Shown here one piece after another: positions 1-64,000 of a DNA stretch of 64,000 nt (within the stretch, counting starts at the first letter, position 1; the number at the start of each line of letters is the position of its first letter). The notes under the pieces were generated by a model. That model was given only the letters and a program-made list of their open reading frames with translations, was not told the origin of the DNA and searched no databases. The stretch covers positions 3,936,001 to 4,000,000 of the forward strand of contig CM000150.2 in NCBI GenBank assembly GCA_000004695.1, in the 5' to 3' direction. The position numbers and the translations under genes are program-made. Source of the DNA: Dictyostelium discoideum. Taxonomy: Eukaryota.

Positions 1-245
1 ATAATAATTTGTTTTGGATTATTTCTAAGAATCCATTGAATCATTTCTTGTTCTAATTTTGAATCTACTTTTTTCTTTCTACCTTGTTTTTTTGCCCTCT
101 CCTTTATTGATACACTATCCATTGGTTTTTTAATCCATCTCCTTATTGTTGTTTCATTTATTCCATATTTCTTTGCCACATGAGAAATTGGTGAACCTTC
201 TTTAACCTCTTGTAATATTTGTTGTGAAAATCCTGATTTAGTCAT
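1..245 (-). mobile_element. 5' part of a Tc1/mariner-pogo-like transposase ORF, truncated by the window edge. ATG at 245..243 on the minus strand; the ORF runs off the window start.
   Basis: Reverse-strand translation reads MTKSGFSQQILQEVKEGSPISHVAKKYGINETTIRRWIKKPMDSVSIKERAKKQGRKKKVDSKLEQEMIQWILRNNPKQII... This is an HTH (psq/CENP-B-type) DNA-binding N-terminus typical of pogo/Tc1 transposases. An AT-rich (TA)n/(TATA) tract at 246-360 could be terminal-repeat sequence. The family call is by analogy to Dictyostelium DDT/Tdd-type DNA transposons. Confidence 0.4.
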
Positions 246-467
246 TATCATATATTATTGAATAATAAAACATATATAGGTGTATATATGTATATATATT
301 TATATTTATATATATAAATATATGTATATAAATTATATATATATTATATTTGAAAATTAAAATTATTTTTTTTTTTTTTTTTTTTTTGTTAAACTTTGCA
401 CCTCTTTTGTGTAGAGGTTTTTTTTTTTTTTAATAAAAAATTTTTTTTGAAAATTTTATTAAAACTC

Positions 468-526
<59 letters not shown>

Positions 527-1031
527 TTTTTTTATTTTTGTTATTTTGATTGTTAATAGTTGTATTGTTTTTTGTTTTTTTTTCTTTTATTTTTGTTATT
601 TTCCTCAAATTTAAAAAAGAAAGAAAAAATAAAATCAAAGATCATTTAAATTTTACAATTGTGGATAACTTCAAAAAAAAAAAAAAAATAAAAAATAAAA
701 AAAAAAAAAAAAAGAAAAATAAATGGTTAAATAAATCCAAATTAGGTTTTGTTCAAAAAAATCCCTATCGTATTTTCACTATTATTTACAATATGGATAT
801 TTATTGTAGTTTTTTTTTTATATTTTTTTTTTTTTTTTTTTTTTAATTTATAATTTTTATTTATTTTTTTTTTGTTTTTTTATTTTTTTTTTTTATTATT
901 TTTGTTTTTTTTTTTTTAATTGGTGTTTAAGGAATTTCATTGATTTTCATACCATAGTAAATTTTTTTTTTTTTTTTTAATATTTTTTTATTTTTTTTTT
1001 TATTTTTTTTTTTTTTTCGAAATTTTTTTTT

Positions 1032-1063
<32 letters not shown>

Positions 1064-1102
1064 GATTTTCATATTCCAACACAACCTATACTTCATCACA
1101 TA

Positions 1103-1960
<858 letters not shown>

Positions 1961-2800
1961 ACTTAATCACATAATAATAATAATAATAACTAAAAAATAC
2001 TATATAAAAAAAAAAAAAAAAAAAATAAACAATTAAAAAAAAAAAAAAAAAAACTTTAATTTATCTCTTTTGGATATGAAAAAAAAAAAAAAAAAAAAAT
2101 AGATTTTTTAAATGTTTTATCGGTTATAAACAAATTAAATTTTCAATTTTTTTATTTTCTAAACAAAAATTATAAAAATATAATATCTATATTAAAATTA
2201 AAATCACCCCTTTTCCAAAATAAAAAAAAATAAAAAAAATTAAATAAAGTCTGAATTTAATTTAATTTAGAGATTTAAAACCATTCCATTTAAAATCTTT
2301 CATTTTTAAAAGGGTTTAGTTTGTTTTGTTTTTTTTTTTTTTTTTGTTGTTTTTTTTATTTCTTTATTTTATAATAAATAAATAATAATAATAATACCAA
2401 CCAATTAAAGTAATAAATAAAAAAAAAAAAAAAAAAAATTAAAATAGGTTGTTGTTTTTTTTTGTAAAAGAAAAAGTGGATTCGAAACGAAAAGAAACTT
2501 CTTTTTAAGCCTGGTGAGTTTTAATTTTTATTTTTCTTATTTTTTTTTATTTTTTTTATTTTTTTTTTCACTTTTTTTCACACAACACTCGCACTACTAC
2601 GGTATTAAAAATTTGATCACTGATTTTTTTTACTTTCACAATTTTTATTTTAATATTTATTTTTTTTTACCATATTTTGTGAAATTACTAAGAAAAAAAA
2701 AAAAAAGATTGGCATTTAAAATTTTAATAATACTATAATTATTATAGTTATTATTATAATTTATTTTATTTTTATTTTTAATTTAATTTAATTTATTTTA

Positions 2801-2863
<63 letters not shown>

Positions 2864-2865
<2 letters not shown>

Positions 2866-4930
2866 GGAATCAAATGAAATATCAAAAAATCATGTAACAC
2901 CAATGCCATGGAAAAAATTAATTGGTGCATATGTTTTATTATTATGTGAAGCCATTTCAACATCATCATTTTTTACATATATATCACCATTTATAATTTT
3001 CCTGGGAGTTACAGATAAAGCAGAATTGGTGGGATATTATGCAGGATTTATAGCAAGTAGTTTTTCAGCAGCCCAATTTTTATCATCATTTTTTTGGGGT
3101 AAAATGGCAGATAGACTTGGACGTAAACCAATTTTAATATTTGGTAGTGTTGGATCTGTAATATCATTACTTTGTATTGGTACTAGTAAATCATTGGTAA
3201 TGTTAATTTTATCACGTTCAATCAATGGTTTATTAAATGGAAATATTGGTGTAGTAAAAACTTACATTGGTGAGTGCACAGATAAAACCAATCAAGTTGA
3301 AGCATTTGGTTGGGTTGGTTTAACATGGGGTTTAGGTTCAATTTTAGGTCCATCAATTGGTGGTTTATTAGCTGATCCTGTGAAAAATATGTCTTCAATT
3401 TTCAAAGGTTCAAAATTATTTGAATTATTTCCATTCTTTTTACCAAATTTAGTTATTGCATTTTTGACTATCATTGGTTGTGTTTTCACTCAACTTTACA
3501 TGAAAGAAACTTTAGGTATGAAAAAATCAAAAACTATGATTGGATTAACAAGTTTGAAAACTTCACCATCAATGGTTAAATTCTCTGATAAAATTGAAAC
3601 TATTGAACCAATTAATCTTTCAACTGGTGGATTTGAAGAAGATGATGATTATAATAATGATGAAAATCATAATATTAAATCAATTTTAAGAAATGGTTCA
3701 AGTGAAATTAATATTTCAAATTCATCTGAATACTCAATTGAAAATATTGATACAGGTTCAATATTAACAGTTGGTACAGTTGTATTAGATGAGGATGAAA
3801 CTGAACAAATGAAAAAAAATATATTAAATTCAATTCAAAAACAAGAACAAATTACAATTGACTCAACAACACCATCAACAACACCATCAACAACACCATC
3901 ATCACCACCGCCATCATCATCATCAAGTCTTAAACCTTCCTTATCAGTTTTTGAAGATATGGCATTAACTGATAATAATACACATTTCTTAAAAAGATCA
4001 TATTCAAAATTAAAATTAAAATTTTTCAAATCAAAAGATTATAAAATGTTGAATACAAAAAGTAATGATAATACAAATTCTCCAATTGAAGAAGGAGGTG
4101 CAAGAGGAGGTGAGGAAGGGTTGGAAGAATCTAAAAATATATTTAAAGATAAATCAATCATGAAAACTGTATTAATTTATGCGACAGTTGGATTTATTTA
4201 CACAATGCTTGATGAAGTATTTCCATTATGGGCATTCGCACAAGTTTCAAGTGGTGGTTTATCAATGACAAGTGGTACAGTTGGTGTTTGTGGTATTATT
4301 GGTGGTGCAAGTATAATTTTTATTCAATTATTTCTTATAAAACCAGTAACAAGAAAACTTGGTTTAATTCAAACTTTTATTTATGGTTGTTCAATTGCTT
4401 TTTGCTCTTTTCTATCTTATCCACTTTTAAATTTCATACGAGCGCCTCATGAATCAATTTCAAGTGTAACACAAGATATAATATTTTGGGTTTCAGTTAC
4501 AATTGTAATTTCAATTAGAAATATTGGTGCTCAATTAATTTTTACACCAATTATGGCTTTAATTAATAATAGTGCTAAAATTGCTGTTAGAGGTAGTGCA
4601 AATGGGTAAATATTTTTTTTTTTTAATATATATAAATTAATTTTATATTAATTATTTTATTTTTATTTTTTTAGTTTGGGTCAATCATTGGTTGCAGCCA
4701 CTAGAACAGTTGCACCAACTTTAGGTGGAACTATTTTATCATGGAGTTTAACAAATGGACTTCCATTTCCTTTAAATTTTTTCTTTCCTTTTATTTTAAT
4801 GAGTATTTGCACAATAATTCCAATTATTACTTCAAAGTTCTTTTTCCCACTTTCTTTAAATTCTCCAATTAATGAAGATGATAATAATAATGATGATTTA
4901 GAGGAAAATCAAATACCAACATTCGAATAA
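2864..4930 (+). CDS. Major facilitator superfamily (MFS) transporter, about 665 aa. Exons 2864..4605 and 4675..4930.
   Basis: MFS motif A is GKMADRLGRKPILIFG. There are about 12 predicted hydrophobic helices split by a large hydrophilic central loop. The first ORF ends AAT GG|gtaaatat (phase 2). Acceptor ttttttag at 4674 continues in frame (G)LGQSLVAATRTVAPTLGGTILSW..., which is the same protein as track ORF 4676..4930. Confidence 0.7.
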
Positions 4931-4973
4931 TTAATAATAATAATAAAAAAAAAAAAAAAAAAAAAAAAAAAAG

Positions 4974-5012
<39 letters not shown>

Positions 5013-5487
5013 ATTAATCGCAAATTGATAGTTTTTTAAATATTGGATTTTTTTAATATCTTTAAATAATTAAAGTCAATGAAAATTTCCTTTACCAATA
5101 TTATTAATTTATAAAAATAAAATTAAAATTTTTTTTTTTTTTTTTTTTATTCATAAAAATAAAATAAAAATAAAATAAAATCCTTAAAAAGTTATTGTTT
5201 ATTAATAAGTTGTAATAATAAACAATATTTAATAATCATTTTCAAATTATTTTAAAATAATCCTTAATTGACTACTCATTTTTTAAAAAATATCTTCTTT
5301 TACTATATATATATATATATAAAAATATAAAACAAAAACAAACACAAAAAAAAAAATAATTTAATTAAACAAATTATTTTAATTCTCAAAATATTATCCA
5401 GAATTAAATAATAAAAATTATCTCAAATATTTCAAACATCAGGAATTTGGGAAATTGTTTTGAATTATTTTTTTTTTTTCTTTTTTT

Positions 5488-5532
<45 letters not shown>

Positions 5533-5616
5533 TTTTCACCTTTCTGCTTTTCAAACCAAAAAAAAAAAAAAAAAAAAACAATCATTTTTATAGAAACCTA
5601 ATATATCTAAAATACA

Positions 5617-8019
5617 ATGGTTTGGATCAATATAAATAATATATACATATGTTTATTCATTATTAATTAGTTTTTTTTTATTTTTATTTTTTATTTTTTA
5701 TTTTTTATTTTTTTTTATTTTTAGTCAGCATTTGAAGATTTAGGTGTTTTACCAGAAATAATTAAAGCAATTGAAGAATTAGATTGGTTATTACCAACAC
5801 CAATTCAAACAGAAGCAATACCATTAATTTTAGGTGGTGGTGATGTATTAGCAGCAGCAGAGACAGGATCAGGTAAAACTGGTGCATTTGCATTACCAAT
5901 TTTACAAATTACATATGAAACTTTAAATAAAAAAGCAGAGATTCCAATAATTGCACCAACCAATACATCAGGAGAAGATGGCACTAGTGGTGGTGGTGGT
6001 GGTGGTGGTGGTGGAGATACAATTGAATTGGATCAAATTGATAGAGATAAGAATATGGCAGTTGACGGATTAATTTGTCAATCTCGTTCATCGGATTGGT
6101 GTGGTATTAAAGCAACTAAAGGTATAAGCAGTGGTAAATTTTATTATGAATCCATTGTTAGAGATGAAGGATTATGTAGAATTGGATTCGCTTTAAAAAA
6201 ATCATCAAGAAATATTGGTACTGATAAATTCAGTTGGGGATATGGTGGTACTGGTAAGAAATCACATGAATCTAAATTTATAGATTATGGTAAACCTTTT
6301 GGAAATAATGATGTAATCGGTTGTTATATTAATTTTGATGAAGAAATAATTGGTTTCACAAAGAATGGTCAAGATTTTGGTGAAGCTTTCACTTTCAACT
6401 CTAAAGCTGGTATATTCTATCCTGCTTTAGTTTTAAAAAATGCTGAAATGGAATTTAATTTTGGTTCAAAACCAATGAAACATGATTTAAAAGGTTATAA
6501 ACCAATTAATCAAGCTGAATTATTAATTGATCAACAGACTAGTACTCAAATAGATAATTCAAAGAATAATAATAATAATAATAATAAAAAAGGTAGTGGA
6601 AATAATAAAAAAAATAAAGGAAAAGATGATGATAAAATGAATGATGAAGATAATAATAATAAACAACCACGTAAAACATTATCATTAATTATTGAACCAA
6701 CTAGAGAATTAGCAGATCAAGCTTATAGTGCAATTTTAAATTTTTCAAAATATTTAGATTCACCAAAGATTCAAGTTTCATTATGTATTGGTGGTGAGAA
6801 ATCAAATGGTGGTAGAAATAAGATTGAAGGTGATATTATAATTGGTACACCAGGTAGATTGGAATCATTGGTTAAAGAAGGTTCAATTGATTTATCATCT
6901 ATTAAATTCTTTGTTTTGGATGAAGCCGATCAATTGATTGATGATAATTTAGCAATTGTAAATTTCATTTATAATAAATTACCAATTGGTCAAAATTTAC
7001 AAGTACTCTTTTTTAGTGCAACCTTACATTCAACAAAGGTTATTAAATTTTGTGAACAAATTACAAAGAATCCAACATGGGTAGATTTAAAAGGTAGAGA
7101 TTTCATACCAGATCTTATCACTCATGCCTATGTAAAAGCTGATCCAATCAAATTTGAATCACTTTGGAGAAATAGTGAAAATCCTTTACGTATTCGTACT
7201 GATGGTGTTCATGCTTCAGATGTTCAACAATTTGGAAAGTTAAAAGAACCAGAACAAAAATCAGAGGCTATTAAATTATTAAAAGCTCAATTACTCTTAA
7301 AATGTATTCAATCATTTAAAATGGATCAAGCTATCATTTTTGCACGTACACGTTTAGATTGTGATCATATTCATCAGTTTTTGAAAGACGCTGGCGGTGG
7401 CAATACCTCTGGATTGGAGGGTGAATTCTCTTCGACCGTTTTACATGGTGGTGATAATATTTCACGTGCTAGAAAAGATAATTTAGAGAAATTTAGAAAT
7501 GGTGATGTTCGTTTCTTAATTTGTACAGATGTTGCCGCTAGGGGTATTGATATTAGAGGTTTACCATATATGATCAATTATACATTACCAGAATCATTCG
7601 AAGATTATATTCATAGAGTTGGTCGTGTTGGTAGATCCGATAGAATTGGTTTGGCAATTTCTTTAGTGGCTTATGAACAAGAGAAAGTTTGGTATCATAC
7701 TTGTCGTGATAAGGGTAAAGGTTGTCATAATACAAAATTAACAGAGAATGGTGGTTGTTGTATTTGGTATGATGAACCTCAACTTTTCACTGCTATTCAA
7801 GAAAATATTGGTCCAATTGAATTAGATTCAGATTTTCAATTACCAAAAGATATGAAACAATTAAATTTCGGTGGTTCAACTAAATTAACTGGTGCTTCTG
7901 CTGATTATAAACCTCATACTGAGGAATTACGTTCAAGAGTTTTACAATTATCTCAATTAGAAGAAACTATTCAAATTGATTATTTAACTTTACCAAAAAG
8001 AATAATAAAATTAAAATAA
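5617..8019 (+). CDS. ddx1: ATP-dependent RNA helicase DDX1 (DEAD box plus SPRY insertion). Exon 1 is only ATG (5617..5619); exon 2 is 5725..8019.
   Basis: ATG|gtttgg donor at 5620, intron to ...tttttatttttag at 5724. The next exon starts SAFEDLGVLPEIIKAIEELDWLLPTPIQTEAIPLILGGGDVLAAAETGSGKTGAFALPILQI... in frame with the 6028..8019 ORF. Motifs present: AETGSGKT, SPRY-like region (CQSRSSDWCGIKATKG...), PTRELA, DEAD as VLDEAD, SAT, HRVGRVGR. Recalled from memory, the protein appears collinear with metazoan DDX1. Confidence 0.8.
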
Positions 8020-8028
8020 AATATATTT

Positions 8029-8077
<49 letters not shown>

Positions 8078-8437
8078 ACAGTACACTATAATTTTTCCAA
8101 AATAGATACAGATAATTGAATTGATCACACTGAAAATAAATAAATCATAAAAAATAATAAAAATAGTGGAAAAAAAAATGTTTTTGAAAATTAAAAAATT
8201 GATTTGATCTAATCAATTCTTTTTTTGGAAATAAATAATTAATTAAATAAATAAAAAAGTGAAAATAAAAAAATAACAAAAAATTAAAAAAAAAAAAAAA
8301 ATGCATTGGGGACAAAGAAAAACAAAAATAAATTTTTTCTTTTTTTTTTTTTTAATTTTTTTTTTTTTTTTTTTTTTTTTTTCAAACCACAACCACACAA
8401 CCACTCACACAAAAAATAAATAAATAAATAATCAAAT

Positions 8438-8996
8438 ATGGATTTTTTTATATTATATTGGATTTTAGTACTGGTAATTACAGCAGGATTAGTATCAGCA
8501 TCAGTATTTTGTATTGTTGCGTTAACAGATTTAGAAGCAGATTTAGTTAATCCAATCGATCTTGCAAGAAGATTAAATCCATTATTCAGTACCGATGTTT
8601 CTTTTCATTCTGCATTATGTTTATTATTCCTTGTAAATTTCGAAATTACTTTACTTTTATTAAATTCAGTACTTTTTGGTTTTCATATGTATTGGTAACT
8701 ATTTAAATTATATAAACATTATTAATTATTATAAAAATATATATCTATATATGTATATGTGTTTATTAACTTTTTTTATATTATAATCAATAATATTTAA
8801 TAGGTTATTTACAGGTCAAAATAAAATATTTGCAGCTGATATTTTCAAATTATTACCAGTTTATAAGAGAAGATATGCAATCAAAATTGCATTTTATATT
8901 GTCACATTCTTTTTATATTTATATTGGTTTATTTATTATTTAGTAAATACTCATGCCAGTCCAGCTTTAAAAACTATGAAAATACCTGTTTATTAG
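8438..8996 (+). CDS. Cornichon family protein (ER cargo receptor), about 149 aa. Exons 8438..8694 and 8804..8996.
   Basis: Exon 1 MDFFILYWILVLVITAGLVSASVFCIVALTDLEADLVNPIDLARRLNPLF...FHMYW ends TAT TG|gtaact (phase 2). Exon 2 after ...aatag gives (W)LFTGQNKIFAADIFKLLPVYKRRYAIKIAFYIVTFFLYLYWFIYYLVNTHASPALKTMKIPVY*. The conserved cornichon motif D-E-L-x-x-D-x-x-NPID and the C-terminal AFY...FF.YLY pattern are present. Confidence 0.6.
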
Positions 8997-9284
8997 ATAA
9001 ATTAAATAATAATAATAATAGTAATAATAATAAAAATAATAATCTCTCCCCCTCCAATTTGTATAAAATATAATAAATAAATAAATTAACTTATAATTGT
9101 ATAAATTTTTTTTTTTAGATATTTTTTTTTTTTTTTTTTATTATTATCTTTTTTTTTTTATTTTATTTTATTTTTTTTTTTATTACATTACTGGAAAATG
9201 TTTTTTTAAAAATGGATATTACAATTATCCATCTTTTTTTAAAATTTTAGCTAGTGAATTTTAATGATTAAATATACAATCATA

Positions 9285-9315
<31 letters not shown>

Positions 9316-9331
9316 GATTTAAATATGGTAT

Positions 9332-9372
<41 letters not shown>

Positions 9373-9380
9373 TATTATTT

Positions 9381-10280
9381 TTAGCCAAATAAAACTTTTG
9401 AAAAAGAGTTCCAACCCCAATTACCTTCTTGTTTTTGTTCTTGAGCACCAAAAGAAATGATTGAACCCCAACCCCATCTCTTTGAAGAGTTTGAATTGTT
9501 TGGATTGTATGGTTCTGGTAAATAATCAGGAGTTGATTCAACCTCTTCTTGACCATCAATGATTAAAGAAGCAGAGAGACCTACATTGTTACGAATTACC
9601 AATTTAATTTCATCCGAGGAGAGGGAAGTACGAACGGTGGCATGACATTGACTAAGATCGATCATAAATGAGATAACACCTTTGGTCTTTAATAAGCATT
9701 CTTCTAATTGTTTTTTAGTTGATTCATTATTCATACCTTTGACATGTAATAAAAGTGTTTTAATTAATGCTGGATCAATTGATTTACTACTACTAACTTG
9801 AGAGGCGGTATTATTCGATTTCACTGGTGTATCTTTAATTGGTAATTTCTCACCGATTAACATTGAAAATGATGTTGATGCTGATTTCTTTGGTGCTGTA
9901 CTATATGAAGTTGCAGTTGCAGTATTTGTTGTTGTTGTTGTATCAATTTTTGTAGTTTCATTAATTGTACCTTTATCACTTGAACCTTCAATATTTATTA
10001 AAACTTTATCTACAATTGATTTATATTGATCCTTTTGTTGTAACTTTTTTAAGGTTGATACTAAACCTGGTTCTTTAAGCATTGGTTGTTTATTATTTTG
10101 ATTATGTGATAATAATTCTAATGTCTCTAAACAAAGTAATACCATTTCAACATCTTCTTCATTTGACCCTAATAACATTACCAAAACTGCTAAACAACCT
10201 TGATCTTTAACTATATGTTCACGATTATCAACATCTTTTGCCAATTTATGGAGTGATTGTACCATTGAAAGTGCACTCAT
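9381..10280 (-). CDS. Armadillo-repeat protein with C-terminal HMA-like domain (ARMC1-like), 299 aa.
   Basis: Single ORF. N-terminus MSALSMVQSLHKLAKDVDNREHIVKDQGCLAVLVMLLGS... resembles the ARMC1 N-terminus (..NRRAIVQDQGCL..). C-terminal LLLHVKGMNNESTKKQLEECLLKTKGVISFMIDLSQCHATVR has the beta-alpha-beta-beta heavy-metal-associated-like fold signature. Ends WGW-rich. Confidence 0.5.
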   Translation of the reverse strand: MSALSMVQSLHKLAKDVDNREHIVKDQGCLAVLVMLLGSNEEDVEMVLLCLETLELLSHNQNNKQPMLKEPGLVSTLKKLQQKDQYKSIVDKVLINIEGSSDKGTINETTKIDTTTTTNTATATSYSTAPKKSASTSFSMLIGEKLPIKDTPVKSNNTASQVSSSKSIDPALIKTLLLHVKGMNNESTKKQLEECLLKTKGVISFMIDLSQCHATVRTSLSSDEIKLVIRNNVGLSASLIIDGQEEVESTPDYLPEPYNPNNSNSSKRWGWGSIISFGAQEQKQEGNWGWNSFSKVLFG

Positions 10281-10798
10281 TCTTTTTATTTTATTTTTAT
10301 TATTAATTTATATTTATTCTATTATTATCTATTATTTTATTATCTATTATTTATTATTTATTATTATTTATATTATTTTAAAATTTAAAATATTTAAATT
10401 TTTTTTTTTTTTTTTTTTTTCCCTAAAATTTATTCTATTTTTTTACTTTATTATAATTTAATTAATTTAATAATAACAAAAATAAAAGAATAAAATAAAA
10501 AAAACGATTGATTTTTATTATGTGTTACTATTATTTTATTTATAAAAAAAAATTAATAAAATTTTATTTCAAAAAAAAAAAAATAAAAAAAAAATGAAAA
10601 AAAAAAAAAAAAATATTTTTTTTTTTTATAAAAAAAAGGCGCAAAATGAAAAAAAAAAATAAAAATAAAATAAAAATAGAAAACATTTGAATAAAAAGAG
10701 ATAGTATTTTTTTTTTTTTTTTTTTTTCATTTTTTTTTTTTTTTTCAAATTTATATATAAAAATATTTTTATATATAAATATTTTTATATAAAATATT

Positions 10799-10800
<2 letters not shown>

Positions 10801-10860
<60 letters not shown>

Positions 10861-10880
10861 TATAATAATAATAATAATAA
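10801..10880. repeat. (AAT)n microsatellite downstream of the 4-TM gene.
   Basis: Seen directly. Confidence 0.9.
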
Positions 10881-10895
10881 ATAAATAAATTTTAT

Positions 10896-11750
10896 TTAAA
10901 TTTGATTTGCACCATCTTCTCCATTACCTTTTAAATGTAAGTTATTTTTATTTTCATGATGATGATTATTATTATTATTATTATTACTAATATTATTATT
11001 ATTATTATTATTTATATTTCTATAATTAAAAACTGATAAAATTGAAGCAAAGAATAAAAATATAGTTGCAATTAAAGAAGTTATCCAACCAACACCAGGA
11101 CCCCAATATTTATTTTCAGTTGAACCAATGAAACCACCATCAAATATTGATTGATAACATGTTGTCGATTGTTTACAATCTTTTTCATAAGCTTTGTTGA
11201 AACCTAAACAAATTAAAATCGATAAAAATGCAAAAAAGAAAGAAATTATTGGAATGAATCTAATTGACTTTTTCAAGATTTGGGAATCAATATGTTTTTG
11301 TTCCCTAGTTGCACCAATTATTTGAATCAATATCAATATCAACAATACATTAACCACAATGAATGATAAAATTGTAAATGAAATACACGCTTTAAATATT
11401 GATGCTTCATGACTTCCATATTTCGTATATGTTGCAATATATTCATTATCACTTCCAACTTCAATTCTAACTTCATTAAATCTCCATTGTACTTTAATAC
11501 CTTCATCTTCATATTTATACCAAAATGCTAAATAATAATAATTAATAATTAACAATTAATAATTAATAATTAATTTATATAAAAATAATAATAATAATTA
11601 AAATATCATACTTGTTCCTGAAAATGTTACAATTAATAAAATCCAAGATAAAACTAATAATGAAAAAAAAATAATATGTGTAATATTTAAATATTTAAAA
11701 TGATCTATGTATACATCTTTTTTATTTTTTTTTTCTTCTTTTTCCATTTT

Positions 11751-11753
<3 letters not shown>
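10896..11753 (-). CDS. Putative four-helix integral membrane protein of unknown function, about 257 aa. Exons 11753..11612 and 11527..10896.
   Basis: Exon 1 is MKMEKEEKKNKKDVYIDHFKYLNITHIIFFSLLVLSWILLIVTFSGT, ending ACA A|gtatgatatttt (phase 1). The 83-nt AT-rich intron ends ...tattatttag. Exon 2 (A)CA TTT TGG... gives TFWYKYEDEGIKVQWRFNEVRIEVGSDNEY..., with two more TM helices, a Cys-containing loop (CKQSTTCYQ), a C-terminal TM helix and an N-rich tail. Topology resembles the claudin/PMP22 or tetraspan superfamilies, but I cannot assign a family. Confidence 0.45.
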
Positions 11754-11787
<34 letters not shown>

Positions 11788-12224
11788 GTTTTCTTTTTTT
11801 TTTAATTATTTTTTTTTTTTTTAAAAAAAATAATAAATAAATAAAATAAAATAAATAAATAAATAAAAAATAGAGATAATTAAAAATAAAAATAAAAATT
11901 TTAAAAATAAAAATAAAAAATTAAAATTTAAAAAAATTAAATGTGTGTTTGTGTGACATTAATAATTAATTTTCTTTTTTGTTTTTTTTTTTTTTATTAT
12001 TATTTTCTTTTATTTTTTTTTTTTTTTTCTTGAAAGTGTTTGTGTTGGTGTGTATTTTTAACCAACCATAAATTATCCAAATTTTTTTTTTTTAAATTTT
12101 ACAAATAACAACATTGAATTGTAAAGTGATATAAAAAAAAAAAAAATATTTAAAAAAAAAAAATATTTAAAAAATTTTATTATTAAATAAAACTGATTTG
12201 CACCATTCTACATTGAATTATTTT

Positions 12225-12260
<36 letters not shown>

Positions 12261-12977
12261 ATTTGCTATTAATTGCTAACCCCCACACCTAGATGATACC
12301 ATCTTTTGAAAATCTGATTTATATTTGATTGCTTTTATTTATTACCTCTAATTTTGATTTTGATTATGAAGGTGGTGTAAAAAGGTATTTTTACAAAAAA
12401 AAAAATTAAAAAAAAATTAAAAAAAAATTTAATTATTAAAATAAATTAAAAAAAATAAAAAAAAAAAAGAGGAAAAAAAAACATATCTTAAAAATGGAAA
12501 GAGAAAAAATCCTCAATAGGGTTACCATTTTCTATTCTATTTATTTAAAAAAAAATTTTAACTGTATTGGAGCTTGTTTGTGAAATTATATTAACAATAA
12601 CTTAATTACTCAAAAAATCATAGTAATTTAATATTTTATTATAAATAATTTATATTAAAATTACTTTTTCAATTATTAAATAAACTCTTTTTGACTATTT
12701 TTTTATTTTTTTTTTTTATTTTTTATTTTTTTTTTTTTTTTTATTTTTATTTTTATATTGATTATTTTATTTTTTCAAAAAATAAATAAATGGAATAAAA
12801 TTTATTAAAAGTCTCTTCTCAAAATGGTAAGGAATATAAATTTATTTTATTTTTTAATTTATTTTATTTTTTTTTTTTTTTTTTTTTTTTTTTGGATTTA
12901 TAAAAATTTATTTTTTTAAATTAATTTGTTTTTTTTTTTTTTATTTTTTTGAAAGCCAAAAAAATCAAACCAAGATC

Positions 12978-13010
12978 GATTACATAACCAATTGGTTATG
13001 TTGTGTAATC
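12978..13010. repeat. Palindrome. An 18-bp perfect inverted repeat CATAACCAATTGGTTATG (12983..13000) sits inside a 33-bp imperfect palindrome GATTACA...TGTAATC.
   Basis: Seen directly. The reverse complement of CATAACCAATTGGTTATG is identical. The flanks GATTACA (12978-12984) and TGTAATC (13004-13010) are reverse complements with a 3-nt TTG insertion. It lies in the 1.9-kb divergent intergenic region between the 4-TM gene (minus) and the 14-3-3 gene (plus). Confidence 0.85.
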
Positions 13011-13405
13011 TATTGAAAAAATCCAATTTGACTTAAAAAAAAAAAATAAAAAATAAAAATAAAAAAATTGAAAATAATAAAAATAAAAATAAAAATAAAA
13101 AATTATTTTTATTTTTTATTACTTATTTATTTTCTAAAGACTATTAAAAAATATAAAATAAAAAAAAATACCAAATAAAAAAATAAAATAAAGACTATTA
13201 AAAAAAAAAAAAAAAAAAAAAAGGTAAATATTAAATGGTAAAAATAAAAATAAAAAAAAAAAAAAAAAAGAAAAAAATAAAAAATTTTATTATAAAATTT
13301 TTAATATCTTTTTTTTTTTTTTTTAATTTTTTTATTTTTTTTTATTTTTTTTCAATTTTTTTAATTTTGAAAAAAAAAAAAAAAATTTTGATTGTTTTTC
13401 TAATT

Positions 13406-13438
<33 letters not shown>

Positions 13439-13508
13439 TATCACACACACAATATTAGGTAGATATTTGTATTTTTTTTTTTTTTTACACACAATTATTT
13501 ACTTTTTC

Positions 13509-13546
<38 letters not shown>

Positions 13547-13671
13547 CATCATCATTATTTTAAAATTAATAACAACCTAATACTAATATTTAAATTTTAA
13601 ATATAAAAATAAATCATCCCTAAATAATATTTTTTTTCTATATAAATAAAAAAAAAAAAGAAATTTAAAAA

Positions 13672-13875
13672 ATGACCAGAGAAGAAAATGTTTATATGGC
13701 TAAATTAGCTGAACAAGCTGAAAGATATGAAGGTAAATAAGATAATATTTTTAATTACTTTTTTTTTTTTTTTTTTTCTCTCTAAATATTAAAAAAGAGA
13801 AAAAAAAAAAAAAAAAAAAAAAAAAAATTAAAGTGAAGTGAACCTCATTACTAATATTTTTTTTTTTTTTTCTCT

Positions 13876-13906
<31 letters not shown>

Positions 13907-14633
13907 ATTATTATTATTTTTTAAAATATTTTTAGAAATGGTCGAAGCAATGAAAAAAGTTGCTGAATTAGATGTTGAATTAACTGTTGAAGAACGTAAT
14001 CTTTTATCAGTTGCTTATAAAAATGTTATTGGTGCTCGTCGTGCCTCATGGAGAATCATCTCATCAATTGAACAAAAAGAAGAATCCAAAGGTAATGAAA
14101 ACCACGTTAAAAAGATCAAAGAATACAAATGTAAAGTCGAAAAGGAACTTACCGACATTTGTAATGATATCCTCGAAGTTTTAGAATCTCACTTAATCGT
14201 TTCATCAGCCTCTGGTGAATCAAAAGTTTTCTACTACAAAATGAAAGGTGATTACTTCCGTTATTTAGCTGAATTCGCCACCGGTAACCCACGTAAAACT
14301 TCCGCTGAATCATCATTAATTGCCTACAAAGCTGCCTCTGATATCGCTGTCACTGAATTACCACCAACCCACCCAATCCGTTTAGGTCTTGCATTAAACT
14401 TTTCAGTTTTCTACTATGAAATCTTAAACTCCCCAGACAGAGCTTGCAACTTAGCCAAGACTGCATTCGATGATGCCATTGCCGAATTAGATACCCTCTC
14501 TGAAGATTCATACAAAGATTCAACTCTCATTATGCAATTATTACGTGATAATCTTACTTTATGGACCTCTGACGTTCATAATATGGAAAAAAATCAAGAT
14601 GGTGACGACGATCAAAATGAACCAGGAATGTAA
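13672..14633 (+). CDS. fttB: 14-3-3 protein, about 252 aa. Exons 13672..13732 and 13936..14633.
   Basis: Exon 1 [20 protein letters not shown] + G|gtaaataag. Intron 13733..13935 ends tatttttag. Exon 2 (E)[49 protein letters not shown]...[21 protein letters not shown]... These are canonical 14-3-3 signature blocks ([20 protein letters not shown]; [21 protein letters not shown]). Confidence 0.85.
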
Positions 14634-15253
14634 ATAAATTAAAAAAATCAAATAATAATTTTTTAAACAAACCAAAAAAAAAAAAAACCAAAAAAAAAAA
14701 AAAACAAATGTAAAGTTAAATTAATATATACACACTAAGAAAAGAAAAAAAAAATAAGAAAAAAAAAAAGAAAAAAACAAAACTTTTTAAAAAAAAAAAT
14801 AAAAAAAAATAAAAAATTTTAAAAAAAAAAAAAAAAACACTTAACCCTTTTAGCTTTATTCTTTTTTTGATTTAAATAATATTAACAATAAATAAAAAAA
14901 AAAATTTTAAAACAAAAAATCAAAAACAATTTTTCTATTTTTGTGGTAACTTTTTTTTTTTATTTTTTTTATTCTATTTTTGGGTTTGATCGCCGAATCT
15001 CCTATTTAAATTCTTTTTTTTTTATTTTTATTTTTCGTTTTTGGTTAAATCTTAAAACAACACAAAATAAACTCACACTAACATCTAGCAAAACTAAAAA
15101 GATTATAAACAGACCTATTTTATCTTGAGTTATATAAAATCTTGCCAACTCCAAGCCAAAATTCCATCCCATTTAAAGAAATTAAAAAGAATAAATGTAT
15201 TAAAGGAAAAGGTCTTGAGGATATCAAAAGCACCAATCTTCATCTACAAATCA

Positions 15254-15309
15254 CAGGTAGAAACAGAAGGCCATTTGTTCACAGGTAGAAACAGAAGGCC
15301 ATTTGTTCA
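15254..15309. repeat. Perfect tandem duplication of a 28-bp unit (ACAGGTAGAAACAGAAGGCCATTTGTTC x2) inside a GC-richer noncoding island.
   Basis: Seen directly at 15254-15281 and 15282-15309. Confidence 0.85.
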
Positions 15310-15902
15310 TACTATACCAACCGACGATCGACTTGCTCATATAAGGCTATTAGACGTTTGACAGCCATGGGAAAAAAACTCTTAATTTTTTAAAAAAAAA
15401 TACTTCAAACTACTCTTTATTTTTATAGACCCATTCACAACAAATTCAAAATGTGGGACTTTGTTAAAAGTGAGAATTTTTATAAGGAAAAAAAAAATTT
15501 TGCTTTTATGCCTATGTTTTAAACAATTAAAACCAGTTTATTCCAAAATAAAATTAAAAATAAATATTTAAGAGTCTTTTTAAATTGTGTGTATTTTGTT
15601 AAAATAAAAAAATAAAAAAAAAATTAATCCAAACCCACAAAATTTTATTTTTCTTTTTTTAAAAAAATGCCATAATTTGTTGTGATAGTTGATAAAATAA
15701 ATTTTAAAAAAAAAAAACCAAATCAAAATTCAAAATTAAAAAATGACTTATACTAAACCCTTCACCAAGAGTAAAAATCCAAAAATATAATTAGGACAAA
15801 CATCTCAAAGAGAAGGAACAAAAAATGCATTATCCAATTCCAGTTTTTTTTAAAAAAAAAAAAAATGCCAAAAATTTTGTGTGTGGATAAAAATAGAATA
15901 TG

Positions 15903-16028
15903 AAAATCATTCAAGTTTGTGCACTTTTTAAAATTTGAAAATTGTCAATATTATTTTTATTCTATTGGATCCCCATATAAAATATTTATAATTACAAAAA
16001 AGTGCGCAAACTTGGATGATTCTTACAA
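15903..16028. repeat. About 125-bp element bounded by 25-bp imperfect terminal inverted repeats (MITE-like).
   Basis: The left arm aatcattcaagtttgtgcacttttt (about 15905-15929) matches the reverse complement of the right arm aaaaagtgcgcaaacttggatgatt (about 15999-16023) at 23 of 25 positions. The 70-bp AT-rich core has no coding potential. Confidence 0.4.
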
Positions 16029-16195
16029 TAATTTAAATAAAATTTCATCCTGAATAAAGAAAAATGAAATAATTACTTATTTAAAAAAAAATAAAATCCT
16101 TTTTCTTTTTATTAAATTTATATTTTATTTTTTTTTTTATTTTTTTTTTGTTTTTTTTTTTTATTTATTTTTATATTAAATTAAGAATTAAAAGA

Positions 16196-17505
16196 TTAAT
16201 GAGCATATGGTTGAGCTCTACGAGAATTTGTATTAATTGATTTAGTACCAGTGTAACTTGTATCTTTTCTTTCAGCGGTTTGAATAACATTTGATCTTTT
16301 CTTGGTGGCTTTTTCGAATCTATTACGTTGACGAAGATGTGGAGTTCTATTTTCTCTACTACGTTGTCTAGTGAGACCTCTATTCTTTTCAATGCTCTTA
16401 CTGACTTTTCTTTTATCACCTTCTTTATGAGAGAAATCTTTAGAGGTATCAAAATTATTTGTACGTGGAATACCATCGTATTGTGGTTCTTGAGATTTGT
16501 TGTTGTTGTTGAAACTATCAATATCGTCATCTGATTCACCACCACTTTCAACTTCATCATCTCTGGAACGATTGAAATCTCTTTTATTTTGTTTTTCTGG
16601 TAATGGTATATCTTCATCTGCTGAACGAGCACGTTTATTTCTACCCAATTCATTATTTAAAATTGATGCCATTCTCTTCTTTCTCAAGTAGTCTTGATTC
16701 TCTTTTGCTTCTTTATCATCTTCATTCTCCATGAGTGAAGTGAGATCACTAAAATCTGCCAAGTCATTAAGACCATCTGATAATTTCTTTTGTTTAGATT
16801 TCATTGCTTTTTGTTCTTTCTTTGATAACATAACACGAGTGTAATTTGATTCTTCATAGTTTTTAAGTGCTCTTTCATCATCCTCTTCATCATCACCATG
16901 ATATCTGCTACTGCTACCACCACCGCTACCATCTAAATAATCATCTTCTTCCTCTGGTTTATCACCATAGATTTCTTCAATTTCTTTAGCCATTTTACCT
17001 TTAATTGATTTTTGTTTATCACGAATTTCTTTAGATTTCTTTTTAGCGATGGCATCTTCTTGATCAATGACACCACCTTTGGCACCATATAATTTTGGTG
17101 CTTGATAAACACCTGCTCTTTGAGCAATTCTACTATTTTCATCATCATAATCATTATCTAAACCTTGTTCATCATCTTCATCTTCATCATCATCACCACC
17201 CATTGATGATAAATTTGGTCTATGTTGTAATGGATCATCTTTTGATGAACCTACTAATGTACCAGTATTTGCACTCTTTAGCAATTTATCAATTTGATAT
17301 TTTAATTTCTTATCTAATGGTTGAATCTTTTCAATCATTGTTCTACATTTTATTAATTGATCAATAACTGGATGATCTTTAATTGAAACACCTGATGATT
17401 TTAACATTAAAAAATATGTAATATTTAAACAATAACTTAATAATAATTCTAAAATAAATAAAAAAATAAAAAAAAAAATTAGTTTTTAGTTTTTTAGTTT
17501 TTTTA

Positions 17506-17568
<63 letters not shown>

Positions 17569-18580
17569 AAATAAATTTATTATTATACATACGATATTTT
17601 GTTTCTAAAAAACTAATACCCTTTGAAGTTGGTAATTGATTTGATTTTACTTTTTCAAGTGCTGGTAAAATTGATGTTTTAACTTCATTCATTTTAACTT
17701 TAAAATCTTCTAATAAATCTAAAAGTAATGGTGATTCTGTAATGAGATATTGTAATTTCTCTTTCTTTGTAAAATTTGAAATATCTTTTTCTAATTTTTC
17801 AATTTGAGAACTATTATTATTAAATAAAAATAAAAAATATAAAATAAAAAAAATAAAAAATTAGTTAGTGTTTGAGATTTGAAAATTGAAATTTTGAATA
17901 TATTGAATATTTTTGAAAATTTACTTTTTATCACCAAAATTAATTGAATTTAAATCAGAATTTAAAGATTGTAACATTTTTTCTTCAGGTTTTAAAATTG
18001 ATTTATCTTTATTTTTCTTATTTAATAAATTTTTAAAAGATTGATCATCATCTTGGAAATCGTCATTTTTAATTAACTTATTTCTATGTTCTTGTAATTG
18101 TTGAGCTTCTAATTCTTCTTCATCTTCATCTTCTGATCCGATATCTTTTGAATCGGTTTTCTTTGAATAAAAAAGTTTTTTATCTTTACCCCATGCTGTT
18201 TTATTCTCTAAATCTAAATCTTTGGCTTTTGTTTTCTTTTCAACAATTTCGTCATCTGATTCTGATCCAATACCATCTTCATAATCATCTTCTTCTTCAC
18301 TTTCAAAATCTTCAGCTTCCTCTTCTGAGAAATCTAATCCGATATCAACCTTTTCTGCTATTTTGCTTTTATTATTATGTTTTCCTTTAATAGTTGATAA
18401 ATCAACTTTGTTCTTTTTTTGAATAACTAAATAATAATAAATAATGTTAATTTATATTTAAAAGGTATATTAAAGATAAAAATACTTACAACTATCTACA
18501 TCAGATTTACCATATAGTTTATCAACTGATAGTGGTTTTTTATTTATTGGTAATGAACCTTTTTTATTGTTTTTTGACAT
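16196..18580 (-). CDS. Sas10/Utp3 (SSU processome component), about 687 aa. Exons 18580..18490, 18426..17925, 17810..17593, 17448..16196.
   Basis: Splice phases are consistent: E1 ...DVDS T|gtaagt; E2 ...GDK AA|gtaaat; E3 ...ETKY R(C)|gtatgt; E4 starts after tatttattttag. The junction-spanning sequence QLLLSYCLNITYFLMLKSSGVSIKDHPVIDQLIKCRTMIEKIQPLDKKLKYQIDKLLK is the Sas10/C1D-family domain (compare recalled human UTP3 LLLSYCLNLSFYLLLRAEGASVKDHPVI...KKLQYQIEKLL). The C-terminus RNRTPHLRQRNRFEKATKKR matches the Sas10 C-terminal domain. There are long acidic (D/E) stretches. Intron 3 (17592..17449) carries (AAAT)n. Confidence 0.65.
17506..17578. repeat. (AAAT)n / (TATT)n tetranucleotide microsatellite inside Sas10 intron 3.
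   Basis: Seen directly. Track ORF 17486..17692 (FIYLFIYL...) is an artefact of reading through this intron. Confidence 0.9.
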
Positions 18581-19133
18581 TTTATTATTTACTCCAAAAA
18601 AACTATTACTAACTTTTTAGGTAAAACAATTGTGAGATTAAAAAAAAAAAAAAAAAATAAAAAAAAAAAAAAGACGAATTTTTTGATTCGTTTTTGTTGG
18701 AAAAAAAAAAAAATTAAAATAAAAATAAAATTAAAAAATAAAAATAAAAATTTTTGCCAAAAAAACGATAATTTATTATTCATTTTTTTTTTATATTTTT
18801 TTTTTTATTTCTTTTTTTTTTAAATTTTTTTTTTTTTTTTATTTTTATTTTTTATTTTATTTTTATTTTTTTTTTATGGTATCCTATTTTGGATAAATTA
18901 GGAAAGTGATTTTAAATTGATTGATATTTCATTTCTTAATTTGTTTTTTTATAAAAATGAGCTAACAAAAAAAAAAAGGTTTTTTTTTTTTTAATTTTTT
19001 TTTAATTTTTTTTTTTTTGAAAATTTTGTGGTTTTTTTTTTTTTTTTTTTTTTTCATATTTATTTTAATTATTTTTATTTGTATTAATTAATTAATTAAT
19101 TAATTTGATATCTTATCCTCTTTTTTGTTTTTC

Positions 19134-19178
<45 letters not shown>

Positions 19179-19287
19179 TGTAATTTCGATATATACAATA
19201 TCAAAAAATAAAATAAAATAACAACTAAATAAAAATAAAATAAAATAAAATAATAATAATAATAATAATAAAATATAAATAAAAAAA

Positions 19288-20544
19288 ATGACAGAAACAA
19301 TAAATTTAAATTTAGATTTGAATGAAGATTTAGATAAAAATGAAAAGATTAATCAAATGCTTCAAAATATATTTCAAAACTTGCAAGAGTTAAAAACAAA
19401 AATGATTGTAAATAAAAGTAAAAATAAAGAGTTATTTCAAGTTGGAACAGAGATTATAAAACAATCTACAACTTCAAATAATAATACACCAATAATAACG
19501 AGCGAAAAACAAGTTGGTCATACACTACCAACTATTGTATCATTAGAAAGCAATAATAATAATAATAATAATAATAGTAATAATAATAGTAATAACAATA
19601 ATAATCAAAATAATGTAAATATAGAAAAAATGGAAAATCAAATTAAAGAACAACAAAATGAAATTACAGAATTAAAAGAAAAATTAAAACAATTTAATTT
19701 AGAAAAGGATAATAAGATTGAAATAAATCAATTATCTACACAAATAGATCAATTACAAAAAGGTATATACACACTCTCAATATATATAGATAAAGTGTTG
19801 AGAAAAATCAAAAAATATATTTATTAATTTATTTATATTTAAAATAAATTAGTTATAATTATTTTAGAAAAGAAAAATAGGACGGCAGAGTCATCTTATT
19901 CAGATATAAAATCATCTTTAGAAACATTAATTGAAAAAGGAAGACTACAAATGGTAATATTATTCATAATTACTTTATCATTACTTTATAATAATTAATT
20001 AATTTATTAAATTTCTTTTTTTCTTTTTTTTTTTTTTTCACAGAAATCACTTTTATATGAAAAATCAAAATCAGAACAATATAGTAAACAATTTGACCAA
20101 GAAAGAGATATAAATACTCAATTAAGAAAAGAGAATTTACATTTAAAATCAAAATTACAAGAAATGTTATTTTTATTACAAAAAGCATCTGAAGAGGATG
20201 AAGAATATTATTTATCCTATTCAAATGAATTATATAAAGAAAACCAATTATTAAGAGAATTATTAGGAATTTCCAAAGAAATGAAAAATATAAAAACTAT
20301 AAATAAAAATGATAACCACAATAATAATAATAATAATAATAGTAATAATAGTGAAAATAAAAGTAATAATTGTAGCAATAGTGTTATTTATAAAGGTAGT
20401 AGTTCCAATAATAATAGTAATAATAATAATGAAAATGGAAATGGAGTTGAAAATAGTGAAAATATTATAGACGAAGAAACAAATAATGGTAATTTAGATA
20501 AAGAAGAGGATTCAATAGTATATAGTAACTTAAATTTAAACTAA
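19288..20544 (+). CDS. Coiled-coil protein, N/Q-rich, unknown function. Provisional exons 19288..19762, 19868..19953, 20044..20544.
   Basis: Track ORFs 19288..19827 and 20164..20544 can be joined. Donor CAA AAA G|gtatatac (phase 1), acceptor attttag at 19867 giving (E)KKNRTAESSYSDIKSSLETLIEKGRLQM|gtaatatt, then acceptor ttttttttcacag at 20043 giving KSLLYEKSKSEQYSKQFDQERDINTQLRKENLHLKSKLQEMLFLLQKASEEDEEYY... with heptad-like periodicity. No recognisable domain. Confidence 0.35.
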
Positions 20545-20779
20545 TAAATGAATAATAAAAAAAAAAAAAACAAAAAAAAAAAAATCAAGAAATAAAAAAA
20601 ACTTTATTTATAAAATAATTTTAAATTTTAATCATTCTTTATTTTTTCTGTGTTTCGTTAATATTTTCTTTGATTTTTTTTGATATTTTTTTTTTGATTC
20701 AGTGAAAAAAAAAACAATTAAATAAATTTATTTTTTTTTTATTTTTTATTAATAGCTTGAAAATTTGGAATTGCCAACT

Positions 20780-20827
<48 letters not shown>

Positions 20828-20915
20828 CATAAATAATTAATCATAAATAAATAAATAAAATTTAATATATATATATATATATATATATAAATATATACAT
20901 ACATATATATATAAA

Positions 20916-21791
20916 ATGACAGATAAAATTAATGGAGAGATTGAAATACCATATAGTTTATTTAAATCAATAGAATTAGGATCAGAGAAAAATATTCCAT
21001 TGAAATATTTAATATCACATGCAAATTATAGTTGTATTTGTAAAGATAGTTTTGTATCAGTTGAATGTGAATATCAAATTAGAGTATTTGATCATATTGA
21101 AAGAAATAAAAATTTATCATCAGTTGTTAAAGGTGGAAACGAAGGACATAAAGAATCAATTCAATTAGTTTCACAAAAAGCAACCATTTTAAATAGTACA
21201 ATTAAATATTTAAAAAATAGTCATGGTGGTAGTGGTGGTGATAATAGTGATGCAATAATTTTAACATCAGGTACACATTATTATTTACATACTGGTACAG
21301 CTGGTAGATATAGTGTAAAATTGGAATTGTCAGTACCCTATTTAACAGTGAAAGAAGCTGGTATGGATTTATCAATTCCACAATGTTCAAATAATTCAGT
21401 GTTCTTCCGAGTGCCACATGTTGATGCAAATATTAAAATTTTCAATTCATTCCTTGATACACAATCTTTATTGAATTGGTCAGAAAGAAATGGTAAAGAG
21501 TCAAATAATTATACAGTTACATTTGTAAAACTTGCAAATGAATTATCACTTAAAGCACAATGGACAATTAATGAAGATTTCATTTCAAATAAAATATCTT
21601 TAAAAAATACTGATGAAAATAATAATAACAACAACAATCAAATTGCACAACCAAAAGTTGTAGTTAAACCAAATGTTATAGTTTCACAAAATATACTTTG
21701 TTCAATTGGTGAAGGTTTATTATTATTAAAATATAAAATTGATTATAAAGTAAGTTTTAATTGTGAATTTAAAATTAAAATTAAAATGTTA

Positions 21792-21844
<53 letters not shown>

Positions 21845-23123
21845 TGATAAATAGATTATTGCAGGTACATTATCATCATTTAATATTGAAATTGAAGATA
21901 ATGTTAATATTATAAGTGTTAATGGTAAAGCAATTAAAAGATGGGAAGTTGTTGAATTGGAGAGAATTGAATCACCAAAACATAAAAGAGTGATACAAAT
22001 TCAATTAGATTATGGATTTGATACAAATTATAGTATTGACATTAATGGTGAATATTCAATGAAGGATACAAGTGGTGAATTGAATATACCATCAATGATT
22101 TGTAAAGGTGATGAAATTTCAAGACAACGTGGTTTTCTTGGTGTTGAAGCACGTACCAATGTTGAGATTTCAGATATTGGTAATGATGTACTAAGTGTAG
22201 TTGATGTTAGAGAATTACCAATTGAATTATGTAAAATGGCAAATCATCCAATTCTCCTAAGTTATAAATTCTTGGAACCACATTTCCAGCTAAAATTAAG
22301 AGTTAAAAGAAATTTAGATTGTGCTGTACTCGTATCGATCGTTGAGGAAATGAGTTGGGTAACAACAGTGAGTTATAGTGGAAAAATGATCCACCAAATG
22401 ATTTTAAATATTAAAAATACTCAAAAACAATTCCTAAAGGTTCAAATTGGATTCGGATACGAGGTTTGGTCTTGTATGATGGATGGTGATCCTTGTAAAC
22501 CTTCAATCATTGAGAACGATGGTGCTTTATTAATCCCAATTTTAAAACCCGGTGTTTTCGACCAAAATACTCCAATCAAGATTGAAATCGTTATTTTACA
22601 AGAGGAACTCCATAAATTCAATGAGAAAACACGTAAAGGTAAATTCAATTTCATAATTCCAAAGATTGATTTGCCATTAAGAGCTTGTTTCGCTACAGTT
22701 TATTTACCACAAGGTACTGTGGCTTCAAATTTTAATGGTGTTCTTAAACAAGTTTCTTACTTTTCTTCGACTCCACCTTCAGCTTCTCAACCAACTTCAA
22801 ATAATAATAATAATAATATTAATATATATGGTGCACCTGGTATTCGTTCACGTGGATTTGGAAATAGAAATGATAGTGTTTGTGATTTAGCTGAATATCA
22901 AGAGAAAGCCAAAGCTTCATCATTTATGAGCGTTAAAAAAAGTAGTGCTTATGGTGGTAGAGGTGGTGGTGGTGGTAATAAAAGAATAGGTGTTGTTCCA
23001 GTTTTCGTTGATATTCCAAAAACAATTCATTCTTATTGTTTTGAACAAATTTTATTATCTGGTGATAAAGATTTATCATTTGGTTTTGATTATAAATCTT
23101 TAAAACAAAAAGCTAGAAGATAA
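20916..23123 (+). CDS. Conserved hypothetical protein, about 700 aa, beta-rich, family unassigned. Exons 20916..21749 and 21855..23123.
   Basis: ORF 1 ends GAT TAT AAA|gtaagtttt (phase 0). The 105-nt intron contains a (T)36 run and ends aaatgataaatag. Exon 2 IIAGTLSSFNIEIEDNVNIISVNGKAIKRWEVVELERIESPKHKR... is in frame with track ORF 21957..23123. No ATP-binding or catalytic motif recognised. It might belong to the DUF4139/DUF4140-type beta-sandwich proteins, which is a guess. Confidence 0.45.
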
Positions 23124-23910
23124 ATTCTCAATCATTTTCTAAATTTATTTTTATTATTATTAAGGTCAAAATTATTTTATAATATATTATGTTTTATAAA
23201 AAAAAAATAAAAAAAAAAATAAAAATTAAATAAAATATGGTACTAATTTGGTAGTATACAAATAAATTTTTAATTATAATTTTTAATTTATTTATTATTT
23301 TTTTTTTATTTGTGGGTGGGTGTGAGTTTTTGTTGTTGGTGGTGGTTGAAGGAGAAGGTTTTATATTGAGAAAATTCAAGTTTTTTTTTTCGATGAGATA
23401 CACTTTATAAAGAGATTTAATGACCACATACTAGTGTTTGATGGCATTATTTTCTCTCAAGCTCATTGTTTTTTTACAACTAGCAAGATATATAATAATA
23501 AATTATCAAATTCCACTAAAAATAATTAATTTTTTGGAGTTTCCCACCCAATATGATGAACATAAAAATTAAGTTGTGTGTGTTTGTGTGTTTGTGTGTG
23601 TTTTAGTGGTAAATTATAAATAAATTATACAATTTAATAAATAATTATATGATAATAGCATTCAATTTTTTTTTTTTCTTTTTTTTTTTTTTTTCCCTTT
23701 TTTTGTTTTTTTCTTTTTTTTTTTTATTTTTTTTTTATTAATTATTAATTTTTTTTTTATCATTTCTATTCATTTTCCTTTTATTATTGTTCAATAAATA
23801 AAATTTTAATATATTCAATCATAAATATTTTTGAATATTATTATTTTTTTTTTTAAGAAAATTATTATTATTAAAAAAAAAAATTATTAAATTTTTTATA
23901 AATATAATAA

Positions 23911-23943
<33 letters not shown>

Positions 23944-23993
23944 AATACTAATAATATTAGTATAAATAATAATAATAATAATTTTTAAAATTT

Positions 23994-24026
<33 letters not shown>

Positions 24027-24031
24027 TAAAA

Positions 24032-25552
24032 ATGGGAATTAATGATAATGGAATTTATGGTTCTTTAAAAGGAAATTCAACGACTGGAGGTATTTATAAA
24101 ATGGGTGATCATAATACTGGATATGGTGAAAAAAATAATCAAAATAATAATAATAAATCAGGAGGTAAAACCATAGTTAATGGTGTTATTGTAAATTCAA
24201 ATCAACAAAAATTAAAAGGTGATGAAAATGAATTTGATCATTCTCAAGATGATAATGCAGATGAATTTAATAAATTTCCAAAAAAAGTAAAATATAATGA
24301 TTTATTATATTCAGTATTGTTTGCCATTCAAATGGTATTGTTTATTACAATGACAGTGATTGCCGGAACAAAACATCCAAATAAAAAAGAATTTGTTGAA
24401 TATTCATTACAAGGATTATTAATTATTGCAATTTCAATACCATTAATTTTGGCATTCTTTTTAATTTGGAAAAAGATTTTTAAAATCCATCCAACAAATA
24501 TGATTAAAACTAGTTTTTTTTCATTGATGATTACTGGTATTTTATTTATTGGATTGTTAATTGGCAATGGTTGGTACTCATGGGCAATTGTATTTGGCAT
24601 AACTTTAATTTCTTTAATATTCTTTTATTTTGCATTTAGGGATAAAATTCCATTCGTTGGAATAATAATATCATTGGTTTTAAAAATCATTGAAAAGTAT
24701 CCATCAACCTTGTTGGTTAGTTTCGTTTGTTTAATAATTTCTTGTGTTTATTATAATATTTGGCTATTTTCAGTAAGTTATAATTTCTATTATGATAGTT
24801 ATTGGACTGCCTGGAGTTATATGAAATTCATGTTCCTAGTATTCAATCTTTACTGGACACATTATGTAATCACCTATACTTGCTATAGTGTTGTATCTGG
24901 GTTGGTTGCAAGTTGGTATTTCTTTGCTGATGAAGATTTCAATGGTATGCCACCAAAACCATGCGCACACTCACTATATCGTTCCATGACTTCTTCATTT
25001 GGTTCAATTGCTTTTGGTTCTTTATTGGTTTGTTTGGTTCAAATGGTGCAATTCATTTGTAGAGGTTTTGCAAGAGTTCCAGGACTTACATCTTTGTTTT
25101 GTAATTGTCTCCAGTTTATTGCATTGATCTTCACAAGAATGTTATATACTTTTAACATTTACACATTCTCTATGGTTTCAATCTATGGTCAATCATTTTG
25201 TAATTCATCAAAGAAAACCTATAATTTAATGGTTAATAATAATGAAAAATTATTTGCAACTCATAATTATATGTTAATTACAATGCTATCAGTTTCTTTA
25301 TCAATGTTTTTAATAATTGGCTTCATTGTTACAATGATTATGGCAACAATTCAATTGGAAAACCAAGGTTGGTTATATGTACAATTGGTAATGTTTTTAT
25401 TCATCCTCTATAAACCATTTGATATTATCTTTAGTTCAGTTTTAACAATTTTAATGTGTTTAATTTCTGATCCAAATGCAATGGAAGTTACAAAACCAAA
25501 TACTTTTATTTTATTAAGTGAAACTTATGATTTTAAATCTTTAAATCCTTAA
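24032..25552 (+). CDS. Choline transporter-like (CTL/SLC44 family) multi-pass membrane protein, 506 aa.
   Basis: Single ORF. About 10 hydrophobic helices. Conserved-looking blocks FNLYWTHYVITYTCYSVVSGLVASWYF and SFGSIAFGSLLVCLVQMVQFI resemble the CTL 'plasma-membrane choline transporter' domain. Cytosolic N-rich N-terminus. Confidence 0.5.
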   Translation: MGINDNGIYGSLKGNSTTGGIYKMGDHNTGYGEKNNQNNNNKSGGKTIVNGVIVNSNQQKLKGDENEFDHSQDDNADEFNKFPKKVKYNDLLYSVLFAIQMVLFITMTVIAGTKHPNKKEFVEYSLQGLLIIAISIPLILAFFLIWKKIFKIHPTNMIKTSFFSLMITGILFIGLLIGNGWYSWAIVFGITLISLIFFYFAFRDKIPFVGIIISLVLKIIEKYPSTLLVSFVCLIISCVYYNIWLFSVSYNFYYDSYWTAWSYMKFMFLVFNLYWTHYVITYTCYSVVSGLVASWYFFADEDFNGMPPKPCAHSLYRSMTSSFGSIAFGSLLVCLVQMVQFICRGFARVPGLTSLFCNCLQFIALIFTRMLYTFNIYTFSMVSIYGQSFCNSSKKTYNLMVNNNEKLFATHNYMLITMLSVSLSMFLIIGFIVTMIMATIQLENQGWLYVQLVMFLFILYKPFDIIFSSVLTILMCLISDPNAMEVTKPNTFILLSETYDFKSLNP

Positions 25553-26022
25553 AAAAAAAAAAAAAAAATTTTAAAATTTTTTTTTTTTTTTTCTTTTTAA
25601 AAAATATATTTTTTTTATTTTAAAAATTAATAAATTATTAAATAAATAAATAAAATGAAATAAAATTAATAAATAAATATTTATTTTTTTTTAAATTTTT
25701 TAAATTTTATTTTTAATTTTTTTTTTTTTTTTTTTAATATTATTACTTTTATTTTTATCTTTGGTAAATTATAAATTGTAATATTTAAAAAAATGATGGT
25801 ATTGAAATCTCTTTATACAAAATAAAAAAATATCAACAAATTAATTTTTCGATATGGTATTGATGTTTAGATGATCATTTGTAAATCCACACTTTTTAAA
25901 TAAAATAAAATAAAAAAATAAAAACTTTTTCGGTTGTTTTTTTTTTTTTTTTTTTTTTTTTTTTCATTTTCAAAATAAAAAACAGACCAAATAACCCACA
26001 TATATATATTCAGATATTAAAA

Positions 26023-27455
<1,433 letters not shown>

Positions 27456-27576
27456 TATTATTTTTATTTTTTAACTTTTTGTATATATAATAAACTACTT
27501 TTTTATTTTTATTTTTATTTTATTTCCTATATTTGTTTACCTTTTTTTTATTATTTAATTTATAGTGTTTATATGT

Positions 27577-30500
27577 CTATTGTTTTAATAAATTTAATAC
27601 CATTTGTTCAGTAATATTCCAACCATCATAAGAACCAAAAGAAATTAAAAGTGATTTTGTATTTTTTGAAATTTTAAATTCTTTAGACATGTGATATTTT
27701 GTGGGAGTAAAATCTAAAGGATGAAAAGTTCTTAATCTGATACAAGTTTTATCATTTGATTCTGAAATCATTTTTTTCCAATTTATTAAAGTGGTTTCTT
27801 TGTAATTAAAATTTTTTTTTATCATTAGAAATATTTCATTTGTTGTTTGCAATTCACCATTTAATGAAATAATATTTAAAGTATTTATTTTTGTTTTTGA
27901 CCAACAACCTTCATTAAAGATTAAATTAATAATATTTTGTGCTACCCATGTTACTGGACTAATAAATAATGAAGTTGGTTCAATTGGGAAATATTTAGTA
28001 ACACTAATGGATTTAATTATTAATTGAAGCAAATCTCCACTATGACCAATACCAGTATGTGGATTTGAAAATATTGATGGTAATCTAATTGTCATTGCTG
28101 GAATACCTCTTGATGATGCTTCTAATAGTAAATGTTCACAGATAAGTTTACTTTGAATATAGCCACCTGGTAAATTATTTAAATTACTTAATGAAGGTAT
28201 TCCAACTTGGTATTCATCAAATTCGATTTCATCATTTAATTTTTGACCAAAGAAAATTGAAAATGAAGATAAATTTACAATTGGTATCATTGGTTTATTT
28301 GTACCTTTCGAAACTGATAGCTTTATAAACTCTTTAGTTGAGTCTACATTGGTTGGTTTAATTTCATCATAATTTGCATTTAAATTAATATCAGCACCAC
28401 AACTTAAAATTAAATTTACTTGATTTGAAATTTCTAAATACATTTTATCAGATAATCCAAGTTTACTCTTTCTTAAATCTCCACGGACTGGGAAAATCTT
28501 TTCCAATTCTGATTGTTCAAACATTTCAAATAATTTATGGTGTTTTAAATTGTCAATTATTTTATTCATTAAATCGATTTGGTCAGATAAATGACCTGAT
28601 CTTGTTAAACAATAAATTTTTGAACAGTTTTTCATTTTTACTAAATTCAATAAAAGATAACCTCCTAAAAATCCAGTTGAACCACTTAATAATATAACTT
28701 TATCCATTTTATTATCAATAATTAAATCTGATTTAATTGATGATGCAATTATTGTTTCATCTAATTTTGCTTCATTCTTCCAATATTCAAATGTTTTTGT
28801 TGTTGTTGTTATTTCATTGGTATTATTAACCACTGTACTACTTTTATTTTTACCTTCTTTCTTTTTATCTAATGAATTTGTTATAATTTTAATTGATGAT
28901 GAAATTGTATTTGTTTGAAGTTGTTGAATTGTAATAATATTACCTGATAATTCTTTATCTACCCAATTTTTTAATTGAACGATTGATAAAGAATCAGCAC
29001 CATATGCAGAAAGTTTAATATCGATATTAATCTTTGATATTTCAATTGATAATACCTCTGAAACTTTCTCTAAAAACATTTGATTTACAGAGTTTTTATT
29101 ATCCTGATTACCATCATGACCCAATTGATTAACTTTATTCTTTTCTTCTAAAGAAACTTGATAATCAATCTTTGAAAAATTATTTTTTTGTGGATTATAT
29201 TTTGTTATATTTGAGAAATTAAAACTTGAAACTATTAAATTTGTTGATAGTTCTTGATTTTGGATTTGTAAATCTAATGAACCTAAAATTGTATTGATTG
29301 AAAGTGGATTGAATCCTAAATTTTCAAACATTACTGAAACATTTTCATTTCTTGATACAAATCCAGTTGATTTTATTAAACCATAACTTGTGCAAATTGA
29401 TGGTAAGCCAAGTGATTTTCTATACTGTGAGAATGATTCTAAAACATTATTTGCACAAACATAACTACATTGGCTTTCAGAACCTAATGATGAGGTAACT
29501 GATGATGCAATTATAAAGTTTTTTAATTTCCATCCCCTTTTAATTGATTGATCGTGTAAAATGATTGCACCAATTGTTTTTGCGCCAAATGAAATATCCA
29601 GAGTATCCATATTGATAGCTTCTACATTCTTTGTTATTTGATGGAATGCATAGTGGAATATTGAATCAATGTTATCAATATCATTTGAAACTTCATCGAT
29701 TGCTTTTCCCATCGAGTTTATATCACCAACATCAACGCTCTTGAAATGAAATTTTATATGTTTATTTCTATTTACTAATAGTTCTAACTGCCATTTCATT
29801 GATGATTTTGAAAGGATAATTATATTTTCAACTAATGGCGCAAATTTAACTATCCATTTTATAATTTCAAAAACTATACCAGATTGACCAGTAACTATTA
29901 TATTCTTTCCTAAATTATTTATATTGATTTGATAATTTGATTTTAATAATGTAAAATCTAAATTGGAAGTTGAATTGATTTTCTCCTTTATTAAATTACC
30001 CACTAAATCTGTATCATGATTAACAACAATTTTACCAATATGTTTACGTTGATTAATATATTCAAATGCATTTTTAATATTAACATTTGAATATTGAGTT
30101 ATTGGTAAATTATTAATTAATTCATTATTTTCAATTGCTTTTGATATTGATTTTAATAATTTCTTTAAAATTGGTGCAGCTATAAAAAGTAATTCTACAT
30201 TATGATAACCATAGTTGAATTTAAATTTCTTATTATCAATATACTCATTTGAATTCAAATGAGTGATTGATAAATCTACAATTCTACCACTTTTTGAAAG
30301 ACAATTGAAATTTGAATCCATATAATCACTTGATAATGTATTTAATATTAAATCTACACCTGTTTTATCCGAGCCTAATTCTTTAAGTTTATCTTTTATT
30401 TTTTGAACATAACTCTTATCTCTTGTTGAATAAATACCTGTAATTAAAGATCCATAGGTGTCACGTAGATATTTCTCTTTCTCTGGTGATCCAACTGTAA

Positions 30501-33500
30501 GGAAAATATAAGAACAATGACCTTTCCATTTTAAAATATTTAATGAAGATAAACCAACACCACCGGATGCTGAATGAATTAAAATTGATTCATAATTTTT
30601 TAAATTACCAATATTGTAAATACTATGAAGAGATGTTGAATAAACTACTGGTATTGTTGATGCTTGTTCATGACTTAAGTTATTTGGTTTAAAATAAATT
30701 GAACCTGAATCTATAATAGATTTGGATGATGCAGTGTTATATGCAGTACCATAAACTTGGTCACCAACTTTAAATTCACTACAATTGTTTTTGGATACTC
30801 TTGTAATGACACCAGAAAAGTCACTACCAAATTCTGGGTCATTAATATCACCCGTTTTATGATTGACCATTTCAGGTGGCACACTTCCAATGTATGTAAG
30901 ATAATCTTTATAATTTAATGCAAATGATTTAATTTCAACTTGGACTTCAAATGGTTCTAAATCTTTTGTCATTGGTTTTAATTCATATTCTAAATTTGGT
31001 GATAAAACTGCTACTAAATCATTTTCAACTAAATCTTGATATGATTCAGATTTGAATTTTTTTCTAAGATTTTGTTCTTTCTTTATTCTTTCAAAATAAA
31101 CTTTACCATTTCTAATTAAATATTCTTTTTGAATAGATATTTTCTTATCTGTTAATAATTCAATCAATGATACTAAATTCTTTTCATTATTATTATGAGT
31201 GTATTCAATAATTGATTCTTTATCGAAATCTAATGTGAATAGTTGTAGTTGTTGAAATTCATCGAAATATCTTGCAGCACCTATAACTGATGATGCTAAA
31301 TAATTATCTTTTCTTGAATCTGATGTTATCAATACATGTTTGCACATTGAATTAAGTTTTAATAGTTTTCTATTAATTTCTATGTATTCAAATGTAATTG
31401 ATTTAAAATTATCCAATGTTAATTGTTCCATTGTTTTTATAAAATAAATCACAGATTTATCGGTTATTGATTGTTTTTCTACAAATTCATTAAATTTACT
31501 GATTGTTGATATTATACTTAATATCTTGTCATCAGTTGATTCTAGTGATTTTAAAAATTTATTACAAATTTCACTGTCATCATTACTATAAATTATAATT
31601 TGATCATAAGAGTCTATATTTGGATTTGGTGATAATTCTGATAGTAATTGTGGTTTTCTTGTTTGAATGATTGATTTTTTATCATTTGAAATGATTGTAT
31701 CTTTAAAATTACATTGATCTAATAACTCTTTTATTTCAATTAAGTTATTTCCATCATTATTTATTAATATTAATTGACCATTTGGTACCATTAAATTATA
31801 AATCATATAAAGTGTAGCCTTAATATCATTTGTTTCCTTTTCTAAATCATTTATTAATACAATATCATATTGTGAAGGTTTTAATTGATTATCTTCGAGT
31901 AACAAAGGATCATTAATGCTATAATCTCTATAAAGTATGCTAACACGTTCATTGATGTGTGATAGTTTATCCTTGATTGATGAGGTTAATGATTGTGGGA
32001 CACTACCAAAAGTATATTCAATATCAATTTCACACAATGGAAACTCTTTTAATAATTGATTAAATTTCTCTAAAACATTATTTGATGAATGAAATGTGGT
32101 TCCATTGTAATCTGCAAAACCGCTTGAAAAATCTAATATTCTAAATACCATTTTTTCATTTACAAATGGTACAAGTGATTGCTTAATAATTGTACCTACT
32201 AAAATATCATTTTGTCCTTTTTCTTGTTGGTAAAGTGATTCGAATGTTTGTGGTGGTAAAATTAATGAATCCTTTGATTGAAGGTAGGTGGAATATAATT
32301 CATTTGTTGGTGCTTCAATTTTTAATGAATCTTGAATTGGTGTTAATGAAGTACATGCTGCATTATCGATTTCAATTAATACAGTACCATCTTCTAACAT
32401 TACTACAATAGATGCAAAGTAAGAATCACCCATTTTTGCATTTAATGATGAATAAACATATACGTTTGTATGTTGATCCCTTGCTGATGGTATATTTGAT
32501 GAATATAGATTAAAACCTTCAATTCTATCGAAAACCAATTGACAATGTTCATCAACTAAACCAATCATACCATGTAAACAACAATCTAAAATTGAAGAGT
32601 TGAAAAATGACTTTTGATCTGGTAAATGTTTTGGAAGTTCTAATGAAACCACTGATAATGAACAATTATCACCTAAATAACACATCGATACAGCTTGAAA
32701 CATTCCACTATATGTTAAACCAGTTTTTAACTTTATGTGGTCATATAAATCTTCTTTTGTCAATTTGGTTAAATTGCAACGTTTTTCAATCAAATCTTTA
32801 ATATTGTATTTTTGATTGAATATTTTTAAAGACTTTTCACCATTGTGTTTAAATAATTGAAAATTACCAAACGATGATTGAATCCATTCATTCTTTTTTT
32901 GATCTTTAAAATGGAATAATACTTTATATTCTGTTTTTCCAGTTGGATAAATGTTTGTTTGTAAACAATGATTTACTGAATCATCTGTAAAAATAAATGG
33001 AGTACTAAATTCCAATGTACTAATAGTTATATCTTGTGATGGATAAATTTTTAATAAATTATCAATATAACCACAACCTGGGAAATAGAATTTCCCTTTT
33101 ACAACATGACCTTTTAGATATTGGAATGGTTTTCTCTTTATGTTTATAAATGTTTGATAAGATTTTACAAATGGTGAATCAGTAATTGAATTACCTAATA
33201 TATCAATTGGTGGACCTGTTAAATAATAATTCTCATAGAGTGAATTAATTTTCCAAAATTGTTTTTCATCCCATTGGTATAGTGGTAATTTATGAGTTGG
33301 TACTATTGATCTATTTATATTTTCAAATTGACATTTAAAGTTTATATTATACCCATTCTGACAATATAATTGAGAAATGGTTTGTCTTATCTCTTTAACA
33401 TCATTCTTTTTCTTGTGAAGTGGTGAATAAATTGAAATACTATCACCTTTTCCAAAGTAACTTGAATCTTTTGGTATCATTTGTTTTAAATAAAATTGTA

Positions 33501-35374
33501 AAGTTGGATGAGGAGCCAATTCAATAAAAACAATATCAGTTCCCAGTTGATTATTTTCTATATGTTTGTATAGATTTTCAATTGTTTGAGTAAAGTTCAC
33601 TGATTTTAAAATATTTTCATAAGTATATTTTGGTGAATATGGAGTAGTTTTATAATCAAATAAATTTGTTGTTACTGTAGAAAATATTGGTATTTCCGAT
33701 TCTTTGGATTTATAGTCCAATGAAAGGATATATTCTTTAATTGCTTTTTGACTTGATGTATGGAAAGATGATAATGAACCTAACATTGATGTAAATTCAC
33801 CTTTACTTTTTAATTCTTCTGAAATTTTATTTAGTTGATCCTCTTTTCCTCCAATTACAATTGATGTTGGTGAATTATAACATGAAATTTCTACATCAGG
33901 ATATCTTGATGAAAATTGTTCAATAAACTTTTCAGGTGAAATATTAATTGATAACATTCTACCACAACCTGTTGTTGTACTCTGGGCTATTGATCTATGA
34001 TAAATTAAATAACATTCAGTTTCTAAATCAATCATACCTGAACAATAAGCGGCAGTAACTTCACCAAGACTATGACCAACTATAAATGTTGGTTTAATAC
34101 CCCAGTGTTTATATAATTCGAATAGTGAAATTTGTACCATACAAATTGCAGGTTGTGCTAATGCTGGATTATGAATTGATTTCATATCATCTACCGGAAT
34201 GGATCTTAATTTCTCTAATATCGAGAAACCATAATATTTTGATAATTTATTATCCAACATATCCATAGTTTTTCTAAATATTGGTTCATTTTTATATAAT
34301 TCCAATGCCATTGTATTATATTGTGAACCTTGACCACAAAATACCATAATAATAATTGGATTCTTTGATTTTATTGAAATGTTTGATGATGTTGTTTTGA
34401 TTGTTTTAATATTATTATTAGTTGATATTAAATTATCTTTAAAATCATTCCAATTTGAACCTAAAATAACTGAACGTTGGTATAATGAATTTGATTTACT
34501 CATTATTTGTTCCTTTACAAAATCATTAAACTCCATAGTTTCTTGATTAAAATTTGAAATTAAAGATTGATATTGTTCTAATGATTTAGTTGAATTTGCT
34601 GAAAATGGAATTAAATATTCAATATTGTTCTGATGTTGTTGTTGTTTTAAATTTATTGTATTATTATTATCACTGCTACTATTATGATTATAATTGAAAT
34701 CTTTTAAAATAATACAAACGTTTGAACCTGTAACTCCAAAATTATTAACAGCCATGGTAATTTCTTTTTTTGGGAATGGAGTTGGTTCTACCACTACTTT
34801 TAAATTCCATTCATTAAATTTTATTAATGGATTTGGTGTTTTAAAATGTAAATTTGGTATAAAGTATCTATTTTTAAACATTAAACAGCATTTAACCAAT
34901 GATGCAATACCAGAAGATGCTTCACAATGACCAATCATTGATTTAAACGAACCTATTAATAATGGATTTTCTTTTGAATGATTGTCTTTGAAAATACTTG
35001 AAATACCTTCTACTTCAATTGGATCACCAACTGGAGTACCTGTACCATGTGCTTCAACATAGTCTACATCTTTTGCATTGATATTACCAGATGATAATGC
35101 CATTTTAATATTTTCAGCTTGTGATTGTGCTGATGGTGAATAGAAATTTGATTTATCACTATATCCATTACCATCAACATTTGAACTTGTACCTTTAATA
35201 ACACAATAAACTCTATCACCATCAATAATTGCTTGGTTTAAATCTTTTAATAATAATACCCCAATACATTCACTTTTTACATAACCATCTGCATTTGCAT
35301 CAAAACTTTTACATCTTCCGTCTTTACTTAACATATTCATATATGAAAATGATTTTGGGGTATTTGCATCTATT

Positions 35375-35407
<33 letters not shown>

Positions 35408-36087
35408 TTTATTTTAATTAATATATGTTCCATTATTTTTTTTTTTTTTTTTTTCTACTTACCAAAAATTAAACTTGTACCACCAACAATTGACATTTTA
35501 GAGTTTCCTTCAATGATAGATTTACAACCTAAAACCACAGCATTTGATGATGACGAACAAGCTGTATCTATTGTTATTGATGGACCATGAAAATCAAAAA
35601 TGTTTGAGACACGATTTGATGATGAATGTGATGATGATGAAAATATGTTGGTTTGAATTGAATCGATAGTTCTATTTAAATCTCTATATTCGTGAGTTGT
35701 ATTCCCAATGAAAACAGAGGTATTTGAACCGCGTAAATTAATTGGATCAATCATTGCATCTTCAATGGCTTCCCATGTACATTTTAAAAGTAAACGTTGT
35801 TGTGGATCTATTGCAGTTGCCTCTGGTGGACTTATACCAAAGAATAAAGGATCGAATGATTTAACTTCATCCATTGGTAATAAACCACCATATCTATTAT
35901 TAATCTCGCCCAATTTGTTGAAATTATCACTCCATCTTTCATTAGTTTCAATAATACCATCATAACCATTAACTAATTCTTTCCAAAGTTCACTTGGATT
36001 ACCTAAACTCTTGCCACTACCACCACCTGGTAATCTAAACCCAATTCCAATAATCCCAATACCATTATTTTCTTCTTTTAAAATCAT
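27577..36087 (-). CDS. Type I iterative-type reducing polyketide synthase, about 2805 aa, domain order KS-AT-DH-(degenerate C-MeT-like)-ER-KR-ACP-R (terminal NAD(P)-dependent reductase). Exons 36087..35463 and 35369..27577.
   Basis: E1 [23 protein letters not shown]... has the KS active-site Cys in IDTACSSS and ends TTT G|gtaagtag (phase 1). The 93-nt intron ends aaacaatag. E2 (D)[23 protein letters not shown]... continues the KS ([36 protein letters not shown]). AT: GQGSQY...GHSLGE (plus strand about 34028-34078). DH: [16 protein letters not shown] (about 33061-33108). Degenerate MeT motif I: [16 protein letters not shown] (about 32105-32150). ER: [19 protein letters not shown] (about 30550-30590). 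KR: [14 protein letters not shown] (about 29870-29910) plus YVCANN. ACP: [17 protein letters not shown] (about 28990-29010). R domain: [14 protein letters not shown]...[12 protein letters not shown] (about 28700-27577). Confidence 0.85.
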
Positions 36088-36230
36088 AATTTATTTTTTA
36101 AATTAATAACTATAAATGATTTATTGGATAATATATGTTAATAATTATATAATTAATTAATTTTTTTTTTTTTTTTTTTTTCATTTTATATGAAAAAATA
36201 AAAATAAAAAATTAAAAATATTTTATATCA

Positions 36231-36335
36231 CCAGACAGACAGATAGGTAGGTAGGTAGGTAGGTAGGTAGGTAGGTAGGTAGGCAGACAGGTAGGTAGGT
36301 AGGTAGGCAGACAGGTAGGTAGGTAGGCAGACACA
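36231..36335. repeat. GC-rich (TAGG)n/(GTAG)n tetranucleotide array punctuated by CAGACAG, about 150-250 bp upstream of the PKS start codon.
   Basis: Seen directly: ccagacagacagataggtaggtagg...ggcagacaggtaggtagg...ggcagaca. Highly unusual composition for this genome. Confidence 0.9.
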
Positions 36336-36432
36336 TTCATTAAAATCTATTTAAATAAAACAATCTAAGATGTTTATAATATTAAACTGTAAAAAAAAAA
36401 AAGTTTGGAAAAAAAAAAAAATAAAAAATAAA

Positions 36433-36560
36433 AGAGAACAGATTATGGTGTTTAGGAGCATTCTTCGAAGGATAAAAAAAAAATAATAATAATAGAGAAC
36501 AGATTATTTAATAAACATTTTTTCTAATAAAAAAAAAAAAAATAAAAAGAGAACAGATAA
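36433..36560. promoter_or_regulatory. Three direct copies of AGAGAACAGAT(T/A)A at 36433, 36494 and 36548, spaced 61 and 54 bp apart, in the PKS 5' flank. Candidate cis-regulatory repeats.
   Basis: Seen directly. Each copy is preceded by an A-run (aaaagagaacagattatgg, aatagagaacagattattt, aaaagagaacagataaaat). Function is inferred only from position upstream of the minus-strand pks and downstream of the TBC gene 3' end. Confidence 0.3.
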
Positions 36561-36661
36561 AATTTTAAATCCAAAAAATCTCAAAAAAAAAACAAAAAAA
36601 AAAAAAAAAAAACAATTTCTCCCGAAATTAATTTTTAATTGTTGTTATTAACAAACAATCC

Positions 36662-36693
<32 letters not shown>

Positions 36694-36851
36694 TATATAT
36701 TTTATTGTTCTTTTTCTTTATTCTCTCTTTAATTGTTTCTACTTTATTTTTTTTTTTTATTTTTTTTTTTTTTTTAATTTTTTTTTTTTTTTTTGTTTTT
36801 TTTTTTTTTTTTTTCTTGGTAGGGAAATAAAAAAAAAAATTATTAAAAATA

Positions 36852-38733
<1,882 letters not shown>

Positions 38734-38837
38734 TATTGATTTTCTTACTTTTTTTTTTTTGTATATATTTATTTTTATTTGTTGATAAATTTGATTATTT
38801 TATTTATGACACTCTTTTTTTTTTTAGGTGAAGAAAA

Positions 38838-38870
<33 letters not shown>

Positions 38871-40380
38871 AAAAAGAAAAAACTTTTATATATATATGTG
38901 ATGTTATTTATTATTTCAAAAACAAAAAAAAAAAAAAAATATAAACAAAAAATAAAAAACAAAAAAACAAAAATAAAAAAAAGATAAAAAAAATAAAAAA
39001 CAAGAAAAAAAAAAAAAAACTAGTTTGTAAAATCTACTTTGTAAATAAATTTATATTTTCTTTTTTTGAAAAATGTAACATATGTGCAAAGTGTTGTGTA
39101 TTTTTTTTTTTTTAAAAAAAAAAAAATTTTGATTGTTATTTTGTTTTATTTTATTTTTTCCCTTCCTTATTACCTAAATTATAATTATCTGTAAAAAACA
39201 GCGTGCCTTTTTAAAAATATTGTTAGGCAGTTTGTTTGGTGTGCAAACAAAAAAAAAAAAAAAATAAAAAAAAATAAAAAAAAAAAAAATAAAAAAAAAA
39301 AATTAATTTTTTTCAAAATATCCTTTTTTTTTTTTTAAAACTTAAATTTTTTTTGTTCTATTTTTATTTTTAAATTCTATTTTTATTTTTAATTAATTAT
39401 AATAAATAAAATAATTTAAATTATTATGTAAAAGATTATGGATAATTATTTTAAATTTATTTATGAAAAAAAAAAAATAAAAAAAATAATAAAAATAAAA
39501 AAAATTAAAAAAAATTAAAAAAAAAAATTGTGGGAAATTTGGTGGTTCAAAAATAAGCATTAATATTTTAAAAAATTAAATTTTAATTTGCAATTTAGTA
39601 AATGAATCAATTAATTAATCAATTAATGAATGATTGAGTGGATGAATTAATTAATTAATTAATTATATATCGTTATAATTTACTGATGATGATAAATTCG
39701 TATCGATTTTTAATGGATATGTTACACCTTTTTTCATAGTTTTATATTTATAAATTAATATACCACTCTCTCCTCTATCTCTCTCTTTATCTATATCTAT
39801 ATTATTCTTAATAAAATCCTATTCTAATTAATTTTTTTTTTTTTTTTAAAAAATTAAATTGCACCACACATATAAAAAAAAACATCAAAAAAAAAAAAAG
39901 ATCTCTTTTGAATTATTTTTTTTATTTTAACTTTCATTTTTTATTTTTATTTTTTTTATTACTCATCTTTATATTCATTAATTGTATGTATACATAGTTG
40001 ATGTGGGGAAATTTCAAAAAAATTACACTACAACAAATAACTTACCTTGGTGATTCTAGGTGGATCAAATGGAATATATTCATCCGTTGTTTTTCTTCAA
40101 AAATAAAAAAATAATTACAAAGTAATTAAATTTTTTTATTTTTTTTATTTTTTTTTTTAAACAATAATTTAAATTTATTAATTCTTAATATGTATAGATA
40201 AATAGAGCACTCAAAAATACTCAAAATGATATAAAAATTAAAAAAAATGAATGTAATCATTCTGTTTTTTTGAATTTTTTTTTTTTTTTTCAAATCAAAA
40301 TAAATTTTATTTTTTTTTTTATTTTTTGGTCTAAACTAGTTGGCATGAGGAGTTTTAAATATATTGAAATACTGATGATT

Positions 40381-40833
40381 TTAATCTTTGTAATAAACTT
40401 CAGATATTTGTAAATATTTTAAACTTGATATAATATAAAAATTATCAAAAGGACAGTTTGAAAAACTTTGAGTGATTTGACTTTTATAATAATTTAGATC
40501 ACCTGCAAATTGAATAGTTTTTATATAAAAATTATTAAAAATTAAATTTGTTAAGGTATTTGGTAACCATTTAATTTTTTCAATTACTCCACCAATTATA
40601 TTTAAATAATAGGTTTGATAATCTAAAACTAAATTAATTAGATATAATGGTAAACAATTAAATGCAATTAATGGTTGGTAAAATTTAAATGGTTCTATAC
40701 CTTGATAACCTAAAATTTTTAATGTAGTAATTGGATTTGGTAAAAATAATAATGGTTGATTTAACATCATACCAAAAAATACTAATTTTTTTAAATTTTC
40801 TGGGAAAAAAAAGGAATATAGATTCAGATCTGA
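40381..40833 (-). pseudogene. FNIP-repeat-containing protein fragment, about 150 aa of repeats with no credible 5' exon. Probable pseudogene or gene relic.
   Basis: Minus-strand ORF ...SDLNLYSFFFPENLKKLVFFGMMLNQPLLFLPNPITTLKILGYQGIEPFKFYQPLIAFNCLPLYLINLVLDYQ...LPNTLTNLIFNNFY... shows the FNIP periodicity (LPxxLxxLxFGxxFNQPI). It is bounded upstream by an in-frame stop. No ATG or phase-compatible upstream exon could be found in the 600 bp before the next gene. Confidence 0.35.
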
Positions 40834-40963
40834 AATTTAATTATTAAATCTAATATCTTTGATCAAAAAAAGTTGAAAATGGAATTCGATGAACAAATTG
40901 AAATAATTTTTTTTAATGTTCATAAAAGGAAATTATAAAAATAAAAAATAATAAAATTTTAAC

Positions 40964-41001
<38 letters not shown>

Positions 41002-41025
41002 CTACAATTTTTTTATTATTTTTCT

Positions 41026-41056
<31 letters not shown>

Positions 41057-41367
41057 AATTTAAAATGATTTTATAGTAATGGACAGGTTTTTTTTTTTTA
41101 ATTTTTTTTAATTTTTTTTTTTTTTCAACTGTTTTATTTTATTTTTATTTTTAAAATGATTAAAAAGAACTTAAAAAATATAAATAAATGTGTATTTTTG
41201 AGTCCTCTATTTTTATACACTAAATTGAATTTTTAAAAATTAAAAATAAAAAAAAAAAAAAAAAAAAAAAAAATGAAATCCGATATAAATTAATATGGGG
41301 AAAATACAAAAAAACATAAAAAACTGAAAAATTATGTTTTTGGATTTTGTTTCTTTTAAAATGCACA

Positions 41368-41412
<45 letters not shown>

Positions 41413-41473
41413 AAAAACCGAAAATTTTTTTTCATTTTGGTTAATACAAATATTCTCAACAATACCTAAAAAA

Positions 41474-42485
41474 ATGTTTAGGTTATTAAATAAGAGTGAA
41501 TTAATAAAACCATTTATAAATAATAGTAGTAGTAGTATTAGTAATAATAATGTTAATAATTTAATTAATAAAACCATTATATTTCCAACATTTCAATCAT
41601 TAATATTAAATGAAAAATTTTATTCATTTAATAAAAAAAGTAATATTAGTTTTGTTGCACCATTAAAAAAGTCAAATGATAAAAATTTTTATAATCGTGG
41701 TGGTGGTGGAGGTGAAAATAAAAGTGATCAACAAAATAGTAGTGGTGGTGGTAAAAGAGCAAAATTTTTGAGAGCAAAAGAGGAATTAAGAAAAGAATCG
41801 TCAAGTAAAGTATCATCAAATTCACTTTATGGTAGTGGTTTAGCATCAACTGAAAATTTTAAAAAACCAAAACCAAGAACAACAACAATTGGTGATTATA
41901 ATCCACAAAAATATTTTTACCATCCAGCAAATAGAATTCATCAAGATTCACCAGAATATAAACTTAGAGAATCATTAAAACAAAAAAGAGAAAGTATAAA
42001 AATGGCAGTTGAGAAAAAGCGTTCTATAATATTCGAAAAAAGGGATCACAACGTTACAATGGAACAATTGGATAATCAAACAATACATATACATAATAAA
42101 TCGAAATATTTCGATAATCTCGATCCAAATGCAATTGGAACTGGTATTGCATTTTCAAGACTTGGTATTAAAAAAAATTTAGTTGAATCTTTAAAAAAAC
42201 ATTTTAACATTACAATTCCATCATTAATTCAGCAATTAGCAATACCTCCAATCCTTTCAAATTCAAAAGATGTTTTATTCGTTTCACAAACAGGTACTGG
42301 TAAAACTTTAACTTATCTCTTACCAATCATTCAAAATATTAAAAAATCTGAAGAACAAGAATTAAAAGAAATTAAAGAAAATATTAAATTAGAAAATAAT
42401 AATGAAAAAGAAGAAGAACAAGAGGAGGAAATAGTAGAAAAGGAAGAAGAAGAAGAAGAACAAGAAGATGAAAATATTGAAAAAG

Positions 42486-42528
<43 letters not shown>

Positions 42529-43864
42529 AGAAATTACAAATGAAGAAAAAGAAAACTCAAGATTATTATTAAAGAGAGCACCAAGAAGACCAAAAGCAAT
42601 TATTTTAGTACCAACTAGAGAATTAGCAATACAAGTTATGAAAGTTGCTAAAAAGATTTCATTTGAAGTTAAATTTAGTTGTACAGCAATTTCAAGTGGC
42701 GGTGGTGATCTTAATAAGTATTTAAAAACTTTTAAGAATTTACCAATTGATATATTAATTTCAACACCAGGTTCATTAATTAAATTAATTGAACAAAAAA
42801 AGATATTCTTTAGTAAATTACGTCATTTAGTTATTGATGAAGCAGATTCAATGTTTACAATTGGTAAAGGTTTTGAACAAGATATCGATAAAATCGTTCA
42901 ACCATTTAAATATCGTTTACAAAATAAACAAGAGATTGGTTCAGAAAACGCAATCAATGCCACAATTTGTAGTGCAACCTTAACAGAACAACTCATGAAA
43001 CAAATTAATCAATCTTTTCCATCCATTGAAAAATTATCAACTCCAACAATTCATAAATCATTAAATACATTAGAACAACGTTTCTTTTATATTCCGCCAG
43101 GTTTAAATGGTGGTGATAAACATGGTGCATTAATGAAAGCAATTGAAAGTGTTGTTCTTAATAAAAATGAAAATAAAAATAAAAATAAAAATGAAAATGA
43201 AAATGAAAATAATGAAAATGAAAATGAAAATAATGAAAATGAAAATGAAAATGAAAATGAAAATGGAAATGAAAATGAAAATGAAAATGAAAATGAAAAT
43301 GAAAATGAAAATAAAAATGAAAATGAAAATCAAGAAGATAAAGTGGAAACTACAACTACTACTACAACAAAAACTACTACTGATGGTAATAAAATTGCTA
43401 AGCAACAAAAGAGAAAAACATTAATTTTCTGTAATAAACCAGATTCATGTAGATCAACAGAATACTTTTTAACAGAGAATGGTATAAATGCAACATCATT
43501 ACATGGTGAAATGCCACCACATAGAAGATCAGAAAATTGGAAATCATTTTTAAATGGTGATAAAGAATTTTTAGTTGCAACTGATATAGCTTCAAGAGGT
43601 ATTGATATAGGTTTAATTGATCATGTAATTTTATTTGATTTCCCTTCAAATCCAATCGATTATTTACACCGTATTGGTAGAACAGCTAGAGCCGGTAATA
43701 GAGGTTTAGTCACTTGTTTAATCACTCATAAAGATAGATATTTAGCTGATGAAATTAAAGAATCAATTAGAAAAGGTTATACTTTAGAAAATATTTCAAA
43801 TAATAATTATAATAATAAGAATAATAATAATAATAATAATAATAGAAAAAAGTCATTTAAATAA
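41474..43864 (+). CDS. DEAD-box ATP-dependent RNA helicase with an N-terminal presequence-like region (possibly mitochondrial, DDX28/Mrh4-like), 796 aa, single exon.
   Basis: Motifs: Q-motif region, motif I SQTGTGKT, Ia PTRELAIQV, II VIDEADSM, III SAT, V/VI ...LVATDIASRGIDI... and HRIGRTARAG. The N-terminus MFRLLNKSELIKPFINN is basic and hydroxylated, like a mitochondrial targeting peptide. Large acidic (E-rich) and (NE)n insertions. Confidence 0.75.
43165..43330. repeat. In-frame (GAAAAT)n hexanucleotide repeat, about 25 units, inside the helicase CDS. It encodes an (NE)n / ENENEN tract.
   Basis: Seen directly. Mirror-image ORFs on both strands in the track (43130..43408 minus, 43143..43424 plus) are artefacts of this repeat. 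Confidence 0.9.
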
Positions 43865-43901
43865 AATAAAATAAAATAAATTACACTATTAATTTTATTT
43901 T

Positions 43902-45306
43902 TTAATTATTATATTTTGAAGCGATTCTTGCTAAATTAAAACCAAATTCATTAATTAAATTTGTTTTTTCTTGATTTGCTAAAACTGAAACTACAATGTT
44001 TTCTTGAGGTATCATTACTAATACAGTACTACCACCAACTGCATTACCAGTGTGATAGATTATATCGGTATTATTTTTTGAAGAAGGTTGTTTAAACCAA
44101 CCAGTGCAATAGTTCATGGTATTCTTTCCAGTTAATGGTGGATTTGGTTTAAAGAGATGATCAATTGTGGATTGCTTTAAAAGTCGACCACCTAAAACGG
44201 TTGAACCAAGTTTACAAAGATCTTCAGCAGTTGAGATGAAACCACCACCTGGCCATTTATAACTGGAATTTGTGAATTCAGCATTACATAATGAGACTCT
44301 AGCTTCGTCGTATCCATTTGCTGAGATCTCTTGTTGAGTTCTTGGTGTGAATTTTAGAGCATACTGTTTTGATCTACCTGGAATTAAAGAATCATGTTCA
44401 TCAGGTTGAGTATCAAACATACCGCATGGTCTGAAAACTGAATCTCTCATAAATGTTGTAAAACTTTTACCAGATGCTGATTCAATTACTAAACCTAATA
44501 AAGTGTAACCAAAAGTTGAATAATTAAAATAATGACCTGGTTTAGTTTTCTCTAAATCTTTTACCCATGGATTCTCTTTAAACATTTCTAAAGGATTTCT
44601 ATGACCCCATGGATTATATTCTTTATCAGTTTTAAATTTCTCTACACTATAAAATTCTGCTTTTCTATTTAACCCATAATGTCTAATACCTCCTAAATGT
44701 GATGCAACATGATTAATAGTTAAAACATCATCTGGAAAATTTGGACTATTCTTCCATTCTGGTACATGTTTTTGAATTGAATCTGAAAATTTAATTTTCC
44801 CCTTTAATTATTAATTAAATTGGATTAATATTTTTTTTTTTTTATTATTTATTATTTATTATTTATTATTATTATTAACTTACTTGTTCAAATAATACAC
44901 CTAAACCAATTGAAGTTAAAGCTTTTGAAATACTCGCAACTCTTAATTTACTTGAAGTTTCCATTGGAATTACATTTTCGACATCAGCAAAACCAAATGC
45001 TTCTTTGTATATTGTTTCACCATTTGATTGAATACAAACACTTATTCCTGGTACACAATTTCCTTCTTTCCATGATAAAATCTCTTTTTTTAATTCTCTA
45101 TTCATATTTTTTTTATTTTTAATTATTATTGGTGATAATGTTGAACTATTAACAATACATTGAGTTGGTGATTTACAACATACACTATTATTTGTTAAAG
45201 TTGTTGTTTTTGTTGTTGTTGTTGGTTTATCTTCACAATTTAAAATTGTTGAAAATCCACTAATACCAACAAATAATAATGATGTTCCTTTTATTAATGA
45301 GTTCAT
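43902..45306 (-). CDS. Serine beta-lactamase-like / LACTB-like (penicillin-binding-protein fold) hydrolase, about 440 aa. Exons 45306..44884 and 44801..43902.
   Basis: E1 MNSLIKGTSLLFVGISGFSTILN... (signal-peptide or TM-like N-terminus) contains the S-x-x-K catalytic motif in VASISKALT and ends GAA CAA|gtaagt. The 82-nt intron ends ttaattaaag. E2 GKIKFSDSIQKHVPEW... carries the Y-x-N element (HYFNYSTFGY) and HTG (KTG-variant) in IYHTGNAVGGS. Confidence 0.6.
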
Positions 45307-45457
45307 CTTAAATACAAAGTGTTTAACAATAATATCAAAAAAAAAAAAATAAAAAAATAAAAATTAAAAAAAATAAAAATGAAAATAAAAAAAAGATTGA
45401 TGGTAAAACCACCAAATAAAAAAATAAAAATTTAATCAAAATAAAAATTGGGAAATC

Positions 45458-45502
<45 letters not shown>

Positions 45503-45528
45503 AACAATTTACAATTTATTAAAATAAA

Positions 45529-47302
45529 TTAAACTCCAAATGAAGTAATATCTAAACCAAAAATATTACATTTATTTATTGGATCAAAGAAAGTACTATT
45601 TTGATGGATTGGTTTATTTCGAATGGTTGATCGTTTAATATGAAAATTTATAAATATACCATTAATATACATAACATAAAGATTAATACTAAATGCTAAT
45701 GGATTATTTTTAACATAATTCTTTACAACTGATAAACCAACTATTAATCCTGGTCCACCTGATGGTGGTGATAAAACTGATTCTAAAAACATATTTGTTT
45801 CTGGTTCATTTAAATTATTATCATTATTTTCATTATTATTATTTTCATTATTATTAATATTATTATTTAATGGTATTTGTTTAACAATACGATATAGTGA
45901 AATTAAACGAGCAGGACCTTGAGATGCAGCAATAACTAAAGATAATTCTGGAACAACTTCAAGGAATGCTATTCTATCAATTTGAGTTTGTATAATTGGA
46001 AAACTTGTTGGTATGGCATTATTCATTGTTAATAATAAATCCATTTCAACATCACTAAGATATAGGTTTTGGTAGGTTGAAAACACCACATTACTTGGTA
46101 ATTTATTTTTATCAAGTGGAACTTTGGAATTGATTCTATTATTTTCTATTCTTTGTTGATTTATTGCATCTTCCAATTTTTTTATTGAATTTATTATAGT
46201 TGTTGTTGTCGTAGTTGTTGTTGCTATGGTACCTTGATTATTTTCATTTTCAGTGCCATCTTCTTGCTCCTCTTGACCTTCTTGACCTTCTTCTTCAATC
46301 TCTTGATTTTGTTGTTGTTGCTGCTGATGTTGGTTTATAGGTGGCAAACCACCATCAAATATTATATCATCTTCATTTGTAAAAACACCATTTTGAATTA
46401 TTAGATCATCGTCATCATCAACACCATCATTAGCTTCATTAAGAAATTCAGTATTTTCTTCATTCTCTTCATTATCATCATTCTCTTGAAATATTTCATC
46501 ATCATTATCAACTTGATTAACTTCTTCTTCTTCTTCCTCCTCCTCTTCTTCAGGCATTGGTTCAACTTCTTGATTATTCTCAACCAATTGTTGTTCTTCA
46601 TGTTGTGTTAAACCTCTCCATGATTTATCAATTATTATACCACCACCACCATTATTATTACTATTACTATTATTATTATTATTATCTCTGCTATTACTAC
46701 TATTATTATAATATTGATATAATTGGTCCTCTTTTGTTGTTAAATCAATCCATCTACAAGCCCAACACCATTGAGCTAAAGTTTGAATTCTTAAGAGTTG
46801 TCTTTTATTTACATCCCAAATTCTAATGTTTTTATCGATCGAAACTGATACTAAATAATTACCACATGGACTGAAATCAATACTTGGTATATTATGTTTA
46901 TGTTTTGGTAGAAGGAATTTGGTTTCTTGTGGATTCTCATCATCTAAATTCCAAATTGTAATCTTGTGACTATTTGAACTCACCGCTATCAATGGTTTAC
47001 TTGGACATATTGCAATACCCCATGTAGATACACCATGATTATATAATCGAATTACCTCTCTCTCAAAATCATTTACAAATATAATCCTAACGAAACCACC
47101 TTCATCCACTGATACTAAAACTTCTTCACCATCTAATATTCCTAATCGAATTTGATTAATTGTCATCTCCATAGTATCCATTGCAAATGTTTTAATTATT
47201 ATATTTGGATTATCAATATTTCTAACATTAATTACATCTGATTCTGCTGTAAATATAAATTTTGAATTATAACTAACTGCCATTAAATTTAATTTCTTTT
47301 AT

Positions 47303-47365
<63 letters not shown>

Positions 47366-47657
47366 ATTAATATGTTAAATAAAAAAAAAAAATAAGATTT
47401 ATATATATATATTAACTTACCCATGCTAGTATATGTATTGTATTAATTCTAATACTTTGCAAATCTTCTGATTTTAATGGTACTAATGTTGAAGATACCC
47501 TTTTATGTTGTTTATTTTCATAGGATTTAAAGGAATTTGTATAATATTTCATATGTTTTGATTCTTGTAAACCATCATAATATAATTTAAATTCATCATT
47601 GATTTCTTCTACCTCTTCATTTGATTGGTTATTGTTATTTACATTTGTCTCATTCAT
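45529..47657 (-). CDS. WD40-repeat protein, about 667 aa. Exons 47657..47421 (tentative) and 47295..45529.
   Basis: Main exon MAVSYNSKFIFTAESDVINVRNI...HKITIWNLDD...DKNIRIWDVNKRQ... has WD repeats with IWN/IWD dipeptides, a long acidic/Q-rich central insert, and more WD-like repeats at the C-terminus. The possible upstream exon MNETNVNNNNQSNEEVEEINDEFKLYYDGLQESKHMKYYTNSFKSYENKQHKRVSSTLVPLKSEDLQSIRINTIHILAW|gtaagt joins in frame to the acceptor ataaaag at 47296. The 125-nt intron holds an (A)70 run. If wrong, the gene simply starts at the ATG at 47283. Confidence 0.45.
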
Positions 47658-47949
47658 CTCTTTTTTTTTTTAAAAAATTAAATAAAAAAAAAAATGAAAA
47701 AAAAAAAAAAAAGTGAAAAAAGCAACAAATGAAAAAATAAAAAAAAATAAAAAAAAATAAAAATAAAAATAAAATTTTACTAAAATTGGTAATTTCGTTT
47801 AAAACAAGAAAAAAAAATAAAAAAATAAAAAAAATAAAAAAATAAATAATTCTTTACATATATATATATATATTTTTTATTAATATTATTATTATTACAT
47901 TATCGTTTTTCTTTTTTTTTTTTAATTTTTTTTTTTTTTTTTTTTTTTT

Positions 47950-48625
47950 TTATACATTATCTTTTTTAATTGGTTGGTCATGTTTTAAAGAAGAATAATT
48001 TTGAATACTTTCTAATTGAACTTGATCTAAATGACCTCTTTGAATTATTTCGTCAAGGTATAAAATAAATTTTGGAATTTGTTCTATGAAATTTTGTTCT
48101 GTTACACCCTTTTTTTTACAAATATCTTTTAATGATTCAATAATTGGAAAAAAAACATCTGATACTAGTGTGGGGTTGTTTTTTTTTTTTTATTTTTTTT
48201 TAAAAAGAAAAAAAAAATTTATTTATTTAATAAATATAGATATTTTCATTTTATTTTTAATTTTATTTGAAAAACTTACAAGCTAATTCATCCATTTCTT
48301 CAGATCCACATAAAAATAACATTAAATCTCCTACATTAGTAAAAACTGTAATATATCCACTTTAGTGATTATTATTATTATTATTATAACAATTGATATA
48401 AACAATTAGTTTAAAATTAAAAATAGAATATTTTAAATTAAAATATTAAACATACCTGAATTCAGTAACTAAATGTTTTTCATTTTTTGAATTTACCCAC
48501 TCATCCTTGGTGAATTGATATAATAACTTTTCATATTCACTCTGTTTCTCGTCATTTATATTACTATAATATTTTGAAAAAACTATATTACCATTGTTAT
48601 TGGTAATTAACAAACTATTGATCAT
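47950..48625 (-). CDS. Coatomer zeta-subunit-like (longin/sigma-adaptin fold) protein, about 154 aa. Exons 48625..48456, 48359..48280, 48164..47950.
   Basis: Missed by the ORF track because no exon exceeds 60 aa. E1 MINSLLITNNNGNIVFSKYYSNINDEKQSEYEKLLYQFTKDEWVNSKNEKHLVTEF+AG|gtatg. E2 (S)GYITVFTNVGDLMLFLCGSEEMDELA+T|gtaag. E3 (L)SDVFFPIIESLKDICKKKGVTEQNFIEQIPKFILYLDEIIQRGHLDQVQLESIQNYSSLKHDQPIKKDNV*. Compared with recalled zeta-COP (ILILDNDGDRLFAKYY...; [26 protein letters not shown]...; LAVDEIVDGGVILESD). AP sigma subunits are the alternative. Confidence 0.45.
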
Positions 48626-48849
48626 ATTTGAGGGTTCAATAATTAAAAAAAAAAAAAAAATAAAAAAAAAAAATAAAAAAATTGAAAATAAAAAAAAAAA
48701 TAAAATTAAAAAAAAAAAAAAAAAAAATTATATTTAATTTTAAAAATAAAAATCCCACATTTTTTTTTTTTTTTTCTATTCTTTTCCATTCCAAAAAAAA
48801 AAAAAAAACATATACTAAACTATCTCTTTTTTTTTTCAAACCTATTTTA

Positions 48850-48861
48850 TTTTACAATATT

Positions 48862-48938
<77 letters not shown>

Positions 48939-48945
48939 TTATTTC
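48850..48945. repeat. (AAT)n microsatellite in the 5' flank of the next gene.
   Basis: Seen directly. Confidence 0.9.
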
Positions 48946-49000
48946 ATAAACAGTCAATAAAAAATTAAATAAAAAAGAAAAAAAAAGAAAAAACTCAATA

Positions 49001-49504
49001 ATGAGTGAAGAATTAAAAATGAAAGAATATGATTATTCATTAAATGATAGTGAAGATGAAGACGATAGCGATAGTGATAGTGATAGTGGTAGTTATGATA
49101 ACGATGGTCAATTCGATTTAGATCAATTTGACCCAACTAAATCATTCGAATTATCATTAGTAAAGAGTAAAACTACATCACCAAAAAAGAATAAAAAATC
49201 AAAAACTTCCGATGAAGCATTCAGAGTTAAAATTAACCCATACTCTGCAAATTTAAAAAATATCATTGGACAATTGGAAAGTGATTCTACAACCCTATCG
49301 GATTTACATAAAAAGTTCTCTGAACAATTATATCGTTTAAAGGTAAACATTTATTTATTTAATTTATAGTCTATTTAAATTTTATTTACTAATTATCTTT
49401 TTTTTTGTTATTATAATAATAACTAGGTTGAAGAAGCACTTTTAGAAAAACTACAACAAGATTTAAATAATAAAAACAATGGCAATGATGGAAATACAAA
49501 CTAA
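49001..49504 (+). CDS. Small acidic Ser/Asp-rich protein of unknown function, about 139 aa. Exons 49001..49342 and 49427..49504.
   Basis: E1 MSEELKMKEYDYSLNDSEDEDDSDSDSDSGSYDNDGQFDLDQFDP...LYRLK|gtaaac. Acceptor ...aataactag at 49426. E2 VEEALLEKLQQDLNNKNNGNDGNTN*. No domain recognised. The SDSDSD stretch looks like a CK2-type phospho-acidic patch. Confidence 0.35.
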
Positions 49505-50056
49505 TGTAAATAGTATTTTTTCGAGTATTCGATTGAGTTGGAAAGATAATAATAGAATTTAAAAGCACCAGTTTAAAATGCTCAATTCAATTATTTATAA
49601 ATATTTTGAAAGATAACAAAAAAAATCAATCAATCTCTTTATTATTTTCAAAAAGAATTATTTCAATAGTAAAGTAAAATTAAGAATTTAAAATCAATTG
49701 GAATAAAGTAATAAACTAATAGTGTTTATTAATATCACACAAATACAAATACAAATACAAATAAATAATTATTAAATTAATAAAATATTTTATTTTATTT
49801 CTTTATAAATTTATTTCATTATTTATTTTTTTTTATTTGTATACCTCTTTTGAATTTTTTAATTAATGACATAGTTTTTAATTAAATCAATAAAAATGGG
49901 TATTTTTTTTTTTTTTTCCTATTAATGGATCCCGTTAAACCTGCCAATTATAGTTAAAAAATTTCATTTTATATAATAATTTTAATAAATAAAAATATAA
50001 TTATTATTTCCAAATTTAAATTATTTTAATTTTTTTTTTTTTTTTTTTCAAATTAA

Positions 50057-50087
<31 letters not shown>

Positions 50088-50133
50088 AAAATATTTTTTC
50101 ATTTTAAACAAAAAAAAAAGTACAAATAAAACA

Positions 50134-50488
50134 ATGAGTAATGAAAATGAAAAATCAATAGTTGAATATTTTTATATTGGAGAAAGAGTTAAAGGTGATG
50201 ATGGTAGTGTTGGTACAATAAGATATCAAGGTAAAGTTGATGGATTCGAAGGTAATTGGTATGGTATAGAATGGGATGACCCAAAGAGAGGTAAACATCA
50301 AGGTACAGTTAAAGGTAAACAATATTTTAAATGTATTAATAAAGGTAGTGGTTCTTTCATGAAATATGAAAAACTAATAAAAGGTGAAACATTCATGAAA
50401 TCAATATCTGATAAATTTCATCAAAAGATTGATAACTATGGTATGTATATTATAATGAAATAATTATATATTATTATTATTATTATTA

Positions 50489-50520
<32 letters not shown>

Positions 50521-51976
50521 TATTAACACTCCCTATCCATTATATTTAATAAATATTGATCACATTATGACTATAGATGATTTATATGTTGACTCTACAA
50601 AAGAAGATATTAAAATTCAAATTCAAATGATTGGTATGAATCAAACTAGAGAAAATCAAAAGAAATTCATTGCGCAAACCTTATTATCAGCAAGTTATTT
50701 ACCAATATCTGAAATTGATGAATCTCCATTAATATATAATAATTTTAAAAGTAAGTGTTTGTTTATAAACAATATTACTAAATATTAATATTATGGTGGT
50801 GGTAGAGGTGGACGTACCCTCTCGTGTCCTCACAATTGTGTGAAATGCGCTAATAATACTTAATATTTAATTTTTTTAGATTTAATTGAATTAAATTTAT
50901 CAAATTGTTTATTAAATAGTTGGACTCAAATTGTAAAATTATTGAAACAATTACCAAATTTAAATAGATTACATCTTTGTAATAATAGATTATCTTTTAA
51001 TATCGATGAATTTAAAAAAGAGGTAAATAGCAATAATGAATATGGTAATAGTATTGATGATTGTAATGTTAAAGATTTAATTTTAGTCAATTCAAATTTA
51101 TCAAATTGGTCAATCGTATCATCAATTTGTAAATATTTATTTAAAAATATTGAATCAATTTGTTTATCCTCAAATTCAATTGAAAATATAAATTTATTTA
51201 AATCAATACTTAATAATGATAATGAAAATGAAAATGAAAATGAAAATGAAATAGTAGAACAACAACAACAACAACAACCTCAATATTTATTCCCAACTTT
51301 AAAATCATTAGATTTAGCAAATAATAATATTAAAAGTTTTAATGATATTTTATCATCATTAGGTAATTTACCTCAATTAACTGAATTAAATTTAAATAAT
51401 AACCAAATCACCGATATCGAATTCAATGGTGATGTCGATGATGGTAATAAAAGTAATAATGGGAAAACTAACCAATTTAAAAATTTAAAAAGAATATATC
51501 TATCAAATAATAAAATCAATGATTGGAAATATCTTGACAAACTTGATGAATTACAATCTTTAGATGAATTATCATTTAGAAATAATCCAATCGTTGATTC
51601 TTTATTAATATCCAATAGCAATAATAGCAATACAAATGAAAATGAAATTGAAAATGATATTGAAAATAATAATAATAATATAAAAAAAGATAATAATAAT
51701 AATAATAAGAATAATAAGAATAATAAGAATAATAAAACTATTTTTTTAAATAGATTAAATATTATACCAAGATTATCAAATTTAAAGAAATTAAATTTAT
51801 CAGATATTACTTTACTTGAAAGAAAGGATGCAGAATTATATTTTCTTTATGAAAATTATAATTCAATTGATAAATTTAAAAACAATAAAAAATTGAATTA
51901 TTTAATTTCAATTCATGGTGAACCAGTTTATACGAAAATGTCATTACAATTGGAAAAGGAAGAAAATGGAAAGTAA
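50134..51976 (+). CDS. tbce: Tubulin-folding cofactor E (CAP-Gly plus LRR plus ubiquitin-like C-terminus), about 500 aa. Exons 50134..50440, 50577..50750, 50880..51976.
   Basis: CAP-Gly domain GERVKGDDGSVGTIRYQGKVDGFEGNWYGIEWDDPKRGKHQGTVKGKQYFKC (GKNDG-type motif). E1 ends TAT G|gtatgt. E2 (D)DLYVDSTKEDIKIQIQMIGMNQTRENQKKFIAQ...NNFK A|gtaagt. E3 (N)LIELNLSNCLLNSWTQIVKLLKQLPNLNRLHLCNNRLS... has LRRs with LxLxxN(x)I. The C-terminus ...NYLISIHGEPVYTKMSLQLEKEENGK is the UBL-like end. Confidence 0.7.
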
Positions 51977-52411
51977 ATTAAAATAAAAAAACTATTTTTA
52001 GAAAAAAAAAAATAAAATAATTAAAAATGGAAAAATAAAATTAAAATAAAAAAAATTAAAATTGAGAAAAAACCCACTCAAAAATTTTATTTTTTTTTTA
52101 TTTTTTTATTTTTTTTTTTTTTTGCCTGTCTTACCCTTTTGTTTTTTTTAATTTTTTTATTTAAATAATCTGTTGTTTTTTTTTTTTTTTTTTTAAAAAT
52201 ATATTATTAATATTTATATATTATATATAAATTTATTTAACATTACATTTATTATCATTATTCAGTAAAAAAAATAAAATAAAAAAATAAAATAAAAAAA
52301 AAAAATAAAATAAAATAAAATAAAACTCAACAATAAATATTTCTGTATTTATAACAATATATATAAACCATTGTTTTTTTTAGAAGAAAACAATAACTAA
52401 ATAATAATAAA

Positions 52412-53286
52412 ATGATGGAGAATCTATTTGGTGATGAAGTTGAAGTACCTTTATTAGTTCAATTATGTACTCAAAGAATTAAAGATTCATTAGAGAGTAA
52501 GAAAAAAAAAAATTATCACCTGAATGCAAATACTAATACTCGTTTTTTTTTTTTTTTTTTTTTCTTTTTTTTTTATATATTATAGCTTGCAAAGATTTAG
52601 GTAAAATACCAGATGAACTCCTTATACCAATCCTTGATAAATGTACTGCTCAACAATTAGCAACTGTTGAAAGTAGAATTGTAAGTGTTATTAAAAAAAA
52701 AAAAAAAAAAATTAAACAAAAAAAAAAAAATTAAACAAATAAAAAACAATAACATTAACACTATTTTATTTTATTTTATTTTATTTTTATTTTTATTTTA
52801 TTTATTAATTTATAGGGTAGATATGTTGATACAGAGGAATTGTGGAAAAGACACTGTCATATAATATCACCAGAGAAAAGACATACATTAAAGGATGACG
52901 AAAGTTGGAGAGATTTATTTACAATTTTAGAGAGAGAATATCAAAATAAAACCAAGAAAACTGGTGAAGCATTAAGAAAGATTTATAATAATGCTGCAAA
53001 TAATAAGAAATCAAAACAAATTAAAGTTTTAAACGATGTTGTGACTCCAACCGCTTCAAAGAGATGGAGTGGCACAGTTAGTAAAACTCCATCCTATAAA
53101 CAAAGCGGTAGTTCTTCACCTGGCAAATATAGTAATGGTAGTCCAATAAGTAGAAGTGAATCAAGCAGCAGTGGTAGCGGTGGTGGTGGTAGTGGTAGTT
53201 ATGGTAATGTTTTTAAACCCTCTGCTTCAAATCAACCAAAATTAATGGCAAAAGTTTTAAAAGAACATAATAGGAAATTTAAATAA
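52412..53286 (+). CDS. Elongin A-like protein (transcription elongation factor B polypeptide 3 C-terminal homology region), about 217 aa. Exons 52412..52496, 52586..52680, 52816..53286.
   Basis: E1 MMENLFGDEVEVPLLVQLCTQRIKDSLE+A|gtaaga. E2 (T)CKDLGKIPDELLIPILDKCTAQQLATVESRI|gtaagt. E3 GRYVDTEELWKRHCHIISPEKRHTLKDDESWRDLFTILEREYQNKTKK... This matches the Elongin-A BC-box/F-box-like and downstream region recalled as ...[29 protein letters not shown]...DQLWKVHCHRDF...ESWREMYLRLQ.... The N-terminal TFIIS-like domain is absent, so this may be a short Elongin-A-like factor. Confidence 0.5.
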
Positions 53287-53907
53287 TTTTAAATACAAAA
53301 AAATAATACAAAAAAATAATACAAAAAAAATACAAAAAAAATACAAAAAAAAAAAAAAAAGAGAGATAGAAATATTTAAATCCATATTTATTATTATTTA
53401 TTATTATTTTTATTTTCATTTTTTTTAATTTTTTTTTTTTTTTGCTAAAACCATAAACACACACTCTCAATACACATTGTAAATAATTAAAAATAAAATA
53501 AAATAAAAAATCTTTTTTATCATCCAAGAAATCAAACCATTTATTTATTTTTATAAAAAATAAAGAATAATATTTTAAAAAAATTATGATGAAGTTCACA
53601 AAAAATTAAAATAAAAAATAATCAATCAAAAAAAAAAAATAAAAAAAAATAAAAAAAAATTAAAAACCATAACAAAAACCAAAATAGAAAAAAAGTTTGT
53701 TTTTTTTTTTTTAAAAATACACAATTTTTATTCTTTATTTTGTGTTTAAGAATTGAGATGAAATAGTAGGGGATACATACACATATTTTGTGATGCTGTT
53801 TGTATTTTTTTTTTTTTTTTTTTTTGTTTTTTTTTTTTGTTTGTTTTTTTTTTTGTTTTTTTTTTTTTTTTTTTATATCAAAAAAAAAAAAAGAGATACT
53901 TGACTGT

Positions 53908-54396
53908 TTAGTTTCCACCTTTATCTTCACACCATTCATTTTCTTTTCTGATTTGTTCTTCTTCTTCTGGAGTAAAGTCGTTCTTGATGTTGAAGATTTT
54001 TCTGATTTCTTCTGGGGTTTTACCTCTGATCATATTGGCAACAGTTTTACAGGTAACATCTAATAATGGTTTGATATCCAAATAATTGGCTGCCAAGATT
54101 AATTCGAATAAGGTTGGTTGATCGACTTTACAGAAATCTCTATCATATGGTGGGATATCATCTAATCTCTTTTCATCCTTTTTATCGTCACCTTGTGGTG
54201 ATGGATGTTGATGGTGATGTCTGCAATAGTCAAGAACTTTCTCTAAAATAGTGCTAGTAACATTTGGTAATGGAATTGGACTATCTGATTCACCAATATC
54301 TTCAATCATATTCTTGATTGTAACTGACATACAAGCGATTTCTTTTTCAATTTCAAAGACTTTTTCATCTGAAGATTCTAATTTAACTAAAGACAT
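53908..54396 (-). CDS. fpaA: Skp1 (SCF ubiquitin-ligase adaptor), 162 aa, single exon.
   Basis: [67 protein letters not shown]...[37 protein letters not shown] is a full-length Skp1 with the Dictyostelium-type C-terminus, including the conserved Pro of ...DFTPEEE, the known prolyl-hydroxylation/glycosylation site. Ser at position 39. fpaA versus fpaB cannot be decided from one window. Confidence 0.9.
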
Positions 54397-54787
54397 TTTT
54401 TCTATATTTTTTTTTTACCTTTTTCTTTTCTTTCTAAATTTAAATTGTTATTACTGATAAAAAAAACAAAACAAAACAAAACAAAAAAAAGATATTATTT
54501 ATTTATTTGAGTGTGGGTGTGTGGTTGTAAAAATAAAAAAAAGAAAAATAAAAAAAAAAAATTTTTAAAATTGAAAAAAATTTAAGAAAAAAAATTTTAA
54601 AAAAAAAAAAAAAAATTATTAAAAAAAAAAAAAAAAATAGAAAAAAAAAAAATAGAAAAAAAAAAAAAAATAAAAAAAACTTTATTTATTTATCAAGATC
54701 TCTATCTTTTAAAAGCCAAGAAAAAAAAAAAAGTTTTCAACTAGAAACTTGTATTCCAAAAAAAAAAATAAAAATTAAAAAATAAAA

Positions 54788-54824
<37 letters not shown>

Positions 54825-54837
54825 CTAAAAGCAAACT

Positions 54838-56071
54838 ATGGGCGACACATATTCTTTAGTTTTGGTCGCAGGTTACCTATCAATTTTTTTATTCATTGGA
54901 GCAATAGGTTATTTTTATTTAAGTAAACCAAGAATACCCTCTTCAAATGTAAATGAACAACAACAACAACAACAACAGCAACAACAACAACAACAACAAC
55001 CTCAGATTAATATAGAAGATGAACCTCAACAACGTGGGGGTATTGGTCGTATGAATTTAAGAAATAGAAGACAACCAATTATTAATCAAAGAGATGAAGA
55101 TACAGAATCTAGTGGAAGTGATAGTGATAATAGTACCAATAGCGATAATTATGACGATGACAATGGTCAAGAGGGTGAGGGTGAGGATATTGGTGTAGTT
55201 GCACCAGGTATTGTATCAAATCGTTCAGGTAAGAAAATTGGTAAAAAGAAATTAGAGAAATTAAAATTAAAAGATGAAAAAAGAAAAGCAAGAGAGGTAA
55301 GAATTTATTATTTTTTATTTTTTATTTTTTTTTTAATTTCGCCAATGAATTTAGACCATTTTTTAATTTAAAATACTTATTATAATTCATTTTTATTATT
55401 AAAATAATAATATAATATACTAAATTAATAGTATCAAGAATATTTAAGAGAAGAAAAAAAGAAAACAGATTTAGAAAAAGAAGAAGCATTAAAAGAAAAA
55501 AGATTAGAAGAAAAAGAGAATGAAAAATTAAGAAAGGAAGAAGAGGAAAGAATTCGAATAGAAAAAGAGAGAAAAGAAGATGAAGAATATAATTTATTAA
55601 AAAGTCAAATTTCATTACAAGAATCTGGAATCACTAAAAATGAAGATTATGATAAATCATTATTACAATTATTTATCAAATATTTAAAAGAACATAAAAT
55701 TTGTTTATTAGAAGATATTGCTATTGAATTTAATATAAAAACTAATGTAAATAATTTAAATTATTATAATAATAATTTCCAAAAAAAAATAAAATAAAAT
55801 TAACTTTTTTATTTATTTATTTTTTATTTTATTTTAGGAAGTAATTGACCGTATTAAGACATTGGATAAACAAGGTTTAATTTCGGGTGTAATTGATGAT
55901 AGAGGAAAATTTATTTATATCACTAAAGAGGAAATGGAAGCTGTTGCAAAATTTGTAAACAAAAAGGGAAGAGTCAACATTGAACAAATTGCATTGGAAA
56001 GTAATAGATTAATTGATTTTTCAAAAAAGGTTGTTGACAATAATGATCAAGATCCAGTGGACACAAACTAA
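54838..56071 (+). CDS. ddrgk1: DDRGK domain-containing protein 1 (UFM1-pathway ER protein), about 335 aa. Exons 54838..55296, 55432..55746, 55838..56071.
   Basis: E1 [31 protein letters not shown]... has an N-terminal TM anchor, a poly-Q tract and an acidic region, then [18 protein letters not shown]|gtaaga. E2 [59 protein letters not shown]...[28 protein letters not shown]|gtaaat. E3 [61 protein letters not shown]... contains the eponymous DDRGK motif and PCI/winged-helix C-terminus. Compare recalled human ...[38 protein letters not shown]. Confidence 0.75.
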
Positions 56072-56421
56072 CCAACCAACTAACCAGCCATCAACCAATC
56101 AACTAACCAACACCTTCAAAACTAATCAAAAAAAAAAAAACAATTTTTATTTTTATTTTTATTATTTTATTTATTTTTAATTTTTTTGAATTTTAATTAA
56201 AATTAATTTTTTAATTTAGGAACAAAATGGGAAATAAATTTTCAGTTTTTTCCACTTTTTTTTTATTTTTTTTATTTTTTTTTTATTTTTTTTTTATTTT
56301 TTTTTTTAAAACTTTTTTTTTATTTTTATTTTTTATTTTTTTTTTGTATAACTTCCAAACATAAACTTATTTATTTATTTATTTATTCATTTATTTATTT
56401 TCATTTTACATTTAATAAAAA

Positions 56422-58114
56422 ATGAGCAGTCCAACACCTACTCCAAACAAATATAGAAATAATAGAAATAATAATAATAATAATAATTGTGACAATAAAA
56501 ATAATAATAATAGAAATAATAATAGAAATAATAATAAAAATAATAATAATGAAAGAGGAGGAGGGGGAAGAGGAAGAAGAAACAATAACCAACTACAACA
56601 ACAACAATATAATGATGATAATGATCCAGAATTATTATTAGCATTTGAAATTAGTAAAGCAGAGTATGAATTGGAACAAGAAAAACAAAAGAAAATTAAA
56701 GATGCAAATGATTTTTCAATTCCTTTATCAAAGAGTAGTTCAGAATTTATACCTTCATCTACTACAACAACAACTACAACAACCACTACAACCACAACTA
56801 CAGATACTGGAACTGTCAACACTACCACTAATAATAATAATAATAATAATATTAATAATAATAATATAAATGCAACCAAAAAAAAGAAAAAAGATCAAAT
56901 TGATATGACACATTTATTAAATAAAACACCACAACAGAATAATCAATATCAAAGACGTTATAACAACAACAACAACAACAATAATAATAATAATAATAAT
57001 AGTAATAATAATAACAATCATAATAATCATAATAAAAGGAGACCTAATAACTATAATAGTAATAGTAATTATAATTATAGCTATCACAGTAATAATAATT
57101 ATAATTATAGGAATGATTTCAGAGATAATTCATTTTTACAAGCAAAGTAAGTTAAGAATAAGCAGAATCTAATTAAGAATAGTTTCTATATAAAAATATA
57201 TATATAGGTTCTTTTTTTTTTATATGTTTTAATTTTTAAAAATAAATTTCGATGATATTAATACTATTATTAAATAATTAATTATTTATAATAAACATTA
57301 ATTAGTTATTTATTTAAAATTAATCCATATGGTAATTATACATCAGCATTAAAAGAAGCTGATAATTTTGTGGCATGGAATAAAGTTGAACAAGTAATTT
57401 ATTTAATTAATGAATCCCATTCAATTCAATGTCCAATTTGTTTAGAGAAACCAATAGCACCAAAGATTACAAAATGTGGCCATATCTTATGTTATACATG
57501 TATACTTCGTCTCTTATCACATTCAAGCAAATGTCCATTATGTTTTCAAATCATTCAATCTAAATCCGATTTAAAAAGTTTAATATTCAAAAATACTAAA
57601 AAATTTAATGAAAATGATTCAATCACTTTTCAATTATTAAAATTTCAAGAAGGTTCAATCGTACCATTTTTGGTTAATAATAATAATAATATTATTAATA
57701 ATAATAATAATAATAATTTAATACCAACAAAGATATCATTTCCAAATCAAGGTGATGAAAATCAATTATTTTCAAAGTTTTCAATAGTTACAGATATTGA
57801 TGATATTATTGAAGTTGAATTAAGGGAAATTTTAAAGAGTAGAGAAACAGAATTATCAGAGTCTGGTGGTGATTCTGAAACATTGGTTTTCTTAACTAAT
57901 GCAATGTCAGATATTGAAGATAGAAGGGAACAATATAAAACAATGACTGAAACTAGACATTTAATTGATGAAAAGAATTTCATTACATTAATTAATCAAA
58001 ATAATCAAACTAAAAATGAAAAGAAATTTGATTATTATACTTGTAGTAATAATTTTGAAATTAGAATGGCTTTAGAGGATTATTTAAATTCTAAAAATAA
58101 TGGTATTGATTATT

Positions 58115-58152
<38 letters not shown>

Positions 58153-59058
58153 GAAGAAGAGGAAGAAGAAGAAGAAACAGATAAAAAAAATAATAAACAA
58201 AAAAAATTAATAAATGAAAAAGAAAAAGAGGAAAAAGAAAAAGAAGAAAAAATTAATAAAGAAATTAAAGAATTAAAAATTACAACAACAACTACAACAA
58301 CTACAACAACAACAACAACTACAACAATTGAACCAGTTGTTGAAGTTTTACAATCAGAACAACAACAACAACAATTACAACAACAATTACAACAACAATT
58401 ACAACAACAACAACAACAATTATCATTATTACCAAAATTAAAAATTTCATATGAAAATCAACCATATAATGGTGTTTATTATTTATATCAATCAAATGAT
58501 GGACAAAAGATTTATTTACATCCATTGGATATGAAAATTATTGAATTTGAATTCAAGGATAAATCGATCAATGATATTCCATCAACTATTAAATCAAGAA
58601 TCATAGAGTTAGAGACTTACCAAGTTACAGAGCAATCAAGAAAGAAATTTAAATCATTAAATGTATTGGCTTTAACAACTAGTATTTTATTTGCAGAGAT
58701 TGATTTACATTCAATTGTATCAAAAGAAACTTTATCACATTTCAATAATGAACTTAGGGCAAGAAAAGATATTAGAAATCAAAAGAAAAGAAAAGAACAA
58801 AAATTACAAAGATCAAAAGAATTGGAAAGAGCAAAAGATATTGAAAGAGCTCAAGAATTGAAAGAAATTTATCTAAAAGAAAAAGAAATATCTTTACAAT
58901 TAGAAAGAGAACGTCTAGAAGAAGAAAGATTAGAATATGAAGAGAAATTAAAAAATGGTGAAATTAAAATTTCAAAGAAATTAGGTTTCTTAGATGCAAT
59001 TCAATCACATAATAATATTGATTCTTTAAATGATTTCCCTGAACTTTCTAAAAAATAA
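56422..59058 (+). CDS. RNF10-like RING-type E3 ubiquitin ligase, about 825 aa. Proposed exons 56422..57146 and 57306..59058.
   Basis: The RING is CPICLEKPIAPKITKCGHILCYTCILRLLSHSSKCPLCFQ. Compared with recalled RNF10 [29 protein letters not shown]...KCPIC, identical residues are frequent. The upstream N/Q-rich track ORF 56422..57150 ends GCA AA|gtaagt (phase 2). Acceptor ...aattag at 57305 restores the frame: (N)YLFKINPYGNYTSALKEADNFVAWNKVEQVIYLINESHSIQCPICL... The later conserved block is ISYENQPYNGVYYLYQSNDGQKIYLHPLDMKIIEFEF. Poly-D/E, poly-T and poly-Q tracts and a K/E-rich coiled-coil tail are present. Confidence 0.5.
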
Positions 59059-59582
59059 AAAATATAAAATATTAAAAAAATAATAACACATGATATCAAT
59101 CATCAGTTAATTAAAAAAAAAAAAAAAAAAAATAAAATAAAATTGTAACTAAAAATAAATTAAAAAAAATTAAAAAATAATTTATAAATAATAATTTTAT
59201 TAAAATTTCATTAAAAATAAAATAAAAAATAAAAAATAAAACAATGGATGTGTTAAAGATAATTTAATAATAATAATAAAAATAAATAGGGGGGGAGGGG
59301 GTTGTTTGTTTTATTTTTTTTATTTTTATTTTTTTGTTTTTTATTTTAATTTTTAATTTTTTTTTTGGGTTTATAAATAGAAAAATAATAATAAAAATTC
59401 ATTGTAAATCTATTAATAGAATTGGAAAAAAATGGAATTTATAAAATTATTATTTAAGTATGTAAAAAATATATATAATTCTTTTTTTTTTTTAAACAAA
59501 AAATATTTAAAATTAAAAAAAAAAAAAAAGAGAATCAATTGATTATTTTATATATAGAGCAAGAGATGAAAATTTATATAGA

Positions 59583-62500
59583 ATGTTATACTTTCCATTA
59601 GTATATGGTAGTGCATATGCAATTGGTAGTGTATTTGTAGTAGTTGGTATATTTGAAAGATTTTTTAGACCATTTGAAATTTATTGGATGTTAAATTTTA
59701 CAGTTTGGGCAATGATATCAAGTCATAATTATGTATCAATTATAAAGAATTCAATTAGAATTTCAATTTCAGTTATAATTGGTGCAATTGTATCATATGG
59801 ATCATTATCAATAGTTGGTGAAAGTGTTTGGCCGAATGGTTTCATATTTTTTGTATTTTTATTTTTAGCATCTGGTATAATGATGTCATCAAAGTTATTA
59901 CCATTTACATTTGGTAAATTTATGTTTATTTCATATTATTTCTTAACTTTTACAGAAGTGAAATATAGAGTACCATTTTATTCACCAATTACACATTTAA
60001 AATATTGTTTGGGAACAATCATATCAATTGGTATTTGTTTAATTACATGTACCCTTTATAGAATGAAATTTTCAAATGATTTATTCATTAGAATTACGTT
60101 TAATATATTTAGTGAAATTAAAGATTATATTAGAACATCACAAAAAATACTTCATCAAAAAATTAATTTACATAAAAAAAATAAAAATAAAAATAAAAAA
60201 GTTGAAGTACAAGTAGAAGAAAAAGAAAAAGAAAAAGTACAAGTAGAAGAAGAAGAAAATAATAAAATTTTATTTTTTAATAAAAAATTAACATTTAAAA
60301 AAAGATTAGATTTTCATTTTTATGAATATTCTAGATTATTAAATGGATTAAATTCATATTTAAATGAATGTAAAAAAGAATTTCAGTCAAATAAAGATTT
60401 AATATTTCATTTTGAAAAAGTTCAAGTTATTTTAGAAAGAAATCATAAGAAATTATATGCAATTGGGTTTGGTTTAACTCAATCATTTTCAATTGAATAT
60501 TTAAGTCAAATTCAACCAATAATTCCATTAATTGATAAATTAATTACAGAGACTGAATGTATTTTTAATATTATGGAAAAACAATTAAGAAAAAAGTATA
60601 TTCATTATGATAATCATGAATATGTTAAATGGTTTTTAAAATTACATAGTTTAGATGTAACAAATCAAAAATTATATGAAGAAGCAAATAAACAATATTT
60701 TCATACTTATCCATTTTTAATTGATGATATGAATATAATTTTAAATGATTTATTACCAAAATTAAAAAATAATAAAAATATAAGTGGTATTGGTAGTGGA
60801 ATTGGTATTGGTGGTGGTATAGGTAGTAGTAGTGGTGGTAGTGGTAGTAGTAGAGGAAGTGGTGATGGTAGTGGTAGTGGTGATGGTAGTGGTAGTAATG
60901 GTAGTAGTGGTAATTGTGGTGAAAATCCATTTAGAATTAATTCATTAGAATTTTATCAATTTGAAATTAATGAATCATTTAAAAGAGTTGATAAAATTAC
61001 AAAGAATTTAGAAGAAGAATTTACATCAATTTTTAAAGATAAAAAACCATTTAATCCAAATGATGATAATATTTTAACAAAAATTAGTTTTAGTGTTGAA
61101 GGTTTTGCTTTATTTATACAAGAACAAAAGTATTTATCTAAACAAGTATTTTTAATATCATATCATTTATCATTAAAAAAGTATAGACCAAGGGAAATTC
61201 TATATTTACAATCATTTTTTTATAAATTAAAAAAATGTTTTTTAATATTAAATGAAAGAAAAGTATTAAATGAAATTGAGAATGAAAAACTACTAAATAG
61301 AATTTATAAATTAAATTACACATTTATTAAAAAAGTTAAAATATTTTTAAAATATTTAATTTTTAAAAGAATTTTGTATGATTGGATATTTTCATTAAAA
61401 TATTCAATAGTGATTACATGTGGTGCTGTAGGAATTTACGAAATTAATAAAAATTCGGATTTTATATTATTTGAAAAATTGTCATGGGCTTTGGATACGT
61501 TTATAGTGATTTCTCAACCTGATATTGGCGCAATTGGATTCGTCAGTGCTACACGTATAGTTGGTACAATGATTGGAGGTTTCAGTGGATTCGCATGTGT
61601 AGTACTAAGTAAGTTAGGTCAATCAGAAGTTGCAGCCGCTTTTATTTATAGTGGTTTTTCATTTTTTATAATTACTTTAATTGCATTTTTAATTCAAGAA
61701 CAACCATTTGAAAATATGATTCAAATTATAATTTTCACATATTCAACAATATCTGTACCACAATTTGAACAAAGAAAAGAGTCAATAATATATGCATTAT
61801 TTAAAATTGCTCATGTCACATTTGGTGTAATCGTTGTATTATTAGTTGCAATGATTTCACCCTATTTCGATTTCAAACAATTAGAAAAGAATCTTTATAA
61901 AATACCAGAAGCAATAATTGATATGCTTGATTTTTTATTATATTATAGTTTTACATTAAATCCACCAAATAAAAATATTGATAAAGAAATTTCATTAATT
62001 ATTCCAGAAAATAATTCAACAAAAACTATAAATGGTTCAAAAAATGAAAATGAAAATGAAAATGAAAAAGAAAATGAAGAAATTAATAATTTAAAAGATG
62101 ATATTGAAAATAATATTAAATCAATTAATAAATTAACATTTAGAGAATATCGTATATTAATTGGTAAAAAGTATATTAAATTAAGAAGAGTTTTCCCACT
62201 ACAAAGGCAATTGTTGATTGATTCTGGTTTTGAGTTATTTTTTAATTTTAAAAAGTATGAAAGAATTAAAAGTATTTTATACTCAATTCAAAAATTACAT
62301 AATTTATTCGGTGCTTTGGAATTCATGATTATCGAGGCAAATTATCAACAATATATAAGATCAATTGGGTCATTATCAATTGAACTAAATCAATCATTAA
62401 TGAATGATCTTTTAAAAACTTCAAGTGATTTGGCAAATTTATTACCAGTGAAAAATAAAAATATTAATTTTACAAAGAAAACTTCAAAACAATTATCATT

Positions 62501-62696
62501 GGCAGTTGATAAAGATAATAGTATTCAATTATGTAATCAATTAATTAAACATATTGATTTATTAATTGATAGTTTTAATTTTCCATTAGTTCCATATCAT
62601 AGAGTTAATGCAATTTTATATGCATTATTTTGTTTTGTAAATCAATATAATATAGTTTATAATAAATTAATTTTATATAAAAATATTTCAATTAAA

Positions 62697-62741
<45 letters not shown>

Positions 62742-62774
62742 GAAAGTGATCAAATTTTAAATATTAAAAATTAA
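59583..62774 (+). CDS. Large multi-pass membrane protein, 1063 aa, with two hydrophobic blocks separated by a long cytosolic region. FUSC/ArAE (aromatic-acid-exporter/ALMT-like) superfamily-like.
   Basis: Single ORF. N-terminal block of about 6 helices (aa 1-165). A second block around ISQPDIGAIGFVSATRIVGTMIGGFSGFACVVLSKLG...FIITLIAFLIQ...HVTFGVIVVLLVAMISPYF resembles the conserved R-x-x-G-T-x-x-G core of FUSC/YccS/ALMT-type transporters. G/S-rich linker (GIGSGIGIGGGIGSSSGGSGSSRGSGDGSGSGDGSGSNGSSG) and N-rich tail. Family call is tentative. Confidence 0.5.
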
Positions 62775-63183
62775 AAAAAATAAAATATATTATGTTTAGT
62801 TCTTTTTAAAAAATTATTTTCCAACTCCATTAATTTTTTTTTAAAATATCTGAACACCAAATTAATAATTATTATTATTTTTTTCTTTTTTTTTTTTTAT
62901 TTTTTTAAAAATGAAATAATAAATTTTTTTTTTTATTTATTTTTGATCTATACAAAATAACCCCCACCTTTTTAATTTTTCCTTTTTTTTATTTTCATTT
63001 AAATTATTTTTTTTTATATTTTATTTTTTTTTTTATGTATAATGAAAGCACACATCAAAATAAAAAAAAAAAAAAAAAAAAAATTTAATAGCATATTCTT
63101 ATAAAAAAAGAAGCACAACACAAATAAATAAATAATTTAAGAAACAATTTATAAATAAAAGAAATAGTTGGAAAAAAAAAAGA

Positions 63184-63504
63184 ATGTTTTCAAGAGTGAA
63201 ATATATAAACATTTTAATATCATCAATTATTTTATTCATTGTCTTTAATTTTGTTGAATGTTCGAATAAATTAAAAGAAGATAATAATAATAATTTTAAT
63301 AATAATTATAGTAATGAATATTATAGCAATAAACAATTAAATTTTAAAAAACCAATTAAACAAAATAATCAAAGTGATGGATTACATTTATCAGAGAATG
63401 ATAGGACATATAGTTTCGATTCAAATTATTGTTTAAATGAATTTATTTTAGATAAAATAGAAAACGATTTAACTTTATTTCAAAAGTAATTAATTTTTTT
63501 AATG

Positions 63505-63550
<46 letters not shown>

Positions 63551-64000
63551 TAATAATTTTTTTAAAAATAAATAGTACTATTTATAAAATTAATTTTAAT
63601 AAAACATTTGATATATTTGTTAATTTATGTTTAATTAATAAGACAACAACACCTTGTAAAACAGATGAATCAGTATGTATGGTTAATTCAAATACAGGAT
63701 TGGAGATTGAAAATTTAGGTTATTTCAATACATTGGAATACGCCAATAACAATGCATTGGGTGTAGATTTCTCATTTGTTGGTGGTCAATGTTTAAATTT
63801 TGGACATGGAGGATTCGGTAGTGATAGTAGTGGTGATTCAATCTATTATAAAACAAATATTAGTTTAATTTGTGGTTCAAATGATAATGAAACAATGATC
63901 TCATTTTTAAATCCTTGTCATTTATCAATTATTATTAAAACAACTAATAATTGTGTAGTTTCAAGTCAATCAATTAGTATGTATACTTTATTCATTTTCA
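63184..64000 (+). CDS. Putative secreted/lumenal Cys-rich protein, partial at the window end. Exon 1 63184..about 63485. The downstream coding segment 63643..64000+ is in the same frame. The splice is unresolved.
   Basis: Exon 1 MFSRVKYINILISSIILFIVFNFVEC... is a signal-peptide-like start. The downstream open frame TTTPCKTDESVCMVNSNTGLEIENLGYFNTLEYANNNALGVDFSFVGGQCLNFGHGG...SLICGSNDNETMISFLNPCHLSIIIKTTNNCVVS has spaced Cys reminiscent of an MRH (mannose-6-phosphate-receptor-homology)/OS-9-like domain. The candidate donor CAA AA|gtaatt and the only nearby acceptor (aataag at 63642) are not phase-compatible, so either a non-canonical junction or two adjacent genes. Confidence 0.3.

Follow-up and report, generated by a model that had tools for sequence, protein, structure and literature searches.

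The terminal R domain of MxaA, from the bacterial myxalamid PKS-NRPS, comes after a PCP within a modular assembly line and performs a four-electron reduction to an alcohol. The thioester reductase (TR) of the coelimycin polyketide synthase (PKS) of Streptomyces coelicolor ends a type I PKS after an acyl carrier protein (ACP), again in a modular, bacterial system; transamination then turns the coelimycin aldehyde into a polyketide alkaloid. Thioester reductases of PKSs and NRPSs carry out a 2-electron or a 2+2-electron reduction, giving an aldehyde or an alcohol (PMC13303079). Among eukaryotic megasynthases, reductive release has been proposed for the R domain of Cryptosporidium CpFAS1 and the TR of Toxoplasma TgPKS2 (PMC2995488; bioRxiv 10.1101/2023.05.23.541938). 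These resemble the gene analyzed here by description, but they are multimodular and non-iterative enzymes.

In Dictyostelium discoideum, the Steely enzymes StlA (Pks1) and StlB (Pks37) have the same fatty acid synthase (FAS)-like type I core as the present gene with a C-terminal offloading domain, a type III chalcone synthase which takes the acyl chain as starter and which this gene lacks. The D. discoideum fatty acid synthase Pks16 has the same FAS-like core, an inactive methyltransferase (MT) and catalytic motifs of identical form (PMC12828403). Pks16 ends at the ACP without a TR and shows high vegetative expression. The earlier note traced the characterised dictyostelid PKS products to Steely fusions, a view now outdated, as Pks5 produces dictyodenes and Pks16 is a fatty acid synthase (PMC9618038, PMC12828403). 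Post-ACP offloading domains are present in 21 of the 40 D. discoideum PKSs, two of them chalcone synthases and the rest TRs (PMC12828403). The same TR terminus was found in 46 of the best 120 relatives of the present gene, from several dictyostelid genera. TR is the commonest release domain among the 40 D. discoideum PKSs and the architecture is ordinary; the rarity previously implied for R-domain release was overstated. Literature searches found no product assigned to any of the ∼19 TR-type Dictyostelium PKSs and no biochemical or genetic data on this enzyme or any other of that type, so the product can still be called an uncharacterised metabolite.

The gene lies on the minus strand at positions 27577..36087, start to stop codon, of the window, which is the whole 64,000-nucleotide stretch analyzed. 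Open reading frames and splicing gave two exons, exon 1 at 36087..35463 (625 nt) and exon 2 at 35369..27577 (TAG stop included), with a spliced coding sequence of 8418 nt, 2805 aa and no internal stops. The single intron, at 35370..35462 on the minus strand (93 nt, GTAAGT...ACAATAG, phase 1), follows codon 208 inside the ketosynthase (KS), 31 codons downstream of the active-site Cys177 encoded in exon 1, as had been described. Single introns of 66 nt and 84 nt occupy the same site in two orthologs (L007 and L008), and tblastn alignments to two others (L004 and L006) split at aa 208/209. An independent annotation (GCA_054883475.1, ACTFIT_007390) has the same 2805-aa model with one residue different, in line with the expected protein length. 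G+C across the gene was 20-32% per 500-base window; an 8.4-kb open frame at this composition, together with HMM E-values down to 1e-64, cannot have arisen by chance. The gap between the stop codon and the convergent drpp30 gene is only ∼120 bp, and the TR alignment reaches within a few residues of the C-termini of paralogs, which leaves no space for an additional 3′ exon encoding a different terminal domain.

Domains were assigned by a Pfam profile search of the 2805-aa translation. Pfam matches and motifs gave the order KS-AT-DH-(dead MT)-ER-KR-ACP-TR, in agreement with the order first read from the sequence. The KS (aa 9-384; 34843..36063, minus strand, as for all domains) matched PF00109 (E = 9e-64) and PF02801 (E = 3e-34), with a KS C-terminal extension at aa 387-508. 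Its triad of Cys177 (35557-35559), His316 and His356, in the motifs DTACSS, HGTGT and IGH, aligned with all paralogs. The acyltransferase (AT; aa 551-841; 33472..34344) matched PF00698 (E = 6e-45), with Ser642 in GHSLGE and an SFHT motif that the alignment showed to be common to this gene and Pks16. The dehydratase (DH; aa 956-1219; 32338..33129) scored 29 bits against PF14765, above its cutoff, and carries His963 in HxxxGxxxxP and Asp1137 in DxxxH; the score of the region against PF21089 was below cutoff. The ketoreductase (KR) catalytic subdomain (aa 2031-2207; 29374..29904) matched PF08659 (E = 5e-24), with the nucleotide motif TGQSGI and Tyr2178 in YxxxN in the same form as in the active enzyme Pks16. 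The ACP (aa 2295-2385; 28840..29112) matched PF23297 (E = 7e-33) and PF00550, with the phosphopantetheine Ser2335 (28990-28992) in YGADSL. In the alignment with 12 paralogs, Cys177, His316, His356, Ser642 and Ser2335 are all matched.

The region between DH and the enoylreductase (ER) holds a degenerate MT remnant (∼aa 1270-1415; 31750..32187) with a sub-threshold Methyltransf_12 match (E = 0.009, 17 bits versus a cutoff of 30) covering only profile positions 58-98, and its earlier description as degenerate is fair. Compared with MT-positive paralogs, the SAM motif LE(F/A)GGGT is substituted by another 14-letter stretch and a ∼35-residue segment past motif II is absent. The MT is inactive in this gene and in Pks16 alike, and its loss does not exclude membership of the family. 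Judged against the paralogs, including the experimentally active Pks16, all catalytic motifs other than the SAM motif are intact.

The ER (aa 1681-1991; 30022..30954) matched PF08240 (ADH_N) and PF13602 (ADH_zinc_N_2) and completes, by Pfam and alignment, a KR, DH and ER set with catalytic motifs. A full reducing set does not ensure a saturated product, since Pks5, with the order KS-AT-DH-MT-ER-KR-ACP, yields polyenes, the heptaene dictyodenes (PMC9618038); the Pks16 paper also stresses that a processing domain, though functional, 'may not operate every round' (PMC12828403). It is possible, as a minority reading, that the reducing domains of the present enzyme are used selectively, as in Pks5, and that the TR frees a polyketide aldehyde or alcohol that is partly unsaturated or hydroxylated, in place of a saturated chain. 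The intact ER NADPH motif (HSASGGVG) and the dN/dS of the ER, at 0.10-0.15 the lowest of all domains, argue against this. Programmed skipping and full reduction are not distinguishable from sequence.

The TR occupies aa 2436-2805, the end of the protein (27580..28689), directly after the ACP, and was called from PF07993, TIGR01746 and a structure model. PF07993 (NAD_binding_4) matched aa 2436-2688 over the full profile (positions 1-258 of 258) with E = 4.9e-43 and 147.6 bits versus a cutoff of 20.1; TIGR01746 gave E = 4.5e-45. Neither refuting condition of the earlier note, a C-terminus with no such match or an extra 3′ exon with another terminal domain, was borne out. The Rossmann motif GSTGFLGG (aa 2438-2445; 28660-28683) fits TGxxGxxG and corresponds to GATGFLGA in MxaA. 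A Ser/Thr-Tyr-Lys triad is formed by Ser2576/2577 in VNLSSFS and Tyr2612/Lys2616 in GGYIQSK, with YIQSK at aa 2612-2616 (28147-28161). The two motifs that the earlier note had assigned to the R domain, TGFLGG and the YIQSK dyad, were thus both located, and GSTGFLGG and YIQSK are identical in five orthologs. The Tyr and Lys (alignment columns Y218 and K222) do not vary among the 14 TR domains aligned, nor in the orthologs; the Rossmann motif, Ser and YxxxK together are invariant in the five orthologs and intact in nearly all of the 14 aligned paralog TRs.

An AlphaFold model of the TR had a pLDDT of 89.4 and a pTM of 0.91. In Foldseek comparisons it aligned with the MxaA and coelimycin-PKS TR structures at TM 0.79-0.85 over 404-414 columns, and the best 26 PDB matches were all terminal thioester or carboxylate reductase domains. 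MxaA (4u7w, 4w4t) was the best match by both sequence (E = 3.7e-28) and structure, at only 24-25% identity in the structural alignment; MxaA differs in that its R domain follows a PCP and this TR an ACP. The coelimycin TR (8v1x) was second (E = 5e-21, TM 0.79-0.84). TGFLG and GGYxQSK aligned in these sequence matches. On the modelled structure, the C-terminal domain has a genuine terminal thioester reductase fold of two subdomains, a Rossmann subdomain and a C-terminal substrate-binding subdomain.

Other TR-PKSs of D. discoideum, among them pks21 (DDB_G0282029), pks14, pks30, pks45 and DDB_G0271530, also follow the order KS-AT-DH-(MT or dead MT)-ER-KR-ACP-TR and share the TR motifs of this gene. 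Of the full-length AX4 paralogs identified, pks21 is the closest, at ∼48% identity; it likewise has no MT match. The N-terminal half of the present gene is closest to the MT-positive pks14/DDB_G0271530 group, its own MT being dead. TR identity to D. discoideum TR paralogs was 27-48%, and the gene is at a distinct chromosome 1 locus with ≤60% identity to any paralog.

Whole-gene dN/dS was 0.21-0.26, with core domains at 0.10-0.24 (p down to 1e-33 versus neutrality). The TR gave 0.31-0.42, below neutral (p = 3e-5 to 7e-4) and as relaxed as the degenerate MT region (0.31-0.42). This relaxation and the TIGR01746 score of 154.5 bits, below the NCBI trusted cutoff of 213.35, count against reductive release. 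They would suit a C-terminal domain that is silent or non-reductive, a Dieckmann/Claisen-type R* or a structural appendage, with the chain leaving by another route; redox-inactive R* domains occur in fungal PKS-NRPSs. Such a role is very unlikely here. The reductase motifs are intact and the TR is under significant purifying selection; Pfam identified no NRPS module in the protein that could give an aminoacyl substrate for tetramate formation, and no release domain other than the TR. No thioesterase domain was identified in the 2805-aa protein and there was no Pfam match to the chalcone/stilbene synthase family, the C-terminus being wholly taken up by the TR.

Besides the window, five other strains or species retain the 8.4-kb frame intact, and the TR and ACP motifs, including that around Ser2335, are identical among the five orthologs. 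The locus carries the gene in D. discoideum, D. cf. discoideum, D. citrinum and D. dimigraforme, in an orientation that varies between species. In D. citrinum and D. dimigraforme, the syntenic products of 2883 and 2887 aa have no Pfam record, and a reading that these species have no PKS there was discarded when tblastn found it, the orthologs being 79-90% identical. No syntenic copy was found in D. firmibasis from gene tables and tblastn, and the gene is lineage-restricted. A decaying or non-functional paralog would fit this absence, the lineage-specific gain and loss in the fast-turnover PKS family (PMC3188802) and the five pks pseudogenes of AX4. We regard decay as highly improbable, given the frame kept open in all of these strains and species, the overall dN/dS, the p-values of the core and the intact catalytic motifs of core and TR.

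The favoured reading, to which we assign a probability of roughly 0.78, is that the gene, very probably pks3, encodes a functional type I PKS of the iterative, FAS-like (highly reducing) kind, with reductive release. The AT would charge the phosphopantetheine arm of ACP Ser2335 with malonyl units, and repeated extension by the KS (Cys177/His316/His356), with β-carbon reduction by KR, DH and ER, would build a chain whose length, like the number of rounds with full reduction, is a matter of prediction. C-methylation would be absent, as the MT has no SAM-binding motif. Provided that the enzyme is catalytically active, as its motifs suggest, the finished acyl-S-ACP thioester would be reduced by the SDR-type TR, probably with NAD(P)H as cofactor, and not hydrolysed, using the GSTGFLGG Rossmann motif and the Ser2576/7-Tyr2612-Lys2616 triad. 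The product would be an aldehyde after a 2-electron reduction or, after a second round, a primary alcohol; which of these is formed is likewise a prediction. Reductive release of an unmethylated chain as aldehyde or alcohol is the best-supported mechanism because of the PF07993 match, the TR fold, the conserved motifs and a dN/dS below neutral, and the original prediction of such release is in keeping with this evidence.

The window and AX4 chromosome 1 are collinear over DDB_G0269964-0269998, and a neighbour gene is identical to DDB_G0269978 of that 4.92-Mb AX4 chromosome. Exact-sequence look-ups gave only GCA_054883475.1, even for a protein shared with AX4, and so do not discriminate between strains. 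Two window genes, the PKS and a WD40 gene, are of kinds missing from the in-series AX4 descriptions; the pair fits the consecutive out-of-series IDs of pks3 (DDB_G0271000) and a WD40 gene (DDB_G0271002). On this circumstantial evidence the gene is very probably AX4 pks3. UniProt Q55CN6, putatively PKS3, is two accessions from the neighbour Q55CN8. Neither the homologs nor the 90% cluster contained an AX4-named protein, which had raised the possibility that AX4 lacks the gene or holds only a pseudogene of it. The same search missed the orthologs of D. citrinum and D. dimigraforme, which tblastn recovered, so the homolog database is not exhaustive; with the dictyBase ID pattern pointing to pks3, this possibility was rejected as unsupported. 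The 'pks3' of PMC9489281 refers to primer names.

Within the window no tailoring enzymes were adjacent to the PKS and no aminotransferase was evident near it. The nearest tailoring candidate is a beta-lactamase-fold gene 7.8 kb away, and nothing ties it to the PKS; the same holds for distant MFS and FUSC-like membrane proteins in the window.

By RNA-seq, pks3 is induced transiently at 8-16 h of development and is prestalk/stalk-enriched, with vegetative expression near zero (0.3 TPM) and low expression overall (PMC6198379). As the identification is circumstantial, these data apply only if the gene is pks3, in which case they suggest a developmental or ecological lipid-like metabolite and not bulk fatty acid synthesis, the role of Pks16. 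They also bear on whether the enzyme could be a bulk-lipid fatty aldehyde or alcohol synthase, for wax, ether lipids or similar. The FAS-like, unmethylated core would suit that function, and TR-bearing Cavenderia relatives carry the source label 'putative fatty acid synthase'. It is nevertheless unlikely, given this expression pattern if the gene is pks3, a vegetative fatty acid synthase already provided by Pks16, and the absence of the gene from the syntenic site in D. firmibasis, which speaks against a housekeeping function. More speculatively, and with a low probability, the reductively released fatty aldehyde or alcohol, or an amine derived from it, may be an unrecognised prestalk/stalk-stage signal or a defence compound.

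As a discovery the finding carries little weight, the gene being very probably annotated as pks3 in the model strain and the 2025 Pks16 structural survey having already described the TR-terminated class. Its value is practical: this is an intact, constrained, unmethylated reducing PKS with a complete set of domains, a genuine reductase at its C-terminus and, if it is pks3, a defined developmental window (8-16 h, prestalk/stalk). An aldehyde-releasing terminus would be a chemically distinctive handle for metabolomics. A signal or defence product, if confirmed, would be the first assigned among the ∼19 TR-type Dictyostelium PKSs, and solving any one of these would open that half of the Dictyostelium repertoire.

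The PKS gene lies on the minus strand at 27577-36087. An ORF scan found its exons as two ORFs, 36087..35455 and 35340..27577, which are joined by a canonical 93 nt intron (35462..35370, minus strand, GTAAGT...ACAATAG). The spliced CDS of 8418 nt encodes 2805 aa with zero internal stops. Cys177 of the KS is encoded by exon 1 and the intron falls after codon 208. An earlier note had proposed this 2805-aa product, with a 93 nt intron in the KS past the active-site Cys exon; the ORFs, the splice sites and ACTFIT_007390, the same gene in the independently annotated assembly GCA_054883475.1, all agree. The ACTFIT_007390 model of 2805 aa is identical except for one residue, and the two DNAs are 99.6% identical across 28.6 kb.

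About 120 bp separate the stop codon from drpp30, a gene that converges on the PKS. An extra 3′ exon encoding another terminal domain is excluded for practical purposes, because only this ~120 bp is available and the TR aligns with its paralogs as far as their own C-terminal ends. The gap between PKS and drpp30 (RNase P p30 subunit, ∼26020-27455, plus strand) is 27456-27576, so that the two genes must have 3′ UTRs or terminators that touch or overlap. A (TAGG)21 microsatellite at 36236-36327, alternatively scored as 3.8 copies of a 24-nt unit, forms a G+C-rich island within A/T-rich 5′ intergenic DNA, 150-240 bp upstream of the PKS start codon.

A Pfam search identified KS, KS C-terminal extension, AT, DH, ER (ADH_N + ADH_zinc_N_2), KR, ACP and NAD_binding_4; no thioesterase or chalcone-synthase domain was found in the 2805-aa protein. 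Catalytic motifs were compared by alignment with 12 paralogs, one of which, Pks16, is a fatty acid synthase established by experiment. Family-typical forms were seen for the Cys-His-His triad of KS, AT GHSLGE and SFHT, DH HxxxGxxxxP and DxxxH, ER HSASGGVG, KR TGQSGI and YxxxN, and ACP YGADSL. MT-positive paralogs carry RILE(F/A)GGGT, in contrast to the corresponding 16-residue stretch of the PKS, in which ~35 residues past motif II are also absent and the methyltransferase HMM trace is only 17 bits (cutoff, 30). From sequence, an unmethylated product is therefore expected. The domain string KS-AT-DH-(degenerate MeT)-ER-KR-ACP-R read previously was thus reproduced, with the MT alone degenerate. 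The ER nucleotide motif is HSASGGVG in the PKS; it is degenerate in two AX4 paralogs, P0007 (DDB_G0271530, HLGSDGFG) and P0046 (DDB_G0295667, HLGSDSFG), which may be enoylreductase-inactive PKSs.

The predicted terminal R domain was recovered as a full-length NAD_binding_4 match at aa 2436-2688 (E = 4.9e-43). The NCBIfam thioester-reductase model TIGR01746 matched with E = 4.5e-45, yet under its strict cutoff. Both motifs noted for the domain, TGFLGG and YIQSK, are present (GSTGFLGG, aa 2438-2445; YIQSK, aa 2612-2616). The closest solved protein by sequence was the myxalamid MxaA terminal reductase (E = 3.7e-28); the type I PKS thioester reductase 8v1x matched with E = 5e-21, and the Rossmann and GGYxQSK motifs of both align exactly with the TR. 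An AlphaFold model built on an alignment of 14 dictyostelid TR domains, in which the YxxxK Tyr and Lys are invariant, was confident (pLDDT 89.4, pTM 0.91). Its best 26 PDB structure matches were all terminal thioester/carboxylate reductase domains, headed by MxaA and the coelimycin PKS TR (TM 0.79-0.85). The match takes in the C-terminal substrate-binding subdomain, as the alignment spans ∼410 columns.

Selection was estimated by the Nei-Gojobori method with coding DNA from two diverged orthologs (88% and 93% protein identity), both with a single intron at the PKS position, giving three pairs that are not independent of each other. dN/dS was 0.21-0.26 for the whole PKS, 0.10-0.24 for KS, AT, DH, ER and KR, and 0.31-0.42 for the degenerate MT/structural KR region. 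The TR also gave 0.31-0.42, significantly under neutrality (binomial p = 3e-5 to 7e-4, three non-independent pairs); its constraint is thus weaker than that of the core. The TR motifs are identical across five orthologs. The TR (27580-28689) is evolving as fast as the dead MT (31750-32187), its high ratio being due in part to an unusually low dS (0.13, compared with 0.23 overall).

PF07993 was present in 46 of the 120 best relatives from a protein homology search. BLAST with the TR returned the same 46, with the domain at the extreme C-terminus every time. Their hosts are D. discoideum, D. cf. discoideum, D. citrinum, D. firmibasis, D. purpureum, D. dimigraforme, Polysphondylium violaceum and Cavenderia fasciculata, and cluster look-up tied several to the named AX4 genes pks14, pks21, pks30 and pks45. 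An offloading enzyme follows the ACP in 21/40 AX4 PKSs, a chalcone synthase in two of them and a thioester reductase in all others (2025 Pks16 structure paper, PMC12828403). On this count the TR terminus is no exception but the majority release domain in D. discoideum, and the rarity implied in the earlier note is overstated. The D. citrinum and D. dimigraforme orthologs, though 79-90% identical, escaped the homology search, and no AX4 entry for the gene turned up in it either, so absence from it is weak evidence.

The choline-transporter-like neighbor (24032..25552, plus strand) is identical to AX4 DDB_G0269978 (UniProt Q55CN8) on chromosome 1 (4,923,596 bp). Pfam matches of the window ORFs were set beside an expression table that follows dictyBase order (PMC6198379 supplement 2), and the window proved collinear with DDB_G0269964-0269998, running MFS, ddx1, ARM, sas10, two unknowns, CTL-like DDB_G0269978, drpp30 DDB_G0269980, TBC RabGAP DDB_G0269982, tbcE DDB_G0269990 and rnf10 DDB_G0269996. 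The PKS falls between DDB_G0269980 and DDB_G0269982 and has no in-series ID; a 667-aa WD40 gene is also out of series. Two consecutive out-of-series IDs, DDB_G0271000 (pks3) and DDB_G0271002 (WD40), match this pair. Chromosome 1 also carries stlA, which has a chalcone-synthase domain, and presumably pks2. The latter is grouped with pks22/23/44/45 (PMC12828403). With collinearity, the out-of-series PKS and WD40 IDs, and stlA and pks2 set apart, the gene is very probably pks3 (probability ∼0.85). UniProt Q55CN6 is probably PKS3.

Provided that the gene is pks3, the expression tables of Kin et al. (PMC6198379) apply to it, with values of 0.18, 0.56, 21.6, 90.1, 83.9, 33.6 and 16.5 at 0, 4, 8, 12, 16, 20 and 24 h. 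Expression is 8.7 in prestalk versus 2.7 in prespore, TPM values are 4.3 (stalk), 0.31 (vegetative), 0.25 (cup) and 0.045 (spore), and pks3 is in the stalk-specific gene list (PMC6198379). It is moderately down-regulated during aggregation in a phosphopantetheinyl-transferase mutant (2025 global PKS study, PMC12625978). Read counts of DDB_G0269978 rise from single digits to ∼1000-2000 late in a developmental series (PMC4403905 supplement), a timing unlike that of pks3, so the two neighbors are not co-regulated.

No tailoring enzyme adjoining the PKS was found among the window ORFs by Pfam. Orthologs occupy the same locus in D. citrinum (L004, 14260-21524, plus strand) and D. dimigraforme (L006, 14555-21512, plus strand) with the strand relative to drpp30 reversed: there they are on the same strand as drpp30 and 3′ of it, and in D. 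discoideum and D. cf. discoideum on the opposite strand. No PKS was found at the syntenic D. firmibasis locus (L005, 11808-16412, compared with window 26000-38600), where RabGAP has the opposite orientation to that in the window. This locus is rearrangement-prone; the strand changes and the D. firmibasis absence fit what is known of dictyostelid PKS genes, which turn over in a lineage-specific way (PMC3188802). Upstream of the PKS, 7.8 kb from its start, is a two-exon beta-lactamase-fold gene (43902-45306, minus strand; PF00144, E = 2.5e-30 and 1.3e-09) that also occurs in D. firmibasis, which has no PKS there. Some fungal PKSs have partner esterases and acyltransferases of this fold; no link between this gene and the PKS was seen at the locus.

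The best-supported reading is iterative, FAS-like synthesis with reductive release. An unmethylated chain would be built on ACP Ser2335 and released by the TR through NAD(P)H-dependent thioester reduction as an aldehyde, which a second reduction would convert to the alcohol. PKS/NRPS thioester reductases in general release chains as aldehyde or alcohol (PMC13303079). Sequence cannot give the chain length, the degree of saturation or a 2-electron versus 4-electron outcome; saturation is not readable from the domain set because Pks5 has a complete set of reducing domains yet makes polyenes. Characterized functions are reported for only three pks genes (PMC12625978), and a literature search found no paper characterizing any Dictyostelium TR domain. 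The observation of a terminal reductase is confirmed, and the reductive release proposed from it is supported by the domain and its motifs. The gene is already annotated, very probably as pks3, and its class is already described and numerically dominant.

Follow-up and report, generated by a model that had tools for sequence, protein, structure and literature searches.

The 5' flank of the PKS gene considered here is probably best viewed as an ordinary promoter, albeit one that is fast changing and that carries both a young microsatellite, grown by slippage, and a lineage-specific cluster of short motifs. An earlier note on this DNA had taken these two elements together as a dedicated regulatory module for the PKS. 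A young, lineage-specific microsatellite can, that is, pose as a control element, particularly by being a striking composition outlier within an AT-rich genome.

The stretch of DNA analyzed, here termed the window, is 64 kb in length and has a very AT-rich base composition of the Dictyostelium type. The PKS gene is found on its minus strand, as two exons and one intron, with Pfam domains ordered KS, AT, DH, ER, KR, ACP, and then a C-terminal NAD_binding_4 reductase (i.e., KS-AT-DH-ER-KR-ACP-R), a domain set by which the gene can be described as a reducing type I PKS. Upstream of the PKS gene is a RabGAP-TBC gene, with 764 bp found between the stop codon of the latter and the start codon of the former. 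Bounded in this manner, the spacer must house the RabGAP 3' end as well as the PKS promoter, and it is within this spacer that the array and the motif copies are located. The coordinates and anatomy of these features, as read directly from the window and in order along the PKS sense strand, are as follows, with loci L001 to L010 being those which are identified further below:

36852-36854, minus strand: stop codon of the RabGAP-TBC gene, the upstream neighbour of the PKS gene.
36548..36560, minus strand: motif copy 1, sense TTATCTGTTCTCT, reading AGATAA (a GATA core) on the plus strand; presumed ancestral copy.
36494..36506, minus strand: motif copy 2, sense TAATCTGTTCTCT, then a T-run; lost by deletion in L003 and not present in L005.
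36446..36473, minus strand: island of higher GC content that separates motif copies 2 and 3, sense ATCCTTCGAAGAATGCTCCTAAACACCA; found in diverged form in L001, L003 and L005.
36433..36445, minus strand: motif copy 3, sense TAATCTGTTCTCT, then a T-run; apparently derived relative to L005.
36334..36390, minus strand: proximal promoter block, sense ACAGTTTAATATTATAAACATCTTAGATTGTTTTATTTAAATAGATTTTAATGAATG, kept in all D. discoideum-complex isolates as judged from alignments.
36233..36333, minus strand: compound tetranucleotide microsatellite (the array), 101 nt, 25 units in one register, each of the form T-R-Y-C on the PKS sense strand.
36219..36227, minus strand: TATA-like box TATAAAATA, recognized by its sequence, 5 nt downstream (PKS sense) of the array.
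36193-36218, minus strand: T-rich run of 26 nt, directly after the TATA-like box.
35463..36087, minus strand: PKS exon 1, encoding the N-terminal part of the KS domain, with the start codon at 36087.
35370-35462, minus strand: PKS intron of 93 nt, GTAAGT...ATAG.
Running to 27577, minus strand: PKS exon 2, the spliced product being 2805 aa.

A TATA-like box followed by a T-rich run is reportedly the usual Dictyostelium core-promoter layout, as Kimmel and Firtel are said to have described in 1983, and PKS transcription may, on this layout, start near 36190.

On the plus strand the array reads (TAGG)n/CAGACAGG and on the PKS sense strand it reads TGTC TGCC (TACC)3 TGTC TGCC (TACC)4 TGTC TGCC (TACC)9 TATC TGTC TGTC. 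It consists, that is, of three blocks, each headed by TGTC TGCC, in a TGTCTGCC(TACC)n arrangement. Tandem Repeats Finder describes it both as (TAGG)21 at 36244-36327 (period 4, 21 copies, 90% matches) and as a 24-nt higher-order unit at 36236-36327, and all 13 of the window's matches to TAGGTAGGTAGG with at most one mismatch fall within it, as compared with 0.04 expected over the window. The array occupies -146 to -246 relative to the PKS start codon, in agreement with the roughly 150 bp upstream of the ATG that had been noted earlier. Also borne out is the earlier description of the array as a striking composition outlier, its GC fraction being 0.52 against about 12% GC for the rest of the spacer, and the GC-richest 100 bp of the entire window, coding sequence included, being the array itself (0.53, starting at 36229). 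Among the window's 85 perfect simple repeats of at least 5 copies, it is one of only 4 with a unit GC of at least 0.4. The window itself is the basis of what is said here about repeat composition.

GC-rich, non-coding hexanucleotide arrays were seen also just downstream of PKS genes at two other loci, as (GTTGGT)10 in L003 (18822-18881) and as (ATCACC)5 in L008 (18721-18750), and GC-rich intergenic microsatellites therefore are rare but not unique.

Close relatives of the PKS are found only in recently deposited Dictyostelium assemblies. These probably are part of a collection described in PMC12745789, in which possible cryptic species are found along with tropical D. discoideum isolates and the lab strain AX2-214. 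Six orthologous promoters were compared with that of the window:

L004: GCA_054883475.1, D. discoideum, PKS protein differing by 1 residue.
L001: GCA_054859355.1, D. discoideum, PKS protein identity about 96%.
L003: GCA_054859385.1, D. discoideum, PKS in the 90%-identity cluster of L001.
L005: GCA_054859205.1, D. cf. discoideum, PKS in the 90%-identity cluster of L001.
L002: GCA_054859235.1, D. cf. discoideum, PKS protein identity 88%.
L010: GCA_054859325.1, D. citrinum, PKS ortholog at 13276-21524 (aligned with window 27577-36172), protein identity 84-86%.

The first five of these loci are all syntenic, carrying RabGAP-TBC, PKS, RNase P p30 and choline-transporter-like genes, with L004 matching the window at 99.6% identity over 28.6 kb (8 mismatches). 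In D. citrinum the PKS and its promoter are inverted relative to the window, sharing a strand with the choline-transporter-like and RNase P p30 genes, and the promoter there adjoins an (AAT) array about 235 bp long.

The array as well as the motif copies are identical in L004 to those of the window and, as L004 is an independent assembly, neither is an assembly artefact. The other five of the six orthologous promoters (L001, L003, L005, L002, and D. citrinum L010) lack the array. In both L001 and L003 the 101 nt are cleanly missing, with ...AAATAGATTTAAATGAATG running directly into GGTGATTTAAAATA..., i.e., with clean flanks in which AATGAATG is followed by GGTGAT, and with the proximal block joined to the TATA-like box, as it is generally in isolates lacking the array. 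No CCTA or TGTC run of at least 3 units is found upstream of the PKS in L005, L002 or D. citrinum, and no TACC seed exists at the array site in any of the isolates without the array, in all of which the PKS open reading frame is annotated as intact. As three outgroups, each more distant than the last, all lack the array, it is most parsimoniously seen as having been gained in the window's own lineage. The array, as judged from these alignments, is a young, lineage-specific microsatellite rather than a conserved control element: Its unit falls within the 1-6 nt range of microsatellites, the units are repeated head to tail in a single register, and it varies among isolates, though as presence versus absence, with both carriers (the window and L004) having arrays of the same length. 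Comparison of orthologous promoters had been put forward by the earlier note as a check, and what that check reveals for the array is not a conserved module. A scan of metagenomes using the conserved block adjoining the array returned 0 matches.

Structurally, the array is a 101-nt insertion between the proximal promoter block and the TATA-like box, one occurring in the lineage of the window only. Its growth was probably by replication slippage of the TACC unit along with duplication of a higher-order unit of 20-24 nt, a combination that fits with the single register kept throughout, with the pure (TACC)9, and with the three TGTC TGCC-headed blocks. Alternatively, a mobile element might have left the array as its footprint or tail, or the array might have been copied in from some other locus as a templated insertion. 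The array does appear in one step, related isolates having no seed of it, and the same spacer holds a transposon-like insertion in L005. At the array, however, there is no target-site duplication, no terminal (inverted) repeat, and no internal non-repeat sequence, and it therefore does not look like a mobile element; nor, as a possible source for a templated insertion, are there any other (TACC)n or (TGTC)n runs of at least 3 units within the 313 kb examined. Such an origin consequently can be described as very improbable. The history of slippage and duplication, along with that of the motif as provided below, is by comparison quite likely.

An insertion of this sort would increase by about 100 bp the distance of all upstream elements from the core promoter, which is not to say that it possesses a function. 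Known Dictyostelium regulatory elements, such as G-boxes and CA-rich elements, are GC-richer islands in AT-rich promoters, with the GBF G-box/CA-rich element consisting of G/T-only (or C/A-only) half-sites of about 7 nt. Like these elements, the array is a GC-richer island in a spacer that is about 88% AT, with the core promoter within 150 bp on its downstream side. Unlike the GBF G-box, it has no G/T-only run of at least 6 on either strand, and therefore does not resemble a GBF-type G-box, and it is not conserved in orthologous promoters.

The array might act instead via DNA structure, i.e., as a G-quadruplex or i-motif, or by positioning a nucleosome at the TATA box, and thereby represent a strain-specific expression variant. 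This is unlikely, even though the array is 52% GC in surroundings that are 12% GC, lies 5 nt from the TATA-like box, and contains 19 GG dinucleotides at 4-nt spacing, giving 16 overlapping GG-N-GG-N-GG-N-GG arrangements, with quadruplex-aware folding (using RNA parameters) lowering its energy from -10.3 to -15.6 kcal/mol. A canonical G-quadruplex calls for four runs of at least 3 G separated by loops of 1-7 nt, and the array has no GGG run, so that only weak, two-tetrad GG-N2-GG arrangements are possible. Folding as DNA yields 0 kcal/mol for both strands, which is worse than for shuffled sequences, and hairpin or cruciform potential is not seen. The earlier idea that the GTAG/TAGG repeat could form non-B DNA has, as a result, little left to recommend it. 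The array likely is functionally passive, a passenger that, if it acts at all, would do so as 101 bp of GC-rich spacer, on which a nucleosome might be favoured, rather than as a factor-binding array.

Turning to the motif, AGAGAACAGAT is found as three exact copies on the plus strand, at 36433-36443, 36494-36504 and 36548-36558, and nowhere else in the 64 kb. The earlier claim of three direct copies at spacings of 61 and 54 thus is exact. When up to one mismatch is allowed, the window holds 4 matches as compared with 0.72 expected. The repeat extends to a 13-mer, AGAGAACAGAT(T/A)A (its other written form being TWATCTGTTCTCT), which on the PKS sense strand reads T(A/T)ATCTGTTCTCT and is followed each time by a T-run. 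In terms of distance from the PKS start codon, the copies are at -346/-356, -407/-417 and -461/-471. Only copy 1 contains a GATA core, AGATAA, with copies 2 and 3 having AGATTA, which is not WGATAR.

The motif, as well as (TACC)n, was scanned for within about 150 kb of non-redundant Dictyostelium DNA. Near pks genes, which the earlier note had proposed as a place to look, no match with at most one mismatch was found upstream of four other PKS genes (two in L007 and one each in L008 and L009), which is a small sample from a Dictyostelium PKS gene family of several dozen members. A literature search for the motif string recovered no Dictyostelium element and only cloning primers along with unrelated cDNA sequences, the primer matches being explained by a SUMO tag that ends ...AGAGAACAGATTGGTGGT. 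Three copies of AAAGAACAGAT, which differs from the motif by one mismatch, are found in L001 on the minus strand (3313, 4568 and 5963), about 1.3 kb apart; the L001 stretch holding AAAGAACAGAT copies, at about 2685-5258, has no counterpart in the window and may be a tandemly repeated insertion.

Among the isolates the motif is found as follows:

Window and L004: all three copies exact, 61 and 54 nt apart.
L001: again all three copies exact, here 76 and 73 nt apart.
L003: copy 3 retained, with a mutation in copy 1 (ATCAGTTCTCT) and a deletion of copy 2.
L005: a single, degenerate copy, ATCTGCTCTTT, at -363, its left flank being that of copy 1.
L002: no copy.
D. citrinum L010: one degenerate copy, ATTTGTTCTTT, at -490, a distance similar to that of copy 1 (-471).

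The motif copies therefore are a real, non-chance repeat that is common to several D. discoideum isolates, and to that extent the earlier observation holds, but the spacing is not kept (61/54 in the window versus 76/73 in GCA_054859355.1). Alignment of the three units of the window reveals heads that are identical and tails that are unrelated, and copies 2 and 3 of L001 share 25 of 26 nt. The L005 scaffold has the same order as that of the window, i.e., tail 1, an ATCCTTC...AAACA island, CAAAC, and then the proximal block, with plain T-runs at the sites of copies 2 and 3. The GC-richer island at 36446..36473, by this alignment, is part of the original scaffold. A decayed tandem triplication of 55-76 nt was considered as an origin of the motif and was rejected, as L005 already possesses all three tails in their proper order but neither head 2 nor head 3.

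As to the order of events, a gain of copies 2 and 3 would take two events, as would their exact loss from L005, and the sole reason for favouring gain is that the units have identical heads but unrelated tails. The best reading of the motif cluster, as sequence comparison would have it, is that of a short ancestral element, single at first, which became multiplied in a lineage-specific manner. That element would be copy 1, with its GATA core, from which the 13-mer would have been copied twice, in D. discoideum proper, onto the 5' edges of neighbouring T-runs, probably by template switching between T-runs during replication.

Whether such copies would do anything is a separate consideration from how they may have arisen. 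Between the window and L001, 0 of 39 motif positions differ, as compared with 8% of aligned promoter positions. The chance of 39 unchanged positions is 0.919^39, or about 0.04, making for borderline constraint on the motif between these two isolates. In L003, by contrast, the motif changes at a roughly neutral rate with one copy lost, a pattern which, given both the mutation of copy 1 and the deletion of copy 2, fits with neutral change. The copies might indeed be just a neutral by-product of local duplication, lacking in binding function, with the segment a decaying, low-complexity spacer. Copy number does change freely among isolates, no described Dictyostelium element matches, and the surrounding spacer has undergone many other structural changes, with an insertion of about 1.1 kb and a palindromic duplication in L005, another such duplication in L002, and indels in large number. 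Less readily accommodated are the 39 unchanged positions, against that 8% background, and the fact that the region of copy 1 is recognizable out to D. citrinum. Neutrality of the copies is an appreciable prospect, though less likely than not. A true binding-site role for the 13-mer is itself only tentatively suggested, its likelihood being somewhat less than even; if it has such a role, then the three identical sites may bind one putative activator, perhaps a GATA-type factor.

GtaC provides a point of comparison, as it is associated with a GATA-like motif by ChIP-seq and with a preference for GATC in vitro (PMC4506546). As with homotypic GATA clusters of the GtaC type, three direct motif copies are found within 130 bp, with copy 1 containing AGATAA. 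Differing from GtaC sites, neither that GATA-like motif nor GATC (PMC4506546) matches the full 13-mer, and copies 2 and 3 have AGATTA.

It is against this background that the array and the three motifs may be considered jointly as a selected regulatory module, dedicated to the PKS, i.e., one providing developmental or cell-type control. Both elements are less than 500 bp upstream of the PKS start codon, in what is in fact the PKS 5' flank, the array is the strongest composition outlier of the window, the window and L001 have kept the motif in identical form, and GC-richer islands are, as indicated, what known Dictyostelium regulatory elements look like. Nonetheless, such a module is improbable. 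Five of six orthologous promoters manage without the array, ahead of a PKS open reading frame that is annotated as intact, and motif number as well as spacing vary among isolates, copies by lineage being 3, 3, 2, 1 degenerate, 0, and 1 degenerate. The motif, moreover, is missing from the four other PKS promoters and from the Dictyostelium literature searched, and the array offers no G/T-only run of at least 6 and no fit of the GBF type. What stands of the earlier reading is the location in the PKS 5' flank along with the reality of the motif repeat.

The fast-changing but otherwise ordinary promoter that is preferred here has parallels elsewhere. Variable tandem repeats are reportedly found in yeast promoters, as Vinces and colleagues are said to have described in 2009. 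As with those repeats, the array consists of short, head-to-tail units near a TATA box, differs among isolates of one species, and alters the spacing of upstream elements to the core promoter. Unlike with the yeast repeats, the array is known here from presence versus absence, and its unit is GC-rich (TACC) in a genome in which AT-rich units dominate. A second parallel is with ordinary Dictyostelium non-coding microsatellites, the array similarly being a slippage-type repeat that lies between genes in a genome rich in repeats, though it departs from these in its unit GC of at least 0.4, with four such repeats in the window, and in making up the window's GC-richest 100 bp.

More ambitiously, the lab-strain lineage may be supposed to have gained two cis-regulatory changes, i.e., a tripled 13-mer activator site and a 101-bp, GC-rich microsatellite, which together would alter the timing or strength of PKS expression relative to that in tropical isolates. 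This is speculative and rather unlikely. If true, it would represent repeat-driven regulatory change in a gene family, that of the PKSs, which is thought to mediate ecological interactions. Should either the array or the tripled motif alter expression, then the isolates would supply a natural allelic series (0 or 1 array; 1, 2 or 3 motif copies) for the study of repeats and of the regulation of secondary metabolites. More practically, the PKS promoter of the lab-strain lineage has 101 extra bp by its TATA-like box, and results from reporter or expression experiments in lab strains may therefore not transfer to wild isolates.

The PKS itself has a peculiar standing in sequence collections. The exact, spliced 2805-aa protein is absent from the protein collection, as is any AX4 counterpart of this intact product, with the best AX4 proteins being only 45-56% identical. 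The neighbouring choline-transporter-like protein, by contrast, is identical to AX4 DDB_G0269978. It may be that the PKS gene is unannotated in the reference or is there treated as a pseudogene, or else that the window derives from a strain other than AX4. An exact look-up of the exon-1 open reading frame in assemblies of sequencing runs found it not to be on record. A tRNA scan and an Rfam search over the entire window returned 0 tRNA genes and 0 Rfam families at gathering score.

Other observations concern the spacer, which overall is structurally unstable, and its neighbourhood. At 36700-36760, roughly 100-150 nt past the RabGAP stop codon (AATAAAGTAGAAACAATTAAAGAGAGAATAAAG...GAACAATAAAATATATA), is a stretch that is invariant in 6 of 6 D. 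discoideum-complex sequences amid heavy indel change; it probably is the 3' end, i.e., the polyadenylation region, of the RabGAP-TBC gene, and with that the upstream limit of the PKS promoter. The proximal block has been copied in inverted orientation in both of the cf. discoideum isolates, in L005 as a perfect 30+30 palindrome (9788-9848) and in L002 as arms of 52 nt (9681-9732 and 9816-9867) that are 92% complementary. For D. citrinum, an inverted proximal block was suspected and was rejected, the local alignment score of 30 not exceeding shuffled controls (mean 29.8, maximum 41). The L005 insertion, of about 1.1 kb (at approximately 8460-9600, between RabGAP and PKS), has terminal inverted repeats of about 35 nt along with a 130-aa, C2H2-like open reading frame, and probably is a small DNA transposon. 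At this same insertion point L003 has an insert of about 60 nt which resembles the terminal repeat of the L005 insertion. Lastly, two perfect trinucleotide arrays are found in the window, an (ATG)33 inside of the RabGAP-TBC open reading frame (37571-37670) and a (TTA)46 just upstream of the region of the PKS 3' neighbour (26771-26910).
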